From Squalus acanthias (taxonomy: Eukaryota): 64,000 nucleotides of DNA. The notes under the pieces are model-generated. The model was not told the DNA's origin and did no database searches. It saw nothing but the letters and a program-made list of their open reading frames with translations. The DNA lies in assembly GCA_030390025.1 (NCBI GenBank), contig CM059432.1, positions 41,108,001 to 41,172,000 of the forward strand, given 5' to 3'. Below are positions 1 to 64,000 of the stretch, piece after piece (the stretch's first letter is position 1; the number at the start of each line of letters is the position of its first letter). A program made the translations under genes and the position numbers.

Positions 1-1425
1 AGGTTTTGTTGTGTATCTGTGAACAAAGGAAGGAATATTTAGTGAACATTTTTTTTCTTAAGTGGTGTGCCTCTTTTAAATGATCCAATTGTATATATTA
101 TAGTACATTTTAAATGCCATTTTTCTGCCTTCCTCCAAAAAACTATTCTTACCCACATTTTTAAAAGCTTTGTTAAGTACGTTAACATTTCTGTTCATCC
201 ACTATTTGAGTGTCATGGTCTATAATTATTACAAGGATGCAATTATCATGGATTTTTTTCTATTGAAATGTCAGCAGATGGCAATATGGTGACATATCTA
301 ACTCGATCAGTATTCTGACTGTACCCTATATAGATTGGGTTTATAAATTAATCTTTCACAATCTCCTCCTGAGTAATGGTGGAACTTTACATATTAATTG
401 AAATATGCTTAAAGGTTGCACTGTGCTCTAGAAAGCCAGTCTTATAGCTGCATAAAATATGCTGTGGTATTTGAATTCAAATCCTAAAGAAAAGAACATT
501 TTAGTAGAACGGGTCTGACTATTTTTATAAGCTGTTGTGTGGGTTTCATGTATTTATGGTTTCAGATTTCAGGCTGGTTTTCTTTGTTGCCAAAAGATCT
601 GTCTTTCAACTTACTGTTGCATCGGAAATTTAGAATTAAAAAAGTAACTTTGACGAAGTGACTTCATTTATTTAAAAAAAAAAGTTAATCAATAATTTGG
701 TGCAGGCTGTAATGCGGCTGCTTATTTCAACTTATTGAGCACAGTACAAGCAAGCATGATCGAGGAAGTGAAGTTCCTTGATTGACATCAGAACTAGCAT
801 GGGGAATGCAAACAACACTAAAAGCTCCACAGCAGGATTACTGGGGCCCTGTCGGGGATCAGCGTACGGACTGCAGAATACTCGTGCATACTGTTGTTTC
901 ACAACAACAATAATTCTTTGTTCATAGTTTGATGTAAATTTTTCTGTTTCAAACATAAAATTAGGACCAAGTTTGTCTTTTAAGGTTGAAGCTGTAGTTT
1001 TTAACAGCTACGCTATGAGATTAAATATCAGGCTAATTTTGGTTATGTAGGTTTGTGTGCAATACAGCAAAATGATAGCTTTAGAACACCTGTACCTTTG
1101 CACAGGGATTCTGTTGCTAACGCTTTCAAAACCAGAAAAACAGATCAGATAACAACACAGCCCAGCATTTGATTGGTCTCAGCATCAGGGGCTTGCACAG
1201 TCTCATTTTAGTCTGGAGCCTTAAGTAGGTCAGGCCTAGCTTAGCCAGCCTGCAGATGATCAGCTGCAGATGATCTCTGGATGAAGTCAAGCTGAAAGGA
1301 ATTTCAATGAACCCTTCCTGATAGGCGTAGGCCTAAAAAGGCTGGCCTAGTTAAGCTTCAGCTTATAGTGCGAGTGTAGGCTTTGCAGTCAGTCTGAAGT
1401 TTGTGTGATGTGCTCTGTACAAAAT

Positions 1426-1808
1426 ATGTTAGGGAAAAAATCAAACCGATCTTCAAATTTTACCATATATGAAAAGATTGATTTGTTGAAACTTGTACGG
1501 CCTCACATCAAAGTCCTGGAGGTTCATAAGAATAATCAGGCTATAATAGTTGAAAAAAATCGTTGCTGGGAAACTATAGCACAGCAATACAATGCAGTTG
1601 GAGTGGATCGTCCGCCTCGTAGCGCACAGGCTTTGCGAACACTATATAAACGCATTAAAGAAAGTGCTAAACAAGAGATAGCCAGGAGGGAGCAGCTGCA
1701 TCCAGACTATAAAGGAAACGTCTCTGAGCCAACCAGAAGAATTCTAGAAATGATTCCTCACATTTTCCAACCACTTTTGAAGGTGATAGACAGCGACAAC
1801 TTACAACG
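1426..1808 (+). CDS. FSBP: FSBP coding exon 1: Myb/SANT-like DNA-binding domain
   Basis: [32 protein letters not shown]...[44 protein letters not shown]...[12 protein letters not shown] closely matches the recalled N-terminus of human FSBP ([32 protein letters not shown]...[26 protein letters not shown]). It ends at a phase-2 donor CG|GTAAGA at 1809. An in-frame upstream ATG at 1408 is possible. Confidence 0.93.
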
Positions 1809-2014
1809 GTAAGATTCTCATTTTACTGACTATAAAAAAAATATGTTTTAATTAGTCCCTTTACATGAGGCTTGTATACAGAACTCATTATTACAATGGC
1901 CACTTCATCCATGTCTCTGAAACTGGGAAGATATGATCACACATGACTGAAGTTTTGGTGAGATGACCAACATGAGGAAATGATTCAAGTTCTAACTTCA
2001 GGCCTTCGATTTCA

Positions 2015-2225
2015 GTTAGTCAAGTGGTGAGAATGTGGAACTCGCTGCCACATGGAATGGTTGAAGCAGATAGCACTGAAGCATTTAATGAAAGGCTTGA
2101 TGTATACATGAGGGAAAGGTGGGAAGGTGTAATTAGAGTAGGAGGAGGCCCATGTAGAGTATAAACACTGGCATAGATCAGTTGTGCTGAATGGCCTGTT
2201 TCGATGCATTGATCTTTCCAATGTT
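2015..2225 (+). mobile_element. CR1 LINE 3' end fragment
   Basis: GTGGTGAGAATGTGGAACTCGCTGCC... matches the 3' end of the CR1 copy at about 15690-15900. Confidence 0.7.
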
Positions 2226-2234
2226 TAATTGGAG

Positions 2235-3330
2235 GAAATTGTGACAACACAGAGGCAGTGAAGGGGTCAACAGAGGTGGTGGTGAGGAAGAGCTGGGAGT
2301 CGTCACCATACATATGGAATTTAATGTCATGCCTTCGGATCATGTCGCCGAGGGGCAGCATGCATATGAGAAATAGGAGGCCAGGGGAGATCCTTGGGGT
2401 ATTCCAGAGGTAGTGGTGATCGGGTGGGAAGAGAAGCCATTGCAGGAGATTTTGTGGCTACGACTAGATAAGTAAGAGTAGAACCAGGCAAGGGCAGTCC
2501 CACTCAGTTGGGCAATGGAGGAGAGGTGCTGAAGGAGGATGGCATGATCAACAGTGTCAAAGGCTGCAGAGAGGTCAAGAATGAAGAGAAGGATTGTGCA
2601 CTGTGGCTGCAGTCACAGAGGATGTCAGGGCCATTTCAGGGTTCTGGCAGGGGTGTAAACCTGATTGGAGAGGTTCAAACATGGAGTTGCTGGAAAGATC
2701 GTTGTGGATTTGGGAGGCGACAACACATTCATGGACATTGGAGAGGAAAGGGAGATTGGAGATGGGGCGGTACTTTGCAAGGACAGAGGGCTCAAGGGTG
2801 ATGACAGCAGGTTTGAAAGGGAGAGGGAACTGAGGTAGCATAGCAGCCAGGAAGAGAAGTTGGGTGGTCAGTATTTTAGTGGGAATAGGATCAAGCAGGA
2901 GGTGGGTCTCATTTACAAGATGAGCTAGGAGAGTGCATATGGGGAGATAGGAGAGAAACTGGAGAATGATGTGGGTTTGGGGCTAGGGCAGGAGGAAGCT
3001 TTGGGGGAAACATGGCTTGGTGGGCAAGGGGAGAGATGGGTTGTGGCAGAGGCAGCTCAACAGATTGTATCAATCTTGGTGATAAAGAAGTTCATGAGCT
3101 CCCCGCACTTGTTGGAGGTAAGGGAGAGGGGTTTAAGGAGACGGTTGGTACTGGAGAAAAGAAGCTGGGGGTTTTATTTGCATTCCAGGATGATTCTGGA
3201 GTAGTGAGCAGATTTTTCAGAAGAGAACGGGGCCCGATAGTGCTTGATGTAGTCCAGCCAGATCTGGCTAAACCATGTATGTTCCTAGTCTGCTCCCCTT
3301 GGACTTGAGGGAGCAATGATGCCAGGTATC
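2235..3330 (-). mobile_element. Degraded L2-clade LINE ORF2 fragments
   Basis: Minus-strand peptides YRPISNLPFLS and LPLGDMIRRHDIKFHMYGDDSQLFL are L2-type RT motifs. Confidence 0.8.
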
Positions 3331-3549
3331 AAGGGAAACAACCAGGATGGAAGAGAGTAAGAGTTTTACTGGAGACAAGGGTATCAAAGGCAGAGGTGAG
3401 GGAGTGATGAGCAGAGCGACACAGACCTTGGGTGTAGGCTACAAAATCTTTGAGCAGCAAGGAGATTCCAGTAGCTGCCAGAGGGGAAGTTTATCAGAAG
3501 AGAACCAAAATAATTATAATGGACGAAACAATTTTTAGATGGGAAGATA

Positions 3550-5330
3550 TCATAGAATGATTCAGCACTGAAGGAGGCCATTTGGCCCATTGTGCCTGTA
3601 CTGGCTCTTGGTAGAGCTATCCAAATAATCCCACTCCCCTGCTCTTTCCCCATAGCCTTGTACATTTTTTCCCTTCAAGTATTTATCCAATTCTCTTTCG
3701 AATGTTGCTATTAAATCTGCTTCCACCGCCCTTTCAGGTAGTGCATTCCAGATCACGACAACTCACTGTTTTTAAAAGAAAAAGCTTCCTCATATCGCCT
3801 CTGGTTCTTTTGCCAGTCACCTTAAATCTGTGTCCTCTGGTCACTGACCCTTCTGCCACTGGAAGCTGTTTCTCCTTGTTTACTCTATCAAAACCATTCA
3901 TGATTTTGAACACCTCTATCAAATCTCCTCTTAACCTACTCTGCTCTAAGGAGAACAACGCCAGTTTCTCCAGTCTCTCCACATAACTGAAGTCCCTCAT
4001 CCCTGGCACCATTCTAGTCAATCTCTTCTGCACCCTCTCCAAGAACAGAATACTCTAGCTGAGGCCTAACCAGTGTTTTATAAAGGTTGAGTGTAACTTC
4101 CTTGCTTTTGTACTCTTCCTCTATTAATGAAGCCAGTCATCCCATATGCTTTTTTAACAGCCTTCTCACTTGTCCTGCCACCTTCAAAGATTTGTCTACA
4201 TACACCCCCAGGTCTCTGTTCCTGCACCCTATTTAAAATTGCATTATTTAATTCATATTGCCTCTCCTCATTCTTCATATACTTCTCAGGGTTAAATTTA
4301 AGCTGCCATGTGTCTGCCCATTTTACCAGTCTGTCTATGTCCTCTGAAGTCTGTTACTATCCTCCTCATTGTTTACTACATTTCCAAGTTTCGTATCATC
4401 TGCAAACTTTTAAATTATGCCCTGTAGACCCAAGTGCAGGTCATTACAACAGTGACTACACTCCAAAAGTACTTAATTGGCTGTAAAGTGCTTTGAGATG
4501 TCCAGTGGTCGTGAAAGGCGCTATATAAATGCAATTCTTTCTCTCTCTCTCGCTCTTTTTCTTTCTTTCTTTTTCTTTCTTTCTCTCTTTTGTGTGTGTA
4601 TATAATATATATTATCTCATTCACCACTACTTTCTGCCCCTTAGCCAATTTTGTATCCATGTTGCCACTGTCCCTTTAATCCCATGGGCTTTCATTTTGC
4701 TAACGAGTCTATTATGTGGTACTTTGTCAAACGCCTTTTGAAAGTCCATATACTCACCATCAACCCTCTCCATTACTTCATCAAAGAACTCTAAACAAGT
4801 TAGTGAAACACGATTTGTCTTTAACAAATCCATGCTGACTTTCATTTATTAGCCCATACTTTTTCCAAATGCCAATTAGTTTTGTCCCAGATGTTGTCTC
4901 CAAAAGTTTCCTCACCACCAATGTTAGGCTGCCTGGCTTATTCCTCTCCTCTTCAACAGGGGTTTAATATTTTGTAATCCTCCAGTCCTCTGGCACCACC
5001 CCATATCCAAGGAGGATTGGAAGATTGTGGCCAGAGCCTCTGCAATTTCCACCCTTCCTTCCCTCAGTAAGCTAGGATGTATCCAATCCGGACCAGGTGA
5101 CTTTTCTACTTTGAGCACTGCCAACCTTTTAAGTACGTCCTCTTTATCTATTTTTATCCTATCCAATATCGCTACTGTCTCCTCCTTTTAGTACTGCGTT
5201 GGTAGCATCCTATTTAGTGAAGAGAGATGCAAAGTACGCATTCAGTACCTCAGCCATGCCCTCTGCCTCCACAACAATATCTCCTTTTTGTTCTATAATC
5301 AGGACCCACCCTTCCTTTGACTACCCTTTT
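3550..5330 (-). mobile_element. CR1 LINE RT and 3' end, degraded, with a SINE tail inserted at about 4442-4610
   Basis: Peptides [39 protein letters not shown] and IWNALPE on the minus strand. Confidence 0.9.
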
Positions 5331-5332
5331 AC

Positions 5333-7757
5333 ATGGGAATATGATGTTGTGGCAATAACTGAGACCTGGCTCAAAAAAGGGCAGGATTGGGTATTAAATA
5401 TTCCTGGTTATAAGGTGTTCAGAAAAGATAGGGAAGGAAAGATAGGAGGTGGTGTGGCAGTATTGGTTAAGGAGAATGTAACAGTGCTGGAGAAGGAGGA
5501 TGTCCTGGAAGGATCAAGGACAGAATCTATATGGCTAGAGTTAAGAAATAATAGAGGTGCCATTACACTACTAGGTGTATTCTATAGACCATCAAACAGT
5601 GGGATAGATATGGAGGAGCAACTTTGCAGAGCAATTACAGAGACGTGCAAGAAATATAGAGTAGTAGTAATGGGGGACTTCAACTATCCTAATATAGACT
5701 GGGATTGGAATAGTGTAAAGGGCAGAGAAGGGGAAGAATTTGTGAAGTGTGTGTTCAGGAGAACTTTCTTGATCAGTATGTTTCCGGCCCGACGACGGCG
5801 GAGGCATTGCTAGATCTGGTTCTGGGGAATGAGATAGGTCAAGTGGAGCAGGTGTCAGTAGTGAACATTTAGGGAACAGTGATCATAATATCATAAGGTT
5901 TAGATTAGCTATGGAAAAGGACAGGGAGCAATCTAGAGCAAGAAGGCCAATTTCAGTGGGATGAGAATGGATCTGGCTCGGGTAAACTGGAATCAAAGAT
6001 TGGCAGGCAAAACTGTAGTGGAACGATGGGCTGCCTTTAAAGAGGAAATAGTTCTGGTGCAGTCGAGGTACATTCCCACATGGGGGAAAGGTAGGGCCAT
6101 TAAAGTCAGAGCTCCCTGGATGACGAAACAGATAGCCAATATGATGAAGCAGAAAAAGAGTGCGTATGACAGATGTTAGCTTGCAAATACATCTGAGAAT
6201 CAAGCAATAGAAAAGTCAGAGGAGAAGTGAAAAAGAAAATAAGAGGGGCAAAGAGAGGGTCTGAGAATAGAATGGCAGTCAACACAAAAGGTAATCCAAA
6301 AGTCGTCTCTAGGCATATAAATAGTAAAAGGCTAGTAAGAGGAGGGGTGGAGCCAATTAGGGACCAAAAAGGAGACCTATGCATGGAGGCTGAGGTACTA
6401 AATAAGAACTTTGCATCTGTCTTCACCAAGGAAGAGGATGCTGCCATAGACACAGTGAAGGAGGAGGTAGTGGAGACACTTGATAGGATAAAAATTCATA
6501 AAGAGGAGGTATTAGAAAGGCTGACTGTACTTAAAGTAGATAAGTCACCAGGAGCAGATGGGATGCATCCTAGACTGCTGAGGGAATTGAGGGCGGAAAT
6601 CGCGGAGGTACTGGCCATAATATTCCAATCCTGGGTGGTGCCAGAGGACTGGAGAATTGCAAATATTACACCATTGTTTAAAAAAGGGTGTAAAGATAAA
6701 CCCAGCAACTACAGGCTAGTCAGTTTAACCCTGATAGTGGGGAAGCTTTTAGAAACGGTAATCAGAGACAAAACTACCAGTCACTTGTATAGTTGTGGAT
6801 TATTTAAGGAAAGCCAGCACGGATTTGTTAACGGCAAATCGTGTTTAACCAACTTGATCAAGTTTCTTGATGAGGTAACTGAGAGGGTTGATGAGGGTAA
6901 TGCGGTTGATGTAGTGTACATGGATTTCCAAAAGGTGTTTGACAAAGTGCCACATAATAGGCTCGCCAGCAAAGTTGAAGCCCATGGAATAAAAGGGACA
7001 GTGGCAGCATGGTTGCGAAATTGGCTAAGTGACAGGAAACAGCGAGTAGTGGTGAACGGTTGTTTTTCGGACTGGAGGAAGGTATACAGTGGTGTTCCCC
7101 AGGGGTCGGTTCTAGGACCACTGCTTTTCTTGATATATATTAATGACTTGGATGTGGGTGTACAGGGCACAATTTCAAAATTTGCAGATGACACAAAACT
7201 TGGAAGTATAGTGAACAGTGAGGAGGATAGTGATAAACTTCAGGAAGACATAAACAGGCTGGTGAAATGGGTGAACACCTGGCAGCTGAAATTTAACACA
7301 GAAATTTGTGAAGTGATACATTTTGGTAGAAAGATTGAGGAGAGGACGTATGAACTAAATGACACAATCCTAAAGGGGGTGCACAAATAGAGAGACCTGG
7401 GGGTATATGTGCACAAATCGTTGAAGGTAGCAGGCAGGTTGAGAAAGCAGTTAAAAAGACTTATGGGATCCTGGGCTTCATAAATAGGGGTATAGAGTAC
7501 AAAAGTGTGGAAATTATGATGAACCTTTATAAAATACTGGTTCAGCCACAACTGGAGTACTGTGTCCAATTCTGGGCACCACACGTTAGGAAGGATGTGA
7601 AGGCCTTTGAGAGGGTGCAGAAAAGATTTACGAGAATGATTCCAGGGATGAGGGACTTCAGTTACGTTGATAGACTGGAGAAGCTAGGGTTGTTCTCTCT
7701 TGGAGTAGAGAAGATTGAGAGGAGATTTGATAGAGGTGTTCAAAATCATGAGGGGCG
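5333..7757 (+). mobile_element. CR1 LINE ORF2 (APE endonuclease plus RT), frameshifted
   Basis: DVVAITETWL and MGDFNYP (endonuclease); [11 protein letters not shown] and KFADDTKL (RT). Confidence 0.93.
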
Positions 7758-10757
7758 TAAAAGTTTTTCCTCACATTCCCCCTGTATCTCTTGCCCAAAA
7801 CCTTAAATCTGTGTCCCCGAGTTCATGTACCATCAACTAGTGGGAACAGCCTTTCTCCATCTAGCCTATCCAAACCCATCATAATCTTGTACACCTCTAT
7901 CAAATCACCCCTCAACTTCCTTAGCTACAAGGACAGGTTGGAGAAGCTGGATTTGTTTTCATTAGAGCAAAGATCCCCCATCCCCAGAACCATTCTGGTA
8001 AATCTCCTCTGCACCCTCTCAAGAGCCTTCACATCCTTCCTAAAGTCTGGTGACCAGAACTGGACGCAATACTCCAGTTGTGGCCTAACCAGCGCTTTAT
8101 AAAGGTTCAGCATAACTTCTCTACTTTTGTACTCAATACCTCTATTTATGAAGCCCAAGATCCCATATGCTTTGTTAATCACTCTCTCAATATGTCCTGC
8201 CACCTTCAGGGACCTATGCACATTAACTCCCAGGTCCCTCTGTCCCTGCACACCCTTTAAAACTGTGTCGTTAAGTGTATATTGCCTCTTCCTGTTCCTT
8301 CTGCCAAAATGCATCACCTCGCACTTCTTCTATATTAAATTCCATCTGCCACTTGTCTGCCCATTCTGCTAGCCTTTCTATGTCCTGTTGTAGTCGATTG
8401 GTATCATCATCACTGTTTGCCCCCCCCCCCCCCCCCCCCCCAAAGTTTGGTGTCATCGGCAAATGTAGAAATTCTACTCTGTATTCCAATATCCAGGTCA
8501 GTGGCCCCAGCACTGACCCTTGGGGAATACCATTCTCCAGTCTGAAAAACAGCCATTTACCACAACTCGCTGCTTTCTGTCCTTAAGCCAATTCCTTATC
8601 CAAGCTGCCACTGACCCACCTATTCCATGAGCCTCAATTTTGTTAACCAGCCTTCTATGTTGTACTTTGTCAAACGCCTTCCTAAAATCCATGTAGACAA
8701 CATCCATTGCATTCCCTTCATCAACCCTCTCCGTTACTTCATCAAAAAATTCAATTAGATTAGTCAAACACGATCTGCCTTTTACAAATCTATGTTGGCT
8801 CTCCTTAATTAGCTTAAACCTCTCCAAGTGCCCATTAATTTTTTCCTTGATTATTGTTTCTAAAACTTTCCCCACCACTGATGTTAAACTGACCAGCCTG
8901 TAGTTACTAGGATTGTCCTTATACCCTTTCTTGAACAATGGTGTCACATTTGCCACTTTCCAATCCTCAGGCACCTCCCCCGCATCTAGGGAAGATTGGA
9001 AAATTATGGCAAGCCCTTCCACTATCTCCTCCCCCAATTCCCTTAACAAGCTGGAATGCAAGCCTTCTGGACCAGGCGACTTATCCACTCTAAGCATACA
9101 CAGCCTTTCTAGTACATCCTGTCTCAATTTTCACCCCTTCCATTGCTTCTACCTTTTCCACTTCTACCGATATTTTGTCAACATCCACCTCCTTAGTAAA
9201 CACTGATACAAAGTACTCATTGAGTATTCTAGCCTTACCCTGTGCCTCTAAGCATATATCACCTTCTTTGATTCTTAATAGGCCCCACCCCGCCTCTTAC
9301 TACCCGCTTACTGTTTACATGCCGGTAGAAGATTTTTGGGTTCCCTTTTATGTTAGCTGCCATTCTACTCATATTCTCTCTTTGCCAATCTTATTTTCAT
9401 CTTCACATCCCCTCTCAACTTATTGTATTTGGTCTGGTTCTCCCTTGAAGAATTCACTTGACATGCATCATACACCCTCTTTTTTGTTTCATCATCTTCT
9501 CTATCTCCCTCGTCATCCAAGGAGCCCTTGCTTTGGTTCCCTTACCCTTCCCTCTTGTTGGAATGTACCTAGCCTGTACTTGGAACATCTCCTCCTTAAA
9601 GATCACCCATTGCTCCGTTACAGTTTTTCCTGTCAGTCTTTGGTTCCATTTTACCCTGGCTAGATCCTTTTGCATCCCATTGAAGTTAGCCCTATTCCAG
9701 TATAGAAGTTCCACTCTAGATTGTTCCTTGCTCCTCTCCATTGCTAATCTAAATCTTATGATACGATGATCACTCGTACCCAAGTGTTCTCCCACAGACA
9801 CTTGGTCGACCTGGCCCACCTCATTCCTCAGCACCAGATCCAGCAATGCCTCCTTCCTAGTTGGGCCAAGAACATATTGGTCACGGAAATTCTCCTGAAC
9901 GCATTTCAGAAATTCCTCCCCCTCCTTTCCCTTTACCCTAGCATTATTCCAATCGATATTTGGGTAATTAAAGTCCCCCAATATCACCACTCTATAGCTC
10001 TTGCATATCTCTGCGATTTCCCTGCAGATTTGCTCCTCTATCTTCCTCTCACTATTTGGAGGCCTATAGAATACCCCCAATAGTGTGATCATACCCTTTT
10101 TGCTCCTCAACTCTAACCAAATGGATTCTGTCCTTGTCCCCTCAAGAATATCCTCCCTTTCCAACACTACAATGTCTTCCTTAATCACACTGCCACCCCA
10201 CCTCCCTTTTTTCCTTCCCTATCTTTTCTGTACACCTTGTACCCTTGAACATAAAGTGCCCAGTCCTCACCGTTTTTTAAGCCACGTTTCCGTTATTGCC
10301 ACAATATCCTATTGCCACACAGCTAATTGTGCTTTTAGCTCACCAACCTTATTCACCACACTTCGTGCGTTTACGTACATGCATTCTAAACCCATTTTTG
10401 AATTTTTCATAGTCTTTCTTGCTCTTCTCCTATCTAATGTGGTACTACTTCCGCCTCTAGTACTACTATCTTCTCTAGTACTATCCAACACACTCATTCC
10501 TTTATGCACCTTCTTCCTCTGCTCCTATATGCTGGTGCCCATCCTCCTGCCAACCTAGTTTAAACCCTCCCAACAGCACTAGCAAACCTCCCTGTGAGAA
10601 TATTGGTCCCGGCTCTGTTGAGGTGTAACCCGTCCGGCATGTACAGGTCCCACCTTCCCCAGAAATGGTCTCAATGCCTCAGGAATCTAAAGCCCTCCCT
10701 CCTGCACCATCTCTCTAGCCACGTATTCATCTGTTCTATCCTCTTATTCCTGTATTC
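7758..10757 (-). mobile_element. CR1 LINE: ORF1 tail plus degraded ORF2
   Basis: ORFs 10309-10509, 9454-10188 (LGDFNYP, LDLVL, SDH), 8498-9127 and 7925-8317 carry EN/RT motifs; probable ORF1 tail at about 10560-10750. Confidence 0.92.
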
Positions 10758-12590
10758 AATTACTATTTCTAAAAGCTTCCCCAGTACCAAGGTTAAACTG
10801 ACTGGCCTGTAGTTGCTCGGTTTATCTTTAACCCTTTTTTCAACAATGGCATAACATTTGCAATTCTCCAGTCCTCTGGCACCACCCCCGTATCTAAGGA
10901 GGATTGGAATATTATGGCCAGTACCTCCGCGATTTCCTCCCTCAATTCCCTCAGCATCCTAGGATGCATCCCATCTGCTCCTGGTGACTTATCTACTTTA
11001 AGTACAGCCAGCCTTTCTAATACCTCCTCGTTATCAATGTTTATCCGATCAAGTATCTCCACTACCTCCTCCTTCATTGTCTATGGCAGTATCCTCTTCC
11101 CTGGTAAAGACAGATGCAAAGTACTCGTTTAGTACCTCAGCTATACCCTCTGCCTCCATGCATAGGTCTCCTTTTTGGCCCTAATTGGCCGTACCCCTCC
11201 TCTTACTAGCCTTTTACTATTTATATGCCTAGAGAAGACTTTTGGATTACCTTTTATGTTGGCTGCCATTCTATTCTCATACCCTCTCTTTGCCCCTCTT
11301 ATTTTCTTTGTCACTTCTCCTTCGACAATAGAGCCTGATTCTCAGATGTATTTGCAACCTGACATCTGCCATACTTGCTCTTTTTCTGCTTCATCATATT
11401 CTCTATCTCTTTCGTCATCCAGGGAGCCCTGACTTTAGTTGCCCTGTCTTTCCCCCACGTCGGAATGTACCTCAACTGTACCTGAACTATTTCCACTTTA
11501 AAGGCAGCCCATTGTTCAATTACAGTTTTTCCTGCCAGTCTTTGATTCCAGTTTACCTGGGCCAGATCCGTTCTCATCCCACTGAAATTGGCCTTCCCCC
11601 AGTTAAACATTCTTGCTCTAGATTGCTCCCTGTCCTTTTCCATAGCTAATCTAAACCTTATGATACTATGATCACTGTTCCCTAAATGTTCACCTACTGA
11701 CACTTGCTCCACTTGACCTACCTCATTCCCCAGAACCAGATCCAGCAATGGCTCCTCCCTCACCGGGCCAGAAACATACTGATCAAGAAAGTTCTCCTGA
11801 ACACACTTCAGAAATTTTTCCCCTTTACTACCCTTTACACTATTATGATCCCAGTCTATATTAGGATAGTTGAAGTCCCCCATCATTACTACGCTATATT
11901 TCTTGCACGTCTCTGTAATTTTTCTGCAAACTTGCTCCTCCATATCTTTCCCACTATTTGGTGGTCTATAGAATACACCTAGTAGTGTAATGGCACCTCT
12001 ATTATTTCTTAACTCTAGCCATATAGAGTCTGTCCTTGACCCCTCCAGGACATCCTCCTTCTCCAGCACTGTTACATTCTCCTTAACCAATACTGCCACA
12101 CCACCTCCTATCTTTTCTGAACACCTTATAACCAGGAATATTTAATACCCAATCCTGCCCTTTTTTGAGCCAGGTCTCCATTATTGCCACAACATCATAT
12201 TCCCTGTATTCTCTCTTGGTTTGACACCCCTACTACCTTACTATTTATTACTTTAGTGCTCTCTGCCGCTCCCAATCCTTTGAGCACTTTATTTCCCCTT
12301 TCTAATGTTACATCCTGGTGCCCATCCCCCTGCCAAGTTAGTTTAAACCCTCCCCAACAGCACTAGCAAACCTTCCTGCAAGTATATTGGTACCAGCCCT
12401 GTTGAGGTGCAACCCGTCTAGCCTGTACAGGTCCCACCTCCCCCAATGCCCCAGGAATCTAAAGTCCTCCCTCCTGCACCATCTCTCCAGCCACGCATTC
12501 AACTGTGCTATCCTCCTATTTCTATACTTACTAGCGCGTGGCACCGGGAGTAATCCGGAGATTACTACCTTTTGAGGTCCTGCTCTTTAT
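10758..12590 (-). mobile_element. CR1 LINE fragment (ORF1 esterase tail, endonuclease, start of RT)
   Basis: RLDGLHLNRAGTNILAGRF (SGNH-like ORF1 end); endonuclease ORF 11311-12099; KSPGADGMHP. Confidence 0.9.
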
Positions 12591-13588
12591 CCAATTCCTT
12601 TTTTGAAAGCCACGATTAAATCTGCATCCACCACCCTTTCAGGCAGTTCATTCTCTGGATTATTGCCCGAGCCACGTGCAAATTTGCATAGAAGCACACA
12701 GATCAGGAGAATTAACACGTGTCTAAAGGGCTGGTGTGGGAAAGAGGGGTTCCTTTTCATGTGACACTGGTACCAGTTCTGGGACAGGAAGGAGCTGTAC
12801 CGATGGGATGGGCTCCACCTGAACCAGGATAGGACCTGTGTCCGAGTGGAAAGGGTAAATAGGGAGGTGGCAAAGGCTTTAAACTAGTAAGATGGGGGGA
12901 GGGATCTACAAGAAACATAACATGCTAAATCTAAACAGAACAGGAAAAGAGAGCATAGGAAAGAATAAAATAAGCGAAGATATTGATGGCAAGGGAATAA
13001 ATAGAGTTACAGAACAGGAGCCTAAAAAGATGGTTAAACATAAAGTGAGAGGAAATCCTATTTAAAAATTAGTTAAACTGTCTGTACAGCAATACACAGT
13101 GTCCGTAATAAAACCCGGGAGCTGGAGGCAATCATGCGTTGCGAGGAACCAGACATAGTACGGATTACTGAGACATGGCTACTGAAAAATCAGGACTGGG
13201 AATTAAACATTACAGGGTATAATATATTTAGAAAAGATAGAGGGGGAAAAAGGGGAGGTGGAGTAGCTGTACTTATTAGGGATAACATAATGGCAGTAGA
13301 AAAAAGTGACGCAGCTATCAGCAAAACAAAAATAGAATCCATATGGATAGAGATAAAAGATAATAAAGGATCAATCACACTAATAGGCGTAGTCTACAGA
13401 CCACCTAATAGTGGAAGGGAGGTGGAGGAAGAAATATGCAGACAAATTAGGGAAATAAGTAAAAACCATAAAATAGTAATCATGGGGGATTTCAGCTACC
13501 CCGATATTAATTGGACAGAAGAGGTAGGTAAAGGGGATAAGGGAATGGAGTTCCTACAATGTGTACAGGACTCCTTTCTAACCCAATA

Positions 13589-13920
13589 CAGGAAACTTTC
13601 GTTTATCCGGCACCGACGGGACCGGCGTGGTGCCGGTTGATCGAAAGTGCCGGATGACAGAGAGGTATACTTACCAAGGTACGAGAGCCCCGTACACGGC
13701 CACAGGCTGAACAATTGGGACCCGGAGAGGGAAGGTAAACGAGACTCCGGCTTTTTCCTCCGTGGCGGCGACAGGTCGGAGTCGGAAGAACGTTGACCCC
13801 CCTTTCGTGGGGGCGAAAGGTCAGAATCGGGGTCTTGTCTGGATAATAAAACTTACCTGATTTTTGCCGGTTAAGCGAGAATTCCGGATATTAGGGTGCC
13901 GGATAAACGAAAGTTTCCTG
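13589..13920. mobile_element. Non-autonomous Tc1/mariner-pogo (Tigger-type) MITE, 332 bp
   Basis: Perfect 26-bp TIRs CAGGAAACTTTCGTTTATCCGGCACC; TA duplication at 13587-88 and 13921-22. Removing it restores the CR1 endonuclease frame (FLTQY|VKSPTRE). Confidence 0.92.
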
Positions 13921-14302
13921 TATGTAAAAAGCCCAACAAGGGAGGATTCGCTGTTGGATCTAGTAATGGGGAATGAACCAGAGCAGATAAGAGAAGTAAA
14001 AGTAGGGGAACATCTAGGCAATAGTGACCATAATATAATACGCTTTAAGATGATAATTGAGAAGGAATAAGTATGACAAAAACCAGGTTAATCGATTGGA
14101 GAAAAGCTGATTTTGAGGGGCTGAGAATAGAACTTGGGAAAATAAAATGGGCAACAGTATTGGCAAACAACGATGTAGAACAGCAATGGGAAACATTTAA
14201 AAAAGTGTTCAACAGAATGCAGGAACAATATATTCCGTTAAAAGGAAATAACAAACTAAACACTAATGAGACTCCATGGATGAATAAAGCCATAAGGGAA
14301 CA

Positions 14303-14718
14303 ATTTCAAAATTCTCATCCTTGTTTTCAAATCCCTCCATGGCCTTTCCCCTTCCTATCTCTGTAATCTCCTTCAGCCCCCCCCCCCCCCCCCCCCCCCG
14401 AGATATCTGCGCTCCTCTAATTCTGCCCTCTTGAGGATCCCTGATTATAATCGCTCAACCTTTGGTGGCTGTGCCTTCTATTGCCTAGGCCCTAAGCTCT
14501 GGAATTCCCTGCCTAAACCTGTCCGCCTCGCTACCTCTCTTTCCTCCTTTAAGTTGCTCATTAAAACCTACCTCTTTGACCAAACTTTTGGTCACCTGCC
14601 CAAATTTATCCTTATGTGGATCGGTGTCAAATGTTTTGTCTTAAAATACTCCTGTGCAGCGCCTTGGGACGTTTTACTACATTAAAGGCGCTATATACAG
14701 TAAATTGTTGTTGTTGTA
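14303..14718 (+). mobile_element. L2 LINE 3' end (or L2-tailed SINE) with (TTG)n tail
   Basis: GPKLWNSLPK...FKLLIKTYLF; a closely related copy lies at 24113-24515. Confidence 0.8.
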
Positions 14719-15920
14719 GTAGATGTAATTTATCTAGATTTTCAAAAGGCCTTCGATAAAGTACCCCATAATAGACTGATGAACAAGGTCAGAGAATGTG
14801 GAGTCAGGGACAAGTAGCAGAATGGATAGGTAGCTGCCTTCAAGACAGAAAGCAGAGAGTAGGGGTAAAGGATAGCTATTCACAGTGGCAGAAGGTGAGT
14901 AATGGTGTTCCACAAGGATCAGTGCTGGGACCACTGCTGTTCACAATTTACATTAACGATTTAGACTTTGGAATCAAAAACACAATTTCTAAATTTGCGG
15001 ATGACTCCAAATTGGGGGGCGATAGTCAATACTGAGGAGGACTGCAACAAATTACAGGAGGACATTAATAAACTTGCAAAATGGGCATACACAATGAAGT
15101 TCAACACACATAAATGTGAAGTATTACATTTTGGTAGGAAGGATAGGGAGGTCACTTATTACTTGGAGGGTGCGAGTCTAGGTAGGGTAGAGGAAAAAAG
15201 GGATCTCGGTGTACAAATACACAAATCCCTAAAAGTTGCAACACAGGTTAGCAAGGCCATAAAAAAGCAAACCAAGCAATAGGGTTTATTTCTAGAGGGA
15301 TAGAATTGAAAAGTAGGGAAGTTATGATAAACCTGTATCGAAGCTTGGTTAGACCATACTTGGAGTACTGCGTACAGTTCTGGTCGCCATATTAAAGAAA
15401 GGATATAGAGGCACTGGAGAGGGTACAGAGAAGATTTACAAGGATGATACCAGAAATGTGAGGGTATACATATCAGGAAAGGGTGAACAGGCTGGGTCTC
15501 TTTTCTCTTGGAAAAAAAGGCTGAGGGATGACCTAATAGAGGTCTTTAAAATTATGAAAGGTTTTGATAGAGTGGATACAGAGAGAATGTTTCCATTTGT
15601 GGGGAAGAGCATAACTAGAGGCCATCAATATAAGATAGTCACCAAGAAATACAATAGGGAATTCAGATGAAACTTCTTTACCCAGAGGGTGGTGAGAATG
15701 TGGAACTCGCTACCACAGGGAGTGGTTGAAGCGAATAGTATAGATGCATTTAAGGGGAGGCTAGACAAGCATATGAGGGAGAAGGGAATAGAGGGTTATG
15801 CTGATAGATTTAGATGAGGAAAGATGGGAGGAGGCTCGAGTGGAGCATAAACGCCGGCAGGGACTGGTTGGGCCGAATGGCCTGTTTCTGTGCCGTATAT
15901 CCTATATAATCCTATGTAAT

Positions 15921-16900
15921 TCCAGATCCTGACCACTCGTTATGTAAAAATGTATTTCCTCATGTCACCTTTGGTTCTTCTGCCAATCACCTTAAATCTG
16001 TGTCCTCTGGTCCTTGACCCCTCATGACTTTGAACAGCTCTATCAAATTTCCTCTCAACCTTCTGCTCTAAGGAGAACAACCCCAGCTTCTCCAGTCTAT
16101 CCACATAACTGAAGTCCCACATCCCTGGAACCATTCTTGTAAATCTTTTTTGCACCCTCTCTAAGGCCTTCACATCCTTCCTAAAGTGTGGTCCCAGAAT
16201 TGGACATAATACTCCTGTTGAGGCCAAACCAGTGTTTTATAAAGGTTCATCATAACTTCCTTGCTTTTGTACTCTATGCCTCTATTTATAAAGCCCAGGA
16301 TTCCGTATGTTTTTTTAACTGCTTTCTCAACCTGCCCTGCCACCTTCAACGATTTGTGCACATATACCCCCAGGTCTCTCTGTTCATGCACCCCCTTTAG
16401 AATTGTACCCTTTAGTTTATATTGCCTCCCCTCATTCTTCCTACCAAAATGTATCTCTTCGCACTTTTCTGCATTAAATTTCATCTGCCACATGTCCGCC
16501 CATTCCACCAGCCTGTCTATGTCCTCTTGAAGTCTATCACTATCCTCCTCACTGTTCACTTTTTGTCCAAGTTTTGTGTCATCTGCAAATTTTGAAATTG
16601 TGCCCTATACACCAAAGTCTAAGTCATTACTATATATCAAGAAAAGCAGTGGTCCTAGAACCAAGCCCTGGGGAACACCACTGTGTAGCTTTCTCCAGTC
16701 CGATAAACAACCGTTCACCACTACTCTCTGTTTCCTGTCACTTAGCCAATTTCGTATCCATGCCGCCACTGTCCCTTTTATTTCATGGGCTTCAGCTTTG
16801 CTGGCAAGCCTATTATGCGGCACCTTATCAAATGCGTTTTGGAAGCCCACGTAAACCACAACAACCACATTGCCCTCATCAACCCTCATCAAAAAACTCA
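15921..16900 (-). mobile_element. CR1 LINE RT fragment
   Basis: [19 protein letters not shown] and WQMKFNAEKC on the minus strand. Confidence 0.9.
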
Positions 16901-17351
16901 ATCAACAACAGGGACTTTATAGTGGCAGGTGAGGTAGGGGAGCAACTGGGGAATAGTGATCATAGGTTATAATATTCAAGATAATGAAAGGAAAGGGAAG
17001 AAGAACAATGGTAATATTAGACGATTGAACTTAAAGAGGAGAATAGGACAGGGCTAAAAAAGAGCGCTGAGCTGCAGCTAAATGGAATAGGCTTAAAAGG
17101 ATAATTAAGTGTAGTAGTAGCAGAATGTACAACTTGACTTTTTAGGAAGGATAGATGACAAAGGGAAACATTTTTGTTTTACAGACTCCGTATTGCTGGT
17201 GTTCATTGGACAATTCATATGTTCTTTTATTGTATTTGGGTCATTTGGTGTTCAGCTTTACTGTAATTATTTTTCTATTTCTAATTTATGAAATATTTCT
17301 CATGGCTTCTTCTAATCTATTGCATGAATTTTTCTCTAATTTTTTCTTCAG

Positions 17352-17925
17352 GCCTGGTGGAAGTTCTGCTTCTGAACAAGATTCCTGTGTGGAACAGCCT
17401 GCTAGCTTGTATCCACAACCTGGAACATCAGGCTACCAGTCCCATTCCTGTCCTGATTGGATAACGCCAGAGTCAGAACCCGAACATGAAGAGAAACCTC
17501 CTCCGATATTAACTATACTCTCACAGCCAAGTGAAAGCTTGGAGCAACAGAAGAAAACAGAGACTCAGCAGGCCACAAATGGCTCTGCCTCACCTTTTTC
17601 ATCTTGTGGGGCGAGAGTATCCTTAACACCATCTCCGAGGCCTGCGAGAAGGGAAGATGTTTTGTTCAGTCACCACCAGCACCACAGGGGTGCCCTACAC
17701 CATATGACCAGTCATGATAATGGAGAAATGCAGTTGATGTCAGCAGAGGAACATGAGATAATTATGGAAAATCAGAGGAAGTTTGGACTGTATCTTGATG
17801 AAAAAAGAGAAAGCCTTAAAAGAAAACAAGTATTAGAGGAAGACCTGTTAAGGGCAAAAATCAGAGTGGAAGAATTAAAGGCAGCAAGACTACAACAAGG
17901 GTTGCCAGCTCTCCAAGATGCCTAA
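17352..17925 (+). CDS. FSBP: FSBP coding exon 2 (terminal), with C-terminal coiled coil
   Basis: Polypyrimidine acceptor TTTTTCTTCAG| at 17351. Its phase joins exon 1 in frame (CG+G = Arg). EEHEIIMENQRKFGLYLDEKRESLKRKQVLEEDLLRAKIRVEELKAARL matches the recalled FSBP C-terminus. Stop TAA at 17923-17925; ATTAAA at 17947. Spliced CDS is 957 nt (318 aa). Confidence 0.92.
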
Positions 17926-18351
17926 TGTTTGTAGCTATTTGTCTCCATTAAAGTCAACTAAAAACATTACTTATGTGCTATGGATTTTAATTCCAAGGAT
18001 TTTTTTTAATGCCACAGTCTGCCAATGAACAGTAAGTTGTTATCACAGTAATATTTAAATGCTTTACCTAATTTTGGCCAAATTTAATAATTGTCCAATA
18101 ATAGACCCTATTTAAAAATGGAAATACTTTGAACTGTCTGTATCTGCTCACGCAAATGAGGAACAATTTCAATATAATTTGTCATATTCTAACCAAACTT
18201 CAGAAACCTTACACCCTTCTCAAAAGTAAGGGTTTCTCGGAAAATGAGCATAGTTCCACTTGGCTGAGTTGGTGAATGCAGTGTGAATCATAGAATCACA
18301 GAAGGAGGACATTCGGCCCATCGTGTCTGCTTGAAATGGGAGCTGAGTCAT

Positions 18352-19227
18352 GGGGGGAAAAATTTGGTTGGTTTGCGCCTCCCGTTAGCGCCTTAAGAGG
18401 GTGCTAATGGGGCACAAAGCAACTAGTGCCCGGGTGCGGCGATGTTTGCGCCGCTCGCGAAATTGACCGGACATTTTGCAGCGGCGCTAATCACTAGCGC
18501 CACGATCTCCTGCGCCGGCAGATCGTGACGTCAGTCGAGCGTGCAACGCCCCGGTAGCGCCCCGGACCAGATATTGAGTGGCACCCCCTGCCTTACCGCC
18601 TGCAGCTAGCAACGACAAGTTGAGGGGAGCATTATGCAGTCGGGAAGGGACTGGGGGAGCGCTATTTAAAGGTGACCGGTTACTGCCTTTTTTTTCGGCG
18701 ACATTTTTGCACCATGCATTCTGAGTGAGAGAGAGACTTCTGGAGAGATTCAACGCTGTGTTGAGGAGTTTTGAGTACTGAGCAGCACTTTGCAGGTTCA
18801 TTTTGATTTGCCCTTCCTTGTATCGATTTAGATGAGACTGTGGGGGCTGCACTCTGACATCTTTCCCTGGGCCTCTCCATTGTTCTTTCCAGCAGATTTG
18901 ATGTACAGGTCTCTCCAGGCCGAGATTCAAGGCTGCAATGAGCAAGGTGTGGATGGAGAGCAAGATCGACCCTCCCCTTTAAGAACTGGCCAGCGCCAGT
19001 GTGTCTGTGTTCCATTGCTGACTGACATCACATGAGCTTCGCCAGCGCTCTGAGATAGCGCCTCACTCCTCGGTGTCAGCACCTTGAGAGGTGTGTAGCG
19101 CCTGATTTAGCGCTCCAATCACCTCCAGGGGCGATAGAAGCCAAGTTTGCAGTCGGAGGTGATAATTCGCGCCAGGCGCCCGGCCGATAATTGCACCCCA
19201 AATGGGACGATACCGAATTTCTCCCCC
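18352..19227. mobile_element. Non-autonomous DNA transposon, probable PIF/Harbinger type (family A, copy 1)
   Basis: Termini GGGGGGAAAAATTT...AATTTCTCCCCC; GC-rich subterminal AGCGCC repeats; colinear with 41839-42731. Confidence 0.8.
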
Positions 19228-19535
19228 ATAGTCATAACGGCACAGAAGGAGGCCATTTGGCCCATCGAGTCCATGCCAGCTCTCTGTAGAGCAATCCAGT
19301 CAGTCCCACTCCCCCGCTCTATCCCCGTAGCCCTGCAAGTTTATTTCCCTCAAGTGCCTATCCAGTCTCCCCTTGAAAACATTGAGTGTCTCCGCTTCCA
19401 CCACTTCCGTCGGCAGCAAGTTCCAGGTCCTCACCACTGGCTGCGTAAAAAAAAAGTTTTCCCTCACATCCCCCCTGTGTCTCTTGCCCAAAACCTTAAA
19501 TCTGTGTCCCCTAGTCCTTGTACCATCAACTATGG
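19228..19535 (-). mobile_element. CR1 3' end fragment
   Basis: TRGHRFKV...FFTQPVVRTWNLLP. Confidence 0.85.
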
Positions 19536-19996
19536 TGCAAGGTTTGATCTGAGCCTTCAAGGGAGTGTTGCTGTAATATATATGTAGTAGTAGCTCGTTA
19601 TATCTTTAAAATGCAATGGCTTAAAATGCCCTTTTTCCCCCAGTCTCATTTAGAATTTGTTTTCTTGAATAGCTGAGGCAGAATAGCCTCTAGTTAATAA
19701 TGATGCTTGCACAACTCACTAGTTCCTACTAGGTAAATTTATGAAATTAATCCAGGGTTTGAGAATAAGACAATAAAGGTTTTTACTTTACTTTTTACTT
19801 GTTGAGACCACAGCCAATATTTGAGTCTATAATACACGCAACTATATTTTTCACATCTCTATTATCGAAAGGATTTGAGGCTGATTTTAAAGTCCAATAT
19901 CAAACCTCAAAAAATGATGAGCTGTATCTACAGATGCTGCTTGTTAGCTCCTTTGCTCAATGCACTTTGATATTGTCAATGGCTGTTTCTTTTCAG

Positions 19997-20975
19997 GCAC
20001 TGTACCTCCTCCACCTTTCAAGATTGCCATCACCACTCCTCACTTCAAAAACCCTCCCATGATCGCTCTGCCCTCTCCAATTGCTGCCCTATGTCCAAGC
20101 TTCCTGTCCTTTGCTAGGAATTTCCTCAGAGGTTTTTTCGATCAGCCATCATAACTTCAGCGAGAGACATGCCATTTACCTGGGCTTTCTGCCAAAGTTA
20201 GGTGGCCGATCAAAAGACCCCTCCCCCCACCAGGGAAATTCCTGGTGCTGGAGCTTGTTGATGCCACCTACTTGCATACCTCCTTTCCCATTTCTCCTTC
20301 TTTGAATTACTACAGTACCTACCCACAGCACCGAGACTGCCCTCAGCAGAGTCACCAATGATCTCCTCTGTGACAGTGGTCCACTATCGCATCTAGTCCT
20401 TCTTGACATTTCTGCAATGTTCAACACAGTTGATCACTCCATGCTTTACTGCAGTCACCTCCATGGCACTGCCTAACATGCTTCCACTGCTATCTACCCC
20501 AACACAGCCAGCGCATCCCTTGTAATGATTTTTCATCTTCCCTCTGTACAGTCCTATCGGGTGTGCCCAAGGTTTCATCCTTGCTCCCCTTTTTCTCGTC
20601 TACATTACCTTTTAGTCACTATTTTTGATTCCTTGACCACTACTGTGCTGTCTGACTATTTATCTTTTGTCCTTGATGGGCAAGGATCTCCTCCAACTCA
20701 ATATCAGCAAGACCTCCTAAAACTCTGCATCTCAGTATCTGACTCCCTACCTATTTGGAAGCTACATCAGATTGAGCCTGGTGGTGGACAGCCTTGGTGT
20801 CCCACTTGAGCTGACCCCCACAAACCCGGCATCCTTATTCCCACCAAGGTTACCTAGTTCCACCTCTATAACATAATATGCCTCTGCCCCTACCTCATCT
20901 TTAGTGAGACTTTTATCCACCTCCGTCATATCCAAACTTGATAACTCTGGGGCTCTGCTTGCTAGCCTCTCGAGT
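19997..20975 (+). mobile_element. Old, degraded L2 LINE fragments
   Basis: CACAGCACCGAGACTGCCCTC (HSTETAL) and [16 protein letters not shown] are L2 RT motifs. Confidence 0.7.
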
Positions 20976-23900
20976 TTTTCAATTTATGCAAACATATGAA
21001 AAAGGCAGGCTGCCACATCAAACCTGTCCCGTCCCAGCATGGAAGAGGCCAGAAATCCATAGGCTAATTTATGAAAAAAGCTCTGGTGGAACGGAACCCA
21101 CCAAAACATGATTTTGACAGAGCTACATTATTAAATTACATTTTTTCAGGTTTTGTTTGGAGTAACTTCCAGAATGTTCTCAACCAGCACCTTTTGGAGG
21201 ATAATTCTGAATATGAATTTCTATATATTTTTTAAATTTTAAATTAAGGTTTCAGTTACATAATAATTCCAACCTCACTTTGCATTTTATTTCTGAACCT
21301 TGGCAATTCCCCGTGTTGGTGAACAGGAGTACTCCAATAAATCCAGTTCGTGCATTCACACCCTCCTCATTTAAAAAAAAAAGCAGCTGCAACCAGTATT
21401 GAAGAAAATAAAACTTCACATAAGGTAACAACCCATGCATGCCCCAGAAAGTTACTTTTGGGGGGGGGGGGGAAATTAAAGCTTTTAGAAGCTGCATTTT
21501 AGCACTTTATTTGTTGTATATAACTGGGGGCAAATACTAAATAAACACACCTATAACTCCCAGAAATCAGCAGCTCATTTTATGTTTTTTCTGTCTCATG
21601 TTTGCAACAAACAATGGGAAGAAGTAATGTCTAATGAGTTCCAATCCTACACTGCAACCTATATAGTTCTGACGGGCTGCAGTTCCACCTTTGAAATGAT
21701 TTATTGATCGATATTGGCAACCTCCAATGCGAGTGAAGAAAGGTACTTTTTCTCATAGAACACTGACAAGCTGAAACATGAATTGAAAAGCTGACATCCG
21801 CTTTTAAAACTGACAGTTGGTATATATGATGATGGTTTTGCAGCTTGTTCGCATTAAACGTATCTAAGTAACTCATTTGACATTTTATAATACTTCATAT
21901 AATATGGCTAAGGCAAGAATGCAATCAGGAATATTGAAAGCATGCTTCTTTAAGATGCTTCTAGGTGGTGCCATACTGTGTCTCTGAGCCCATCTCCTTT
22001 ATGCATTTGCATTAGTTACTTTTCTTCTATGGCCAGCCTACGTTGCAATGAAATGTTTTGTATTGAGACTATTAAGTGAAAATAAAACAAAATGCTAATT
22101 AGATTTAGAGGCATTTTCCTCCGTTTAATGTATTTTTCACATTTTGAGCCCTGCACAGAATGCAGAAAGTTTCTTCTTTCAACTAATATTTCTGAAAGGT
22201 GCCTGTGGTGTCTTATGTTAAACCACAATTCTGTAGCCTGCAAAATTTGTCAATACTTTTTTTGAAAGGACAAAGAAAAGCAGACTCCAGAAACTCTGTG
22301 ACCTCCTTCAACCTCTACTGAAAGCTAGCAAAAGACAGACAAAAAAGACAAAGAACACAAGGCAGCCTCTTTTTCAAGCGCCATTCATTCTCCTATGGGG
22401 ACAAAGCTCAGAATATAACTCCCATGGAGGGCTTGGCATTGGGATCAGATTTCCGATTATCCTCCTGGATAGCAACCACTGATGCAGCACCAAACCAAGA
22501 ACATAGATGTGAATCGAAGACTGAATAACTTGAGGAGACTTCCATTTTTGACTGGTACTTACCATTGGAGATGGCACAGGGCAGCCATCCTATAGTCTTG
22601 GAAGCTCCAGATGCACAGGCACTCGTGCAACCCCAGATTCAGGAACAACCTAGGTTGCTTTGCTTAAATGAGGGAAAGCTATTGCTCCATAGGTACTCAT
22701 TTGCAGCATCAGATTTAGGTACAAGATTGTTTCCTGGGCAACCTAAAAGAGGGATTTGACAGTCATCAAATGGGATTTCAAATCCCATCATGAATCTTAC
22801 TGGCAACGATCCACTGTCTAGACAATTTATTGCCATCACAATGGCGGTGTTGGGCATAAAGAAACAAGAGCAGACCAAAAAGCACATCAAGCCCATTCCG
22901 CTATTTTGTTAATTATGATAAGAGATATAATGATGAGGCACTATTTCCCCACCCTTCATTGATATCCCTTACTTCCCAAGTAAGTATTTTGTGGCCTTCC
23001 TTGCCCCCTGGCTTTTTACATTAACACCACCAGTCTCTAATCTCTCTTTTAGGCAGATTGAGCACTTGCTTAGGGCAATGCACTCTTAACCCTACTCAAA
23101 GTACAAGAGCAAGTTTATCTCCCTGAAGCTGATAAAGGAGAGGAAAAGCTATGCATTTAATCACCAATTCCTGTTTGATGATCCAGACTGCCTCTCATTT
23201 CAAAATCCACATCCTTAGTCCTCCAGGTAAATGCCAACTCTGCTACAAAACCAATCTAACCACCCAGAAATCCTTATTATGTGGTAAACCAACAAATAGA
23301 CAAACAGATGCTCATGCCCATCAAAAATTCCTTTGACTAATTATAACTCTTCTGCCGAATCAATAACGTTGTACCTAGTTCAAACAACGATATAAACTGG
23401 GAAAACTCCACCGTATGCAATATATTGTTCTCAGACAAAGGAGATAATTCCCTGTGTGACCATTTGCATGCATATTTTGTTTCTTCTCCAGACCCAAGCT
23501 TATTATTTTATCTCCCTTTTTTCCCCTCTTGGCCCCTCTTAGGTTCTCAACTCCTGTATCCTCCCCTTCCTGTCTTGCTACCTCTTCTTTTCTCCCCTAT
23601 CCGGTATTTTGCAACCCTAATCCCTACTTGAATACCCCTTGGATAAGCCCACAGCTACCCTCTGTGCCTTTCTCGGCATTCTCCAAAGGGCCCATCAAGG
23701 CACCTGTCGCTTCCTCCTTTATAAGCAGTAACCCCAACTTCCCCATCCTCCTCTCTCGGTGACCTTTCCACCTAACGGACATGCTGGTGGATAATGTGGC
23801 CCACCTCCTTCCCGAAAATGCTACTACAAAAGTAAGTTTAATAATTTTCTTGTAAACTTTGATTTTTAATGTCTTTATTATGTTACAAATCTTATTTATA

Positions 23901-24112
23901 ATAATTTTCTCAGTTAAACTAGAAAGGCTGAAAAGATTTTCAAAAAGTATTTGGAGCAATTTCATTGGTTCCTATTTTTTATTGCACTTTTTGCATTTTC
24001 TGCCTTTTAACTATGAAGGGAACATATAAGGTGCTGCGAGGCAAAACATTAATGTTTAGAGCTTGTTTATAAAACTGTGGCTAAAACATGGAGCAGTAAC
24101 CTGGCTAGTTTC

Positions 24113-24515
24113 AGTTTCTCATCCTTGTTTTCAAATCTCAATGGCCTCGCCCCTCACTATCTCTGTAATCTCCTTCAGCCCCACAACCCCCCCCAAGATA
24201 TCTGCGCTCCTCTAATTCTGCCCTTTTGAGCATTCCTGATTGTAATCGCTCAACCATTGGTGGCCTAGCCTTCTGTTGCCTAGGCCCTAAGCTCTGGAAT
24301 TCCCTGCCTAAACCTCTCCGCCTCGCTACCTCTCTTTCCTCCTTTTAAGACGCTCCTTAAAACCTTCCTCTTGTACCAAGCTTTTGGTCACCTGCCCGAA
24401 TTTATCCTTATGTGGCTCAGTGTCAAAAATTTTTGTCTTAAAATACTCCTGTGCAGCGCCTTGGGACGTTTTACTACGTTAAAGGTGCTATATAAATACA
24501 AGTTGTTGTTGTTGT
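24113..24515 (+). mobile_element. L2 3' end copy with (TTG)n tail
   Basis: Same family as 14303-14718. Confidence 0.8.
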
Positions 24516-26384
24516 TATGTAATTACAAGTCAGACAAATGTAAATTTTATTGTCAATTACTTTATTGCCAATTTGATCTTGTAGCTGGCAGTGATAGGCT
24601 AACTTTGCTAAAATCACATCGGTGGCTTAATAAAACTAGTTGTTTTAATTGCAGCTGGGTGATTTCTGTGCCTGTAACTGTAGGGAGAGAACGATGACAT
24701 AAAGCGCAAAAAAAACAGATACTGGAAATCTGAAACAAAAACCAGAAAATTGTGGAAACACTCATCAGGTCAGGCAGCATCTGTGGAGAGAACAGATGAT
24801 CGCAACAGCAACTTGCATTTATATAGCACCTTTTTAAGGTAGAAAAACACATACGCTGCTTCAGAGGCATAATCAGACAAAATGGATGCCAAGCCACTGC
24901 CCAGCTTGGCATCCATTTCCCTGTCTGTTTCCCTTTGTGAAGCGTATCAATGTAAGTTGTTGGAGGAGAAAGAGCCTGGAACGCTGGACGGTCAGTAAAT
25001 ATTTGGAATCGGAAAAGCATGTGGTTGGCAATGAGGAGCGGATTAAGTCCATAATCAGTGTAGCGGATCGGTAGCACCTTACTGTTGCCTTGACTGAGAT
25101 CAGCTCATTCACCACAGACCAGAAATCAATCCTGGGACTTTCTTGGTTTTTTTGGCTCACTGCTCATTGACATTCTTAATAAGTGATCTGGGGAAGACGA
25201 GGTTAATACAAAAAAAATGAAGTGACTGAAAATCTTTGTTCAATGTTATGCCGTGTAGCTCTTTAGCTGTATGTATGTATGTATGTATGGAAGTAATTTA
25301 TCTGTGTATTTGCCTTTATGTGGAATTTTGGTTGTTATTCTCCTCCTAAAATTGCTTGTCCTTTTTAGCCGGTTCTCACTTGCTCTCTCATCTTCCTCCC
25401 CTCCCCCAGCCCCCACACCCAACCTCTAATACCAATTGCTTTGGTTCAGCAGCTTCCTTTGTCTCTGATTCATTTGTCTCTGCTGGTGCTTGGCTTCCTG
25501 TGTGCATTATTCTGTCTTGTGTTTATATTCTCTCCGCCTCCCCCCCTAAATAAACAGATTCATGGCTTGTGAAATGTTTATTTTATAGGCTTTTTATGCT
25601 AATTAGGCATTGTTAGCACTGATATTGTGCAAGGAACATATCCAATTTCAGAATATTACGATGCAGTCTTCTGAACCTTATAGTAATGGATGCAATCGTG
25701 ACTGATCCAGCCAGTTTGATGCTGAAATAGGAGACAGAGAACTAATTAAATCACAGGATGAGAGGCACATAGGAATTAATGATGGCTGGTCACCCAATTG
25801 GAATAAGATTTCAATCATCCATGCACTAATGCTCATTATAAGCACTGCAATCTAAGCTTCCCAGTCTTCATATTGACACAGTATTGTTGTCTGGCTTGAT
25901 TCTTTTCAAAACCATTATCTGAGCAAGGTTGACAGAACCACTGATGTTAGAACTACAATACTTCAAAATTCCTGCCCTTCAGATGTAAATAGCCATATCT
26001 TTCAAAACTCAGAAAAATAATAGATTGTTTCAGCACTTTCCATTTTCAATTTACTCTTGCCAAGCACTGATTGCCTTCTTTCTGTGGAAATGAAGATTAC
26101 TTCTTCGGTTATTGATTAACAGTGCAGCTATTCAAGTTTAAGTGAGTAGGTTATGTGGTTGTAAACAGTAAAGAGGAGCTCCTGCTTACAACAGGAGGAG
26201 CACTGCTTCTACGATTCTAACCAGGACCAAAGTAAAACTACAGCAGAGATCTGTGTTATTTTTCTTTAATTTTACAGAAACTGATACAGTCCCCACCGCT
26301 TATAGCGGGCGTGTTGGTGTTGACACTATTTACCCACTAGAAGCAGTGGATGATAAAACCAATCTCCAATTCATTATTCATATC

Positions 26385-26548
26385 GTGTCAGCCGTGGCTC
26401 AGTGGGTAGCACTCTCGCCTCTGAGTCAGAAAGTTGTGGGTTCAAGTCCCACTCCAGAGACTTAAGCACAAAACTCTAGGCTGATAACCAGTGCAATACT
26501 GAGGGAGTGCTGCACTGTCGGAGGGGCTGTCTTTTGGATGAGACGTTG
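26385..26548 (+). mobile_element. tRNA-derived Deu-domain SINE (SacSINE1-like), 5' part
   Basis: A box TGGCTCAGTGG and B box GGTTCAAGTCC, followed by GAGGGAGTGCTGCACTGTCGGAGG...GGATGAGACGTT. Confidence 0.75.
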
Positions 26549-27369
26549 CCAGCATGTCAAATATGTTTTAAACGTCACCTCTGTAATTGACATTGGAAAA
26601 TGGTTAGCGCTATTTGTCAGATATAGGTGGCTGCCCATGATGAGCGTGGACGCTGTAAGTGGTGGGGACTGATTTACAATTTCCATGAAGATATGGACAT
26701 AATCACATCATTTGAACCTGAAAATACTGCAGAAACTCCTATAATACTTTGAATAGGTGAAACTTAGATTTTTATGATTGTAATAAAATGGTGATCCTGA
26801 AAATATATTATACTGTGTAGCATAAAACAGCATATCTTCAAGACACCATGAAAAACACCATGGGGGATCTGCTAGTACAGCGTTGTCCAATATTAACCAC
26901 TAGCTATGTGTCTGATTGGAAATCCAGATGTGGCTAATTGCATTTTTGATCAGTAAATGAAAAATGAGTAATAGATACCCCCACCCTGACATAATTCCTC
27001 TGATAAGCCACACTGTTTTCTACCCTTCAGCCAATTTCTTATCTAGTTCCGAGTTTTACCATGAATCCCTACTGCTTTGAGTGTAACGAAGTAGTCTTTC
27101 TGGCAGAACTTTATGAATTGCTGTTTGAAAGTCTAGGTAGACCACACCTGTTACATTTTTAGGTTTAAGGCTAAATATTTTACTTGGGTTCTGATTCACC
27201 AACCAATCTGGTAAACAGACACTGCGTCCCCTATGATCTTTTACTTGCCTGATATCAAAGTAAACAATAGCAAGAACCAGGGATTGAACAGAGAAGCCTT
27301 GTCACTGTACCACCATGTGATTCTCCTTGTCTTTAGTAAGCATGTTGAATATACACTGCATTACTTCTG

Positions 27370-28491
27370 AGAAAGCGCAGGAGATCCAGCAGCTAGCTGA
27401 CAACCACGACGTGCGTGGATTCTTTAGCGCAGTCAAGACCATCTACGGCCCAAGCACCCAAGGTCCTACCCCACTGCGGGCCAAGAATGGAGAGCTACTC
27501 ATCAAGGACAGAGAGGCAGTCAGTGCCCGCTGGAAGGAGCACTCCAGCATTGATTTTCCTGTGGCATTGTTTCTGTTGTCGCCGCTGTTTTGGGGCTACA
27601 TTGATAGAGATGACAGAGCGGATTAGGCGGTGGTCTGTCCAGCAGTCGTCAGTTCCTGTCATAGCGCGGGAGATGCGGACGTCCTTGCGGTCCCTCGCTC
27701 GGACGATGACGTAGTCCAGCCTACTGTCAACAAGGGCAGACGTCGATGACTAAGTCCAACACCGCCTTCAGTGTGCCAGTGCAGCCTTCGGTCGCCTGAG
27801 GAAGAGAGTGAAGACCAGGACCTCAAACCCGGCACTAAGCTCATGGTCTACAGAGCAGCAGTGATACCCGCCCTGCTGTATGCCTCAGAGACATGGACCA
27901 TGTACAGCAGGCACCTCAAAGCACTGGAGAGGTACCACCAACGCTGCCTCCGCAAGATCCTGCAAATCCATTGGCAGGATAGGCGCACCAACGTCAGTGT
28001 TCTCGCTCAGGCCAACATCCCCAGCATCGAAGCTTTGACCACGCTGGATCAGCTCCGATGGACGGGTCACATCGTCCGCATGCCTGATACGAGACTCCCA
28101 AAACAAGCGCTCTACTCTGAGCTCCGACATGGCAAGAGAGCCCCAGGTGGGCAGAGGAAATATTTCAAGGACACCCTCAAAGCTTCCTTGGAAAAAGTGC
28201 AACATCCCCACCGACACCTGGGAATCCCTGGCCCAAGACCGCACAAAGTGGAGGAGAAGCATCCGGGAAGGCGTCGAACACCTCGAGTCTCTTCGCCGGG
28301 AGCAAGCGGAAGCCAAGCGCAAGGAGCGCACGTCAACCCAAGCACCCCACCCACCGGCCCCTTCAACCACCGTCTGCCCAACCTGTGACAGAGACTGTAG
28401 GTCCCGCATTGGACTCCTCAGTCACCTGAGAACTCATTTTTAATGTGGAAGCAAGTCATCCTCGGTTCCGAGGGACTGTCTAAGAGAAGAG
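27370..28491 (+). mobile_element. RTE-clade LINE, truncated and internally rearranged
   Basis: KLMVYRAAVIPALLYASETWT and a C-terminal CPTC...SRIGLLSHLRTH zinc finger; GAGAAGAG tail; TSD ACTTCTG at 27363-69 and 28492-98. Confidence 0.9.
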
Positions 28492-29319
28492 ACTTCTGTT
28501 ACTGGTAATAAAGAATTCAAATCCGTAATCTAATACAGACAAAAATACATCTGTCACAACATTTCCCCCCTTGAAAAGGTGTCTCGCATGCAGGTCCCAC
28601 ACACTCACTGGTGAGGACTCTGTGCACTGTGCTTAGCACATCATCATAGCTGTTGGAATCCTGAGGCCTGTAGGACCATGGGTTGTGCAAAAACCTGATG
28701 ATACGTGTCATACCTGCACCTGGTGACTTTCTCTTGCCACAGTCTTGTACATTGAGTGATGAAGTCAGCGGATGCGGCCTGGCTGGTATTGAATTGTTCA
28801 CACTGGCACTTTGGCCAATCTAGGTTGCTCTGCCAGCACTGTCTCACAAGTGTTTGGGTTCGGCAGATGGGGTTTACCACCAACTGTACTCACTGGTTTG
28901 TCCACCATTTAGCTGAAGGTGAAAAGTTTGTATTGACTCTAGCTAAGGTATGCATCATGTGACCCCTTGCATCCTTCACTTGAGCAGTTACTACACACAC
29001 AACTACCTCTTCCTGGACAAATTATGGTGTTTACTGCTTTTATTCTTGTCTAAACTAAATAAGATATTCTAGCCGAACTCTGGCTACAGATACCTCTAAG
29101 TTAACCCCCTTTTCTGGCTCACATTCACTGATCGGATGTAGAAAAGGAGACATATTGTCTAAGTCCCTATCACTGCACAAACTGCAATAACTCCTTTCTC
29201 CTCGTAAGATTTGTAGAGGTCATTTTCCTTCATTATTTCACTTCTGATTAATTTGTTAATCCAGTTCGACTTGCACTTGTTGAGCCATTGTTTGCTGATT
29301 CGAGGTATGCATATATCTT

Positions 29320-30078
29320 GCGAAGTGATACATTTTGGTAGAAAGAATGAGGAGAGGAAATATAAACTAAAGGGTACATGAACAGAGAGACCTAGGGGTA
29401 TATGTGCACAAATCATTGAAGGTGGAAGGGCAGGTTGAGAAAGCAGTTAAAAAAGCTTACGGGGATCCTGGGCTTCATGAATAGAGGTATAGAGTACAAA
29501 AGCGTGGAAATTATGATGAACCTGTATAAAGCACTGGTTCAGCCTCAACTGGACTATTGTCCAATTCTGGGCACCGCACTTTAGGAAGGATGTGAAGGCC
29601 TTAGAAAGGGTGCAGAAAAGATTTATGATAATGATTCCAGGGATGAGGGACTTCAGTTACGTGGATAGACTGGGGTTGCTCTCCTTAGAGTAGAGAAGAT
29701 TGAGAGGAGATTTGATAGAGGTGTTCAAACTCATGAGGGGTCTGGACAGAGTAGATAGAGAGAAACTGTTCCCATTAGCGGAAAGGTGGAGAACCAGAGG
29801 ACACAGATTTAAGGTGATTGGCAGAAGAACCAAAGGCGATATGAGGAAAAACTTTTTTACTCAGCGAGTGGCTAGGATCTGGAATGCACTGCCGGAAAGG
29901 GTGGTGGAGGCAGACGCAATCATGGCTTTCAAAAGGGAGTTGGATAAGTACCTGAAGGAAAAAAAGTTTGCAGGGATAGGGCGGGGAGTGGGACTAGCTT
30001 GAATTGCTCTTGCAGAGAGCCGGCACGGGCTTGATGGGCCGAATGGCCGCCTTCCGTGTTGTAACCATTCTATGATTC
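29320..30078 (+). mobile_element. CR1 LINE 3' portion
   Basis: RGDLIEVFK...TRGHRFKV...IWNALP; tail ATTCTATGATTC. Confidence 0.9.
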
Positions 30079-30619
30079 ATGTTTTAGCATTATGCCTTTA
30101 AATTAGCCTTTAAAGGTGTTCAACTTGTTCTCTACTGAAGTCTGCTTGAACAAATCAATTTGCTTGAGCTTTTCCGTAATTTCCTTTTGAAGTTAGCTTT
30201 TCTAAAATTATATACTTGGCTTCTGGTACTTGGTATTTCTAAATCCCAGATTATGTTGAACTTGATCATTCTGTGGTTGCTATTCCCATGGATGCCATAA
30301 CTTCCATTTCCTATAAGTTGTTTGTATCACTTACAATTACCAAGTCGAGGTGTGCACTGCCTATTGTGGCTTCCATGAAGTACTTTGATTGTGAACATGA
30401 AAGAGTAAACTGTATGGGTGGCAATTGTAAAGTATGGGGAAGGAGCCCAGGATGTTGAAGCCCAGCTAGGCATGTTGTGATGGTGATGAAGGAGGGTCAG
30501 AAAATTGTTGGAGCTAAAGTTGTAGATAAATTGACTCCATTTTTCCCCTCAAAATATAGGGGAAGAAATTCAAATCACGATTGCGCATTTTTCTGGCGTA
30601 AAATTGGCATTAGACCCCC

Positions 30620-31432
30620 AAAGCAGCATTTCCCAAACCCGCGACCTCTACCACCTAGAAGGACAAGGGCAGTAGGCGTATGGGAACACCACCACTTCAA
30701 GTTCCCCTCCAAGTCACATACATAGAAACATAGAAGATAGGAGCAGGAGTAGGCCATTCGGCCCCTCGAGCCTGTTCCACCATTTAATGAGATCATGGCT
30801 GATCATCCAAATTCAGTACCCTGTCCCTGCTTTCTCCCCATATCCCTTGATCCCTTTAGCCTTAAGAAATATATCTAACTCCTTCTTGAATATATTTAAT
30901 GAATTGGCCTCAACTGCCTTCTGTGGTAGAGAATTCCACAGGTTCACCACTTTCTGGGTGAAGAAATTCCTCCTCATCTCAGTCCTAAATGGCTTACCCC
31001 TTATCCTTAGACTGTGACCCCTGGTTCTGGACTCCCCGGCCATCGGGAACATCCTTCCTGCATCTAGTCTGTCTAGTCCTGTCAGAATTTTATAAGTTTC
31101 AATGAGATCCCCTCTCATTCTTCTAAACTCTAGCGTCATTCCTGCTATCCCAGGTATCAGTCTGGTGAATCTTCACTGCACTCCCTCCATGGCAAGAACA
31201 TCCTTCCTCAGATAAGGTGACCAAAACTGCACACAATACCATCCTGACTTGGAAATATATCGCCATTCCTTCTTCATCGCTGGGTCAAAATCCTGGAACT
31301 CCCTACCTTCACCACACGGACTGCAGCGGTTCAAGAAAGTGGTTCACCACCACCTTCTCAAGGGCATTTAGGGATGGGCAATAAATGTTGGCCTTGCCAG
31401 CGACGCCCACATCCCGTGAATTAATTAAAAAA
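30620..31432. mobile_element. 3' end of a second CR1/L2-superclade LINE family (+) with a nested CR1 3' end (-, about 30719-31238)
   Basis: Flanks match 53810-54120; the inner segment encodes RRMRGDLIETYKIL...LWNSLPQ on the minus strand. Confidence 0.85.
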
Positions 31433-32168
31433 ATTTGTGGTATGATCTACCACGCCCGAGCTATGCTGAAATTGCACAGGAGGCCATATTGGCGTGGGTG
31501 ACTTTTAGTCATCCAGAACACCCATCTGAAATGGGCGTTAAGCTTCTTAAATAAACAAATCGATTGTAGGACCCCAAATATGAAATTTAGGTACAAATAG
31601 ACGGAGCTTGCATTAATTGTGCCAGCCTTTGAGTGGGCTAACATGCGCTCCTTAAGGGGACTGCTCCAGGCTGCTCATTTCTCACCTGCAGCTTGCCTGG
31701 CAGCATTTAAATGAGGTCCCGAGCCAAATGTGGCTTCAGCCTCAGGCCAGCATGGACCAGCATGCAAAGGAGTCTTTGCTCCACTGACTTTGGGTCCGTT
31801 TTGAACGCAAGTCAAATTTCTTGGTCGTAAATTTTGATGTATTTATTTACTATCAAATCTCCCATTGATTTATCGTGTTATGTCAAATGATGAGCTATTT
31901 TATAAAAAAAAATTGTCGCAATTTAAAAAGTATTTAAAGAGAAACAGGTTTCAGAGAAGCCTGCCTTACTACAGTAAATGCCTTCTAATTCACCTGAGTA
32001 TATATACCTACTTCCAGCAATTTGATTTTGTGTCCTTAAAATAACAGCCAGTTGCACATGACTCCCTCTTAGCAGCAGAATAATCGTGTGTTACATAGTA
32101 TAAGTCCTTCTAAAACATCATATTTTCTGAGTTAGTGAGCAGTGCTTTGGGAGATCCACTAATATATT

Positions 32169-32905
32169 GGGCCAGATTTTGCGCTCGATGGCGAACGAAT
32201 GGCGCGAGCTGTTCATTAAATTTACACTTGCCCACAGACTTTCTATGGGTTTTTTGTACTGGAACATACTGTAAATTAGAAAGCCAAAATGGCGCGGTGC
32301 CCTCTACAGGGGATCTGGGACCTGTGTGAACAGGGAAAGCAACTGTGTATCTCCTTAACCAATCAGATTGAAGAACTGTTAATGAGCAGCGCAGCGTCTG
32401 AACCACGAAGTATAGAATATTTCAAATATTTCAAATTCAACATCAAATTAGCTACAGAAAGGGAAAGAGAGTGAGATAAGAGAAAGAAAGAAAACGTTTT
32501 TTTTTTAAATCTCCAACAATATTTAAAATCTGAAGGAATGAGACTCCACACATATAAAAGTTCATTTTCAGTGCCAGTGATGTTGTTTTGGCAGTAATTA
32601 AGACTTACCACACCGTTAAAAGGGTATTTACATTGGAATAGGCAAGTCCTAACATTTTCTAGTGAGCTTAGTTCCTATCTCTGAGTTAAGTCCAGGAACT
32701 TCTCACCGTTCAGTGTATTTGAATGGTGAGCCAGTTGGTGAGATGCCATTGTAGCGCAGCTTTTGGAAGAGCAAGACATCTCGGACAGCGACTTCTGGAT
32801 TTCCGCATTTAACTGCGCATGTACAGTCACTGGAAGTTTGATTTCCATGTAAATAACAGTGAGCACGGTTAGCTTCACTGTTATTTCTACAGCAAAATCC
32901 GGCCC
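32169..32905. mobile_element. Non-autonomous DNA transposon, probable Harbinger type (family B, copy 1)
   Basis: TIRs GGGCCAGATTTTGC / GCAAAATCCGGCCC; 3-bp TSD ATT; interior related to 50559-51300. Confidence 0.8.
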
Positions 32906-33271
32906 ATTAAAAACATATTTAAAAGAATACACCGTCAAGATATAAACAGAAGCACATTGTTAAAATAAAAATTATTTTAAGTTAATACTCAACTCTGCAA
33001 TAGTGTTTGAAGAGCATGGATTACTTATCCAGTATCCCTACGTCTTCCTGCATTATTTTCAATTGTTTTCGCACTCCACAGATGAGCACAGAAACATTTA
33101 TGTGTTGGCACGGGTGTGGATATAGAGCAGAGATTGGGAAAAGGAGGCTCAAATTTTTTTTTTAAAAAGTGAAAACCATTTTTCAATAAATAACCCATAA
33201 CTTTATTTTAGCCTTCTTGAGAGTGTTCCTCCATTTTCTTTTTATGTTTTTAGCAGATTTGTGGTCTGGAC

Positions 33272-33840
33272 ATGAAACCTCCAGGCTGGATTATTCCAGT
33301 GTTCTCCTGGCCTTCCTCCCATCGTCCATCCTCCACAAATTTCAACTCATCCAAAACATTGCTGTCCATATCCTATCCTGCACCAAGTCCCGCTTGCCCA
33401 TCACAACCATCCTCGCTGACCTACATTAGGTCTTGGTCCGCCAATGCCTCAAATTTAAAATTCACATCCTTGTGTTTAAATCCCAACATGGCTTTGCCCC
33501 TCTCTATCTCAGTAACTTCCTCCAGCCCCACAAACCCTGGTCCCTCAAACTCCCCATTCCTCCTACTCCGGCCTCACACCATTGGTAGCTGCGCCTTCAG
33601 TCGTCAAGGGCCCACTCTCAGGAATTGCCTACCTGAACACTTCTGCCTCTGCACCTCCCTCTGCTCCTTTTAAGATCGTCCTTAAAACCCACCTCTTTGA
33701 CTAAGCTTTAGATCCCTTATCCTAATTTCTACTCCTTCGGCTTAGGCTTGCTGTTTGTTTTTTTCCCTCTTGCCTCTGTGAAGTAAATTGGGATATGTTT
33801 CTCTGATAAAGGAGCCGTACTAATACAAATTAGTGTTGCT
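33272..33840 (+). mobile_element. L2 LINE 3' fragment
   Basis: TSRLDYSSVLLA...QLIQN...ITTILADLH is a typical L2 C-terminus. Confidence 0.8.
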
Positions 33841-36800
33841 ACATTAATTGGTGGGGAGTGGGGAGGGTTGGTGTGGAGCTTCAAAGAAGAATTCCGAAAG
33901 TAAGGTGATAGAACCTCAACAGCATTTTGTGTGACTGGATGTGGCTATGATCAGCAGATTGGAACACAGCTCTTTGTATGCATGGCCTATTTACCTTCCT
34001 TAATACTGGATTTATATTACGTCACTGCCAACTGAGGCAGACGCTGCACTAGCGGCAGTGCTGTAATATAACAGCTGGTAGTAGTGCCTATGGTAACATG
34101 GCAACCCATCACAGGAGGTGTCTTTTTCACTGGTTTTGCCAGCAGCAAATATTACCAGCCGTGGGTCACCATCTGTTTTTTATCATTGCTGACCTGTGCA
34201 GTGCTTCCTCCGACATCAGATCCATGGCCAGAAAACTGAAATGTCGACTGCAACGTTTAAATGGCTATGAATGTGCAGTTGTTTTTGTGTTGGGCTAGTG
34301 CTCTGAAATGTGATGCAGTGTAAATTTGCTGGACTCCAGACCACCAGGAGCTGAAACAAATTGAAAGGAGAGCTTGGGACTGTGCTATCATCACTTTGAG
34401 AAAATCCCACTCCTTTTCCATGTTCAAACAGAAATTAAACATTTTTGTTCCAAACATTCTTTGTTGTGCAGATTAAGTAATATATAAAAAATTTAACCTA
34501 GCAAAAAATGTAAACGTCAGTCAAAAATTTGTCTCTTGGATTTATATTATAAACATCATTTCAACAAATGTTATGCTGCATTAAGAGGTCCTATAGACTA
34601 GATTTTATTTGCTTTCTTGGCCTACTAGGTGTCACAGTTAGTTATTAAATATCACACGTGTAAGAATGTTTGTTGATTCCTAATTTCACAAATTGAATGA
34701 TTTATTGACAGTAAAATCAAAAGGTTTAAAGGTTAGCAAGCCAGATCCCTTTGAGTGCTGTGTTCCATTACGGCAGACAGTGTTGCAGTTAAAGTGTATT
34801 CTTGTGGAATTCTCACTAATTAACTGACAAGCATAGCAGTACGAAGTGGTGATCCTTTCTTTGTGACACTCAATGGTTTTCTGCAGGGAAACTGCGGGGA
34901 ATCATCCTGGCTGGATTTCTGAAGTGGATGTGTACGGAATAGCAATGACATGCTTTGTAAATACAGTAGTACTGTGTAGATTGTGTATATCGTTAAGATG
35001 CAAATTCATTATCCCGTGACTTAAAGCATTCAATGTTTCTGTGTGTGTACCAGATAAAGAAAGGGAATTGAATTCACAGAACACTGTGTACTGTGCAAAT
35101 TTTATGCATATCTCTCTAGTTGTACTTAATAAGACTGTGGGTTTGTTTTTGATTGTTCAGTGATTTATTTCCACTGTTTGAGGCACTGCAGCAAAAGGGT
35201 GACATTGTGTGACTGTTACTGTACTTTGGCTCCCTGATTATTAAAACAGTTAAAGGTCGCTGTATGGTGTCACTTTACTTGGGAGCTTTCAGATACTCCA
35301 AAAATTAATTCTGCTGCTACACACAAATGGTGCATACTGCAAGAGATGCTATGCCAGCACAAACTGTTTCAATGTCGTTTTTTTCATGTTTTTAAATGAA
35401 ATACTTAATTTGCTTTACTAAAATATTATGCAGGTGACCTGATGCTGCATTTTCCTTTGCATTTATAAACAAACAAAGTGCCTTGTCTTGCTTTTTCAAG
35501 TAGTGATGCTACTTTTATTCCCCTTTCACCTTTTAAGGCTTGCCTCCAATTACAACTGCACTATCAGAGGCACTTTTATTGTGTAAATGGCATGATTCAT
35601 GTGCTTCCAGGGGAATCATCTGAAGGAAAAAGTTTCACACCTTGCCCCTGCAGGCAAAGTGCCAATGGCAGTAAAGAGATAAATAGCAATCACTGTTGCC
35701 ATTGGGCAATGGATAGATCCTGGCCCGGATAGGCTGAGAGCTCAGTCTGCCTCTTTGCAGGCCACCCCCTGATAATAACAATAATCTGTAGCCAGAATGA
35801 TAATCATGAATACGACTTTGTAGCAACTATGCACACCCAATTCCGATGTTTCTGAATCCGCTTCACATTATAAGCAGGGCAAATTCGGTAGCTAAAACTA
35901 GCTCATATAACCGACCACTTTCCCTATTATTAAACAGGGTATTAGTGTTGCACAAGACAAAGTGGTCATATCTGGTTATTGCACGTAAAACAACAGTGAC
36001 CGAGGCTTCCCTGATTTGCCCCATACATAAATGGACTGCCTGGTGTGGTACTGAGTTATACAAGCTAGTAAAAACCCAGTTTCAGTTTCTGCGCTTAGTT
36101 AGCAGATCTTGACCAGAGTTCAGTGTTGAAGTGGCTTTAGCTTCCCTGAGCTGAGTGGGGTGAATATCATCCCAATCGTGATTGCAGTGACCCCTGTTGG
36201 AAAGTGCCTGTGTGTAAGCATGGGGTGAGAACACATTCAACTGCATTTGCCCCAGACGAACCTCACACGTGAAGAATGGCTACTTGAGCAAGGTGCTGTA
36301 GGGCAGCAGGCACATGTGTAAATATACCCGAGCTTGAGTCAGTGCCTTCAGGATCATAATTAGAGAGGGAGGAGATGCAATTCTGTTTTGAATGTTGAAA
36401 GAATTTCTGTTGTTAACCCAGTTCAGCTTTAAGGACTTTGTAAATAATTTTCCTTGTCAGCATTAAACTCCAACTTCATGTTTTGTATTGCACTAATGAT
36501 AGTATAGTAATCTCTTTCTCCCCTCCCCCTTGCAGCCTAGTTCCTGTCTCGGTGGTTGGCAGGAACTAGGGGTGAAGAGTAGAGGTCAGTGCTATTTGTA
36601 TACAAAACACGTGATGGCAGGGTTTGATGTGTAAGAAAAAAATTTCAAAAATCTCTAAAATTGATCTGGTTTTGCAACATATTTGGTAAGTAGGCAATGT
36701 TAAAGAGCTTTAAAAATAGAAAAGGGATATGTAGGACTGCAATTTAAGTGTATATTTTATTTCAGCATAAAAATTTTCAAAACTCAAATATTGTTCTGCA

Positions 36801-37206
36801 GCTGCATACATTTCAGATCAACTAAGTTTATAGGAAATAAGTTTATACTTAGATATGTAGAATAATGGCCATTGACAGCTTGCCATTATACACTTAACAG
36901 CTTCAATGGATTAGCTGGGCGTTTCTTACACAGTCATTGAGGGATTAGTCTGACCTTCCTTGACCCCTGGTTTAGCATTATGCAAGACTCAGGGTTTTAT
37001 ACTACACAATAGAGACATTCAGCACCTCATTACTCTGAATATTCAAGCTGAATGGGTCCTTTTGCACATCATTACCTAAGAAAGCAGGTTTTGGGTGTGT
37101 TTCTGAAGTGGGGGCTGGCCTTTGGAGGTAGTCTGATTTAAAAGAGCAAGTCAGAGCTCTAGATTATTCAGTGCAAAGTTTAGTAACTGAACAGTTCAGT
37201 TACACC

Positions 37207-37895
37207 ATGGAATCCACAAGAAAAAAACAGAAGGAACTTACTTTATCTGAGAAGATTCAAGTTCTTGAATTGCTTCAGAGGCAAAAGATCTCCCAAATGG
37301 AACTTGCAAAACGTTTTGGGGTTACACAGCCTGTCATCTCCAGACTAATCAAGAACAAGGAAAAAGTCCTGATGGAATGGCACAATAACAGCAATCCAGA
37401 TCGCAAACGCAAAAGGGAAGGGAGGGATAGTGATGTGGATACAGCCCTCTTGCAGTGGTTCCAGATTGCCAGAGCACAACATGTACTCGTCTCAGATGAA
37501 GTCTTGGCTGCGAAGGCCAAGGGCCTAGCGGATGCTATGCAGATCAGGAATTTTGTTCCAACTGTTGGCTGGATCAACAGGTGGAAAGCTCGTCACAGTG
37601 CCTTTTTGCAACAAGCGCATGGAGAAAGCGATGGCACAGGTCAGTCAGTGGGCAGTGCACCACAAGAGGTTGTGCCACCAGAAGGAATGACTGAAGAGGA
37701 ATTTCACCAGTATGTGGAGCAAGCTGCTATTAAGGTATGTGTTTGGGATATAGCTGATCAAGAACCAGGAAACAACATGAAAGCGATTACAAAGTCAGAA
37801 GATATTGATGTTGAGGAAGAGAAATCTATGCCTGTTTTTAAGATGGCAAGAGGAAGTAATGGCCAACTAGCATCTTCATCGAACCAATATAACAT
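37207..37895 (+). CDS. Exon 1 of predicted chimeric gene: TIGD3-like pogo/Tigger DNA-binding region (psq-type HTH plus CENP-B-type HTH), no DDE domain
   Basis: Kozak ACCATGG. LTLSEKIQVLELLQRQKISQMELAKRFGVTQPVISRLIKNKEK...RKRKRE...VDTALLQWF...KAKGLA...FVPTVGWINRWKARH resembles the recalled TIGD3 N-terminus. The frame is uninterrupted and ends at a consensus phase-2 donor AT|GTAAGT at 37896. Confidence 0.85.
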
Positions 37896-38084
37896 GTAAG
37901 TTTAACCACTTTTCACTTTTTTTATGGACTACTTTTAATTAATTTACTGAAAATTAAGGAAAACGTTGTTCAAACAGAGACTTTATATTAAATTACAGGT
38001 TTTCCTTTTTTGGTTCTCCTCATGAGAGTTAAACTGTTCATTATACCTGGTCTCTGCTGCTGAGATGTAGGTTTAAAGATGTAT

Positions 38085-38540
38085 TGTCAGCTTGGCTCAG
38101 TTGATTGCACTCTTGCCTCTGAGAAGGTTGTAGATTCAAATCCTGCTCTGGATTTGAGCACATAATCTGGGCTAACACTTCATGCAATACTGAAGGAGTG
38201 CTGCATTGTTGAAAATGCCATCTTCCGGATGAGCCATTAAATTGAGGCCCTGTCTGTCTTCTCAGATGGATGTAAAAGTTCCAGTGGCACTATTCGTAAG
38301 TAAGTAGGAAATCTCCCCTGCTATCCTGACCAACAATCCTCTCTCAGCCAACACCACCAAAAACAGGTTATCTGCTCATTCATTTGCTGTTTCTGGAACC
38401 TTGCCGTGTGGAAATTGGCTGCCATGTTTGCCTACATCACAACTGTCATAATACTTCAAAAGTAACCAGCTAGCTGTGAAATGCTTTGGGACATTCTGAG
38501 TGCGATGAGGTACTATGTAGTTGTAAATTATTTCTTCTTT
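38085..38540 (+). mobile_element. Deu-domain tRNA-derived SINE, near full length
   Basis: Head TGGCTCAGTTG...GATTCAAATCC; Deu-like core; tail GCTGTGAAATGCTTTGGGAC. Confidence 0.75.
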
Positions 38541-38624
38541 CTTCCCTTCAGCAACACACCATCAAGAGTCAGAACTTTGAATTCTTATTCTTTTCTTTCT
38601 CCTAGTTCAAGGACACTGAAGCCA

Positions 38625-39058
38625 ATTGTAATATAGCACCTTATCACATCACTAAGAAATATCACATGCCATGAATTAAATTGACGAACACTGACTGTTC
38701 TTATGTAGGCAAATGTGGTAGCCATTTTGCGCACAGCAAGATCCCACAAACAGCAAATAGATGAATGATCAGGTAATCTGTTTTTGGTGATGCTGGTTGA
38801 AAGAGGAATGTTGGCCAAGACACCAAGAGAGCTCCATTCCATCAAGTAGTGCCAAAATCCACCTGATGGAGACAGGGCCTCAGTTTAGCATCCCATTTGA
38901 AAGATGGCACTTACAACAATGGATTACAACACTTACAACTCCCACATTATTGTGTTGAAGTGATAGCCTATGTCATGCGCTCAAGTCATGGAAGGCGGAT
39001 GAACACACACTTTTCTGACTCCGATGCAAGAGTGCTTCTAACTGAGCCAAGCTGAGAC
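38625..39058 (-). mobile_element. Deu-domain tRNA-derived SINE, inverted relative to 38085-38540
   Basis: Reverse-complement head ...AAGAGTGCTTCTAACTGAGCCAAGCTGAGAC; core GCAAGATCCCACAAACAGCAA. Confidence 0.75.
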
Positions 39059-39761
39059 TCCATTGTACATAAACAAAATTATGTCTTGTTCTTTCCTTTT
39101 ATAAAATTTTGCCTCCATTTTTTTTTTCTCCTCTCCACCTCTCCTGAGGGTGTAACTGCCTTGCTTGGGAATGGTTCCATGGGTGCCAGTCACCCTCTGG
39201 TATATTTTACAAGTGATGATTTTGAGCCTTGACGGTAAATGTTCGTAGGCTACTTAACCACAAAAGTCAAGCCCAATCCGGGCCTTATTGACATCCTGGA
39301 TGCACGTCCAGCAGGGGTTGTTAGCGGCAATCAGGAGTGCAAATCTCAGTGATTATTTCCCCTCTGGTCATTGAAGTCCGTTGCAGTTTGCTTACCTTGG
39401 CCCTAGATAAAATAATTCAGACAAAGTTGGGGAATTGAACTTCCCTGTTTTGTATGGCTCCACTATTTGCTGCTTAAATTTGAATAGCCATTGGGAAAAC
39501 CATTTTGTCTGTTTGTAATCAAAAGCAGCTATACAGTTGCAATGTTTAAAAAAAAAAATGGTGAGCACACTTGTTTATAAACAGCGAAACATTGGCTGTG
39601 GTTTTACACCTGGTGAATTCCTAATCTTAACTAAGAGGGATGCTGAAGTTATGTCAGAACATTCATATTTTTGAACACTAATTTTTTGCAATAAATGGTT
39701 GGGGAAATTATGGAACTAATTATTTACTTGGTTTAACTTTTAAAATTTAATTTTTATACAG

Positions 39762-40314
39762 GTCCTATGGGAGGAGTTCTGCTTCAAGAAGAGATATCTG
39801 TGTGGAAATGCCTAGCAGTTCTTATTCACAGCCTGGAACCTCAGGCTACCAGTCCTATGCATTTCCTAGGTGGGTAGCCCCAGAGATAGGACGAAAGCAT
39901 GAAGGGAAATCTCAGTTAACTGCTCAGCCACAGGCGAGTAACAGCTTTGAAGGACTGGACAAGGCAGAGACTCATCAAATTACAGATGTGTCTCTTTCTC
40001 CACCTTGTGCTAGAATACCCTCCGCACCATCTCCTAGACCTGTTACAAGGGATGACCTTTTATTTCTGCAGCAGCACCAGGCGGGCATCCCACGCTATGG
40101 GACCAGGCATGAGAAGGAAATACCAGCAGTCTCCTCGGAAGAGCAAGAGCTTATCCTGGAAAACCAAAGAAAGTTTGGGTTATATCTTGATGAGAAAAGG
40201 GAAAGCCTAAAAAGATTACACGCACTGGAGGAAGAACTGCTCAGGGCAAAAATCGAAGTTGAACAGTTAAAAGCATTACGACTACGAGGATTGTCCGTGT
40301 TTAAGGACCCCTAA
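39762..40314 (+). CDS. Exon 2 of predicted chimeric gene: diverged paralogue of the FSBP terminal exon
   Basis: Acceptor TTTTTATACAG| at 39761, phase 2, in frame (AT+G = Met, then SYGRSSAS...). Colinear with 17352-17925 (QPGTSGYQS, PSPRP, ENQRKFGLYLDEKRESLKR, LEEELLRAKI). No stops or frameshifts; TAA at 40312-40314. Confidence 0.87.
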
Positions 40315-40790
40315 ATGTAGAACCATTAATGTTTTCCAATTGAGTTCAGTGTTTGATCCCTACAGTGGCTTTTTACTATCACTAAAGGGGCATTATTGAT
40401 ACAAAGAGTGTGAATTTCCACGGCGGTTCTCCCGTTTGTCTGCTGTAACTTCACCGGAAGAGCTGCGGAAACCCCTGTGGAAATTCATCCCCAAATTGTT
40501 TATCAAGACATTTTACCACGATTGTACACAGAGGGATATATGATAGTAACATTGAATCTAAATTTAGGAACTGGGCTCTGCTGATGGTTCAGTGGATAAA
40601 TGCAGCATGGTATGTAATACTGAGCCAAACAGATGGAATGTCCCAAGTTTGATCTCCGTCTGCGCTGAGTTAATTGATGTAAGTTGTGGAGGCAATGTCC
40701 TTGGGCTTGGGAGGGGAAAAAATTGACTACGGTTCCCTTTCATGACCACCATACAGTCACTCTGCTAGAAACCACTTGTGTGGACATTAG

Positions 40791-41540
40791 GGGCTGGATT
40801 TTGAATGACCCATGGAGTCGGGTTTGGAGGCGTGTGGGGGGTTAAATTTGCGGGGTCGGGGGTCCTGACTCCATCCCGCCTCCACGCAATTTTGACAAAA
40901 TCAGTCGCGGGGTTCCCAACTCCGTCCCGCCTCCAAAAGGCGGGAGAGGCCATTAAAGCCCTTAACAAGCTCTAAATTGGCTCTGTAATGCGATTTTCAA
41001 ATGTTTTAGCTAGTTTAACCCTTTTCTGACGTGAAGCACGCCTGGTGTGAAACACTCCAGTGAAACCTGGCGGGAGCACAAGTGGATAGCTGACTATCGG
41101 CTGCAGGTCCACTATTACAACAGAGATGTGATGAAGGTAGTAGTAGTATTAGGTGGTGTGAAAGTCGCGTCTGATGCTGCTGCATTGAATGTGTTCAGAG
41201 ACTGCATGGCGTTTGCTGTGAGAGGACTTGGATGCAAAAAAAACGCTCTCGCTCTCGCTGTCTCTCCTTTCCTCCCCCCACATCTTGCATTGAGGTCCGC
41301 TCAAGGCAGGTCCTCTCTCACCAACAGTCTCTCAAACTAGGCAGTCAGCAATGATGACATCATCAGAGGCGACTTTCAGACTCAAACCACTAATTAGTTC
41401 ATGGGTTCCCACATGCTGGAACTCAATTGACCAATTAAGTGAAAATTGCATCATTCTTCCACATTCAACTGGAGTCGGGTGGGGAAACACGAAATGCGGA
41501 TGACACGACCCCAACCCGACCCCAAGACAAAATCCAGCCC
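40791..41540. mobile_element. Non-autonomous DNA transposon, probable Harbinger type (family C)
   Basis: TIRs GGGCTGGATTTTG / CAAAATCCAGCCC; 3-bp TSD TAG on both sides; subterminal GTCGGG/CCCGAC repeats. Confidence 0.82.
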
Positions 41541-41838
41541 TAGGTGTTTAATTAACTCTGGTAGTTGAACACATTTTAATACAATTCCTATTCTAACTCT
41601 TAGAAACATAATGCAGGATAGTAAAAGACCATTATAGTCCATCGGCTGGTGTCTAGGAAATATCATATCCTGTGATAACCGCTCTCTAATTTTTTGATAC
41701 AATCAGCCCCCACTGCCTGCCTTGGCAGTCCATTCCATACATTCACCATCCTCTTGTGTAAAGTTGTAACATTTAAACTGTCTTTTCACCTTAATGGTTA
41801 TGCCCTCTTGTAGAATTTATGACTGTGTTAAACATATT

Positions 41839-42731
41839 GGGGTAAAAATTCACTTGGTTGCGCCTCCCGTTAGCGCCTTAAGAGGGCGCTAATGGGGCGC
41901 AAAGCCGCTAACGCCCGGGCGCAGCGATGTTTGCGCCGCTCGAGAACTTAACTTGAGATTGTGCGGCGGCGCTAAAACTTACCGCTGCGACCACCTGCGC
42001 GCGCAGATTGTGACGTCATTCCATGGTGCAACGCCCTTGTGGCGCCCCGTAGCGGAAATTGAGTGGCGCCCCCTGCCTTACCGCCTGGCGCTTCCAACGA
42101 CCAGAAGACTGGAACGCTATCAATCGCTGTGGGGCTGGGGGGGGCGCTATTTAAAGGGGGCCTCTTCCTGTCTTTTATTGTTGGTGGCATTTTTGAACTA
42201 CGCATTCTGAGAGAGAGAGGGAGAGACTTCTGGAGAGATTCAACGTTGTGTGAAGGAGTTTTGGGTACTGAGCAGCACTTTGCAGGTTCATTTTGATTTG
42301 CCATTCCTTGTATCGATTTAGCAGAGACTGTGGGAGCTGCACTCTGAGCTCTTTGCCTGGTACTTTCCATTGTTCTTTCCAGCACATTTGATGTGCAAGT
42401 CTCTCCAGGCCGAGATTCAAGGCAGCAATGAACAGGATGTGGATGGAAAGCAAGATTAACCATCCCCTTTAAGAACTGGCCCGTGCCATTGTGTGTGTGT
42501 TCCATTGCTGACTGACATTACATGAGCTTCGCCAGCGCTCCGAGTTAGCGCCTCACTGCTCGGCCTTTGCGCCTTAAGAGAGGTGTGCAGCGCCTGCTTT
42601 AGCGCTCCACTCACCTCCCGGGGCGGTAAAAGTGAAGTTTCCTGTCAGTGCCGATAATTAGCGCCAGGCGCTAATATTTGCGTCCGGACGATATTTGCGC
42701 CCCAAATGGGGCGCGACCTAATTTCTACCCC
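41839..42731. mobile_element. Probable Harbinger-type non-autonomous element (family A, copy 2)
   Basis: TIRs GGGGTAAAAATT / AATTTCTACCCC; TSD ATT at 41836-38 and 42732-34. Confidence 0.85.
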
Positions 42732-42734
42732 ATT

Positions 42735-43220
42735 GACTTATATCTTGTCTATGCCTTTTTAGGATCTTAAATTATTCTGAAAAATCCCCCTGCACCTTCT
42801 CCTGTCCAGTGTAAACATTCCCAGATTCTGTATCCTCTCTTTATAACTCGGGTGCCTATTCCCAGCTATCAATTTAGTTGCCATTCACTGCACTTTCTAA
42901 GGTCTGGATCTCTTCCTCATAATATGGTGACCAGAATTATACACAGTACTCCTGGTGAATCCTAACCAGTACTCCATAAAAACTCTGAATCACTTCCTCT
43001 ATTCCTTTGGTGATAAAGCCCAAGATCTTATTTGCTGTCATTACTGTTGCTGATAGCTTCAGCGAACTAGCCATCAGTACCCCAAAATAGCTCTCCTGTG
43101 TTGTCTCCTGTAGAATAATGCCATTTAGCTTATATTGCCACTGTTTATTATCCTTTCCCATGACTTTGCATTTGTTCACATTGAATAACATCTGCTACTT
43201 GTCAGCCCAGCTTCCCAAGT
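42735..43220 (-). mobile_element. Old CR1 RT fragment
   Basis: FNVNKCKVM...ANKILGFI...QEYCV. Confidence 0.75.
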
Positions 43221-43224
43221 GATA

Positions 43225-46062
43225 AGGTTAAGATGGAGAGTGAAGTAGTTGACTCAGAGACTAGGGTCCTGAATTTAAATAAAGGAAACTACGATGGTAT
43301 GAGGCGCGAGTTGGCTAGGATGGATTGGGGAGCATTACTTAAAGGGCTGACAGTGGATAGGCAATGGCAAACATTTAAAGATCGCATGGATGAACTACAG
43401 AATTTGTTCATCCCTGTTTGGCATAAAAATAAAAAAAAAGTGACTCAATTGTGGCTAACAAGGGAAATTAGGGATAGCATAAGATCCAAGGAGAGGACAT
43501 ATAAATTGGCCAGAAAAAGCAGCAAACCTGAGGATTGGGAGCAGTTTAGGATTCAGAAAAGGAGGACAAAGGGATTAATTAAGAGGGGGGAAATAGAATA
43601 TGAGAGTAAGCTTGCAGGGAACATAAAAACTGACTGTAAAAGCTTCTATAGATATGTGAAGTGAAAAAGATTGAAGTCAAGCGTAGGTTCCTTGCAGTCA
43701 GAATCAGGGGAATTTATAATGGGGAACAAAGAAATGGCTGACCAATTAAATACATACTTTGGTTCTGTCTTCACAAAGGAGGACACAAGTAACCTCCCAG
43801 AGATGTCAGGGAACATAGGGTCTAATGAGAGGGAGGAATTGAATGAAATCAGTATTTGTAGGGAAATGATGTTAGGGAAATTGACAGGATTGAAGGCCGA
43901 TAAATCCCCAGGGCCTGATAATCTACATCCTAGGGTACTTAAGGAAGTGGCCCTAGAAATAGTAGATGCATTGCTGGTCATCTTCCAAAATTCTATAGAC
44001 TCTGGAACAGTTCCCATGGATTGGAGGGTAGCTAATGTAACCCCACTATTTAAAAAAGGTGGTAGAGCGAAAACGGGGAATTATAGACCTGACATCGGTA
44101 GTGGGGAAAATGCTAGAGTCCATTACAAAAGATGTAATAGCAGAGCACTTGGAAAACAGTGACAGGATCGGACAAAGTCAACATGGATTTACAAAAGGTA
44201 AATCATGCTTGACTGATCTACTGGAATTTTTTGAGTATGTAACTGGTAGAATAGATAAGGGAGAACCAGTGGATGTGGTGTATTTGGACTTTCAGAAGAC
44301 TTTCGATAAGGTCCCGCATAAGAGATATGCGTGCAAAGTTAAAGCACATGGGATTGGGGGTAAGGTACTGACTTGGATAGAGAACTGGTTGGCAGACAGG
44401 AAGCAAAGAGTTGGAATAAACGGGTCTTTTTCCGAGTGGCAAGCAGTGACTAGTGGGGTACCGCAGGGATCGGTGCTAGGACCCCAGCTGTTCACAATAT
44501 ATATTCATGATCTAGACGAGGGAACTAGATGTAATATCTCCAAGTTTGCAGACGACACAAAGCTGGGTGGGCGTGTGTGCTGTGAGGAGGATGCAGAGAA
44601 ACTGCAGTATGATTTGGACAGGTTGGGTGATTGGGCAGATGCATGGCAGATGCAGTATAATGTGGATAAATGTGAGGTTATCCACTTTGGTGTCAAAAAC
44701 AGGAAGGCAGATTATTATCTGAATGGCAATAGATTGGGAAAAGGGGAAGTGCAACAAGACCTGGGTGTCCTTGTGCACCAGTCGCTGAAGGTAAGCATGC
44801 AGGTGCAGCAGGCGGTTAAGAAGGCAAATGGTATGTTGGCCTTCATAACGAGAGGATTCGAGTACAGGAGCAAGGATGTCTTGCTGCAGTTGTACAGGGC
44901 CTTGGTGAGACCACACCTTGAGTATTGTGTGCAGTTTTGGTCGCCTTATCTGAGGAAGGATGTTCTTGCCATGGAGGGAGCGCAGCGAAGATTCACCAGA
45001 CTGATACCTGGGATGGCAGGAATAACGTATGTAGAGAGATTGGGTCGATTAGGCTTATATTCGCTAGAGTTTAGAAGAATGAGAGGGGATCTCATTGAAA
45101 CTTATAAAATTCTAACAGGACTAGACAGACTAGATGCAGGAAGGATGTTCCCGATGGTGGGGGAGTCCAGAACCAGGGGTCACAGTCTAAGGATAAGGGG
45201 TAAGCCATTTAGGACTGTTAGGGTGAAAATTATAGGGCTTAAAGCAGCAACGTAAAGAATGAAAGAATGTGCTGTAAAAGGTGGACTCGTAAATGAGACA
45301 AGACAGAATGGCTTCGCTGATACAGTGCGATGGGTAATGTCTATTGTCAACGTGCGTACGTGCGAGACAACTTGAAGCCCACCAAGGAGGAGCAAACGAC
45401 TACGATAATAGCACAACGGTTGCACCTGAGAACCAATCACCGCATGACCAGTCAGACCGGTCAAGCAGATGTGGCGCAACACTCTGTATGTTTATAGTTT
45501 CGGAAGGGAAGTAACAAGAAAAATCAGCTTAAAGTGCAGATTATAATCAAGTCAGTGGTGGAGATATATGATTGGGTAAGGGGCTTGTTGTTAGGAGAAT
45601 GTGATTGGGTGGAGACATTTGTATGTGATGAATTGCATATCCGGCCGTATAATGTATAAAAGAAGTTCCGATACCACTGTAACGACGAGAAGTTGATCAC
45701 TAGACCGCGGGGTCTATGGCTCTTCTCCCAGGGCGCCCTGTATAATAAACTGTGAGCTTCTGCTTTGAGACAGACTTGAGTGAATTTATTTTTCACCAAC
45801 AGGACTGAGATGAGGAGGAATTTCTTCACCCAGAGAGTGGTGAACCTGTGGAATTCTCTACCACAGAAGGCAGTTGAGGCCAATTCATTAAATATATTCA
45901 AGAAGGAGTTAGATATATTTCTTAAGGCTAAAGGGATCAAGGGATATGGGGAGAAAGCAGGGACAGGGTACTGAATTTGGATGATCAGCCATGATCTCAT
46001 TAAATGGCGGAACAGGCTCGAGGGGCCGAATGGCCTACTCCTATCTTCTATGTTTCTATGTT
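43225..46062 (+). mobile_element. 5'-truncated CR1 LINE ORF2 to 3' tail, interrupted by a solo LTR
   Basis: ORFs 43233-43664, 43671-44162, 44059-45255 ([19 protein letters not shown]) and 45780-45974; tail TTCTATGTTTCTATG. Confidence 0.95.
45216..45801 (+). mobile_element. Solo LTR, 586 bp
   Basis: Termini TGTTAGGGTGAAAA...TTTTCACCAACA; 4-bp TSD GGAC at 45212-15 and 45802-05; TATAAA at about 45655 and AATAAA at about 45744 suggest + orientation. Confidence 0.85.
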
Positions 46063-47984
46063 TTTTGATCTCCCTGTTGTTGAAGTCCATCCTAGTTTGG
46101 TATCAACTTAGAGAGTTGTTTTTGTTAACTCAGTAGTTAACCCTTTTAGTTTAAGCAAATTAAAATCTGCATTTAGTTGCACGCAAAGGAATTTTACATA
46201 AATGTGTTAAACATTGCGCTAGCAAAGAAAATTAAACTGCCACGAACAAGCTCAGCAATGATGATTTTACAGTTGACTAGCCTGCTGAAAGTCATTATCT
46301 AGTCTCACATGTGAAGAATGATGAAGTACCAGCAATCTACCAATCCCTGTAGACCTATATATAAACCAAGAGTTACTGTTTTCTGAAGAGAAAGACTGAA
46401 AAAGCAGAGAGAACTGGGGGTTGGGGGTAAGAATGGCAAACATTGCAGAAGTATGTATAGTAGCAGATACAGCATCTGCTAAAGAACAAACTTTCCTCGG
46501 CATCAAATGTGGCAGCATTTTGAGTCAGCAGACAAGGTTTTCTTGAACTGTGGAACTTGGCCTTCTTAAAAAGACCCTTATCCAGCATTAATGGCCCAGA
46601 ATTTCCTGCAACGGTGAGATCGGCGAGGTATGCCGTAAATCTTGCTGTTTTGTGTGCCGATCTTGCCGTTGCTATCTTGTGTGAAAATTTTCTGGTTTCC
46701 TAATTAGAGTAAGCCTCAGCGAGCGTAACAGCGGGCCAGAAGCACTGCATCCAATGTCTGAATTGTGTTTTGTAATTATGTATACCTAGACACACTAAGG
46801 TGCCCGGGCTGGGCACAGAACAGAACATTAGTTTTAGGTTGTTTAACATTTCCATAAAAGTAAAAGAGCTAAACAATTCATGCAGGTTTCCCATTTTTGT
46901 ATTTTAAAGTTCTTTATACCATTACCTGACTTGATTAGCATAGAGTTGTATTTTCTTATTTTGTAATTAATTCTTGTTGGTTATTCTCACATTTAAGATA
47001 AAAGAGCCTGTTTATGGAGACAGTTTGCAAAGAACTGATCAGTTTGAAGCTCTAGAGAAAGTGAAAAATCTGTTTGAATTTCCAAGAAGCACTGTATTAA
47101 TTCGTAATAAGAAATTCAAGGTGGGGAGGGGGGAATCACTATTATTTAAAAGAGTTAGCATAGTTCTTAGTGTTGCAATCATTGTATTTTGTCTACTTGA
47201 GTTAGGTGGAATAATTTCCACTGTAAATATCTAACTATATTATATGACTGACTTATGTGCTTGTTCATATTTTGTAGAATAAATTCTCTTAATATTCTAA
47301 ACTTAAAATGAGGTCTAATTTGATGCACTACCACTTTGGAAGGCCAGAGTCAGTTCTTATGAAGGTGTAAGTTCAGTCATTAAAAACAATAACCTGTTTT
47401 GTTATCTGAAGCTCGTTACTGAAAGCTCACCAAGATCTCAATGCAGGGATAGCTTCTTGAAGGTATGGGGATTTGGGATTCACCCGTGAGAGTGATCTTA
47501 GATGCAAGAGCCAAAATAATTTATGGTAAGAAGCTTAAAAAGACCCAAAAATGTAACACTAATCATTTCTTTATCGGATTAACCCATTTACTGGAAAGAT
47601 CCAGCAGTATAGCCCAGTGTTGTCCAATAGAAATCGCTCACTAGCCACAAGTGTGGCTACGGCAACACTGTCTTAGCCAGATGCATTAATTTTAGTAAGA
47701 AAAAAACACCTTATGGACAATGCAGGTAAATGTAGTTCATTTGTATTTTTACTTGGCAATCATCTATCACAATTCAGTGCAAAACTTTGCAGTCTTTCTC
47801 TTTCACCAAAGTTTGGAATTCTGGCATGAATTTATCAGACACAGCACAACTTAGTGCTAGGTTTTTGGTCCAACGGTTGCGAGCGGTACTTTGACTTCAT
47901 CAGAGTGCTTGCTGAGAATGTTCTCTCCCTCCAGAACATGGGTGGATGCTGCTTGCCCTTTGCTATAACGTGCCTGTTGGAGTT

Positions 47985-48380
47985 TTTTTTAATTATTTCC
48001 TGGGATGTGTGCATCGTTGGCAGGGCCAGCATTTATTGCCCACCCCTAATTACCTTTGAGAAGGTCGTGGTGAGCCGCCTTCTTAAACCGCTACAGTCCG
48101 TGAGGTGAAGGTACTCCCACAGTGCTGTTAGGTAGGGAGTTCCAATTTTAACCCAGTGATGATGAAGAAGCGGCGATATTGCCAAGTCAGGATGGTGTGT
48201 GACTTGGAGGGGAACTTGAAGGTGGTGGTGTTCCATGTGCCTGCTGCCCTTGTCCTTCTAGGTGGTGGAGGTTGTCGGTTTAAAAAGTGCTGTCGAAGAA
48301 GCCTTGGCGAGTTGCTGCAGTGCATCTTGGAGATGGTATATACTACAGATACGGTGTGCCGGTGATGGAGGGAGTGAACC
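47985..48380 (-). mobile_element. 3' end of the second CR1/L2-superclade LINE family
   Basis: Reverse complement of the 53730-54120 region (KMHCSNSPRLLRQH). Confidence 0.85.
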
Positions 48381-49127
48381 TGATTCATTCAGATTAACTT
48401 TTAAGTTCCTTAATTTTGATGATTTGTGAACCACGCTGAGCACACAGATACTATAGTTCTGAATTTTAAAAAGTTGTATTTCTATATTCTACAGTAGCTA
48501 TGAGAAACCCTTTTTTGCTTCTTTACTGTAAAGATCTGCACAGGATACTGTGCATGTAGGAGTCTTTGCCTTATAATTTTACTAACCTTTGACCTATTTA
48601 TTGCCTGAACCTTGACATCATCTTGTTTACATTTTTCTCCTTATCTCCCTGATACTTGGGTCATCAGTAGGTCACCTGGATAAATCGAGTTAATGGAATG
48701 TTTACTGATGCAGGTTGGTTTATGATGTAAATAGTTAACTTAGGACTGCTCTGAAGACACTAGCCAGCATTTAGAGCGATTCGAGTTTGTCTATCTACAT
48801 TTCCTGGTGTCTAATGTCAAAAACTGAAGCAAAGTCTGCATCAGTTTTAACCACTTTGCAAAAAGTTTGTAAACTGTAGGATCTTTACTCAGGGGCTTGT
48901 CAATCCTGTCCATCTCCAAAAACTTTCGGTTCTTTTCAAGTAAAATTTTGTTAATCACTACGGCTTGAAAACCATGGAACTTTACAGACTGGCTTTGTCA
49001 CCAAGGCATTAAGCTACATAGCAATTTGGGCCTCATTTTTCACCGCCCCATGAAAGACCGCATTTTCCACACTCACTTTGTTTTTAGTAGCTTGTCTGTG
49101 GACGGGAACAGCAAAGGGCAACTTGAA

Positions 49128-52026
49128 ATTAAGTTGAACTTCAGTGACCTCCTGCTTGTGTATGTATAAACCTTTAATGTTTTCAGTACTTTTAGAGCTC
49201 CTCACACTGAGGTACCGTAAAGGGCTTTGAATTAATCTCAGAACAGTGGCAGATTGAAACAGGATAGATTTACCACTTTCTTTCTAGTACCTTTTTAACA
49301 TTCAGTTCAACCATTTGTACTAAAGAATTCTGATTTATAGTTGTGCTTCTGTGAATATAAGGAAATAATAACTTATGGTTGTTGATTAACCATGCAGATA
49401 TCACTGGTTAAGTAAGCAGATTGTACAGGGGCTGGAAAGGGTAATTTCTGGATATGAGATGCTGTGGTCTGCAATAAAAACTGTTACTCAGATTCATGTT
49501 TCTGATGTAAAGTGAAACATGTAGACGAATACAGGTATTTAGAATTTGAAGTACAATTTAAGAGGAAAGTGTGTTGACTGCCATTACATTGAAGTATTTT
49601 TGGGGGAGGGGCTGGGATGGTTGGTAGGCTTCATTTGGTTGTCAGGGGAAGGCTTAAACTGTCTGAGGAGATCTGATACTGTTGCTGAAAGATGCTTTCT
49701 CATGGTGTGACGACTGGATTTGATCTGCATGCTTGATGGTTACTCAACTGCCTAAAGTACCTTGAATGAAACCGACTTAAGTTGGGAGAGGGAATGAAAA
49801 TGGGTGGAGAGTGCAAAATAACATTTGAGTGTTTTTATTATCACATCATAGAACTTCCTTTATACTTTAAAGTGATTAAAGTAGGAGAGCAAGAGTTCTA
49901 AATATTCTACACTTCCAATGTAAAGATAGTCATCTATTTAAATGTGTTTCTGTTGTTTACCATCTAATTACATATATAGAGGAGAATTGGATATAATTTC
50001 TATCTTGCGGGCTGCTGGAAGCAGATACAATCCCTTTTCAACATCTATTCTGTTTATATTCATGTTGGGTCACATTGAATTCATTAGATTTAAATGTTAC
50101 CATTTTAATTTTTTTTAAATTTCAGGACAGCTGCCATCTGTTAAGGAACGTGCTCACTTCTTACCCCTATTTCCTCTGTTGCCCTCATCCCCTTTGGGCA
50201 CATTCCTCCTTATTCAAAAGGATAGGGAAACCTGCTTGTAGGCCACTTCTATTACAGGTTTTAACCAGCCTCGAGGAAGCACGTGATGATGATATGGTTT
50301 AAATTCCTCTCTTGATTTCCCCCCCCCCCCCCCACCCCACTTTCCTTTTCTCCAACAGTGCAACTAAGATTGGAAACTCAACAGATGGTAATTGAACCTG
50401 TTTGTTGCTCCAATAAGATACGTTGCCTAGTAAATATTAACTTTGAATCTGAATTATATTGATATAAAGGCTGTAGAGTGTATTTGGTGGCATCACCAAA
50501 TTACGACGTACTTTTGTAATTTGTGAAGGTTATATGTGGAGTAACAACCAAAAACATTGGCCCAGATTTTGCGGTCAGCGGCGAAGAAAGCTGCCCACAA
50601 AGATTTAGCTATTTCTGTGGCGTGGATTTCACCTTTCCCGACGTTAATTTCATTCTGGCGTCACCTATAGGGGATCTCCAGCATCCAGCAACAGTGATGT
50701 CATGAAGCAGGCTAAGCAGCCAACCACATTGAAGAATTCTCACAGACAGCAAACCAGGAAGTAAAAAGCACTGATTATCCTTCACTTTTTTAAAATCATT
50801 TTACAGAGAGCAAAATAAAGATTAGGACATACACATAGGAAGATAGAAACTGAAATGTCATAAACAACCTTTAAAAAAAATATATATAATTTTTATTATT
50901 TTAAAAATCTGAGAATTTTTTTATCGTTGAGAAATTTGACATTCCGCAAATATAAAATTAGTTTTTCAGGGTCAGAGAGGTTGTTCAGCAGCAATTATGA
51001 CTTAGTACGTCGTAAAATACCCAGTTACACCTCATTTAACAAAGCTTAACTTTTTTGGATGTTTTTACAGCCAGATTAGAGGGTAAAACATGGAAGTTCA
51101 TGTCAATTTAAGTGATTTGTAAGATTTCCCTCTGCGAGGACTTCAACAATGCACCTTGTGTGGAGGAGCGGGGAATCACTGACAGCTTCAGGATTTCCAC
51201 GTTTAAATGCACATGTGCAGACTCCAGAACTTGTCAGTTTTAGAGTAATGACGGCGAACGCCAACAGTTTCGCAGTCATTTCAAACACAAATTCCGGGCA
51301 ATTAGATTTAAATGTTCATAATTTTTGATTTTATATTACTCTAATCCCTTAATTGCACATTTATTTTCTATATTTAGTTACTCAGGGATGCAAAACTGTT
51401 GCCGTTTGCTCTAAGGCTGACTTTACACTGCAAGTTTGTTGTTGGCACAAAGCAGCTTTGACTTCTCACCACCACTAACCTCATGTAGCATAAATTGATT
51501 ACCTTGGCCCAAACTAACTCTGAAGTAAAGCAGAGCGAAACTCTTAGTCAGCCCCTGACTCTTGATTCGGGGCACCCTTATACTAAGTGCAGTGTTAGTG
51601 TGAAGTGAAACTGCTTTGCACTGATGCTACAGTTGTAATGTAAGTGCACGCCAAGAGTGAGAGCCTATGTAGCCTTGTGAAGTAAATTAGATTTCCAGCA
51701 TCCGCAGTATTTTGCTATTGTACCTAGGAAGATTGTTGAAGTAGACAGTATACATGAGTTCAAGAGATAATTGAATGCATTTCTGAAGAGAGGCAGAGAT
51801 AGATTAAGTTGAACTTAAGTGACCCCCTGTTTCTGTATGTGTAAACCTTTGATATTTTCAGTTCTTTAGAGCTCCCCACTCTGAGGTACTGTAATGGGCT
51901 TAGAATTAATTTCAAAACAATGGTAGACTGGCATGGGATAGATATACCACTTTCATTCACCGCCTTTTTAATATTCAGATCTAGCATTGCTACTGAAGAA
52001 TTCTGATTTATTGTTGTGCTTCTGTG
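49128..52026 (+). repeat. Diverged direct repeat of about 225 bp (49128-49353 and 51803-52026)
   Basis: Both copies read ATTAAGTTGAACTT.AGTGACC...AGAGCTCC.CAC.CTGAGGTAC...AAGAATTCTGATTTAT.GTTGTGCTTCTGTG. Confidence 0.85.
50559..51300. mobile_element. Probable Harbinger-type non-autonomous element (family B, copy 2)
   Basis: Termini GGCCCAGATTTTGCG...CAAATTCCGGGCA; TSD ATT on both sides; interior shared with 32169-32905. Confidence 0.75.
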
Positions 52027-52572
52027 GAGATGTAATTGGATTGTGTGTTTTGGTGAGAACAGGGTAGGTGAAAAACAGGGTGGAGGGGGGGAAAAAACTT
52101 CTTCTGCCTAATGGCACCTTCTGAAATACTCCCTAATTTTAAAAATGCGTATGTTACATTCTGATACACTTTCACCTTTGCTGTTTACACGAGGACAGCA
52201 ATTATCAGATCTGCTTCCTGGATAACCTAGCCCTCATTAATGCATTATTTTAGTGTGATTACCAGACAGTATTTGAGAAAGGTGATTAAGTTCTTTCCAT
52301 TTTACACTACAGCAAAAACAATGCATTTGCATCTCATTTTGTGCTATAATTTATTTTAGATTTTGTTCTGTAGTCATGTATATAATTTATGGCACACCAT
52401 TAAGCAGGGCACAGAAACAGTGTGAATGAGGTTACCACCGACATTTGTTATTAATTTTAGGTGGTATACATCTACAATCCCCAAAAAGCAAATACTCCAC
52501 GAGAGTACATGTGGTTAAATTCCTGCCCAGGATGGAAATTACCTCGATCTTGTAATGTGTTGTTGGAGAATG

Positions 52573-54125
52573 TGCTATGGGCCCCGACAACATCCCGGCT
52601 ATTGTGCTGAAGACTTGTGCTCCAGAACTAGCCGCGCCTCTAGCCAAGCTGTTCCAGTACAGCTACAACACTGGCATCTATCCGACAATGTGGAAAACTG
52701 CCCAGGTATGCCCTGTCCACAAAAAGCAGGACAAATTCAATCTGGCCAATTACCGCCCCATCAGTCTACTCTCAATCATCAGCAAAGTGATGGAAGGTGT
52801 CATCAACAGCGCTATCAAGCAGCACTTACTCACCAATAACCTGCTCACTGATGCCCAGTTTGGGTTCCGCCAAGACCACTCTGCTCCCAACCTCACTACA
52901 GCCTTGGTCCAAACATGGACAAAGGAGCTGAATTCCAGAGGTGAGGTGAGAGTGAGTGCCCTTCACATCAAGGCAGCATTTGACCGGGTGTGGCATCAAG
53001 GAGCCCTAGTAAAACTGAAGTCAATGGGAATCGGGGGGATAACTCTCCACTGGCTGGAGTCATACCTAGCACAAAGGAAGATGGTTGTGGTTGAAGGTCA
53101 ATCATCACAGCCCCAGGACATCGCTGCAGGAGTTCCTCAGGGCAGTGTCCTAGGCCCAACCATCTTCAGCTGCTTCATCAATGACCTCTCCAACATAAGG
53201 CCAGAAATGGGGATGTTCGCTGATGACTGCATAGTGTTCAGCACCATTCACAACTCCTCAGATAATGAAGCAGTCCATGCCCGCATGCAACAAGACCTGG
53301 ACGACGTTCAGGTTTGGGCTGATAAGTGGCAGGTAACATTCGCGCCACACAAGTGCCAGGCAATGACTATCTCCATCAAGCGAGAGTCTAACCACCGCCC
53401 CTTGACATTCAACGGCATTACCATCGCCGAATCCCTCACCATCAACATCCTGGGGGTTACCATTGACCAGAAACTTAACTGGACCAGCCACATAAATACT
53501 GTGGCAACAAGAGCAGGTCAGAGGCTAGGTATTCTGTGGCGAGTGTCTCACCTCCTGACTCCCCAAAGCCTTTCCACCATCTACAAGGTACAAGTCAGGA
53601 GTGTGATGGAATACTCTCCACTTGCCTGGATGACTTCAGCTCCAACAACACTTAGGAAGCTCGACACCATCCAGGACAAAGCAGCCTGCTTGATTGGCAC
53701 CCCATTCACCACCTTAAACATTCATTTCCTCCACCACTGGCGTACCGTGGCTGCAGTGTGTAGTATCCACAAGATGCACTGCAGCAAGTCGCCAAGGTTT
53801 CTTCGGCAGTACCTCCCAAACCCGCGACCTCTTCCATCTAGAAGGACAAGGGCAGCAGGCACATGGGAACACCACCACCTCCAAGTTCCCCTCCAAGTCA
53901 CACACCATCCTGACTTGGAAATATATCGCCGATCCTTCATCGTCGCTGGGTCAAAATCCTGGAACTCCCTCCCTAACAGCACTGTGGGAGTACCTTCACC
54001 ACACGGACTGCAGCACTTCAAGAAGGCGGCTCACCACCACCTTCTGAAGGGCAATTGGGGATCGGCAATAAAAGCTGGCTTTGCCAGCGACGCCCACATC
54101 CCATAAACAAATTTAAAAAAAAAAA
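52573..54125 (+). mobile_element. 5'-truncated CR1/L2-superclade LINE (second family) with an open RT frame and poly(A) tail
   Basis: 509-aa ORF with [26 protein letters not shown] and MFADD; A-run at about 54115-54125. Confidence 0.92.
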
Positions 54126-56164
54126 TCATTTCCATCTTGTCAGTGGTAGAACTGCAGCAGAAATATGTTTTCAAAATGTATTAAAAGACAGTACTGATGC
54201 TGGATAGAGAAAATCTCAGCCAGGGTACTTGCTTCTGGTCACCATCCAGTGATTCTTGTTGGATAGTACAAATATGTAAATGTGGATCAGGACAGGATCA
54301 AATTGATCTGTGATTTTTCTCTCCCCAATTAAATCATCTGCCAACATTAACTATCTGGGCTCTTTCATAGCAAATAATTACTTGAGTGAGGCCCCACAGT
54401 TCTGGCATCTGTGGAGACATGCCCCAGAAAGAGGCAGTGTCTTCAGAAGAGGAGAAAAATTGGAACAGGAATTTTTTTTTTAAGGAAATGGAAGTGCTCT
54501 GTGCCATGAAAAACAGCCCTTGAAATACGTGCTTCTAAGTATAACATTGAACACGTCTAGGGTTAGGTTCTATATATTTTAAGTATTTCATTTCCCTCAA
54601 AAATTTCTTTAAGCCATGCTTGTTGAAGTTTAATTCTATCCATTCACTTCAAACATTTTAGTTGATCTCTGTTTAAAGTGTTTTTAGGCCAATAGAAGTG
54701 ACATTTAATTTATTCTTAAGCAGGATCTGCAGTGGTTTGCTTGAAACCCAAGGGATTATCTCCCAAATGTTCACAAATTTATCCCAAGTATATAGTGTTT
54801 AATGTAGCTTTAGACCACCCAGCTCATCCCACTTAATGCTTGCGCATTAAAGAATGACAGGGTAACAGGGCAGCAGCGTAATAAATAAGGAAACAAACAT
54901 GAGAAGAAATGTATCTTTTTCGAAGGAGTGGGGGGGAGAAAAACTCTTCCTCGACTTTGTAATTTCTGGCACATTCCTAACAAAACACTTAATTGTGTGA
55001 GTGTCTTTTTAAATAGTTTTAAGACTTGAAAGAGGTTCATGCTGTCTTAAATTGATGTCAAATGTAAAAAGATCAAAACCAGTCACCCAATAAATTAAAT
55101 CCTGTATTTTTAAGGTAGATTGAACCTCTCAGAAGATTTCTTAAAATGTTGTTAAAGTCTAAAGTTACTGTGGTATTGAGGGACTATAAAGATAATGATT
55201 TTTTTTCTCTTACAAGCACAAAGTCAATGGTTAGCTAACCTGTGTCAAAGAAAAACATCTAATGGATGTTGATAAATGTTTTTCGGTTACTTAGTAGAGT
55301 GTGTTAAAACACCAACAATGCATAACACAGTGAAAGGAAATGGGTTTTAAAGTATAATTCCCAAAATAAATTCCTAATCTGAGCTCTTGTCATCGATTGC
55401 AGATCCCAAGTACAGAGGAGGGAATTGTACCAACTGTTTTTGTGCTTCTCTAGCGGCTGTATCAACAGCAGCATTAGCAGATCCCTGGGTCCAGATCTCC
55501 CCCTCACTGCCCCTCTGCCTGGGATATGACTTATGGTCTCAAAAGACTTCAAAACATTTTATAAAATTCATTTTATTGGAATTAACCACATAAAAATTAT
55601 TTCGGAAAAGAAGGATCCAATAAAATTGCTTATTTTGATGAGTTTTTAAAACACGTATATTGAAGTTCTGAATCTGATTCACTGTGTTTCCTTAAAACAG
55701 TGAATTAAACGTTGACGTTGTTCTGTATAAATATTTTGCAGTGTTTCCATGTCTGTTTTTATTAGTTCCAGCTGACTTCTGAGTTTTTCCTTCTTGCTTT
55801 ACAACCACAGACAATAATTGTTCTTTATCCCCATATATTCTATCAATATTTTCCTCTTCCTCTCCTGAAAGTGTTGATTCTAGGGTTATGGTTCCACAGA
55901 CACCAGGCACCTTCTGGCACACCTCCCCTTCCCCTGCCCAAGTGACCATGAGTGTGAGGGGCTTTTCACCTGCAAGCCCAATCCAGTCGTCACTTGGCAT
56001 CCACACATATCACATCCAGCAAGGCTCACTGAAAAGCTTCACTAAGTGGTGTTGATGCCAATAGTAATCCCCTTAACTAATTCTGCACTGGCTGGGGATT
56101 GAAACTAGGACCTTCCCAGTCAGCTTGGCTCACTCTCTCAACTAGTTGAGCTATCAAGGAACAA

Positions 56165-57130
56165 TTTTTTTTTAAATTCGTTTTTATGGGATGTGGGCGT
56201 TGCTGGCAAAGCCAGCATTTATTGCCCATCCCTAATGGCCCTTGAGAAGGTGGTGGTGAGCTGCCTTCTTGAACCGCTGCAGTCGTGTGGTGAAGGTACT
56301 CCCACAGCGCTGTTAGGTAGGGAGTTCCAGGATTTTGATCCAGCGACGATGAAGGATCGGCAATATACTTCTAAGTCAGGATGATGTGTGACTTGGAGGG
56401 GAACTTGGAGGTGGTGGTGTTCCCATGTGCCTGCTGCCCTTGGTCTTCTAGGTGGAAGAGTCCGCGGGTTTGGGAGGTGCTGCCGAAGAAGCTTTGGCGA
56501 GTTGCTGCAGTGCATCTTGTAGATGGTACACACTGCAGCCACGGTACGCCGGTGGTGGAGTGAGTGAATGTTTAAGGTGGTGGATGGGGGTGCCAATCAA
56601 GCGGACTGCTTTGTCCTGGATGGTGTCGAGCTTCTTGAGTGTTGTTGGAGCTGTAAGTGGAGAGTATTCCATCACACTCCTTACTTGTGCCTTGTAGATG
56701 GTAGAAAGGCTTTGGGGAGTCAGGAGGTGAGACACTCACCACAGAATACTTAGCCTCGGACCTGCTCTTGTTGCCACAGTATTTACGTGGCTGGTCCAGT
56801 TAAGTTTCTGGTCAATGGTGACCCCCCCAGGATGTTGATGGTGGGGGATTCGGTGATGGTAATGCCATTGAATGTCATGGGGCGGTGTTTAGACTCTCGC
56901 TTGTTGGAGATGGTCATTGCCTGGCACTTCTGTGGCGCGAATGTTACCTGCCACTTATCAGCCCAAGCCTGAACGTCGTCCAGATCTTGTTGCATGCGGC
57001 CATGGACTGCTTCATTATCTGAGGAGTTGTGAATGGCTCTGAACACTGCAGTCATCAGTGAACATCCCCATTTCTGACCTTATGTTGGAGGGAAGGTCAT
57101 TGATGAAGCAACTGAAGATGGTTGGACAGG
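56165..57130 (-). mobile_element. Same LINE family as 52573-54125, 3' portion
   Basis: WADKWQVTFAPQKCQAMTIS; T-run at about 56165. Confidence 0.9.
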
Positions 57131-57134
57131 ACAC

Positions 57135-58856
57135 TGAAGGGTACTGAAGGAGGTGGCCCTAGAGATAGCGGATGCACGAAGTATGATTTTTCAGAATTCA
57201 TTAGACTCGGGAACAGTGCCCATGGATTGGAGGGTAGCTAACGTTACCCCACTATTTAAAAAGGGGGGTAGGGAAAAAGCAGGTAATTACAGACCTGTAA
57301 GCCTTACATCAGTTGTGGGCAAAATGCTGGAGTCCATCATTAAGGATGAAATAGCGGAGCACTTAGCAAATGGGGACAGGATAGGACAGAGTCAACATGG
57401 ATTTACAAAGGGTAAATCGTGCTTGACTAATCTATTGGAATTTTTTGAGGGAGTAACTGGTAAAATAGATGGGGGAGAGCCAGTAGATGTGGTGTACCTG
57501 GACTTCCAAAAGGCCTTCGACAAGGTCCCACATAAAAGATTAGCATGGAAAATTGAAGCTCATGGGATAAAGGGGAAAGTATTGACGTGGATAGAGAACT
57601 GGCTGTCAGATAGAAAACAGAGAGTTGGAATAAACGGCTCATTTTCTGAATGGCAGGCAGTAACAAGTGGGGTACCACAGGGATCTGTCCTGGGTCCCCA
57701 GCTGTTCACAATTTACATTAATGACCTGGATCAGGGAGTCGGATGCAGCATTTCCAAATTTGCAGACGACACTAAACTAGGAGGGGGGGTGGGCTCAGAG
57801 GAGGAGACCAGGAAGCTCCAGAGCGATTTGGACAGACTGGGTGATTGGGCGGATAAATGGCAGATGCACTATAATGTGGACAAGTGCGAAGTTATCCACC
57901 TTGGGTGCAGGAACGGGAGGGCAAATTATTATTTAAATGGCAATAAATTGGGAGAAGGGGAAGTACAGAGAGACCTGGGTGTTCTTGTACACCAGTCACT
58001 GAAGGCGAGCATGCAGGTGCAACAGGCGGTCAAGAAGGCAAACGGTATGCTGGCCTTCATAACAAAAGGGTTGGAATACAGGAACAGGGATACCTTGCTG
58101 CAGCTGTACAGGGCACTGGTGAGACCACACCTCGAGTACTGTGTACAGTTTTGGTCGCCTCATCTGAGGAAAGATGTTCTTGCCATGGAGGGGGTGCAGC
58201 GGCGATTCACCAGGCTGATACCAGGAATGGCGGGATTGACCTATGAGGAGAGACTATGTAGTTTAGGGATGCACACACTGGAGTTTAGAAGATTGAGAGG
58301 GGACCTCATAGAAGTGTATAAAATTCTGACAGGTCTAGACAGACTAGATGCAGAAGGAATGTTTCCCTTGGCGGGTGAGAACAGAACTAGAGGACATAAT
58401 TTAAGGATAAGGGCTAAACCATTTATAGAAACATAGAAACTAGGAGCAGGAGTAGGCCATTCGGCCCGTCGAGCCTGCTCCACCATTCAATACGATCATG
58501 GCTGATCATCCAAAATCCAGTACCCTGTCCCTGCCCCCTCACACAGAATCCCCATCGAGCCTGCACCGACACATATCCCACCAGATATTTAGGACAGAAA
58601 TGAGGGGGAATTTCTTCACTCAGAGGGTGGTGAACCTGTGGAACTCATTGCCACAGAGGGCAGTGTACGCCAGCTCATTAAATATATTTAAGAGGGAATT
58701 AGATATATTTCTACAGGCAAAAGGGGTTAAGGGTTACGGAGAGAAGGCGGGGACGGGATACTGAATTGGAGGATCAGCCATGATCTCATTAAATGGCGGA
58801 GCAGGCTCGAAGGGCCGGATGGCCTACTCCTGCTCCTATCTTCTATGTATCTATGA
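57135..58856 (+). mobile_element. 5'-truncated CR1 LINE with a 162-bp antisense insert at 58425-58586
   Basis: 427-aa RT ORF; the frame resumes (FRTEMRGNFF) after the insert; tail TTCTATGTATCTATG. Confidence 0.93.
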
Positions 58857-59304
58857 CACACCTGGGCAGTTTTCCACATTGTCGGATAGATGCCAGTCTG
58901 CTCACCTCATTGCAATGGTATATATCTGCTTTAATTTTTTTTGGTGTAAGTGAATTCATCAGTATACAACTCAGAACAGGACTGTTGCTGTGATCTAGGT
59001 TTATTAATTGAATTTTAGTAGACAGATTGAAGTTACCATGGATTGCTCTATAATAGCAATTCTTTAAACTGACGGCTTTGTAGGCATCAGTTGTGTTATA
59101 CTGAGTCATAGAAACCAGGAGATCTCAAGTTTGATCTCCTGTATTTGCTGAGTTAGCTTATCTCAGGCAGGACAGCTGTGTGGTTGCTATATTGACCCCT
59201 GCATACCTAGGCTAGAGAAAGGAAGAATGAGTTGGACTTCCCTCTTCTATAATTAGCTATCCAGTGACCCCTGCTGAAAAGTTCACTCACGGTCATGACT
59301 GGAT

Positions 59305-61635
59305 CCAAAGCTGAGTTTCTGACCCCATATCCTCTCCATCACCAACACTGCCTACTTACCTCTCCGTAACATCCTCCGTCTCTGCCCCTGCCTCAGCTCA
59401 TCTTCTGCTGAAACCCTCACTCATGCCTTTGTTACCTCTAGACTCGACGATTCCAATGCTCTCCTGGAATACCTCCCAGCATGCACCCTCCTTAAACTGG
59501 AGCTGATCCAAAACCCTGCTGTCGTATACGAACTCACACCAAGTCCCATTCATCCATCACCTCTGCTCGCTGACCTACATTATCTCCCAGTGTGGCAACG
59601 TCTCGATTTAAAAATTCTCATCCTTATTTTCAAATTCCTCCATGGCCTTGCTCCTCCCTACCTCTGTAACCTCCTCCAGCCCTACAACCCTCTGAGATCT
59701 TTGCGCTCCTCCAATTCTGGCCTCTTGCGCATCCCCAATTTTCTTCGTTCCACCATCAGCGGCCATGCCTTCAGCTGCCTAGGCCCTACGTTCTGAAATT
59801 CACCCCCTAAGCTTCTCCGCATCTATCCCTCTCTCTCCTGAATCGTGTTTGACTAACTTGATTGAGTTTTTTTGATGAGGTAACAGAGAGGGTGGATGAG
59901 GGCAATGCAGTTGATGTTGTGTATATGGATTTTCAAAAGGCGTTTGATAAAATACCACATAATCTCATTGAAATATACACAATTCTTACAGGGCTTGACA
60001 GGGTAAATGCAGGGAGGAGGTTTCCCCTGACTGGGGAATCTAGAACACGGGGTCACAGTCTCAGAATAAAGGGTCGGCCAATTAGGATTGAGTTGAGGAG
60101 AAATTTCTTCACTCAGAGGGTAGTGAATCTTTGGAATTCTCTACCCCAGAGGGATGCGGATGCTCAGTCGTTGAGTATATTCAAGACTGAGATCGATAGA
60201 TTTTTGGATATTAAGGGAATCAAGGGATATGGGGATAGTGCAGGAAAGTGGAGTTGAGGCAGAAGATCAGCCATGATCTTATTGAATGGCGGAGCAGGCG
60301 CGAAGGGCCAAATGGCCTATTCCTGCTCCTATTTCTTATGTTCTTATTATAGGCTTGTTAGCAAAATTGAAGTCCATGGGATAAAAGGGGCAGTAGCAGC
60401 ATGGATACAAAATTGGCTAAGGGATAGAAAACAGAGTAGTGAGTGGCTGTTTTTTGGACTGGAGGGAGGTATACAGTGGTTCCCAGGGTTCAGTACTAGG
60501 ACCACTGCTCTTTTTGATATAAATTAATGTCTTGGACTTGGGGGTACAGGGCACAATTTGGAATTCTGCAGATGACATGAAATTTGGAAGTGTAGTAAAC
60601 AGTGAGGAAGATACTAATAGACTTCAGGAGGACATAGACAGGCTGGTGGAATGGGTGGACACGTGGCAGATGAAATTCAATGCAGAAAAGTGTGAGGTGA
60701 TACATTTTGATAGGAAAAATGATAGAGACAATACAAACTAAATGGTACAATTTTAAAGGGGGTGCAAGAACAGAGAGACCTGGGGGTGCTTGTGCACAAA
60801 TCTTTGAAGGTGGCAGGACAAGTTAACAAATGTTAATAAAGCATGTGGGATCCTGGGCTTTATAAATAGAGGCATAGAGTACAAAAGCCAGGAAGTTATG
60901 CTAAACCTATAGAAAACACTAGTTTGGCCCCAACTGGAGTATTGTGTCCAATTCTGGGCCCCACACTTTAGGTAGGACGTGAAGGCTTTGGAAAGGGTTT
61001 AGAAGAGATTTACTAGAATGGTTCCAGGGATGAGGGATTACAGTTACGTGGATAGATTGGAGAAGCTGGGGTTGTTCTCCTTGGAGCAGAGAAGGCTAAG
61101 AGGGGATTTGATAAGGTGTTTAAAATCATGAAGGATTTAGATAGAGTAAATAAAGAGAAACTGTTTCCAATGGCTGAAGGGTCGATAACGAGAGGGCACA
61201 GATTTAAGGTGACTGGCAAATGAACCAGAGGTGACATGAGGAAAAACTTTTTTATGCAACAAGTGGTTAGGATTTGGAATGTACTGCCTGATAGGATGGT
61301 GAAAACAGATTCAATAGTAGCCTTCAAAAGGGAATTCTATAAATACTTGAAGGAGAAAAAATTGCAAGCTTATGGGGAAAGGGCCGGGGAGTTGGAGTAA
61401 CTGGATTGCTCTTCGAAAGAGCCAACGCAGACTCGATGGGCCAAATGGCCTCCTTCTGTGCTATGATTCCTCCTTTAAGACATTCCTTGAAACCTACTGC
61501 TGCCACCTGTCCTAATACAGTATCTGTTTATGTGGCTTGGTGTCAAATTTTGTTTGATAATCGCTCCTGTGAAGTGCCTTGGGCTGTTTTACTACATTAA
61601 AGGCGCTATATAAATACAAGTAGTTGTTGTTGTTG
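59305..61635 (+). mobile_element. L2 3' region split by a CR1 (about 59840-61468), which itself carries a nested CR1 3' end (about 59962-60345)
   Basis: L2 motifs FVTSRLD and KFLHGLAPPYL; CR1 motifs YMDFQKAFDK and WQMKFNAEKC; the L2 (TTG)n tail resumes at 61470-61635. Confidence 0.85.
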
Positions 61636-62014
61636 GATTAACACCACTGACTTAGTGAAGGAATTAAAATGCTTCTGATTGCTATGCAGTGAGGTCTGCT
61701 GGATACGATATGTGTGGATGTCAGGTAAGGACTGAGTTGTGGATCCATACTATGGTCAGGAGTATAGTAACAATGCATCGTATTTTATGATGAGTTGTGC
61801 CACTCATCATATGACTCCTGCTCTCTGCCTAGTAAGGGCTCAAACGCACACTTGTCAATTGTCTCAATGATTAGTAACTATCGTCCTGGAGGCAGAAGGA
61901 AGAGCAAATGGTGGCTCTTTGGTGATGGAGATTCAAACTGATTAAATCTTCCGTGGCAGACCTGGAACCCAGTAACTGACCCAGGCAGGTCCCATTGATT
62001 AATGTTTTGGAGGA

Positions 62015-62422
62015 GTGCCGGGCTCGCGGAGAGCAACCGGCACCCCGCGGGGGGGCTTCACGGGGGCCGGGGACAGCAACATGGGGCAGGTGCTGGCAGG
62101 CGGCCAGCAACAAAAATGGCCACCCGCCACCTCCCCTTTAACTAGCACCGCCCCGGCCGCAGGTAGGCCCCCCTGACCCTGTCGAACATAGCGTCCGGCG
62201 GTAAGTCGGGGGGGCACCACCGAATATTACAGGCGGGGCGCTGCGCACGGTGATGACGTTGTTGCCGGCGGCGCAGCGCCATGTGGCGCTAACTGTTAGC
62301 GCCGCCGCTAACCTCCCGCTGAATTTCGCGGGAGGTGTTAGCGGCGCCGCACCCAGGCGCTAGTTGATTTGCGCCCTCTTAGGGCGCTAACAGGAGGCGC
62401 AAATCAACCAAATTTAGCCCCC
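62015..62422 (-). mobile_element. Partial GC-rich element related to family A
   Basis: End GGCGCTAACAGGAGGCGCAAATCAACCAAATTTAGCCCCC is close to the reverse complement of the 18352/41839 left terminus; the left boundary is uncertain. Confidence 0.65.
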
Positions 62423-62431
62423 AGAACGTGT

Positions 62432-64000
62432 GAACATAGAAACATAGAAAATAGGTACAAGAGTAGACCATTCGGTCCTTCGAGACTGCACCGCCATTCA
62501 ATACGTTCATGGCTGAACATGCTACCTCAGTACCCCATTCCTGCTTTCTCGCCATACCCCTTGATCCCCCTAGTTGTGAGTGTTATATCTAACTCCCTTT
62601 TGAATATATTTAGCGAACTGGCCTCAACAACCTTCTGTGGAAGAGAATTCCATAGATTCACCACTCTCTGGGTGAAGAAGTTCCTCCTCAGCTCAGTCTT
62701 AAATGGCTTCCCCTTAATCCTTAGACTGTGACCCCTGGTTCTAGTTTTCCCTAACATTGGGAACATTCTGCCCGCATCTAATTTGTCTAAACCAGTCAGG
62801 ATTTTAAATGTCTCTATAAGATCCCCCCTCATTCTTCTGAACTCCAGAGGATACAAGTTTAGTTGACCCAATCTTTCTTGATATGTCAGACCGGCCATCC
62901 CAGGAATCAATCTAGTGAACCTTCGCTGCACTCCCTCAATAGCAAGAATGTCCTTCCTTAAGTTAGGAGACCAAAACTGCGCACAATACTCCAGGTGTGG
63001 CCTCACCAAGGCCCTGTACAACTGCAGCATCACCTCCCTACTCCTGTACTCAAATCCCCTTACTATGAAGGCCATCATTCCGTTTGCTTTCTTGACTGCC
63101 TGCTGCACTTGCATTCCCACCTTCAGTGACTGATGTACCATGACGCCCAGGTCTCGTTGCACCTCCCCTTTCCCTAATCTGCCACCATTCAGGTAATAGT
63201 CCGCCTCTCTATTTTTACCACCAAAGTGGATAACCTCACATTTATCCACATTGTACTTCATCTGCCATACATTTGCCCATTCACCCAACCTGTCCAAGTC
63301 ACTCTGTAGCCTCCTAGCATCCTCCTCATTGTTCACACTGCCTCCCAATTTAGTGTCATCCGCAAATTTGGAGATATTACATTTAATCCCTTCGTCCAAA
63401 TCATTAATATATAATGTAAACAGCTGGGGTCCCAGCACCAAACCCTGCGGTACCCCGCTGGTCACTGCCTGCCATTCTGAAAAGTACCCATTTACTCCTA
63501 CTCTTTGTTTCCTGTGTGCCAACCAGTTCTCAATCCACGTCAACACATTACCCCCAATCCCATGTGCTTTAACTTTGCTCACCAATCTCTTGTGTGGGAC
63601 CTTGTCGAAGGCCTTCTGAAAGTCCAAATACACCACATCTACTGGTTCCCCCCTGTCCACCCTATTGGAAACATCCTCAAAAAATTCCAGAAGATTTGTC
63701 AAGCATGATTTCCCTTTCACAAATCCATGCTGACTTGGACCTATCATGTCGCCACTTTCCAAATGGTCTGTTATGACATCTTTAATAATTGCTTCCATCA
63801 TTTTACCCACGACCGATGTCAGGCTGACCGGTCTATAATTCCCTGCTTTCTCCCTCCCTCCTTTTTTAAAAAGAGGGGTTACATTGGCCACCCTCCACTC
63901 CATCGGAACTGATCCAGAGTCTAAGGAATGTTGGAAAATGATCGTCAATGCATCCACTATTTCCAAGGCCACCTCCTTAAGTACTCTGGGATGCAGACCA
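62432..64000 (-). mobile_element. Apparently young CR1 LINE RT to 3' tail; runs off the window edge
   Basis: Uninterrupted 481-aa ORF2 C-terminal part ending at its natural stop; short (CATAGAAA) tandem tail. Confidence 0.95.

Follow-up and report, generated by a model that had tools for sequence, protein, structure and literature searches.

Gene structure and locus

We analysed a window of 64,000 nucleotides from Squalus acanthias (contig CM059432.1 of assembly GCA_030390025.1, forward-strand positions 41,108,001 to 41,172,000), and all coordinates below refer to this window. FSBP and a second gene, called here the fusion gene, lie on the same strand inside a RAD54B intron of approximately 98 kb, and RAD54B exons occur on this strand both before and after the window. 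The first coding exon of the fusion gene, exon A (37207..37895, plus strand; 689 nt, 229 codons plus 2 nt), begins with the ATG at 37207 in the context ACACCATGG. The phase-2 intron (37896..39761, plus strand; 1866 nt) runs from the donor AT/GTAAGT at 37895/37896 to the acceptor TTTTTATACAG/G at 39761/39762, where the slash in each sequence marks the splice point, and depth in sequencing runs indicated high-copy repeats at approximately 38038-38905. The second coding exon, exon B (39762..40314, plus strand; 553 nt), is paralogous to the last exon of FSBP and consists of 183 codons and the stop codon TAA at 40312-40314.

The joined frame of exons A and B comprises 1242 nt and encodes 413 amino acids with a single terminal stop. 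The start codon, splice sites, phase and frame length given in a preliminary description of this DNA, which was made from the sequence alone, were all present at the positions assigned there. We confirmed that 37207-40314 is a real gene of two coding exons, in which a TIGD3-like head is joined to a copied FSBP last exon. The domain matches of exon A and the matches to full-length orthologues described below are far beyond chance. Without splicing, exon A reads into the in-frame stop TAA at 37897-37899 and leaves an intact frame of 230 aa.

Exon B contains an internal, in-frame AG/GT boundary at 39868..39871 (39869/39870, plus strand). A Hemitrygon model (377 aa) uses the homologous site as an alternative acceptor, and the isoform X2 models of Scyliorhinus torazame and Heterodontus francisci have an internal donor there; all of these isoforms are predictions from other species.

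A single contig of 47,149 nt from H. francisci is listed with both the fusion protein and an FSBP-tail protein, and the exon order in a Pristis pectinata model agrees with this arrangement. Splicing of RAD54B 5′ exons to an FSBP tail was considered and rejected. The short proteins labelled 'RAD54B' in one source are tail-exon ORFs alone and thus provide no evidence for RAD54B-to-tail splicing.

Origins of the two coding exons

FSBP exon 1 (1408..1808, plus strand), the parental gene's own head, encodes a Myb_DNA-bind_5 domain and ends in a phase-2 donor (...CAACG/GTAAGA at 1808/1809). The FSBP last exon (17352..17925, plus strand; acceptor cttcag/G at 17351/17352) was recognized by protein and DNA similarity as the parental copy of exon B. 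The two last exons share 54% identity, and the DNA similarity of the tail copies spans 17341-17893 and 39751-40285 (68.7%). FSBP and the fusion gene have the same splice phase, and their acceptors fall at a homologous residue (R/PGGSSAS and M/SYGRSSAS, respectively); the C-terminal helix, ENQRKFGLYLDEKRESLKR...LEE.LLRAKI.VE.LKA, is also common to both. A 900-bp collinear match outside the exon (18350-19229 and 41836-42733, 82%) was rejected as an extension of the tail duplication, as it is a young high-copy repeat.

The FSBP protein of this locus is 93.6-97% identical to FSBP of Heptranchias perlo. In the 3.71-Gb genome, the FSBP tail exon has exactly two matches, both inside the window, and the Myb/SANT exon has one match (six candidates scored). 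FSBP residues 1-134 match the window at 1408-1809 only, which bears out the earlier statement that it contains no second Myb/SANT exon. The fusion gene has a TIGD3-like head in place of Myb_DNA-bind_5 and accordingly does not have the order expected of an FSBP orthologue, in which the FSBP tail comes after an N-terminal Myb_DNA-bind_5 domain. The NCBI name 'FSBP-like', given to the Stegostoma tigrinum protein, fits only the second half of the molecule for the same reason.

Neither exon B nor the FSBP tail gave any match in Pfam, and the best score of a protein atlas search with the tail was 0.77, below the level of a lead. When a Harbinger origin of the FSBP Myb/SANT exon was looked for with Pfam, Myb_DNA-bind_5 was the only domain found; an MSANTD paper (PMC9392472) has no mention of FSBP. 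With elasmobranch FSBP tails the fusion tail shares 54% identity, and with tetrapod FSBP tails 33-36%; the exon duplication is therefore placed on the cartilaginous-fish side, a dating based on identities and shared motifs in three groups with no outgroup.

For the spliced protein, the preliminary description had predicted a CENP-B_N together with an HTH_Tnp_Tc5 domain and no DDE_1, and Pfam returned this combination. Exon A contains CENP-B_N (aa 5-56; 33.7 bits against a curated cut-off of 21.2) and HTH_Tnp_Tc5 (aa 75-130; 44.7 bits against 22.2), and DDE_1 was absent from exon A and from the whole window in Pfam and protein searches. No DDE remnants were detected within the window at E < 1e-3, no inverted repeats were found around exon A, and the full transposase P0004 matched the window at 37216-37626 only. 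The bipartite helix-turn-helix modules of exon A can be aligned over the entire solved DNA-binding domain of CENP-B (residues 7-131 with residues 4-131 of 1HLV, E 6.5e-11), whereas the fusion protein is without the CENP-B dimerisation domain and without a DDE-like core.

We compared exon A with the single-copy TIGD3-like gene of the same genome (C16, locus L002) and with the TIGD3-like protein of Pristiophorus japonicus (P0052). These have the same layout of CENP-B_N together with HTH_Tnp_Tc5, with 55-59% identity over approximately 147 residues, and share with the fusion head the start ME..KKQ.ELTL and the C-terminal motif PP.GMT.EEF. BLASTP of exon A against the P. japonicus protein gave 55% identity (E 3e-58), the C-terminal motif matching at 44% (E 3e-8). 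With the gene of its own genome, exon A is collinear in two blocks, residues 3-150 corresponding to residues 1-147 and residues 151-213 to residues 387-455. The transposase C-terminal motif is thus still present in exon A at aa ~151-213. The DDE_1 domain of the TIGD3-like gene (198-371) falls wholly within the missing part (shark residues 148-386), and a second module (465-497) is also lacking. The C-terminal ends are NQYNM-stop in exon A and NQYQSV-stop in the TIGD3-like gene, and the two stop codons are regarded as homologous on the basis of five aligned residues past a 33-residue gap.

Aligned in this way, exon A is apparently a whole TIGD3-like frame, complete from start to stop but for an in-frame loss of the DDE core. 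Its splice donor coincides in part with the putative former stop codon, and its closest relative is the single-copy shark TIGD3-like gene. The preliminary description had called exon A a DNA-binding head. The domains are indeed there, but the exon extends over the whole of such a frame except the DDE core and keeps the transposase motif at its end. TIGD3 orthologues combine CENP-B_N, HTH_Tnp_Tc5 and DDE_1 in one protein of approximately 470 aa (accessible part of Gao et al. 2020). As DDE_1 is missing here and present in the genome's separate TIGD3-like gene, the fusion gene is a TIGD3-derived paralogue and not TIGD3 itself.

In a tree of the heads based on 150 columns only, the fusion heads formed one clade (100/100) with the shark TIGD3-like protein as sister (99/94), within the TIGD3 group (90/83). 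A search for copies of exon A in its own genome gave one match of 100% and a next best match of 57% (150 of 1210 candidates scored), and the next match of the TIGD3-like gene was 34%. The genome also contains an abundant pogo family with intact frames of 605 aa. The chondrichthyan TIGD3-like gene lineage is, on these comparisons, a more likely source of exon A than a freshly inserted active transposon. The transposase capture proposed earlier thus held for the joining of a transposase-derived head by splicing, and was modified with respect to the source of that head.

Orthologues, constraint and the joined frame

The architecture of 413-414 aa is annotated in 11 named elasmobranch species (six sharks and five batoids), mostly as "uncharacterized protein", in entries that are automatic gene predictions. 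Three of the four matches among 3760 candidates, P0001, P0002 and P0003 (413-414 aa), covered 100% of exon A with 84-91% identity, and the full-length orthologues matched with E values of 1e-121 to 1e-131. A search with the tail recovered the same three proteins and that of Hemitrygon akajei. Clusters at 90% added Scyliorhinus canicula, S. torazame, Chiloscyllium punctatum, Heterodontus francisci, Leucoraja erinacea and Narcine bancroftii, together with the Pristis pectinata model. This last model (1614 aa) is plainly chimeric, with RAD54B and FSBP included in it, and shows that predictions at the fusion locus can be wrong. A head search among longer proteins returned elasmobranch fusions only. 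In a representative library, one of the 150 matches listed covered residues 1-229, and relatives of more than 50% identity would be hidden in the same cluster. The identification of a TIGD3-like CENP-B/psq head on a duplicated FSBP last exon, as first proposed, was upheld by the common junction of these 413-414-aa orthologues, by the skate contigs described below and by the tree.

The 11 orthologues had a mean column identity of 85%, and residues 1-32 and the motif at 155-184 were invariant. In 11 species spanning sharks and batoids, the joined frame is open and both its phase-2 donor and its acceptor are kept, and coding conservation reaches the junction on both sides, in the final residues of exon A and the initial residues of exon B. 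Identity between sharks and batoids was 84-91% for exon A and 82% for the fusion tail, at least as high as for the FSBP tail (78%). Branches of the fusion heads on the tree were very short (0.01-0.09). Among the 13 coding differences listed against sequencing run X3, which represents a relative, 10 were synonymous, including all six listed in exon A; 31 further differences lay outside this listing. The chance of at least 10 of 13 being synonymous was 3e-5 to 7e-4 for transition biases of 1 to 8. These comparisons show that the fusion gene is evidently under strong sequence constraint. The preliminary description had allowed that exon A might prove to be a multicopy neutral fragment of a transposable element; it is single-copy, intact in the 11 named species, and its listed differences are mostly synonymous.

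A literature search, with supplementary Table S3 of Cosby et al. lying outside it, found no paper that describes a TIGD3-like/FSBP fusion. The gene is already predicted in RefSeq, and only its description would be new. The supposition that the fusion was undescribed therefore stands for the literature and not for annotation. Taking these comparisons together, we read the fusion gene as real, old and constrained, but not categorically new.

In a skate cluster, five Logan contigs of 1302-1832 nt encode 270-425 aa across the head-tail junction; their library type is not visible, and a processed DNA copy would be compatible with them. Two other ORFs in the cluster, P0208 (230 aa) and P0207 (intron and exon B), have the unspliced layout. 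In the search for RNA evidence from S. acanthias, no sequencing run recorded as RNA was found; four Logan contig runs, whose kind was guessed, were placed on 35000-41500, and the joint of 37895 to 39762 was not among the 15 joints listed of 24. One contig of run X1 was unspliced across the acceptor (39634-39929) and one of run X2 lay inside the intron (39158-39404), and thus these runs may be DNA or unspliced RNA. A contig of run X3 stopped at 37891 with 34 unplaced letters.

Assembly, possible function and comparison with known fusion genes

We predicted the fold of the protein using AlphaFold2. Residues 10-135 of the head were confident, with helices within 13-135 and block pLDDT values mostly of 78-90, and residues 181-324 were of low confidence. 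The product of exon B was predicted as a disordered stretch followed by a long C-terminal helix (356-411 in the orthologue P0203; pLDDT 86-94), which is the best conserved part common to the fusion protein and FSBP. Predicted pairing of this helix with the FSBP helix scored 0.35 (best of three controls, 0.00). In calibration, 51 of 78 solved complexes passed the pairing mark, as did 2 of 108 mismatched pairs, and scores of 0.60 or less within the mark included only 5 of the 78 solved complexes but all four passing mismatches (of 180). The runs, in which alignments were not used, agreed in at least 74% of contacts, and partner pLDDT was at least 78. This prediction hints that the fusion helix may pair with that of FSBP.

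From these observations, assembly may have started from a complete TIGD3-like (pogo superfamily) frame running from its own start to its own stop. This frame would have lost the DDE_1 catalytic core and the second C-terminal module in frame and retained the two-part CENP-B-type DNA-binding domain and the transposase C-terminal motif, which is short and invariant. A 5′ splice site over the old stop (AT/GTAAGT; unspliced, ATG TAA) would then have removed the stop and allowed a phase-2 join to the tandemly duplicated terminal exon of FSBP, contributing a disordered linker and a helix of approximately 55 residues. The head itself is probably the product of a duplication that took place in the TIGD3-like gene lineage of chondrichthyans before the divergence of sharks and batoids. 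In the resulting protein, the TIGD3-type head would bind specific DNA and the FSBP-type helix would pair with itself or with FSBP, so that the protein may regulate transcription or chromatin, its DNA specificity differing from that of FSBP. We consider it very likely that the RAD54B intron carries a conserved elasmobranch gene in which a DDE-less TIGD3-like frame is spliced to a duplicated FSBP terminal exon.

The origin of the head can also be explained by direct capture of an active pogoR-type transposon that had entered the RAD54B intron upstream of the duplicated FSBP exon. The TIGD3-like gene of the shark would then be a separate domestication from that transposon family rather than the parent. 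Tetrapod host-transposase fusions have arisen mostly by splicing to an inserted transposon, often at sites that it supplied (accessible part of Cosby et al., 10.1101/2020.05.07.082677), and the accessible part of Gao et al. 2020 assigns the domestication of TIGD3 to lobe-finned fish, in which case the shark gene would be independent. The abundant pogo family with intact frames points to activity of such elements in the shark lineage, exon A, like an inserted copy, extends from the start of the frame to its stop, and the event is old enough for transposon copies to have decayed. However, the genome contains no multi-copy relatives of either exon A or the TIGD3-like gene, neither inverted repeats nor DDE remnants were found near exon A, where the P0004 match is confined to the head, and the fusion heads fall within the TIGD3 group as sister to the shark gene. 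We regard direct capture as a possible origin, though on the whole an improbable one.

It is very improbable, in our estimation, that the locus encodes two separate products, with exon A as a 230-aa DNA-binding protein ending at the TAA in the donor, exon B as an alternative terminal exon of FSBP or RAD54B, and the gene models as artefacts. The intact unspliced frame, the skate ORFs P0208 and P0207, and chimeric gene models at this locus (Pristis pectinata, and RAD54B of Leopardus geoffroyi) would agree with such an arrangement, but it leaves unexplained the five short skate contigs with head and tail in one frame, the phase-2 donor, acceptor and joined frame kept in 11 shark and batoid species, and the conservation of the end of exon A and the start of exon B as coding sequence up to the junction. 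The tail is also as constrained as the parental FSBP tail, yet has no preceding Myb/SANT exon of its own. A different role for the same gene is that of a decoy, a competitor of its parental protein or proteins that titrates FSBP through the helix or TIGD3 partners through the retained C-terminal motif. The conservation of the helix common with FSBP, the pairing tentatively predicted for it and the invariance of the motif at 155-184 in all orthologues are consistent with this role. The DNA-binding head is the most conserved part, with its invariant first 32 residues and its short branches, and this is hard to explain if DNA binding is dispensable; we therefore think a decoy role unlikely.

Beyond the fused gene itself, the FSBP-type terminal exon in the RAD54B intron might be a reusable capture module that twice gained a first exon encoding a DNA-binding domain of mobile-element type. 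The first would have been the Myb/SANT exon, forming FSBP itself in early jawed vertebrates, and the second, after tandem exon duplication, the DDE-less TIGD3-like frame, whose own stop codon became a splice donor in the elasmobranch stem; the paralogous C-terminal helices would still pair. We offer this broader scenario as a speculative one, with a low probability. If it is true, FSBP/fusion heterodimers would join two unrelated DNA-binding heads at a DNA-repair locus.

In SETMAR and PGBD3-CSB, the host exons are upstream and the transposase is downstream. The same order is given for KRABINER in the accessible part of Cosby et al. (10.1101/2020.05.07.082677). In the gene described here, by contrast, the 5′ exon, which has its own start, provides the transposase part, and a duplicated 3′ terminal exon without any known domain provides the host part. 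As in the tetrapod fusions, with POGK as a pogo example, a transposase DNA-binding domain and a host part are in separate spliced exons, and the gene is single-copy and constrained (accessible parts of Cosby et al., 10.1101/2020.05.07.082677, and Gao et al. 2020). It differs from them in its elasmobranch lineage, outside the tetrapod survey, and in its likely source, a TIGD3-like gene that was already stationary. Compared with TIGD3, it loses its stop by splicing and gains an FSBP-type exon, and on the tree its evolution is slower than that of the TIGD3 proteins. According to the accessible part of Gao et al. 2020, the DDE domain is retained in all 12 vertebrate genes derived from pogo, and the supplementary tables, in that part, name Callorhinchus milii and Rhincodon typus only, of five cartilaginous-fish names sought.

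Host-transposase fusion genes are delimited in the accessible part of Cosby et al. (preprint 10.1101/2020.05.07.082677) by at least one Pfam domain of transposase origin, an in-frame join to a distinct host-derived exon, RNA evidence for the fusion intron, purifying selection acting on the transposase part in species separated by more than 50 My, and a stationary single-copy locus. The fusion gene carries HTH_Tnp_Tc5 and CENP-B_N, has the same in-frame junction in 11 species, bears the marks of purifying selection in its identities and synonymous counts, and occupies a stationary single-copy locus; removal of its intron is seen in the five joined skate contigs, which may derive from RNA or from DNA. 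We read it as a new member of this group.

The fusion gene opens no new category of biology. Catalogues of transposase-derived genes are, in the accessible parts of their sources, either tetrapod-based (Cosby et al., 10.1101/2020.05.07.082677) or made up of pogo genes that keep DDE (Gao et al. 2020), and the fusion gene extends them with an old, strongly constrained cartilaginous-fish fusion and a pogo-derived gene without a catalytic core. Stepwise assembly is visible in it, with an intronless frame beside a duplicated terminal exon, a donor over the old stop and a phase matching that of the parental gene. It also provides a natural domain swap for FSBP, in which the same tail occurs on two different DNA-binding heads in one genome.

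Gene structure and splicing

Exon A, which encodes the TIGD3-like head, starts on the + strand with the ATG at 37207 (context ACACCATGG) and supplies 229 codons plus two bases up to the donor at 37895/37896 (AT/GTAAGT, slash at the splice site). After an intron of 1866 bases, the acceptor at 39761/39762 (TTTTTATACAG followed by G) begins exon B, which runs on the same strand for 553 bases from 39762 to a TAA stop at 40312–40314. The joined frame comprises 1242 bases and 413 residues with a single terminal stop, exactly as the preliminary description had placed start, donor, intron, acceptor and stop. The upstream FSBP gene, with its Myb/SANT exon (1408–1808, +, ending CAACG/GTAAGA) and its last exon (start 17352, +, preceded by cttcag), has the same splice phase, and the start residue of its last exon is homologous to that of exon B. 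FSBP residues 1–134 matched the window only once, in line with the earlier statement that there is no second Myb/SANT exon, and this exon had one match in the whole 3.71-Gb genome (6 candidates scored). Pfam, used to look into the putative Harbinger link of this FSBP exon, gave Myb_DNA-bind_5 only. An in-frame AG/GT lies inside exon B at 39868–39871; the homologous site acts as an alternative acceptor in the gene model of Hemitrygon akajei, which is 36 residues shorter, and as an internal donor in the X2 isoform models from Scyliorhinus torazame and Heterodontus francisci.

Five ORFs of the Logan assembly in the Amblyraja radiata/Leucoraja erinacea cluster crossed the junction in one frame (425 aa on a contig of 1832 nt, 383 aa on 1636 nt, 359 aa on 1552 nt, 359 aa on 1561 nt and 270 aa on 1302 nt). 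These contigs are too short for the frame plus the intron. The genomic layout was also present in this cluster, as a 230-aa ORF that ends directly behind exon A and another, of 196 aa, that runs from the intron into exon B. On the simplest reading of these assembled sequences, the joined contigs are transcripts; that they derive from a processed DNA copy is a formal alternative. Among the sequencing runs containing this stretch, none is recorded as RNA. In four contig runs compared with the window, no 37895-to-39762 joint was found among the joints listed, and these runs may be DNA because some contigs run unspliced across the exon B acceptor or sit within the intron. Summed contig depth was very high in all or most of the four runs at 38038–38905 in the intron, with a peak of about 38,000 in the bin 38689–38905, and at 40642–41500 downstream of exon B; both segments are high-copy repeats.

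Origins of the head and the tail

The best identities of exon A were to proteins named TIGD3 or TIGD3-like by their sources, with 55% for Pristiophorus japonicus TIGD3-like, 58% over 106 residues for Coturnix japonica, and 47–52% for Alligator mississippiensis, Protopterus annectens and Tyto alba. The closest gene in the same genome (L002, C16:36862963–36866397, ORF 1495–3006) is an intact 503-aa frame that encodes CENP-B_N, HTH_Tnp_Tc5 and, at 198–371, a complete DDE_1. It is single-copy (next match 34%) and has a close P. japonicus counterpart, P0052. From its start codon to its stop, exon A follows the order of this gene: exon A residues 3–113, 115–150, 151–196 and 197–213 align to residues 1–111 (59% identity), 112–147 (44%), 387–432 (39%) and 439–455 (41%), and NQYNM-stop corresponds to NQYQSV-stop (3 of 5 residues aligned). 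Against the P. japonicus protein, the C-terminal match reached significance on its own (44% over 36 residues, E 3e-8). Exon A lacks TIGD3-like residues 148–386, including all of DDE_1, and residues 465–497, a module conserved in other TIGD3 proteins. Exon A is thus an entire TIGD3-like reading frame from which the core has been removed in phase. The proposed TIGD3 kinship of the head thus holds, by identity and by the tree described below, but the head is more than a captured DNA-binding domain.

The unspliced donor AT/GTAAGT reads ATG TAA, and the end of the shark TIGD3-like gene, GTG TAA AT, already contains GTAAAT. We infer with moderate confidence that the region of the old stop codon became the 5′ splice site, since the end alignment is short.

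In a maximum-likelihood tree of heads (39 rows, 150 columns), the fusion heads formed one clade (100/100) whose sister was the P. japonicus TIGD3-like protein (99/94). The two together fell within a group that includes the TIGD3 rows of lungfish and sauropsids (90/83). This topology favours an origin of the head by duplication within the chondrichthyan TIGD3-like gene lineage; the less favoured source is a related pogoR transposon, now extinct, that was captured directly. The text of Gao et al. 2020 (PMC7386202) places TIGD3 among the pogoR derivatives and its first appearance in lobe-finned fish. The single-copy intact L002, its P0052 counterpart and the grouping with lungfish and sauropsid TIGD3 suggest that TIGD3-type domestication reaches cartilaginous fish, earlier than in that account.

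Exon B was 54% identical to the FSBP last exon of the window (91/168, E 3e-47), which, with the homologous start residue and the same phase, bears out its earlier reading as a duplicated FSBP last exon. The DNA similarity of the two copies (17341–17893 and 39751–40285, 68.7%) is limited to the exon plus 11 bases at its acceptor, and the genome contains exactly two tail exon copies, both in the window. The fusion and elasmobranch FSBP tails have, for example, SSAS..D.CVE, QPGTSGYQS, SPRP and GLYLDEKRESLKR, all absent from tetrapod tails, which have GLYVQEKRDGLKR in place of GLYLDEKRESLKR. The fusion tail is 54% identical to elasmobranch FSBP tails and 33–36% to tetrapod ones, and elasmobranch and tetrapod FSBP tails are 38–41% identical to each other. 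From the shared features and the higher identity to elasmobranch tails, the exon duplication is placed on the cartilaginous-fish side. A search of a protein atlas with the fusion tail gave no usable match.

A collinear similarity of 900 bp downstream of both tails was rejected as part of the duplication. It is a young repeat of about 895 bp (41836–42733) that was recently active, since the genome (783 candidates) contains at least 40 copies of about 100% identity. An older copy at 18350–19229 is 82% identical to it, and the position of both behind an FSBP-type tail is a coincidence.

On the + strand of contig C8, where the window occupies 41108001–41172000, RAD54B exons occur on either side of it (41097990–41098196 before, 41196561–41264995 after). 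The entire 64-kb window, including FSBP and the fusion gene, therefore sits within one RAD54B intron of roughly 98 kb, and both genes are oriented like RAD54B. The order in a chimeric Pristis pectinata model (RAD54B N-terminus, FSBP tail, head, second tail, rest of RAD54B) agrees with this nesting. FSBP-type tail exons are read into RAD54B in predicted isoforms of P. pectinata and the cat Leopardus geoffroyi. Much of the intron is occupied by long open frames on both strands (5133–12141, 13077–13640, 27750–28443, 43185–45255, 52556–54106 and 57138–58436), which by eye look like endonuclease/reverse-transcriptase parts of LINE-type retrotransposons with recurring FADDTKL-type motifs.

Orthologues, age and constraint

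A search with exon A restricted to proteins of 402–2000 residues gave four matches among 3760 candidates. Three were full-length fusions: Chiloscyllium plagiosum LOC122548990 (414 aa, 91% identity to exon A), a Stegostoma tigrinum fibrinogen silencer-binding protein-like (414 aa, 89%) and Amblyraja radiata LOC116972426 (413 aa, 84%). Searching with the tail returned the same three and a 377-aa Hemitrygon akajei protein. Clusters at 90% added Scyliorhinus canicula (LOC119972401), S. torazame, Chiloscyllium punctatum, Heterodontus francisci, Leucoraja erinacea and Narcine bancroftii, as well as a Pristis pectinata 'RAD54B' model (1614 aa) containing the fusion. The fusion is present in 11 named species (6 sharks and 5 batoids) besides Squalus acanthias. 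Sharks and batoids split about 270–300 million years ago, and the fusion gene is already annotated and old.

The junction is identical across the orthologue alignment, reading NQ(Y/H)N(M/T/I) before the joint and (S/P)(Y/H)GR after it. Residues 1–32 and 155–184 are invariant, and mean column identity is 85%. Among 1.84 billion representatives, only one of the 150 matches listed covers residues 1–229, namely the elasmobranch cluster itself (453 bits), inside which a chimaera orthologue of more than 50% identity would sit; the runner-up among those listed (200.8 bits) covers only the head.

The preliminary description could have been overturned if exon A were a multicopy neutral TE fragment, and the data spoke against this. 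Among the 150 of 1210 candidates scored in its own genome, exon A has a single 100% match, itself, followed by one at 57% identity. For an abundant pogo family with intact frames of 605 aa, identity is only 26%. This pogo/Tigger-like family, with more than 100 scored copies with an open frame of about 605 aa and many equal scores (C2, C3, C10 and other contigs), looks like a recently active DNA transposon family. Contigs of a close relative (run X3) showed 13 listed coding differences from the window, with 31 further differences outside this set; 10 of the 13 were synonymous third-position changes (P of at least 10/13 = 3e-5 to 7e-4 for an expected synonymous share of 0.22–0.30). All six listed in exon A were synonymous, and the three listed replacements were in the variable part of the tail. 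Identity between sharks and batoids was 82% for the fusion tail versus 78% for the parental FSBP tail. Tree branches of the fusion heads measured 0.01–0.09 changes per column versus 0.3–0.8 in most TIGD3 rows. The chimeric gene is real, old and strongly constrained; it is predicted in public annotation and undescribed in the papers searched.

Domains and relation to known fusions

Pfam detected CENP-B_N (residues 5–56, 33.7 bits, cut-off 21.2) and HTH_Tnp_Tc5 (75–130, 44.7 bits, cut-off 22.2) in exon A and no DDE_1, the composition the preliminary description had expected. No Pfam family matched exon B at E up to 0.1. Residues 7–131 of exon A align to the entire solved CENP-B DNA-binding domain (1HLV residues 4–131, E 6.5e-11). 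An AlphaFold2 model of the S. canicula orthologue (11 input sequences) showed two confident helical modules in the head (residues 10–135), a helix predicted weakly across the invariant transposase motif (163–180), a long low-confidence stretch (181–324), and a C-terminal helix of 56 residues (block pLDDT 86–94). In FSBP, this C-terminal helix is the segment that has been kept from sharks to mammals. When the helices of FSBP and the fusion were modelled as a complex, the score was 0.35 (best of three controls 0.00), which is weak support. Of solved complexes, 51 of 78 reach the mark, as do 2 of 108 mismatched pairs; at 0.60 or below, only 5 of the 78 reach it, and so do all 4 passing mismatches (of 180). 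Runs, with alignments unused, agreed in at least 74% of contacts with a partner pLDDT of at least 78. The fusion protein would bind DNA sequence-specifically via its head, and its FSBP-type helix may mediate self-association or association with FSBP.

The preprint of Cosby et al. (10.1101/2020.05.07.082677) gives a catalogue of 94 fusion events from 596 tetrapod species, and its text, as distinct from its supplementary tables, contains none of the words FSBP, shark and pogo. The text of Gao et al. 2020 lists 12 pogo-derived vertebrate genes, all with the DDE domain fully retained; its supplementary tables contain just two of the five cartilaginous-fish names sought there, Callorhinchus milii and Rhincodon typus. 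No description of a TIGD3-head/FSBP-tail fusion was found in the literature searched. Without DDE_1 the gene is not a TIGD3, and without Myb/SANT it is not an FSBP. It has the features of the host-transposase fusion class, to which it belongs, apart from RNA evidence, which is indirect and comes from the joined skate contigs. The instructive details are a whole transposase-derived frame with its catalytic core excised, a splice donor that, with moderate confidence, lies on the old stop codon, and the duplicated terminal exon of a neighbouring gene. The product would be an FSBP-like regulator with a TIGD3-type target.

Follow-up and report, generated by a model that had tools for sequence, protein, structure and literature searches.

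Two genes within one RAD54B intron

The window, by which we mean the whole stretch of 64,000 nt of Squalus acanthias DNA analysed here, carries two genes on the plus strand. RAD54B coding exons flank the window on the same strand, at 9.8 kb on the upstream side and 24.6 kb on the downstream side, and none was found within its 64,000 nt; the whole window is therefore one RAD54B intron, which holds FSBP (gene 1) and a second gene that we refer to as gene 2. The features are as follows.

1408..1808, plus strand: FSBP coding exon 1, encoding the Myb/SANT head (Pfam Myb_DNA-bind_5, E=1e-19), with a phase-2 donor
17352..17925, plus strand: last coding exon of FSBP, encoding linker, terminal helix and stop (orthologues P0023, P0024 and P0041)
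17767..17823, plus strand: the 19-codon core in FSBP, from translation
37207..37895, plus strand: gene 2 coding exon 1, encoding a CENP-B_N plus HTH_Tnp_Tc5 head and a post-DDE segment, with a phase-2 GT donor
37896..39761, plus strand: gene 2 intron, 1866 nt, GT-AG; the junction recurs in database models and in ORFs from assembled runs
39762..40314, plus strand: last exon of gene 2, a duplicate of the FSBP last exon (69% nucleotide identity to 17341-17893)
40132..40284, plus strand: gene 2 terminal helix, conserved, spanning some 51 codons with approximate ends, from orthologue conservation and the predicted helix
40159..40215, plus strand: the 19-codon core in gene 2, from translation and orthologue alignment

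When spliced, the FSBP exons (1408-1808 and 17352-17925) give a 324-aa ORF that matches the named FSBP of catshark (P0024), and the gene 2 exons give a single 413-aa ORF through phase-matched GT-AG sites. The tails of the two genes lie on one strand, 22 kb from each other, and share 103 of 182 aligned residues. Proteins encoded in the window group with those of sharks. DNA and protein searches of the 3.7-Gb genome found only these two copies of the tail exon, counts that are lower bounds. According to Pfam, the N-terminal Myb/SANT domain is present in gene 1 and absent from gene 2, and gene 2 is consequently not an FSBP orthologue. Elsewhere in the window (3500-16900, 43200-45200 and 57100-64000) there are dense LINE fragments with reverse transcriptase and endonuclease frames, some of them open for 430-490 codons, which we take to be of the CR1/L2 type.

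Gene 2 is found with the same junction in 11 species, six of them sharks (two Chiloscyllium, Stegostoma, Heterodontus and two Scyliorhinus) and five rays (Hemitrygon, Amblyraja, Leucoraja, Narcine and Pristis). Its orthologues are mostly named 'uncharacterized' in databases, and that of Pristis sits together with the FSBP tail inside a 1614-aa RAD54B model (P0012), a merge that is probably an annotation artefact. We aligned the orthologues of 10 of the 11 species, leaving out C. punctatum. Identity to the window is 49-52 of 52 residues in the first HTH (eight full-length orthologues), 46-56 of 56 in the second HTH (10 orthologues), 31-34 of 34 in the post-DDE segment (orthologues aligned) and 48-51 of 51 in the terminal helix (10/10 orthologues); the spacer at the deletion point retains only 9-18 of 22 (10 orthologues). 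Residues on both sides of the exon junction are also conserved. This protein-level comparison indicates that the head of gene 2 is under purifying selection across species.

One alternative sees a pseudo-exon in the second tail exon, or has it spliced, without the HTH exon, for instance to the FSBP Myb exon or to RAD54B; the apparent fusion would then be an artefact of annotation. A splice from the Myb exon to the second tail would be in frame, since FSBP exon 1 too has a phase-2 end, one sawfish model merges everything into RAD54B, and ORFs with only the head or only the tail exist. Against this, (i) models from the 11 species are concordant and the residues flanking the junction are conserved; (ii) five of the seven assembled-run ORFs in a skate cluster span the junction (contigs of 1302-1832 nt), the other two being one head-only and one tail-only; and (iii) none of the 19 proteins found with a profile of the helix, each representing a 50% cluster, joins a Myb head to a gene 2 tail. 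The junction-spanning ORFs would imply spliced RNA, with the run type not on record and no such run coming from Squalus acanthias itself. We consider the artefact very unlikely, in agreement with the preliminary description, which had held the second copy to be old and translated; the exon is intact in all 11 elasmobranch species, and translation is itself inferred from selection.

We also compared positions 30000-41000 with contigs of 4 of 13 runs. The joins listed were taken up by repeats, and none at the exon junction was among them. One contig of a near-identical run reads through the acceptor without splicing (39634-39929), as expected of pre-mRNA or DNA, and in run X3 one piece ends at 37891 with 34 letters unaligned beyond it, which fits a splice. 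Among the differences listed, three in the tail coding region (X3) and one in the head (X2) are all synonymous. Some database isoforms have shorter or altered tails (P0003, P0005 and P0021, from Hemitrygon, Heterodontus X2 and S. torazame X2); these suggest that the tail exon has internal splice sites (39870-40010), one at an AG/GT near 39870.

The shared core and the terminal helix

The stretches 17767-17823 and 40159-40215 (plus strand) encode the same 19 residues. A recount of both bears out the preliminary description: 9 of 57 nucleotides differ, spread over 8 of the 19 codons, and every change is synonymous, an outcome with a probability of 1.8e-7 under neutrality. To allow for the picking of the best window, we asked how often 19 or more residues in succession would match at any position along the exon. 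Neutral simulations at a divergence of 0.31 per nt, that of the exon itself, gave such a run once in 5000, and permuting the identity pattern gave one 15 times in 20000. At the core's own lower divergence (9/57), such runs appeared in 4.3% of 5000 simulations, and run length alone is thus weaker evidence than the split between synonymous and non-synonymous changes. The frame is preserved as had been described, since the exons measure 574 nt (17352-17925) and 553 nt (39762-40314), 21 nt apart, and each follows an AG and begins in phase 2.

Synonymous sites in the core are saturated between the paralogues (pS 0.89, pN 0), which is a sign of selection and excludes recent gene conversion. Gene conversion between nearby exons could in principle keep them identical, and the copies do lie on one strand at a distance of 22 kb. 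However, synonymous divergence peaks in the core rather than in the linker (pS 0.42), and tails group by gene rather than by species in the tree described below; the probability of this explanation is in our view negligible. Paralogue dN/dS (Nei-Gojobori, JC) is 0.135/1.96 in the helix (about 0.07, with dS near saturation), 0.38/0.62 in the linker (0.61) and 0.30/0.88 over the whole exon (0.34), and pN/pS is 0.18 for the helix (CI 0.08-0.35) and 0.70 for the linker (CI 0.51-1.00). The strong divergence reported earlier for the linkers holds between paralogues (60 of 122 residues identical) but not among orthologues, in which linker identity to the window is 73-88% for nine of ten species and 57/88 for the tenth.

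In the 10 aligned gene 2 orthologues, the core is kept at 19/19 residues in the five sharks and 18/19 in the five rays. Catshark FSBP carries one core change that catshark gene 2 does not have, and the last core residue is changed in ray gene 2 and retained in sawfish FSBP. Bony-vertebrate FSBPs differ at several core positions. Judged from these alignments, conservation of the core alone is ordinary purifying selection on a helix of about 55 residues common to all vertebrate FSBPs.

To date the second copy, we built a tree of 27 tails in which 11 sequences presumed to be bony-vertebrate FSBPs (some of them unnamed) served as the root. The 11 gene 2 tails form a clade (100/100) with a long stem, beside five cartilaginous-fish FSBP tails; this topology, which carries a long-branch warning, dates the duplication to the interval between the divergence from bony vertebrates and the parting of sharks and rays. 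Two divergent FSBP-like proteins in the lungfish Protopterus (P0037 and P0038), both Myb-headed, look on sequence grounds like an independent FSBP duplication.

The terminal helix is predicted to be continuous over about 55-60 residues (pLDDT 90), and the model of a gene 2 orthologue has folded HTH domains, a disordered linker and one long C-terminal helix (356-412). The helix is kept in all FSBPs sampled and is identical at 40 of 51 positions between the paralogues, with 11 of the 32 positions outside the core differing. In the best a/d heptad register, 7/16 positions are hydrophobic in FSBP and 8/16 in gene 2, a weak pattern, and aromatic and charged residues abound in the identical block. 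Comparison with Pfam, PDB sequences, PDB folds and the Atlas gave no match for the helix. Given this and the weak heptads, its role is one that we infer: a coiled coil is plausible, and we lean towards self-association through the helix. A profile of the helix, searched against 1.84 billion representatives (each for a 50% cluster), found 19 proteins, with an HTH head in only one, a Myb head in seven and no Pfam domain in 11. No named invertebrate protein was among them, and the helix of FSBP and gene 2 therefore cannot be equated with that of Apontic, the fly homologue of FSBP.

Two readings of what the helix does overlap with our main reading of the gene, given below. The helices of the paralogues may pair, giving a two-headed factor with the Myb head of FSBP and the HTH head of gene 2, or allowing gene 2 to titrate FSBP from its targets. 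Consistent with this idea, the 19 consecutive residues have stayed identical despite saturated synonymous sites, the two genes share an intron and a strand and are possibly co-expressed, and both paralogues were kept alike in a core that varies among bony-vertebrate FSBPs. On the other hand, the lineage-specific changes (catshark FSBP versus gene 2; ray gene 2 versus sawfish FSBP) are unmirrored in the partner, the helices differ at a third of the positions outside the core, and independent constraint on each copy would account for the identity equally well. Pairing of the paralogues is possible, if short of probable.

Alternatively, the helix may be a docking site for a third protein, a co-activator or co-repressor, bound by both paralogues and constrained independently in each. 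The aromatic and charged composition of the identical block and the weak heptad register would fit such a role, as would the partners that titles of published reports name for FSBP (X11alpha) and for Apontic (MBF1). Against it, a continuous amphipathic helix of 55 residues exceeds the needs of a docking motif, and Apontic itself is called a bZIP protein in the title of a report. Furthermore, HTH heads of the transposase type usually function as dimers, and gene 2 has lost the C-terminal helices of the donor, which would have served dimerisation or partner binding. Overall, we regard a shared docking site as possible but likewise short of probable.

The transposase-type head and its relatives

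The head of gene 2 matches Pfam CENP-B_N as well as HTH_Tnp_Tc5 (E=2.8e-8 and 1.4e-11) and the CENP-B structure 1HLV (E=6.6e-11), and Pfam detects no DDE_1 in gene 2. Searched as a whole protein against the Atlas, gene 2 retrieved only generic CENP-B/Tigger clusters, under 0.9. The head has one copy in the genome and its next match is 59% identical over the head: L004, a single-ORF protein of 503 aa with both head and DDE_1. The gene 2 exon aligns to residues 3-148 of L004 and then to about 377/384-428, skipping residues ~149-383 (~235 aa), within which DDE_1 occupies 198-371. Gene 2 aligns on both sides of this domain, and the DDE domain (~235 aa) has been deleted from it. The likeness of the post-DDE segments is also detectable in DNA; by eye, it extends to an acidic stretch and ends before the last helices of L004.

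Orthologues of L004, named TIGD3-like by NCBI, are present in three other sharks (87-91%), and Callorhinchus has a protein that is 73% identical. Two trees of the head were built, one of 36 rows (after dropping six short matches and three non-matches) and one of 30 rows (after removing six more long or distant ones); both place gene 2 as the sister of the L004 group, with Callorhinchus inside the latter, at support of 98/95 and 97/95. An AU test (p = 0.007) rejected nesting of gene 2 among the elasmobranch L004 orthologues, the grouping having been picked once the first tree was known. The head lineage thus diverged before the chimaera split, and the sequences would fit either a duplicate of an already domesticated gene or a sister transposon as its origin. 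A search for gene 2 in chimaeras found no orthologue, at a limited sensitivity that also missed known relatives of 53-58% identity. We also considered whether gene 2 could be an active or recent pogo transposon and rejected this, as it lacks the DDE domain, occurs in one copy and has no long inverted repeat around the exon; a search for TIR-like inverted repeats there returned 14 short pairs only.

Several other pogo-related sequences were encountered. In L004 (1495-3006), the third acidic residue of the DDE domain looks replaced, and L004 seems from its sequence to be a pogo gene domesticated in cartilaginous fishes and not listed in Gao et al. 2020. It is L006, not L004, that groups with squamate TIGD3-like proteins in the head trees; L006 (1465-2763) is a GC-rich ORF of 433 aa with a head and partial DDE_1, flanked by low-complexity sequence, and it may be the true TIGD3 orthologue. 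The squamate TIGD3-like proteins (P0053-P0067) are 620-690 aa long, and several have an N-terminal C2H2 zinc finger, seemingly a separate fusion in the same family. Further open frames with a CENP-B-type head are found in L005 (1426-2433), L016 (1456-2244) and L007 (a minus-strand ORF of 237 aa); L005 and L016 have no DDE_1 match, which suggests repeated DDE loss among the pogo-derived genes of this genome. Finally, more than 100 genome matches at 25-28% identity, with open frames of 600-620 aa, have the look of a young, high-copy Tigger-like transposon family.

Proposed origin and comparison with known systems

We favor, with fair confidence, the view that gene 2 is a host-transposase fusion in which a transposon head replaces the Myb head of FSBP, and it is likely to be a lineage-specific transcription factor of sharks and rays. 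In a plausible scenario, the last exon of FSBP would have been duplicated locally within the RAD54B intron, a DDE-deleted copy of a TIGD3-like element would have been captured beside the duplicate tail, and the phase-2 donor would have joined the head exon to that tail. Gene 2 could then be transcribed from the upstream RAD54B/FSBP promoter, its head may bind a DNA motif resembling a transposon end, and the FSBP helix might supply a surface for dimerisation or partner binding in place of the helices that the donor lost. None of five flank tests for non-coding homology, between gene 1 and gene 2 or with the flanks of L004, rose above shuffles, and one of two coding tests did; no non-coding homology survives that would show the course of the duplication. 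A more speculative and on balance unlikely extension is that FSBP underwent a DNA-binding swap early in cartilaginous fishes, with heterodimers of FSBP and gene 2, both from one RAD54B intron, carrying Apontic/FSBP regulation to transposon-end motifs.

A host-transposase fusion at this locus would extend transposase capture beyond tetrapods by an old and well-conserved case. The layout is unusual, in that a transposon head without its catalytic domain takes the place of a DNA-binding exon of the host. As a natural chimera that keeps only the terminal helix of FSBP, gene 2 would mark this helix, which is to date without a family model or structure, as a portable module whose function is directly testable. 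Databases have concealed the gene under the label 'uncharacterized' or within a merged RAD54B model, and our literature search, which did not extend to subscription papers, found no published description of it.

Precedent comes from the survey of host-transposase fusions by Cosby et al. (bioRxiv 10.1101/2020.05.07.082677), which searched tetrapod annotations and in which, as the main pattern, a host repressor domain, for example KRAB, is placed N-terminal to the transposase. Its main text, in the portion available, mentions neither FSBP, TIGD3 nor shark, and its Table S3 could still list gene 2. Like those fusions, gene 2 has a transposase DNA-binding domain on its own exon, spliced in frame to host sequence, is under purifying selection and is a predicted transcription factor. 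Unlike their main pattern, its transposase part is N-terminal and replaces the DNA-binding exon of the host on a duplicated tail.

The pogoR-derived genes are CENPB, TIGD3, TIGD4 and TIGD6 (Gao et al. 2020, PMC7386202), and according to the same source, as far as its text was available, the DDE domain is found in all domesticated pogo genes; in the part of its table available, Callorhinchus or Rhincodon have rows only for JRK, POGZ, TIGD5 and TIGD7, with none under TIGD3. Gene 2 shares with the pogoR genes the CENP-B_N plus HTH_Tnp_Tc5 head, and its nearest relatives are those named TIGD3-like by NCBI. It differs from TIGD3/4/6 and CENPB in not retaining DDE_1, and with the domain gone it is not a TIGD-type gene.

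Harbinger Myb-derived genes include MSANTD1-4 and NAIF1 (PMC9392472), with which FSBP shares a Myb/SANT-like domain that gene 2 lacks; FSBP goes unmentioned in the available text of that source, and descent of FSBP from Harbinger is therefore not demonstrated. Published accounts treat FSBP as the homologue of fly Apontic and report that it controls Shh and cyclin E in cell culture (PMC5622130, PMC7394757). Gene 2 resembles this family in its FSBP linker and terminal helix and in its position within the same RAD54B intron. It differs from FSBP in having no Myb/SANT head, and its DNA target should therefore differ from that of FSBP.
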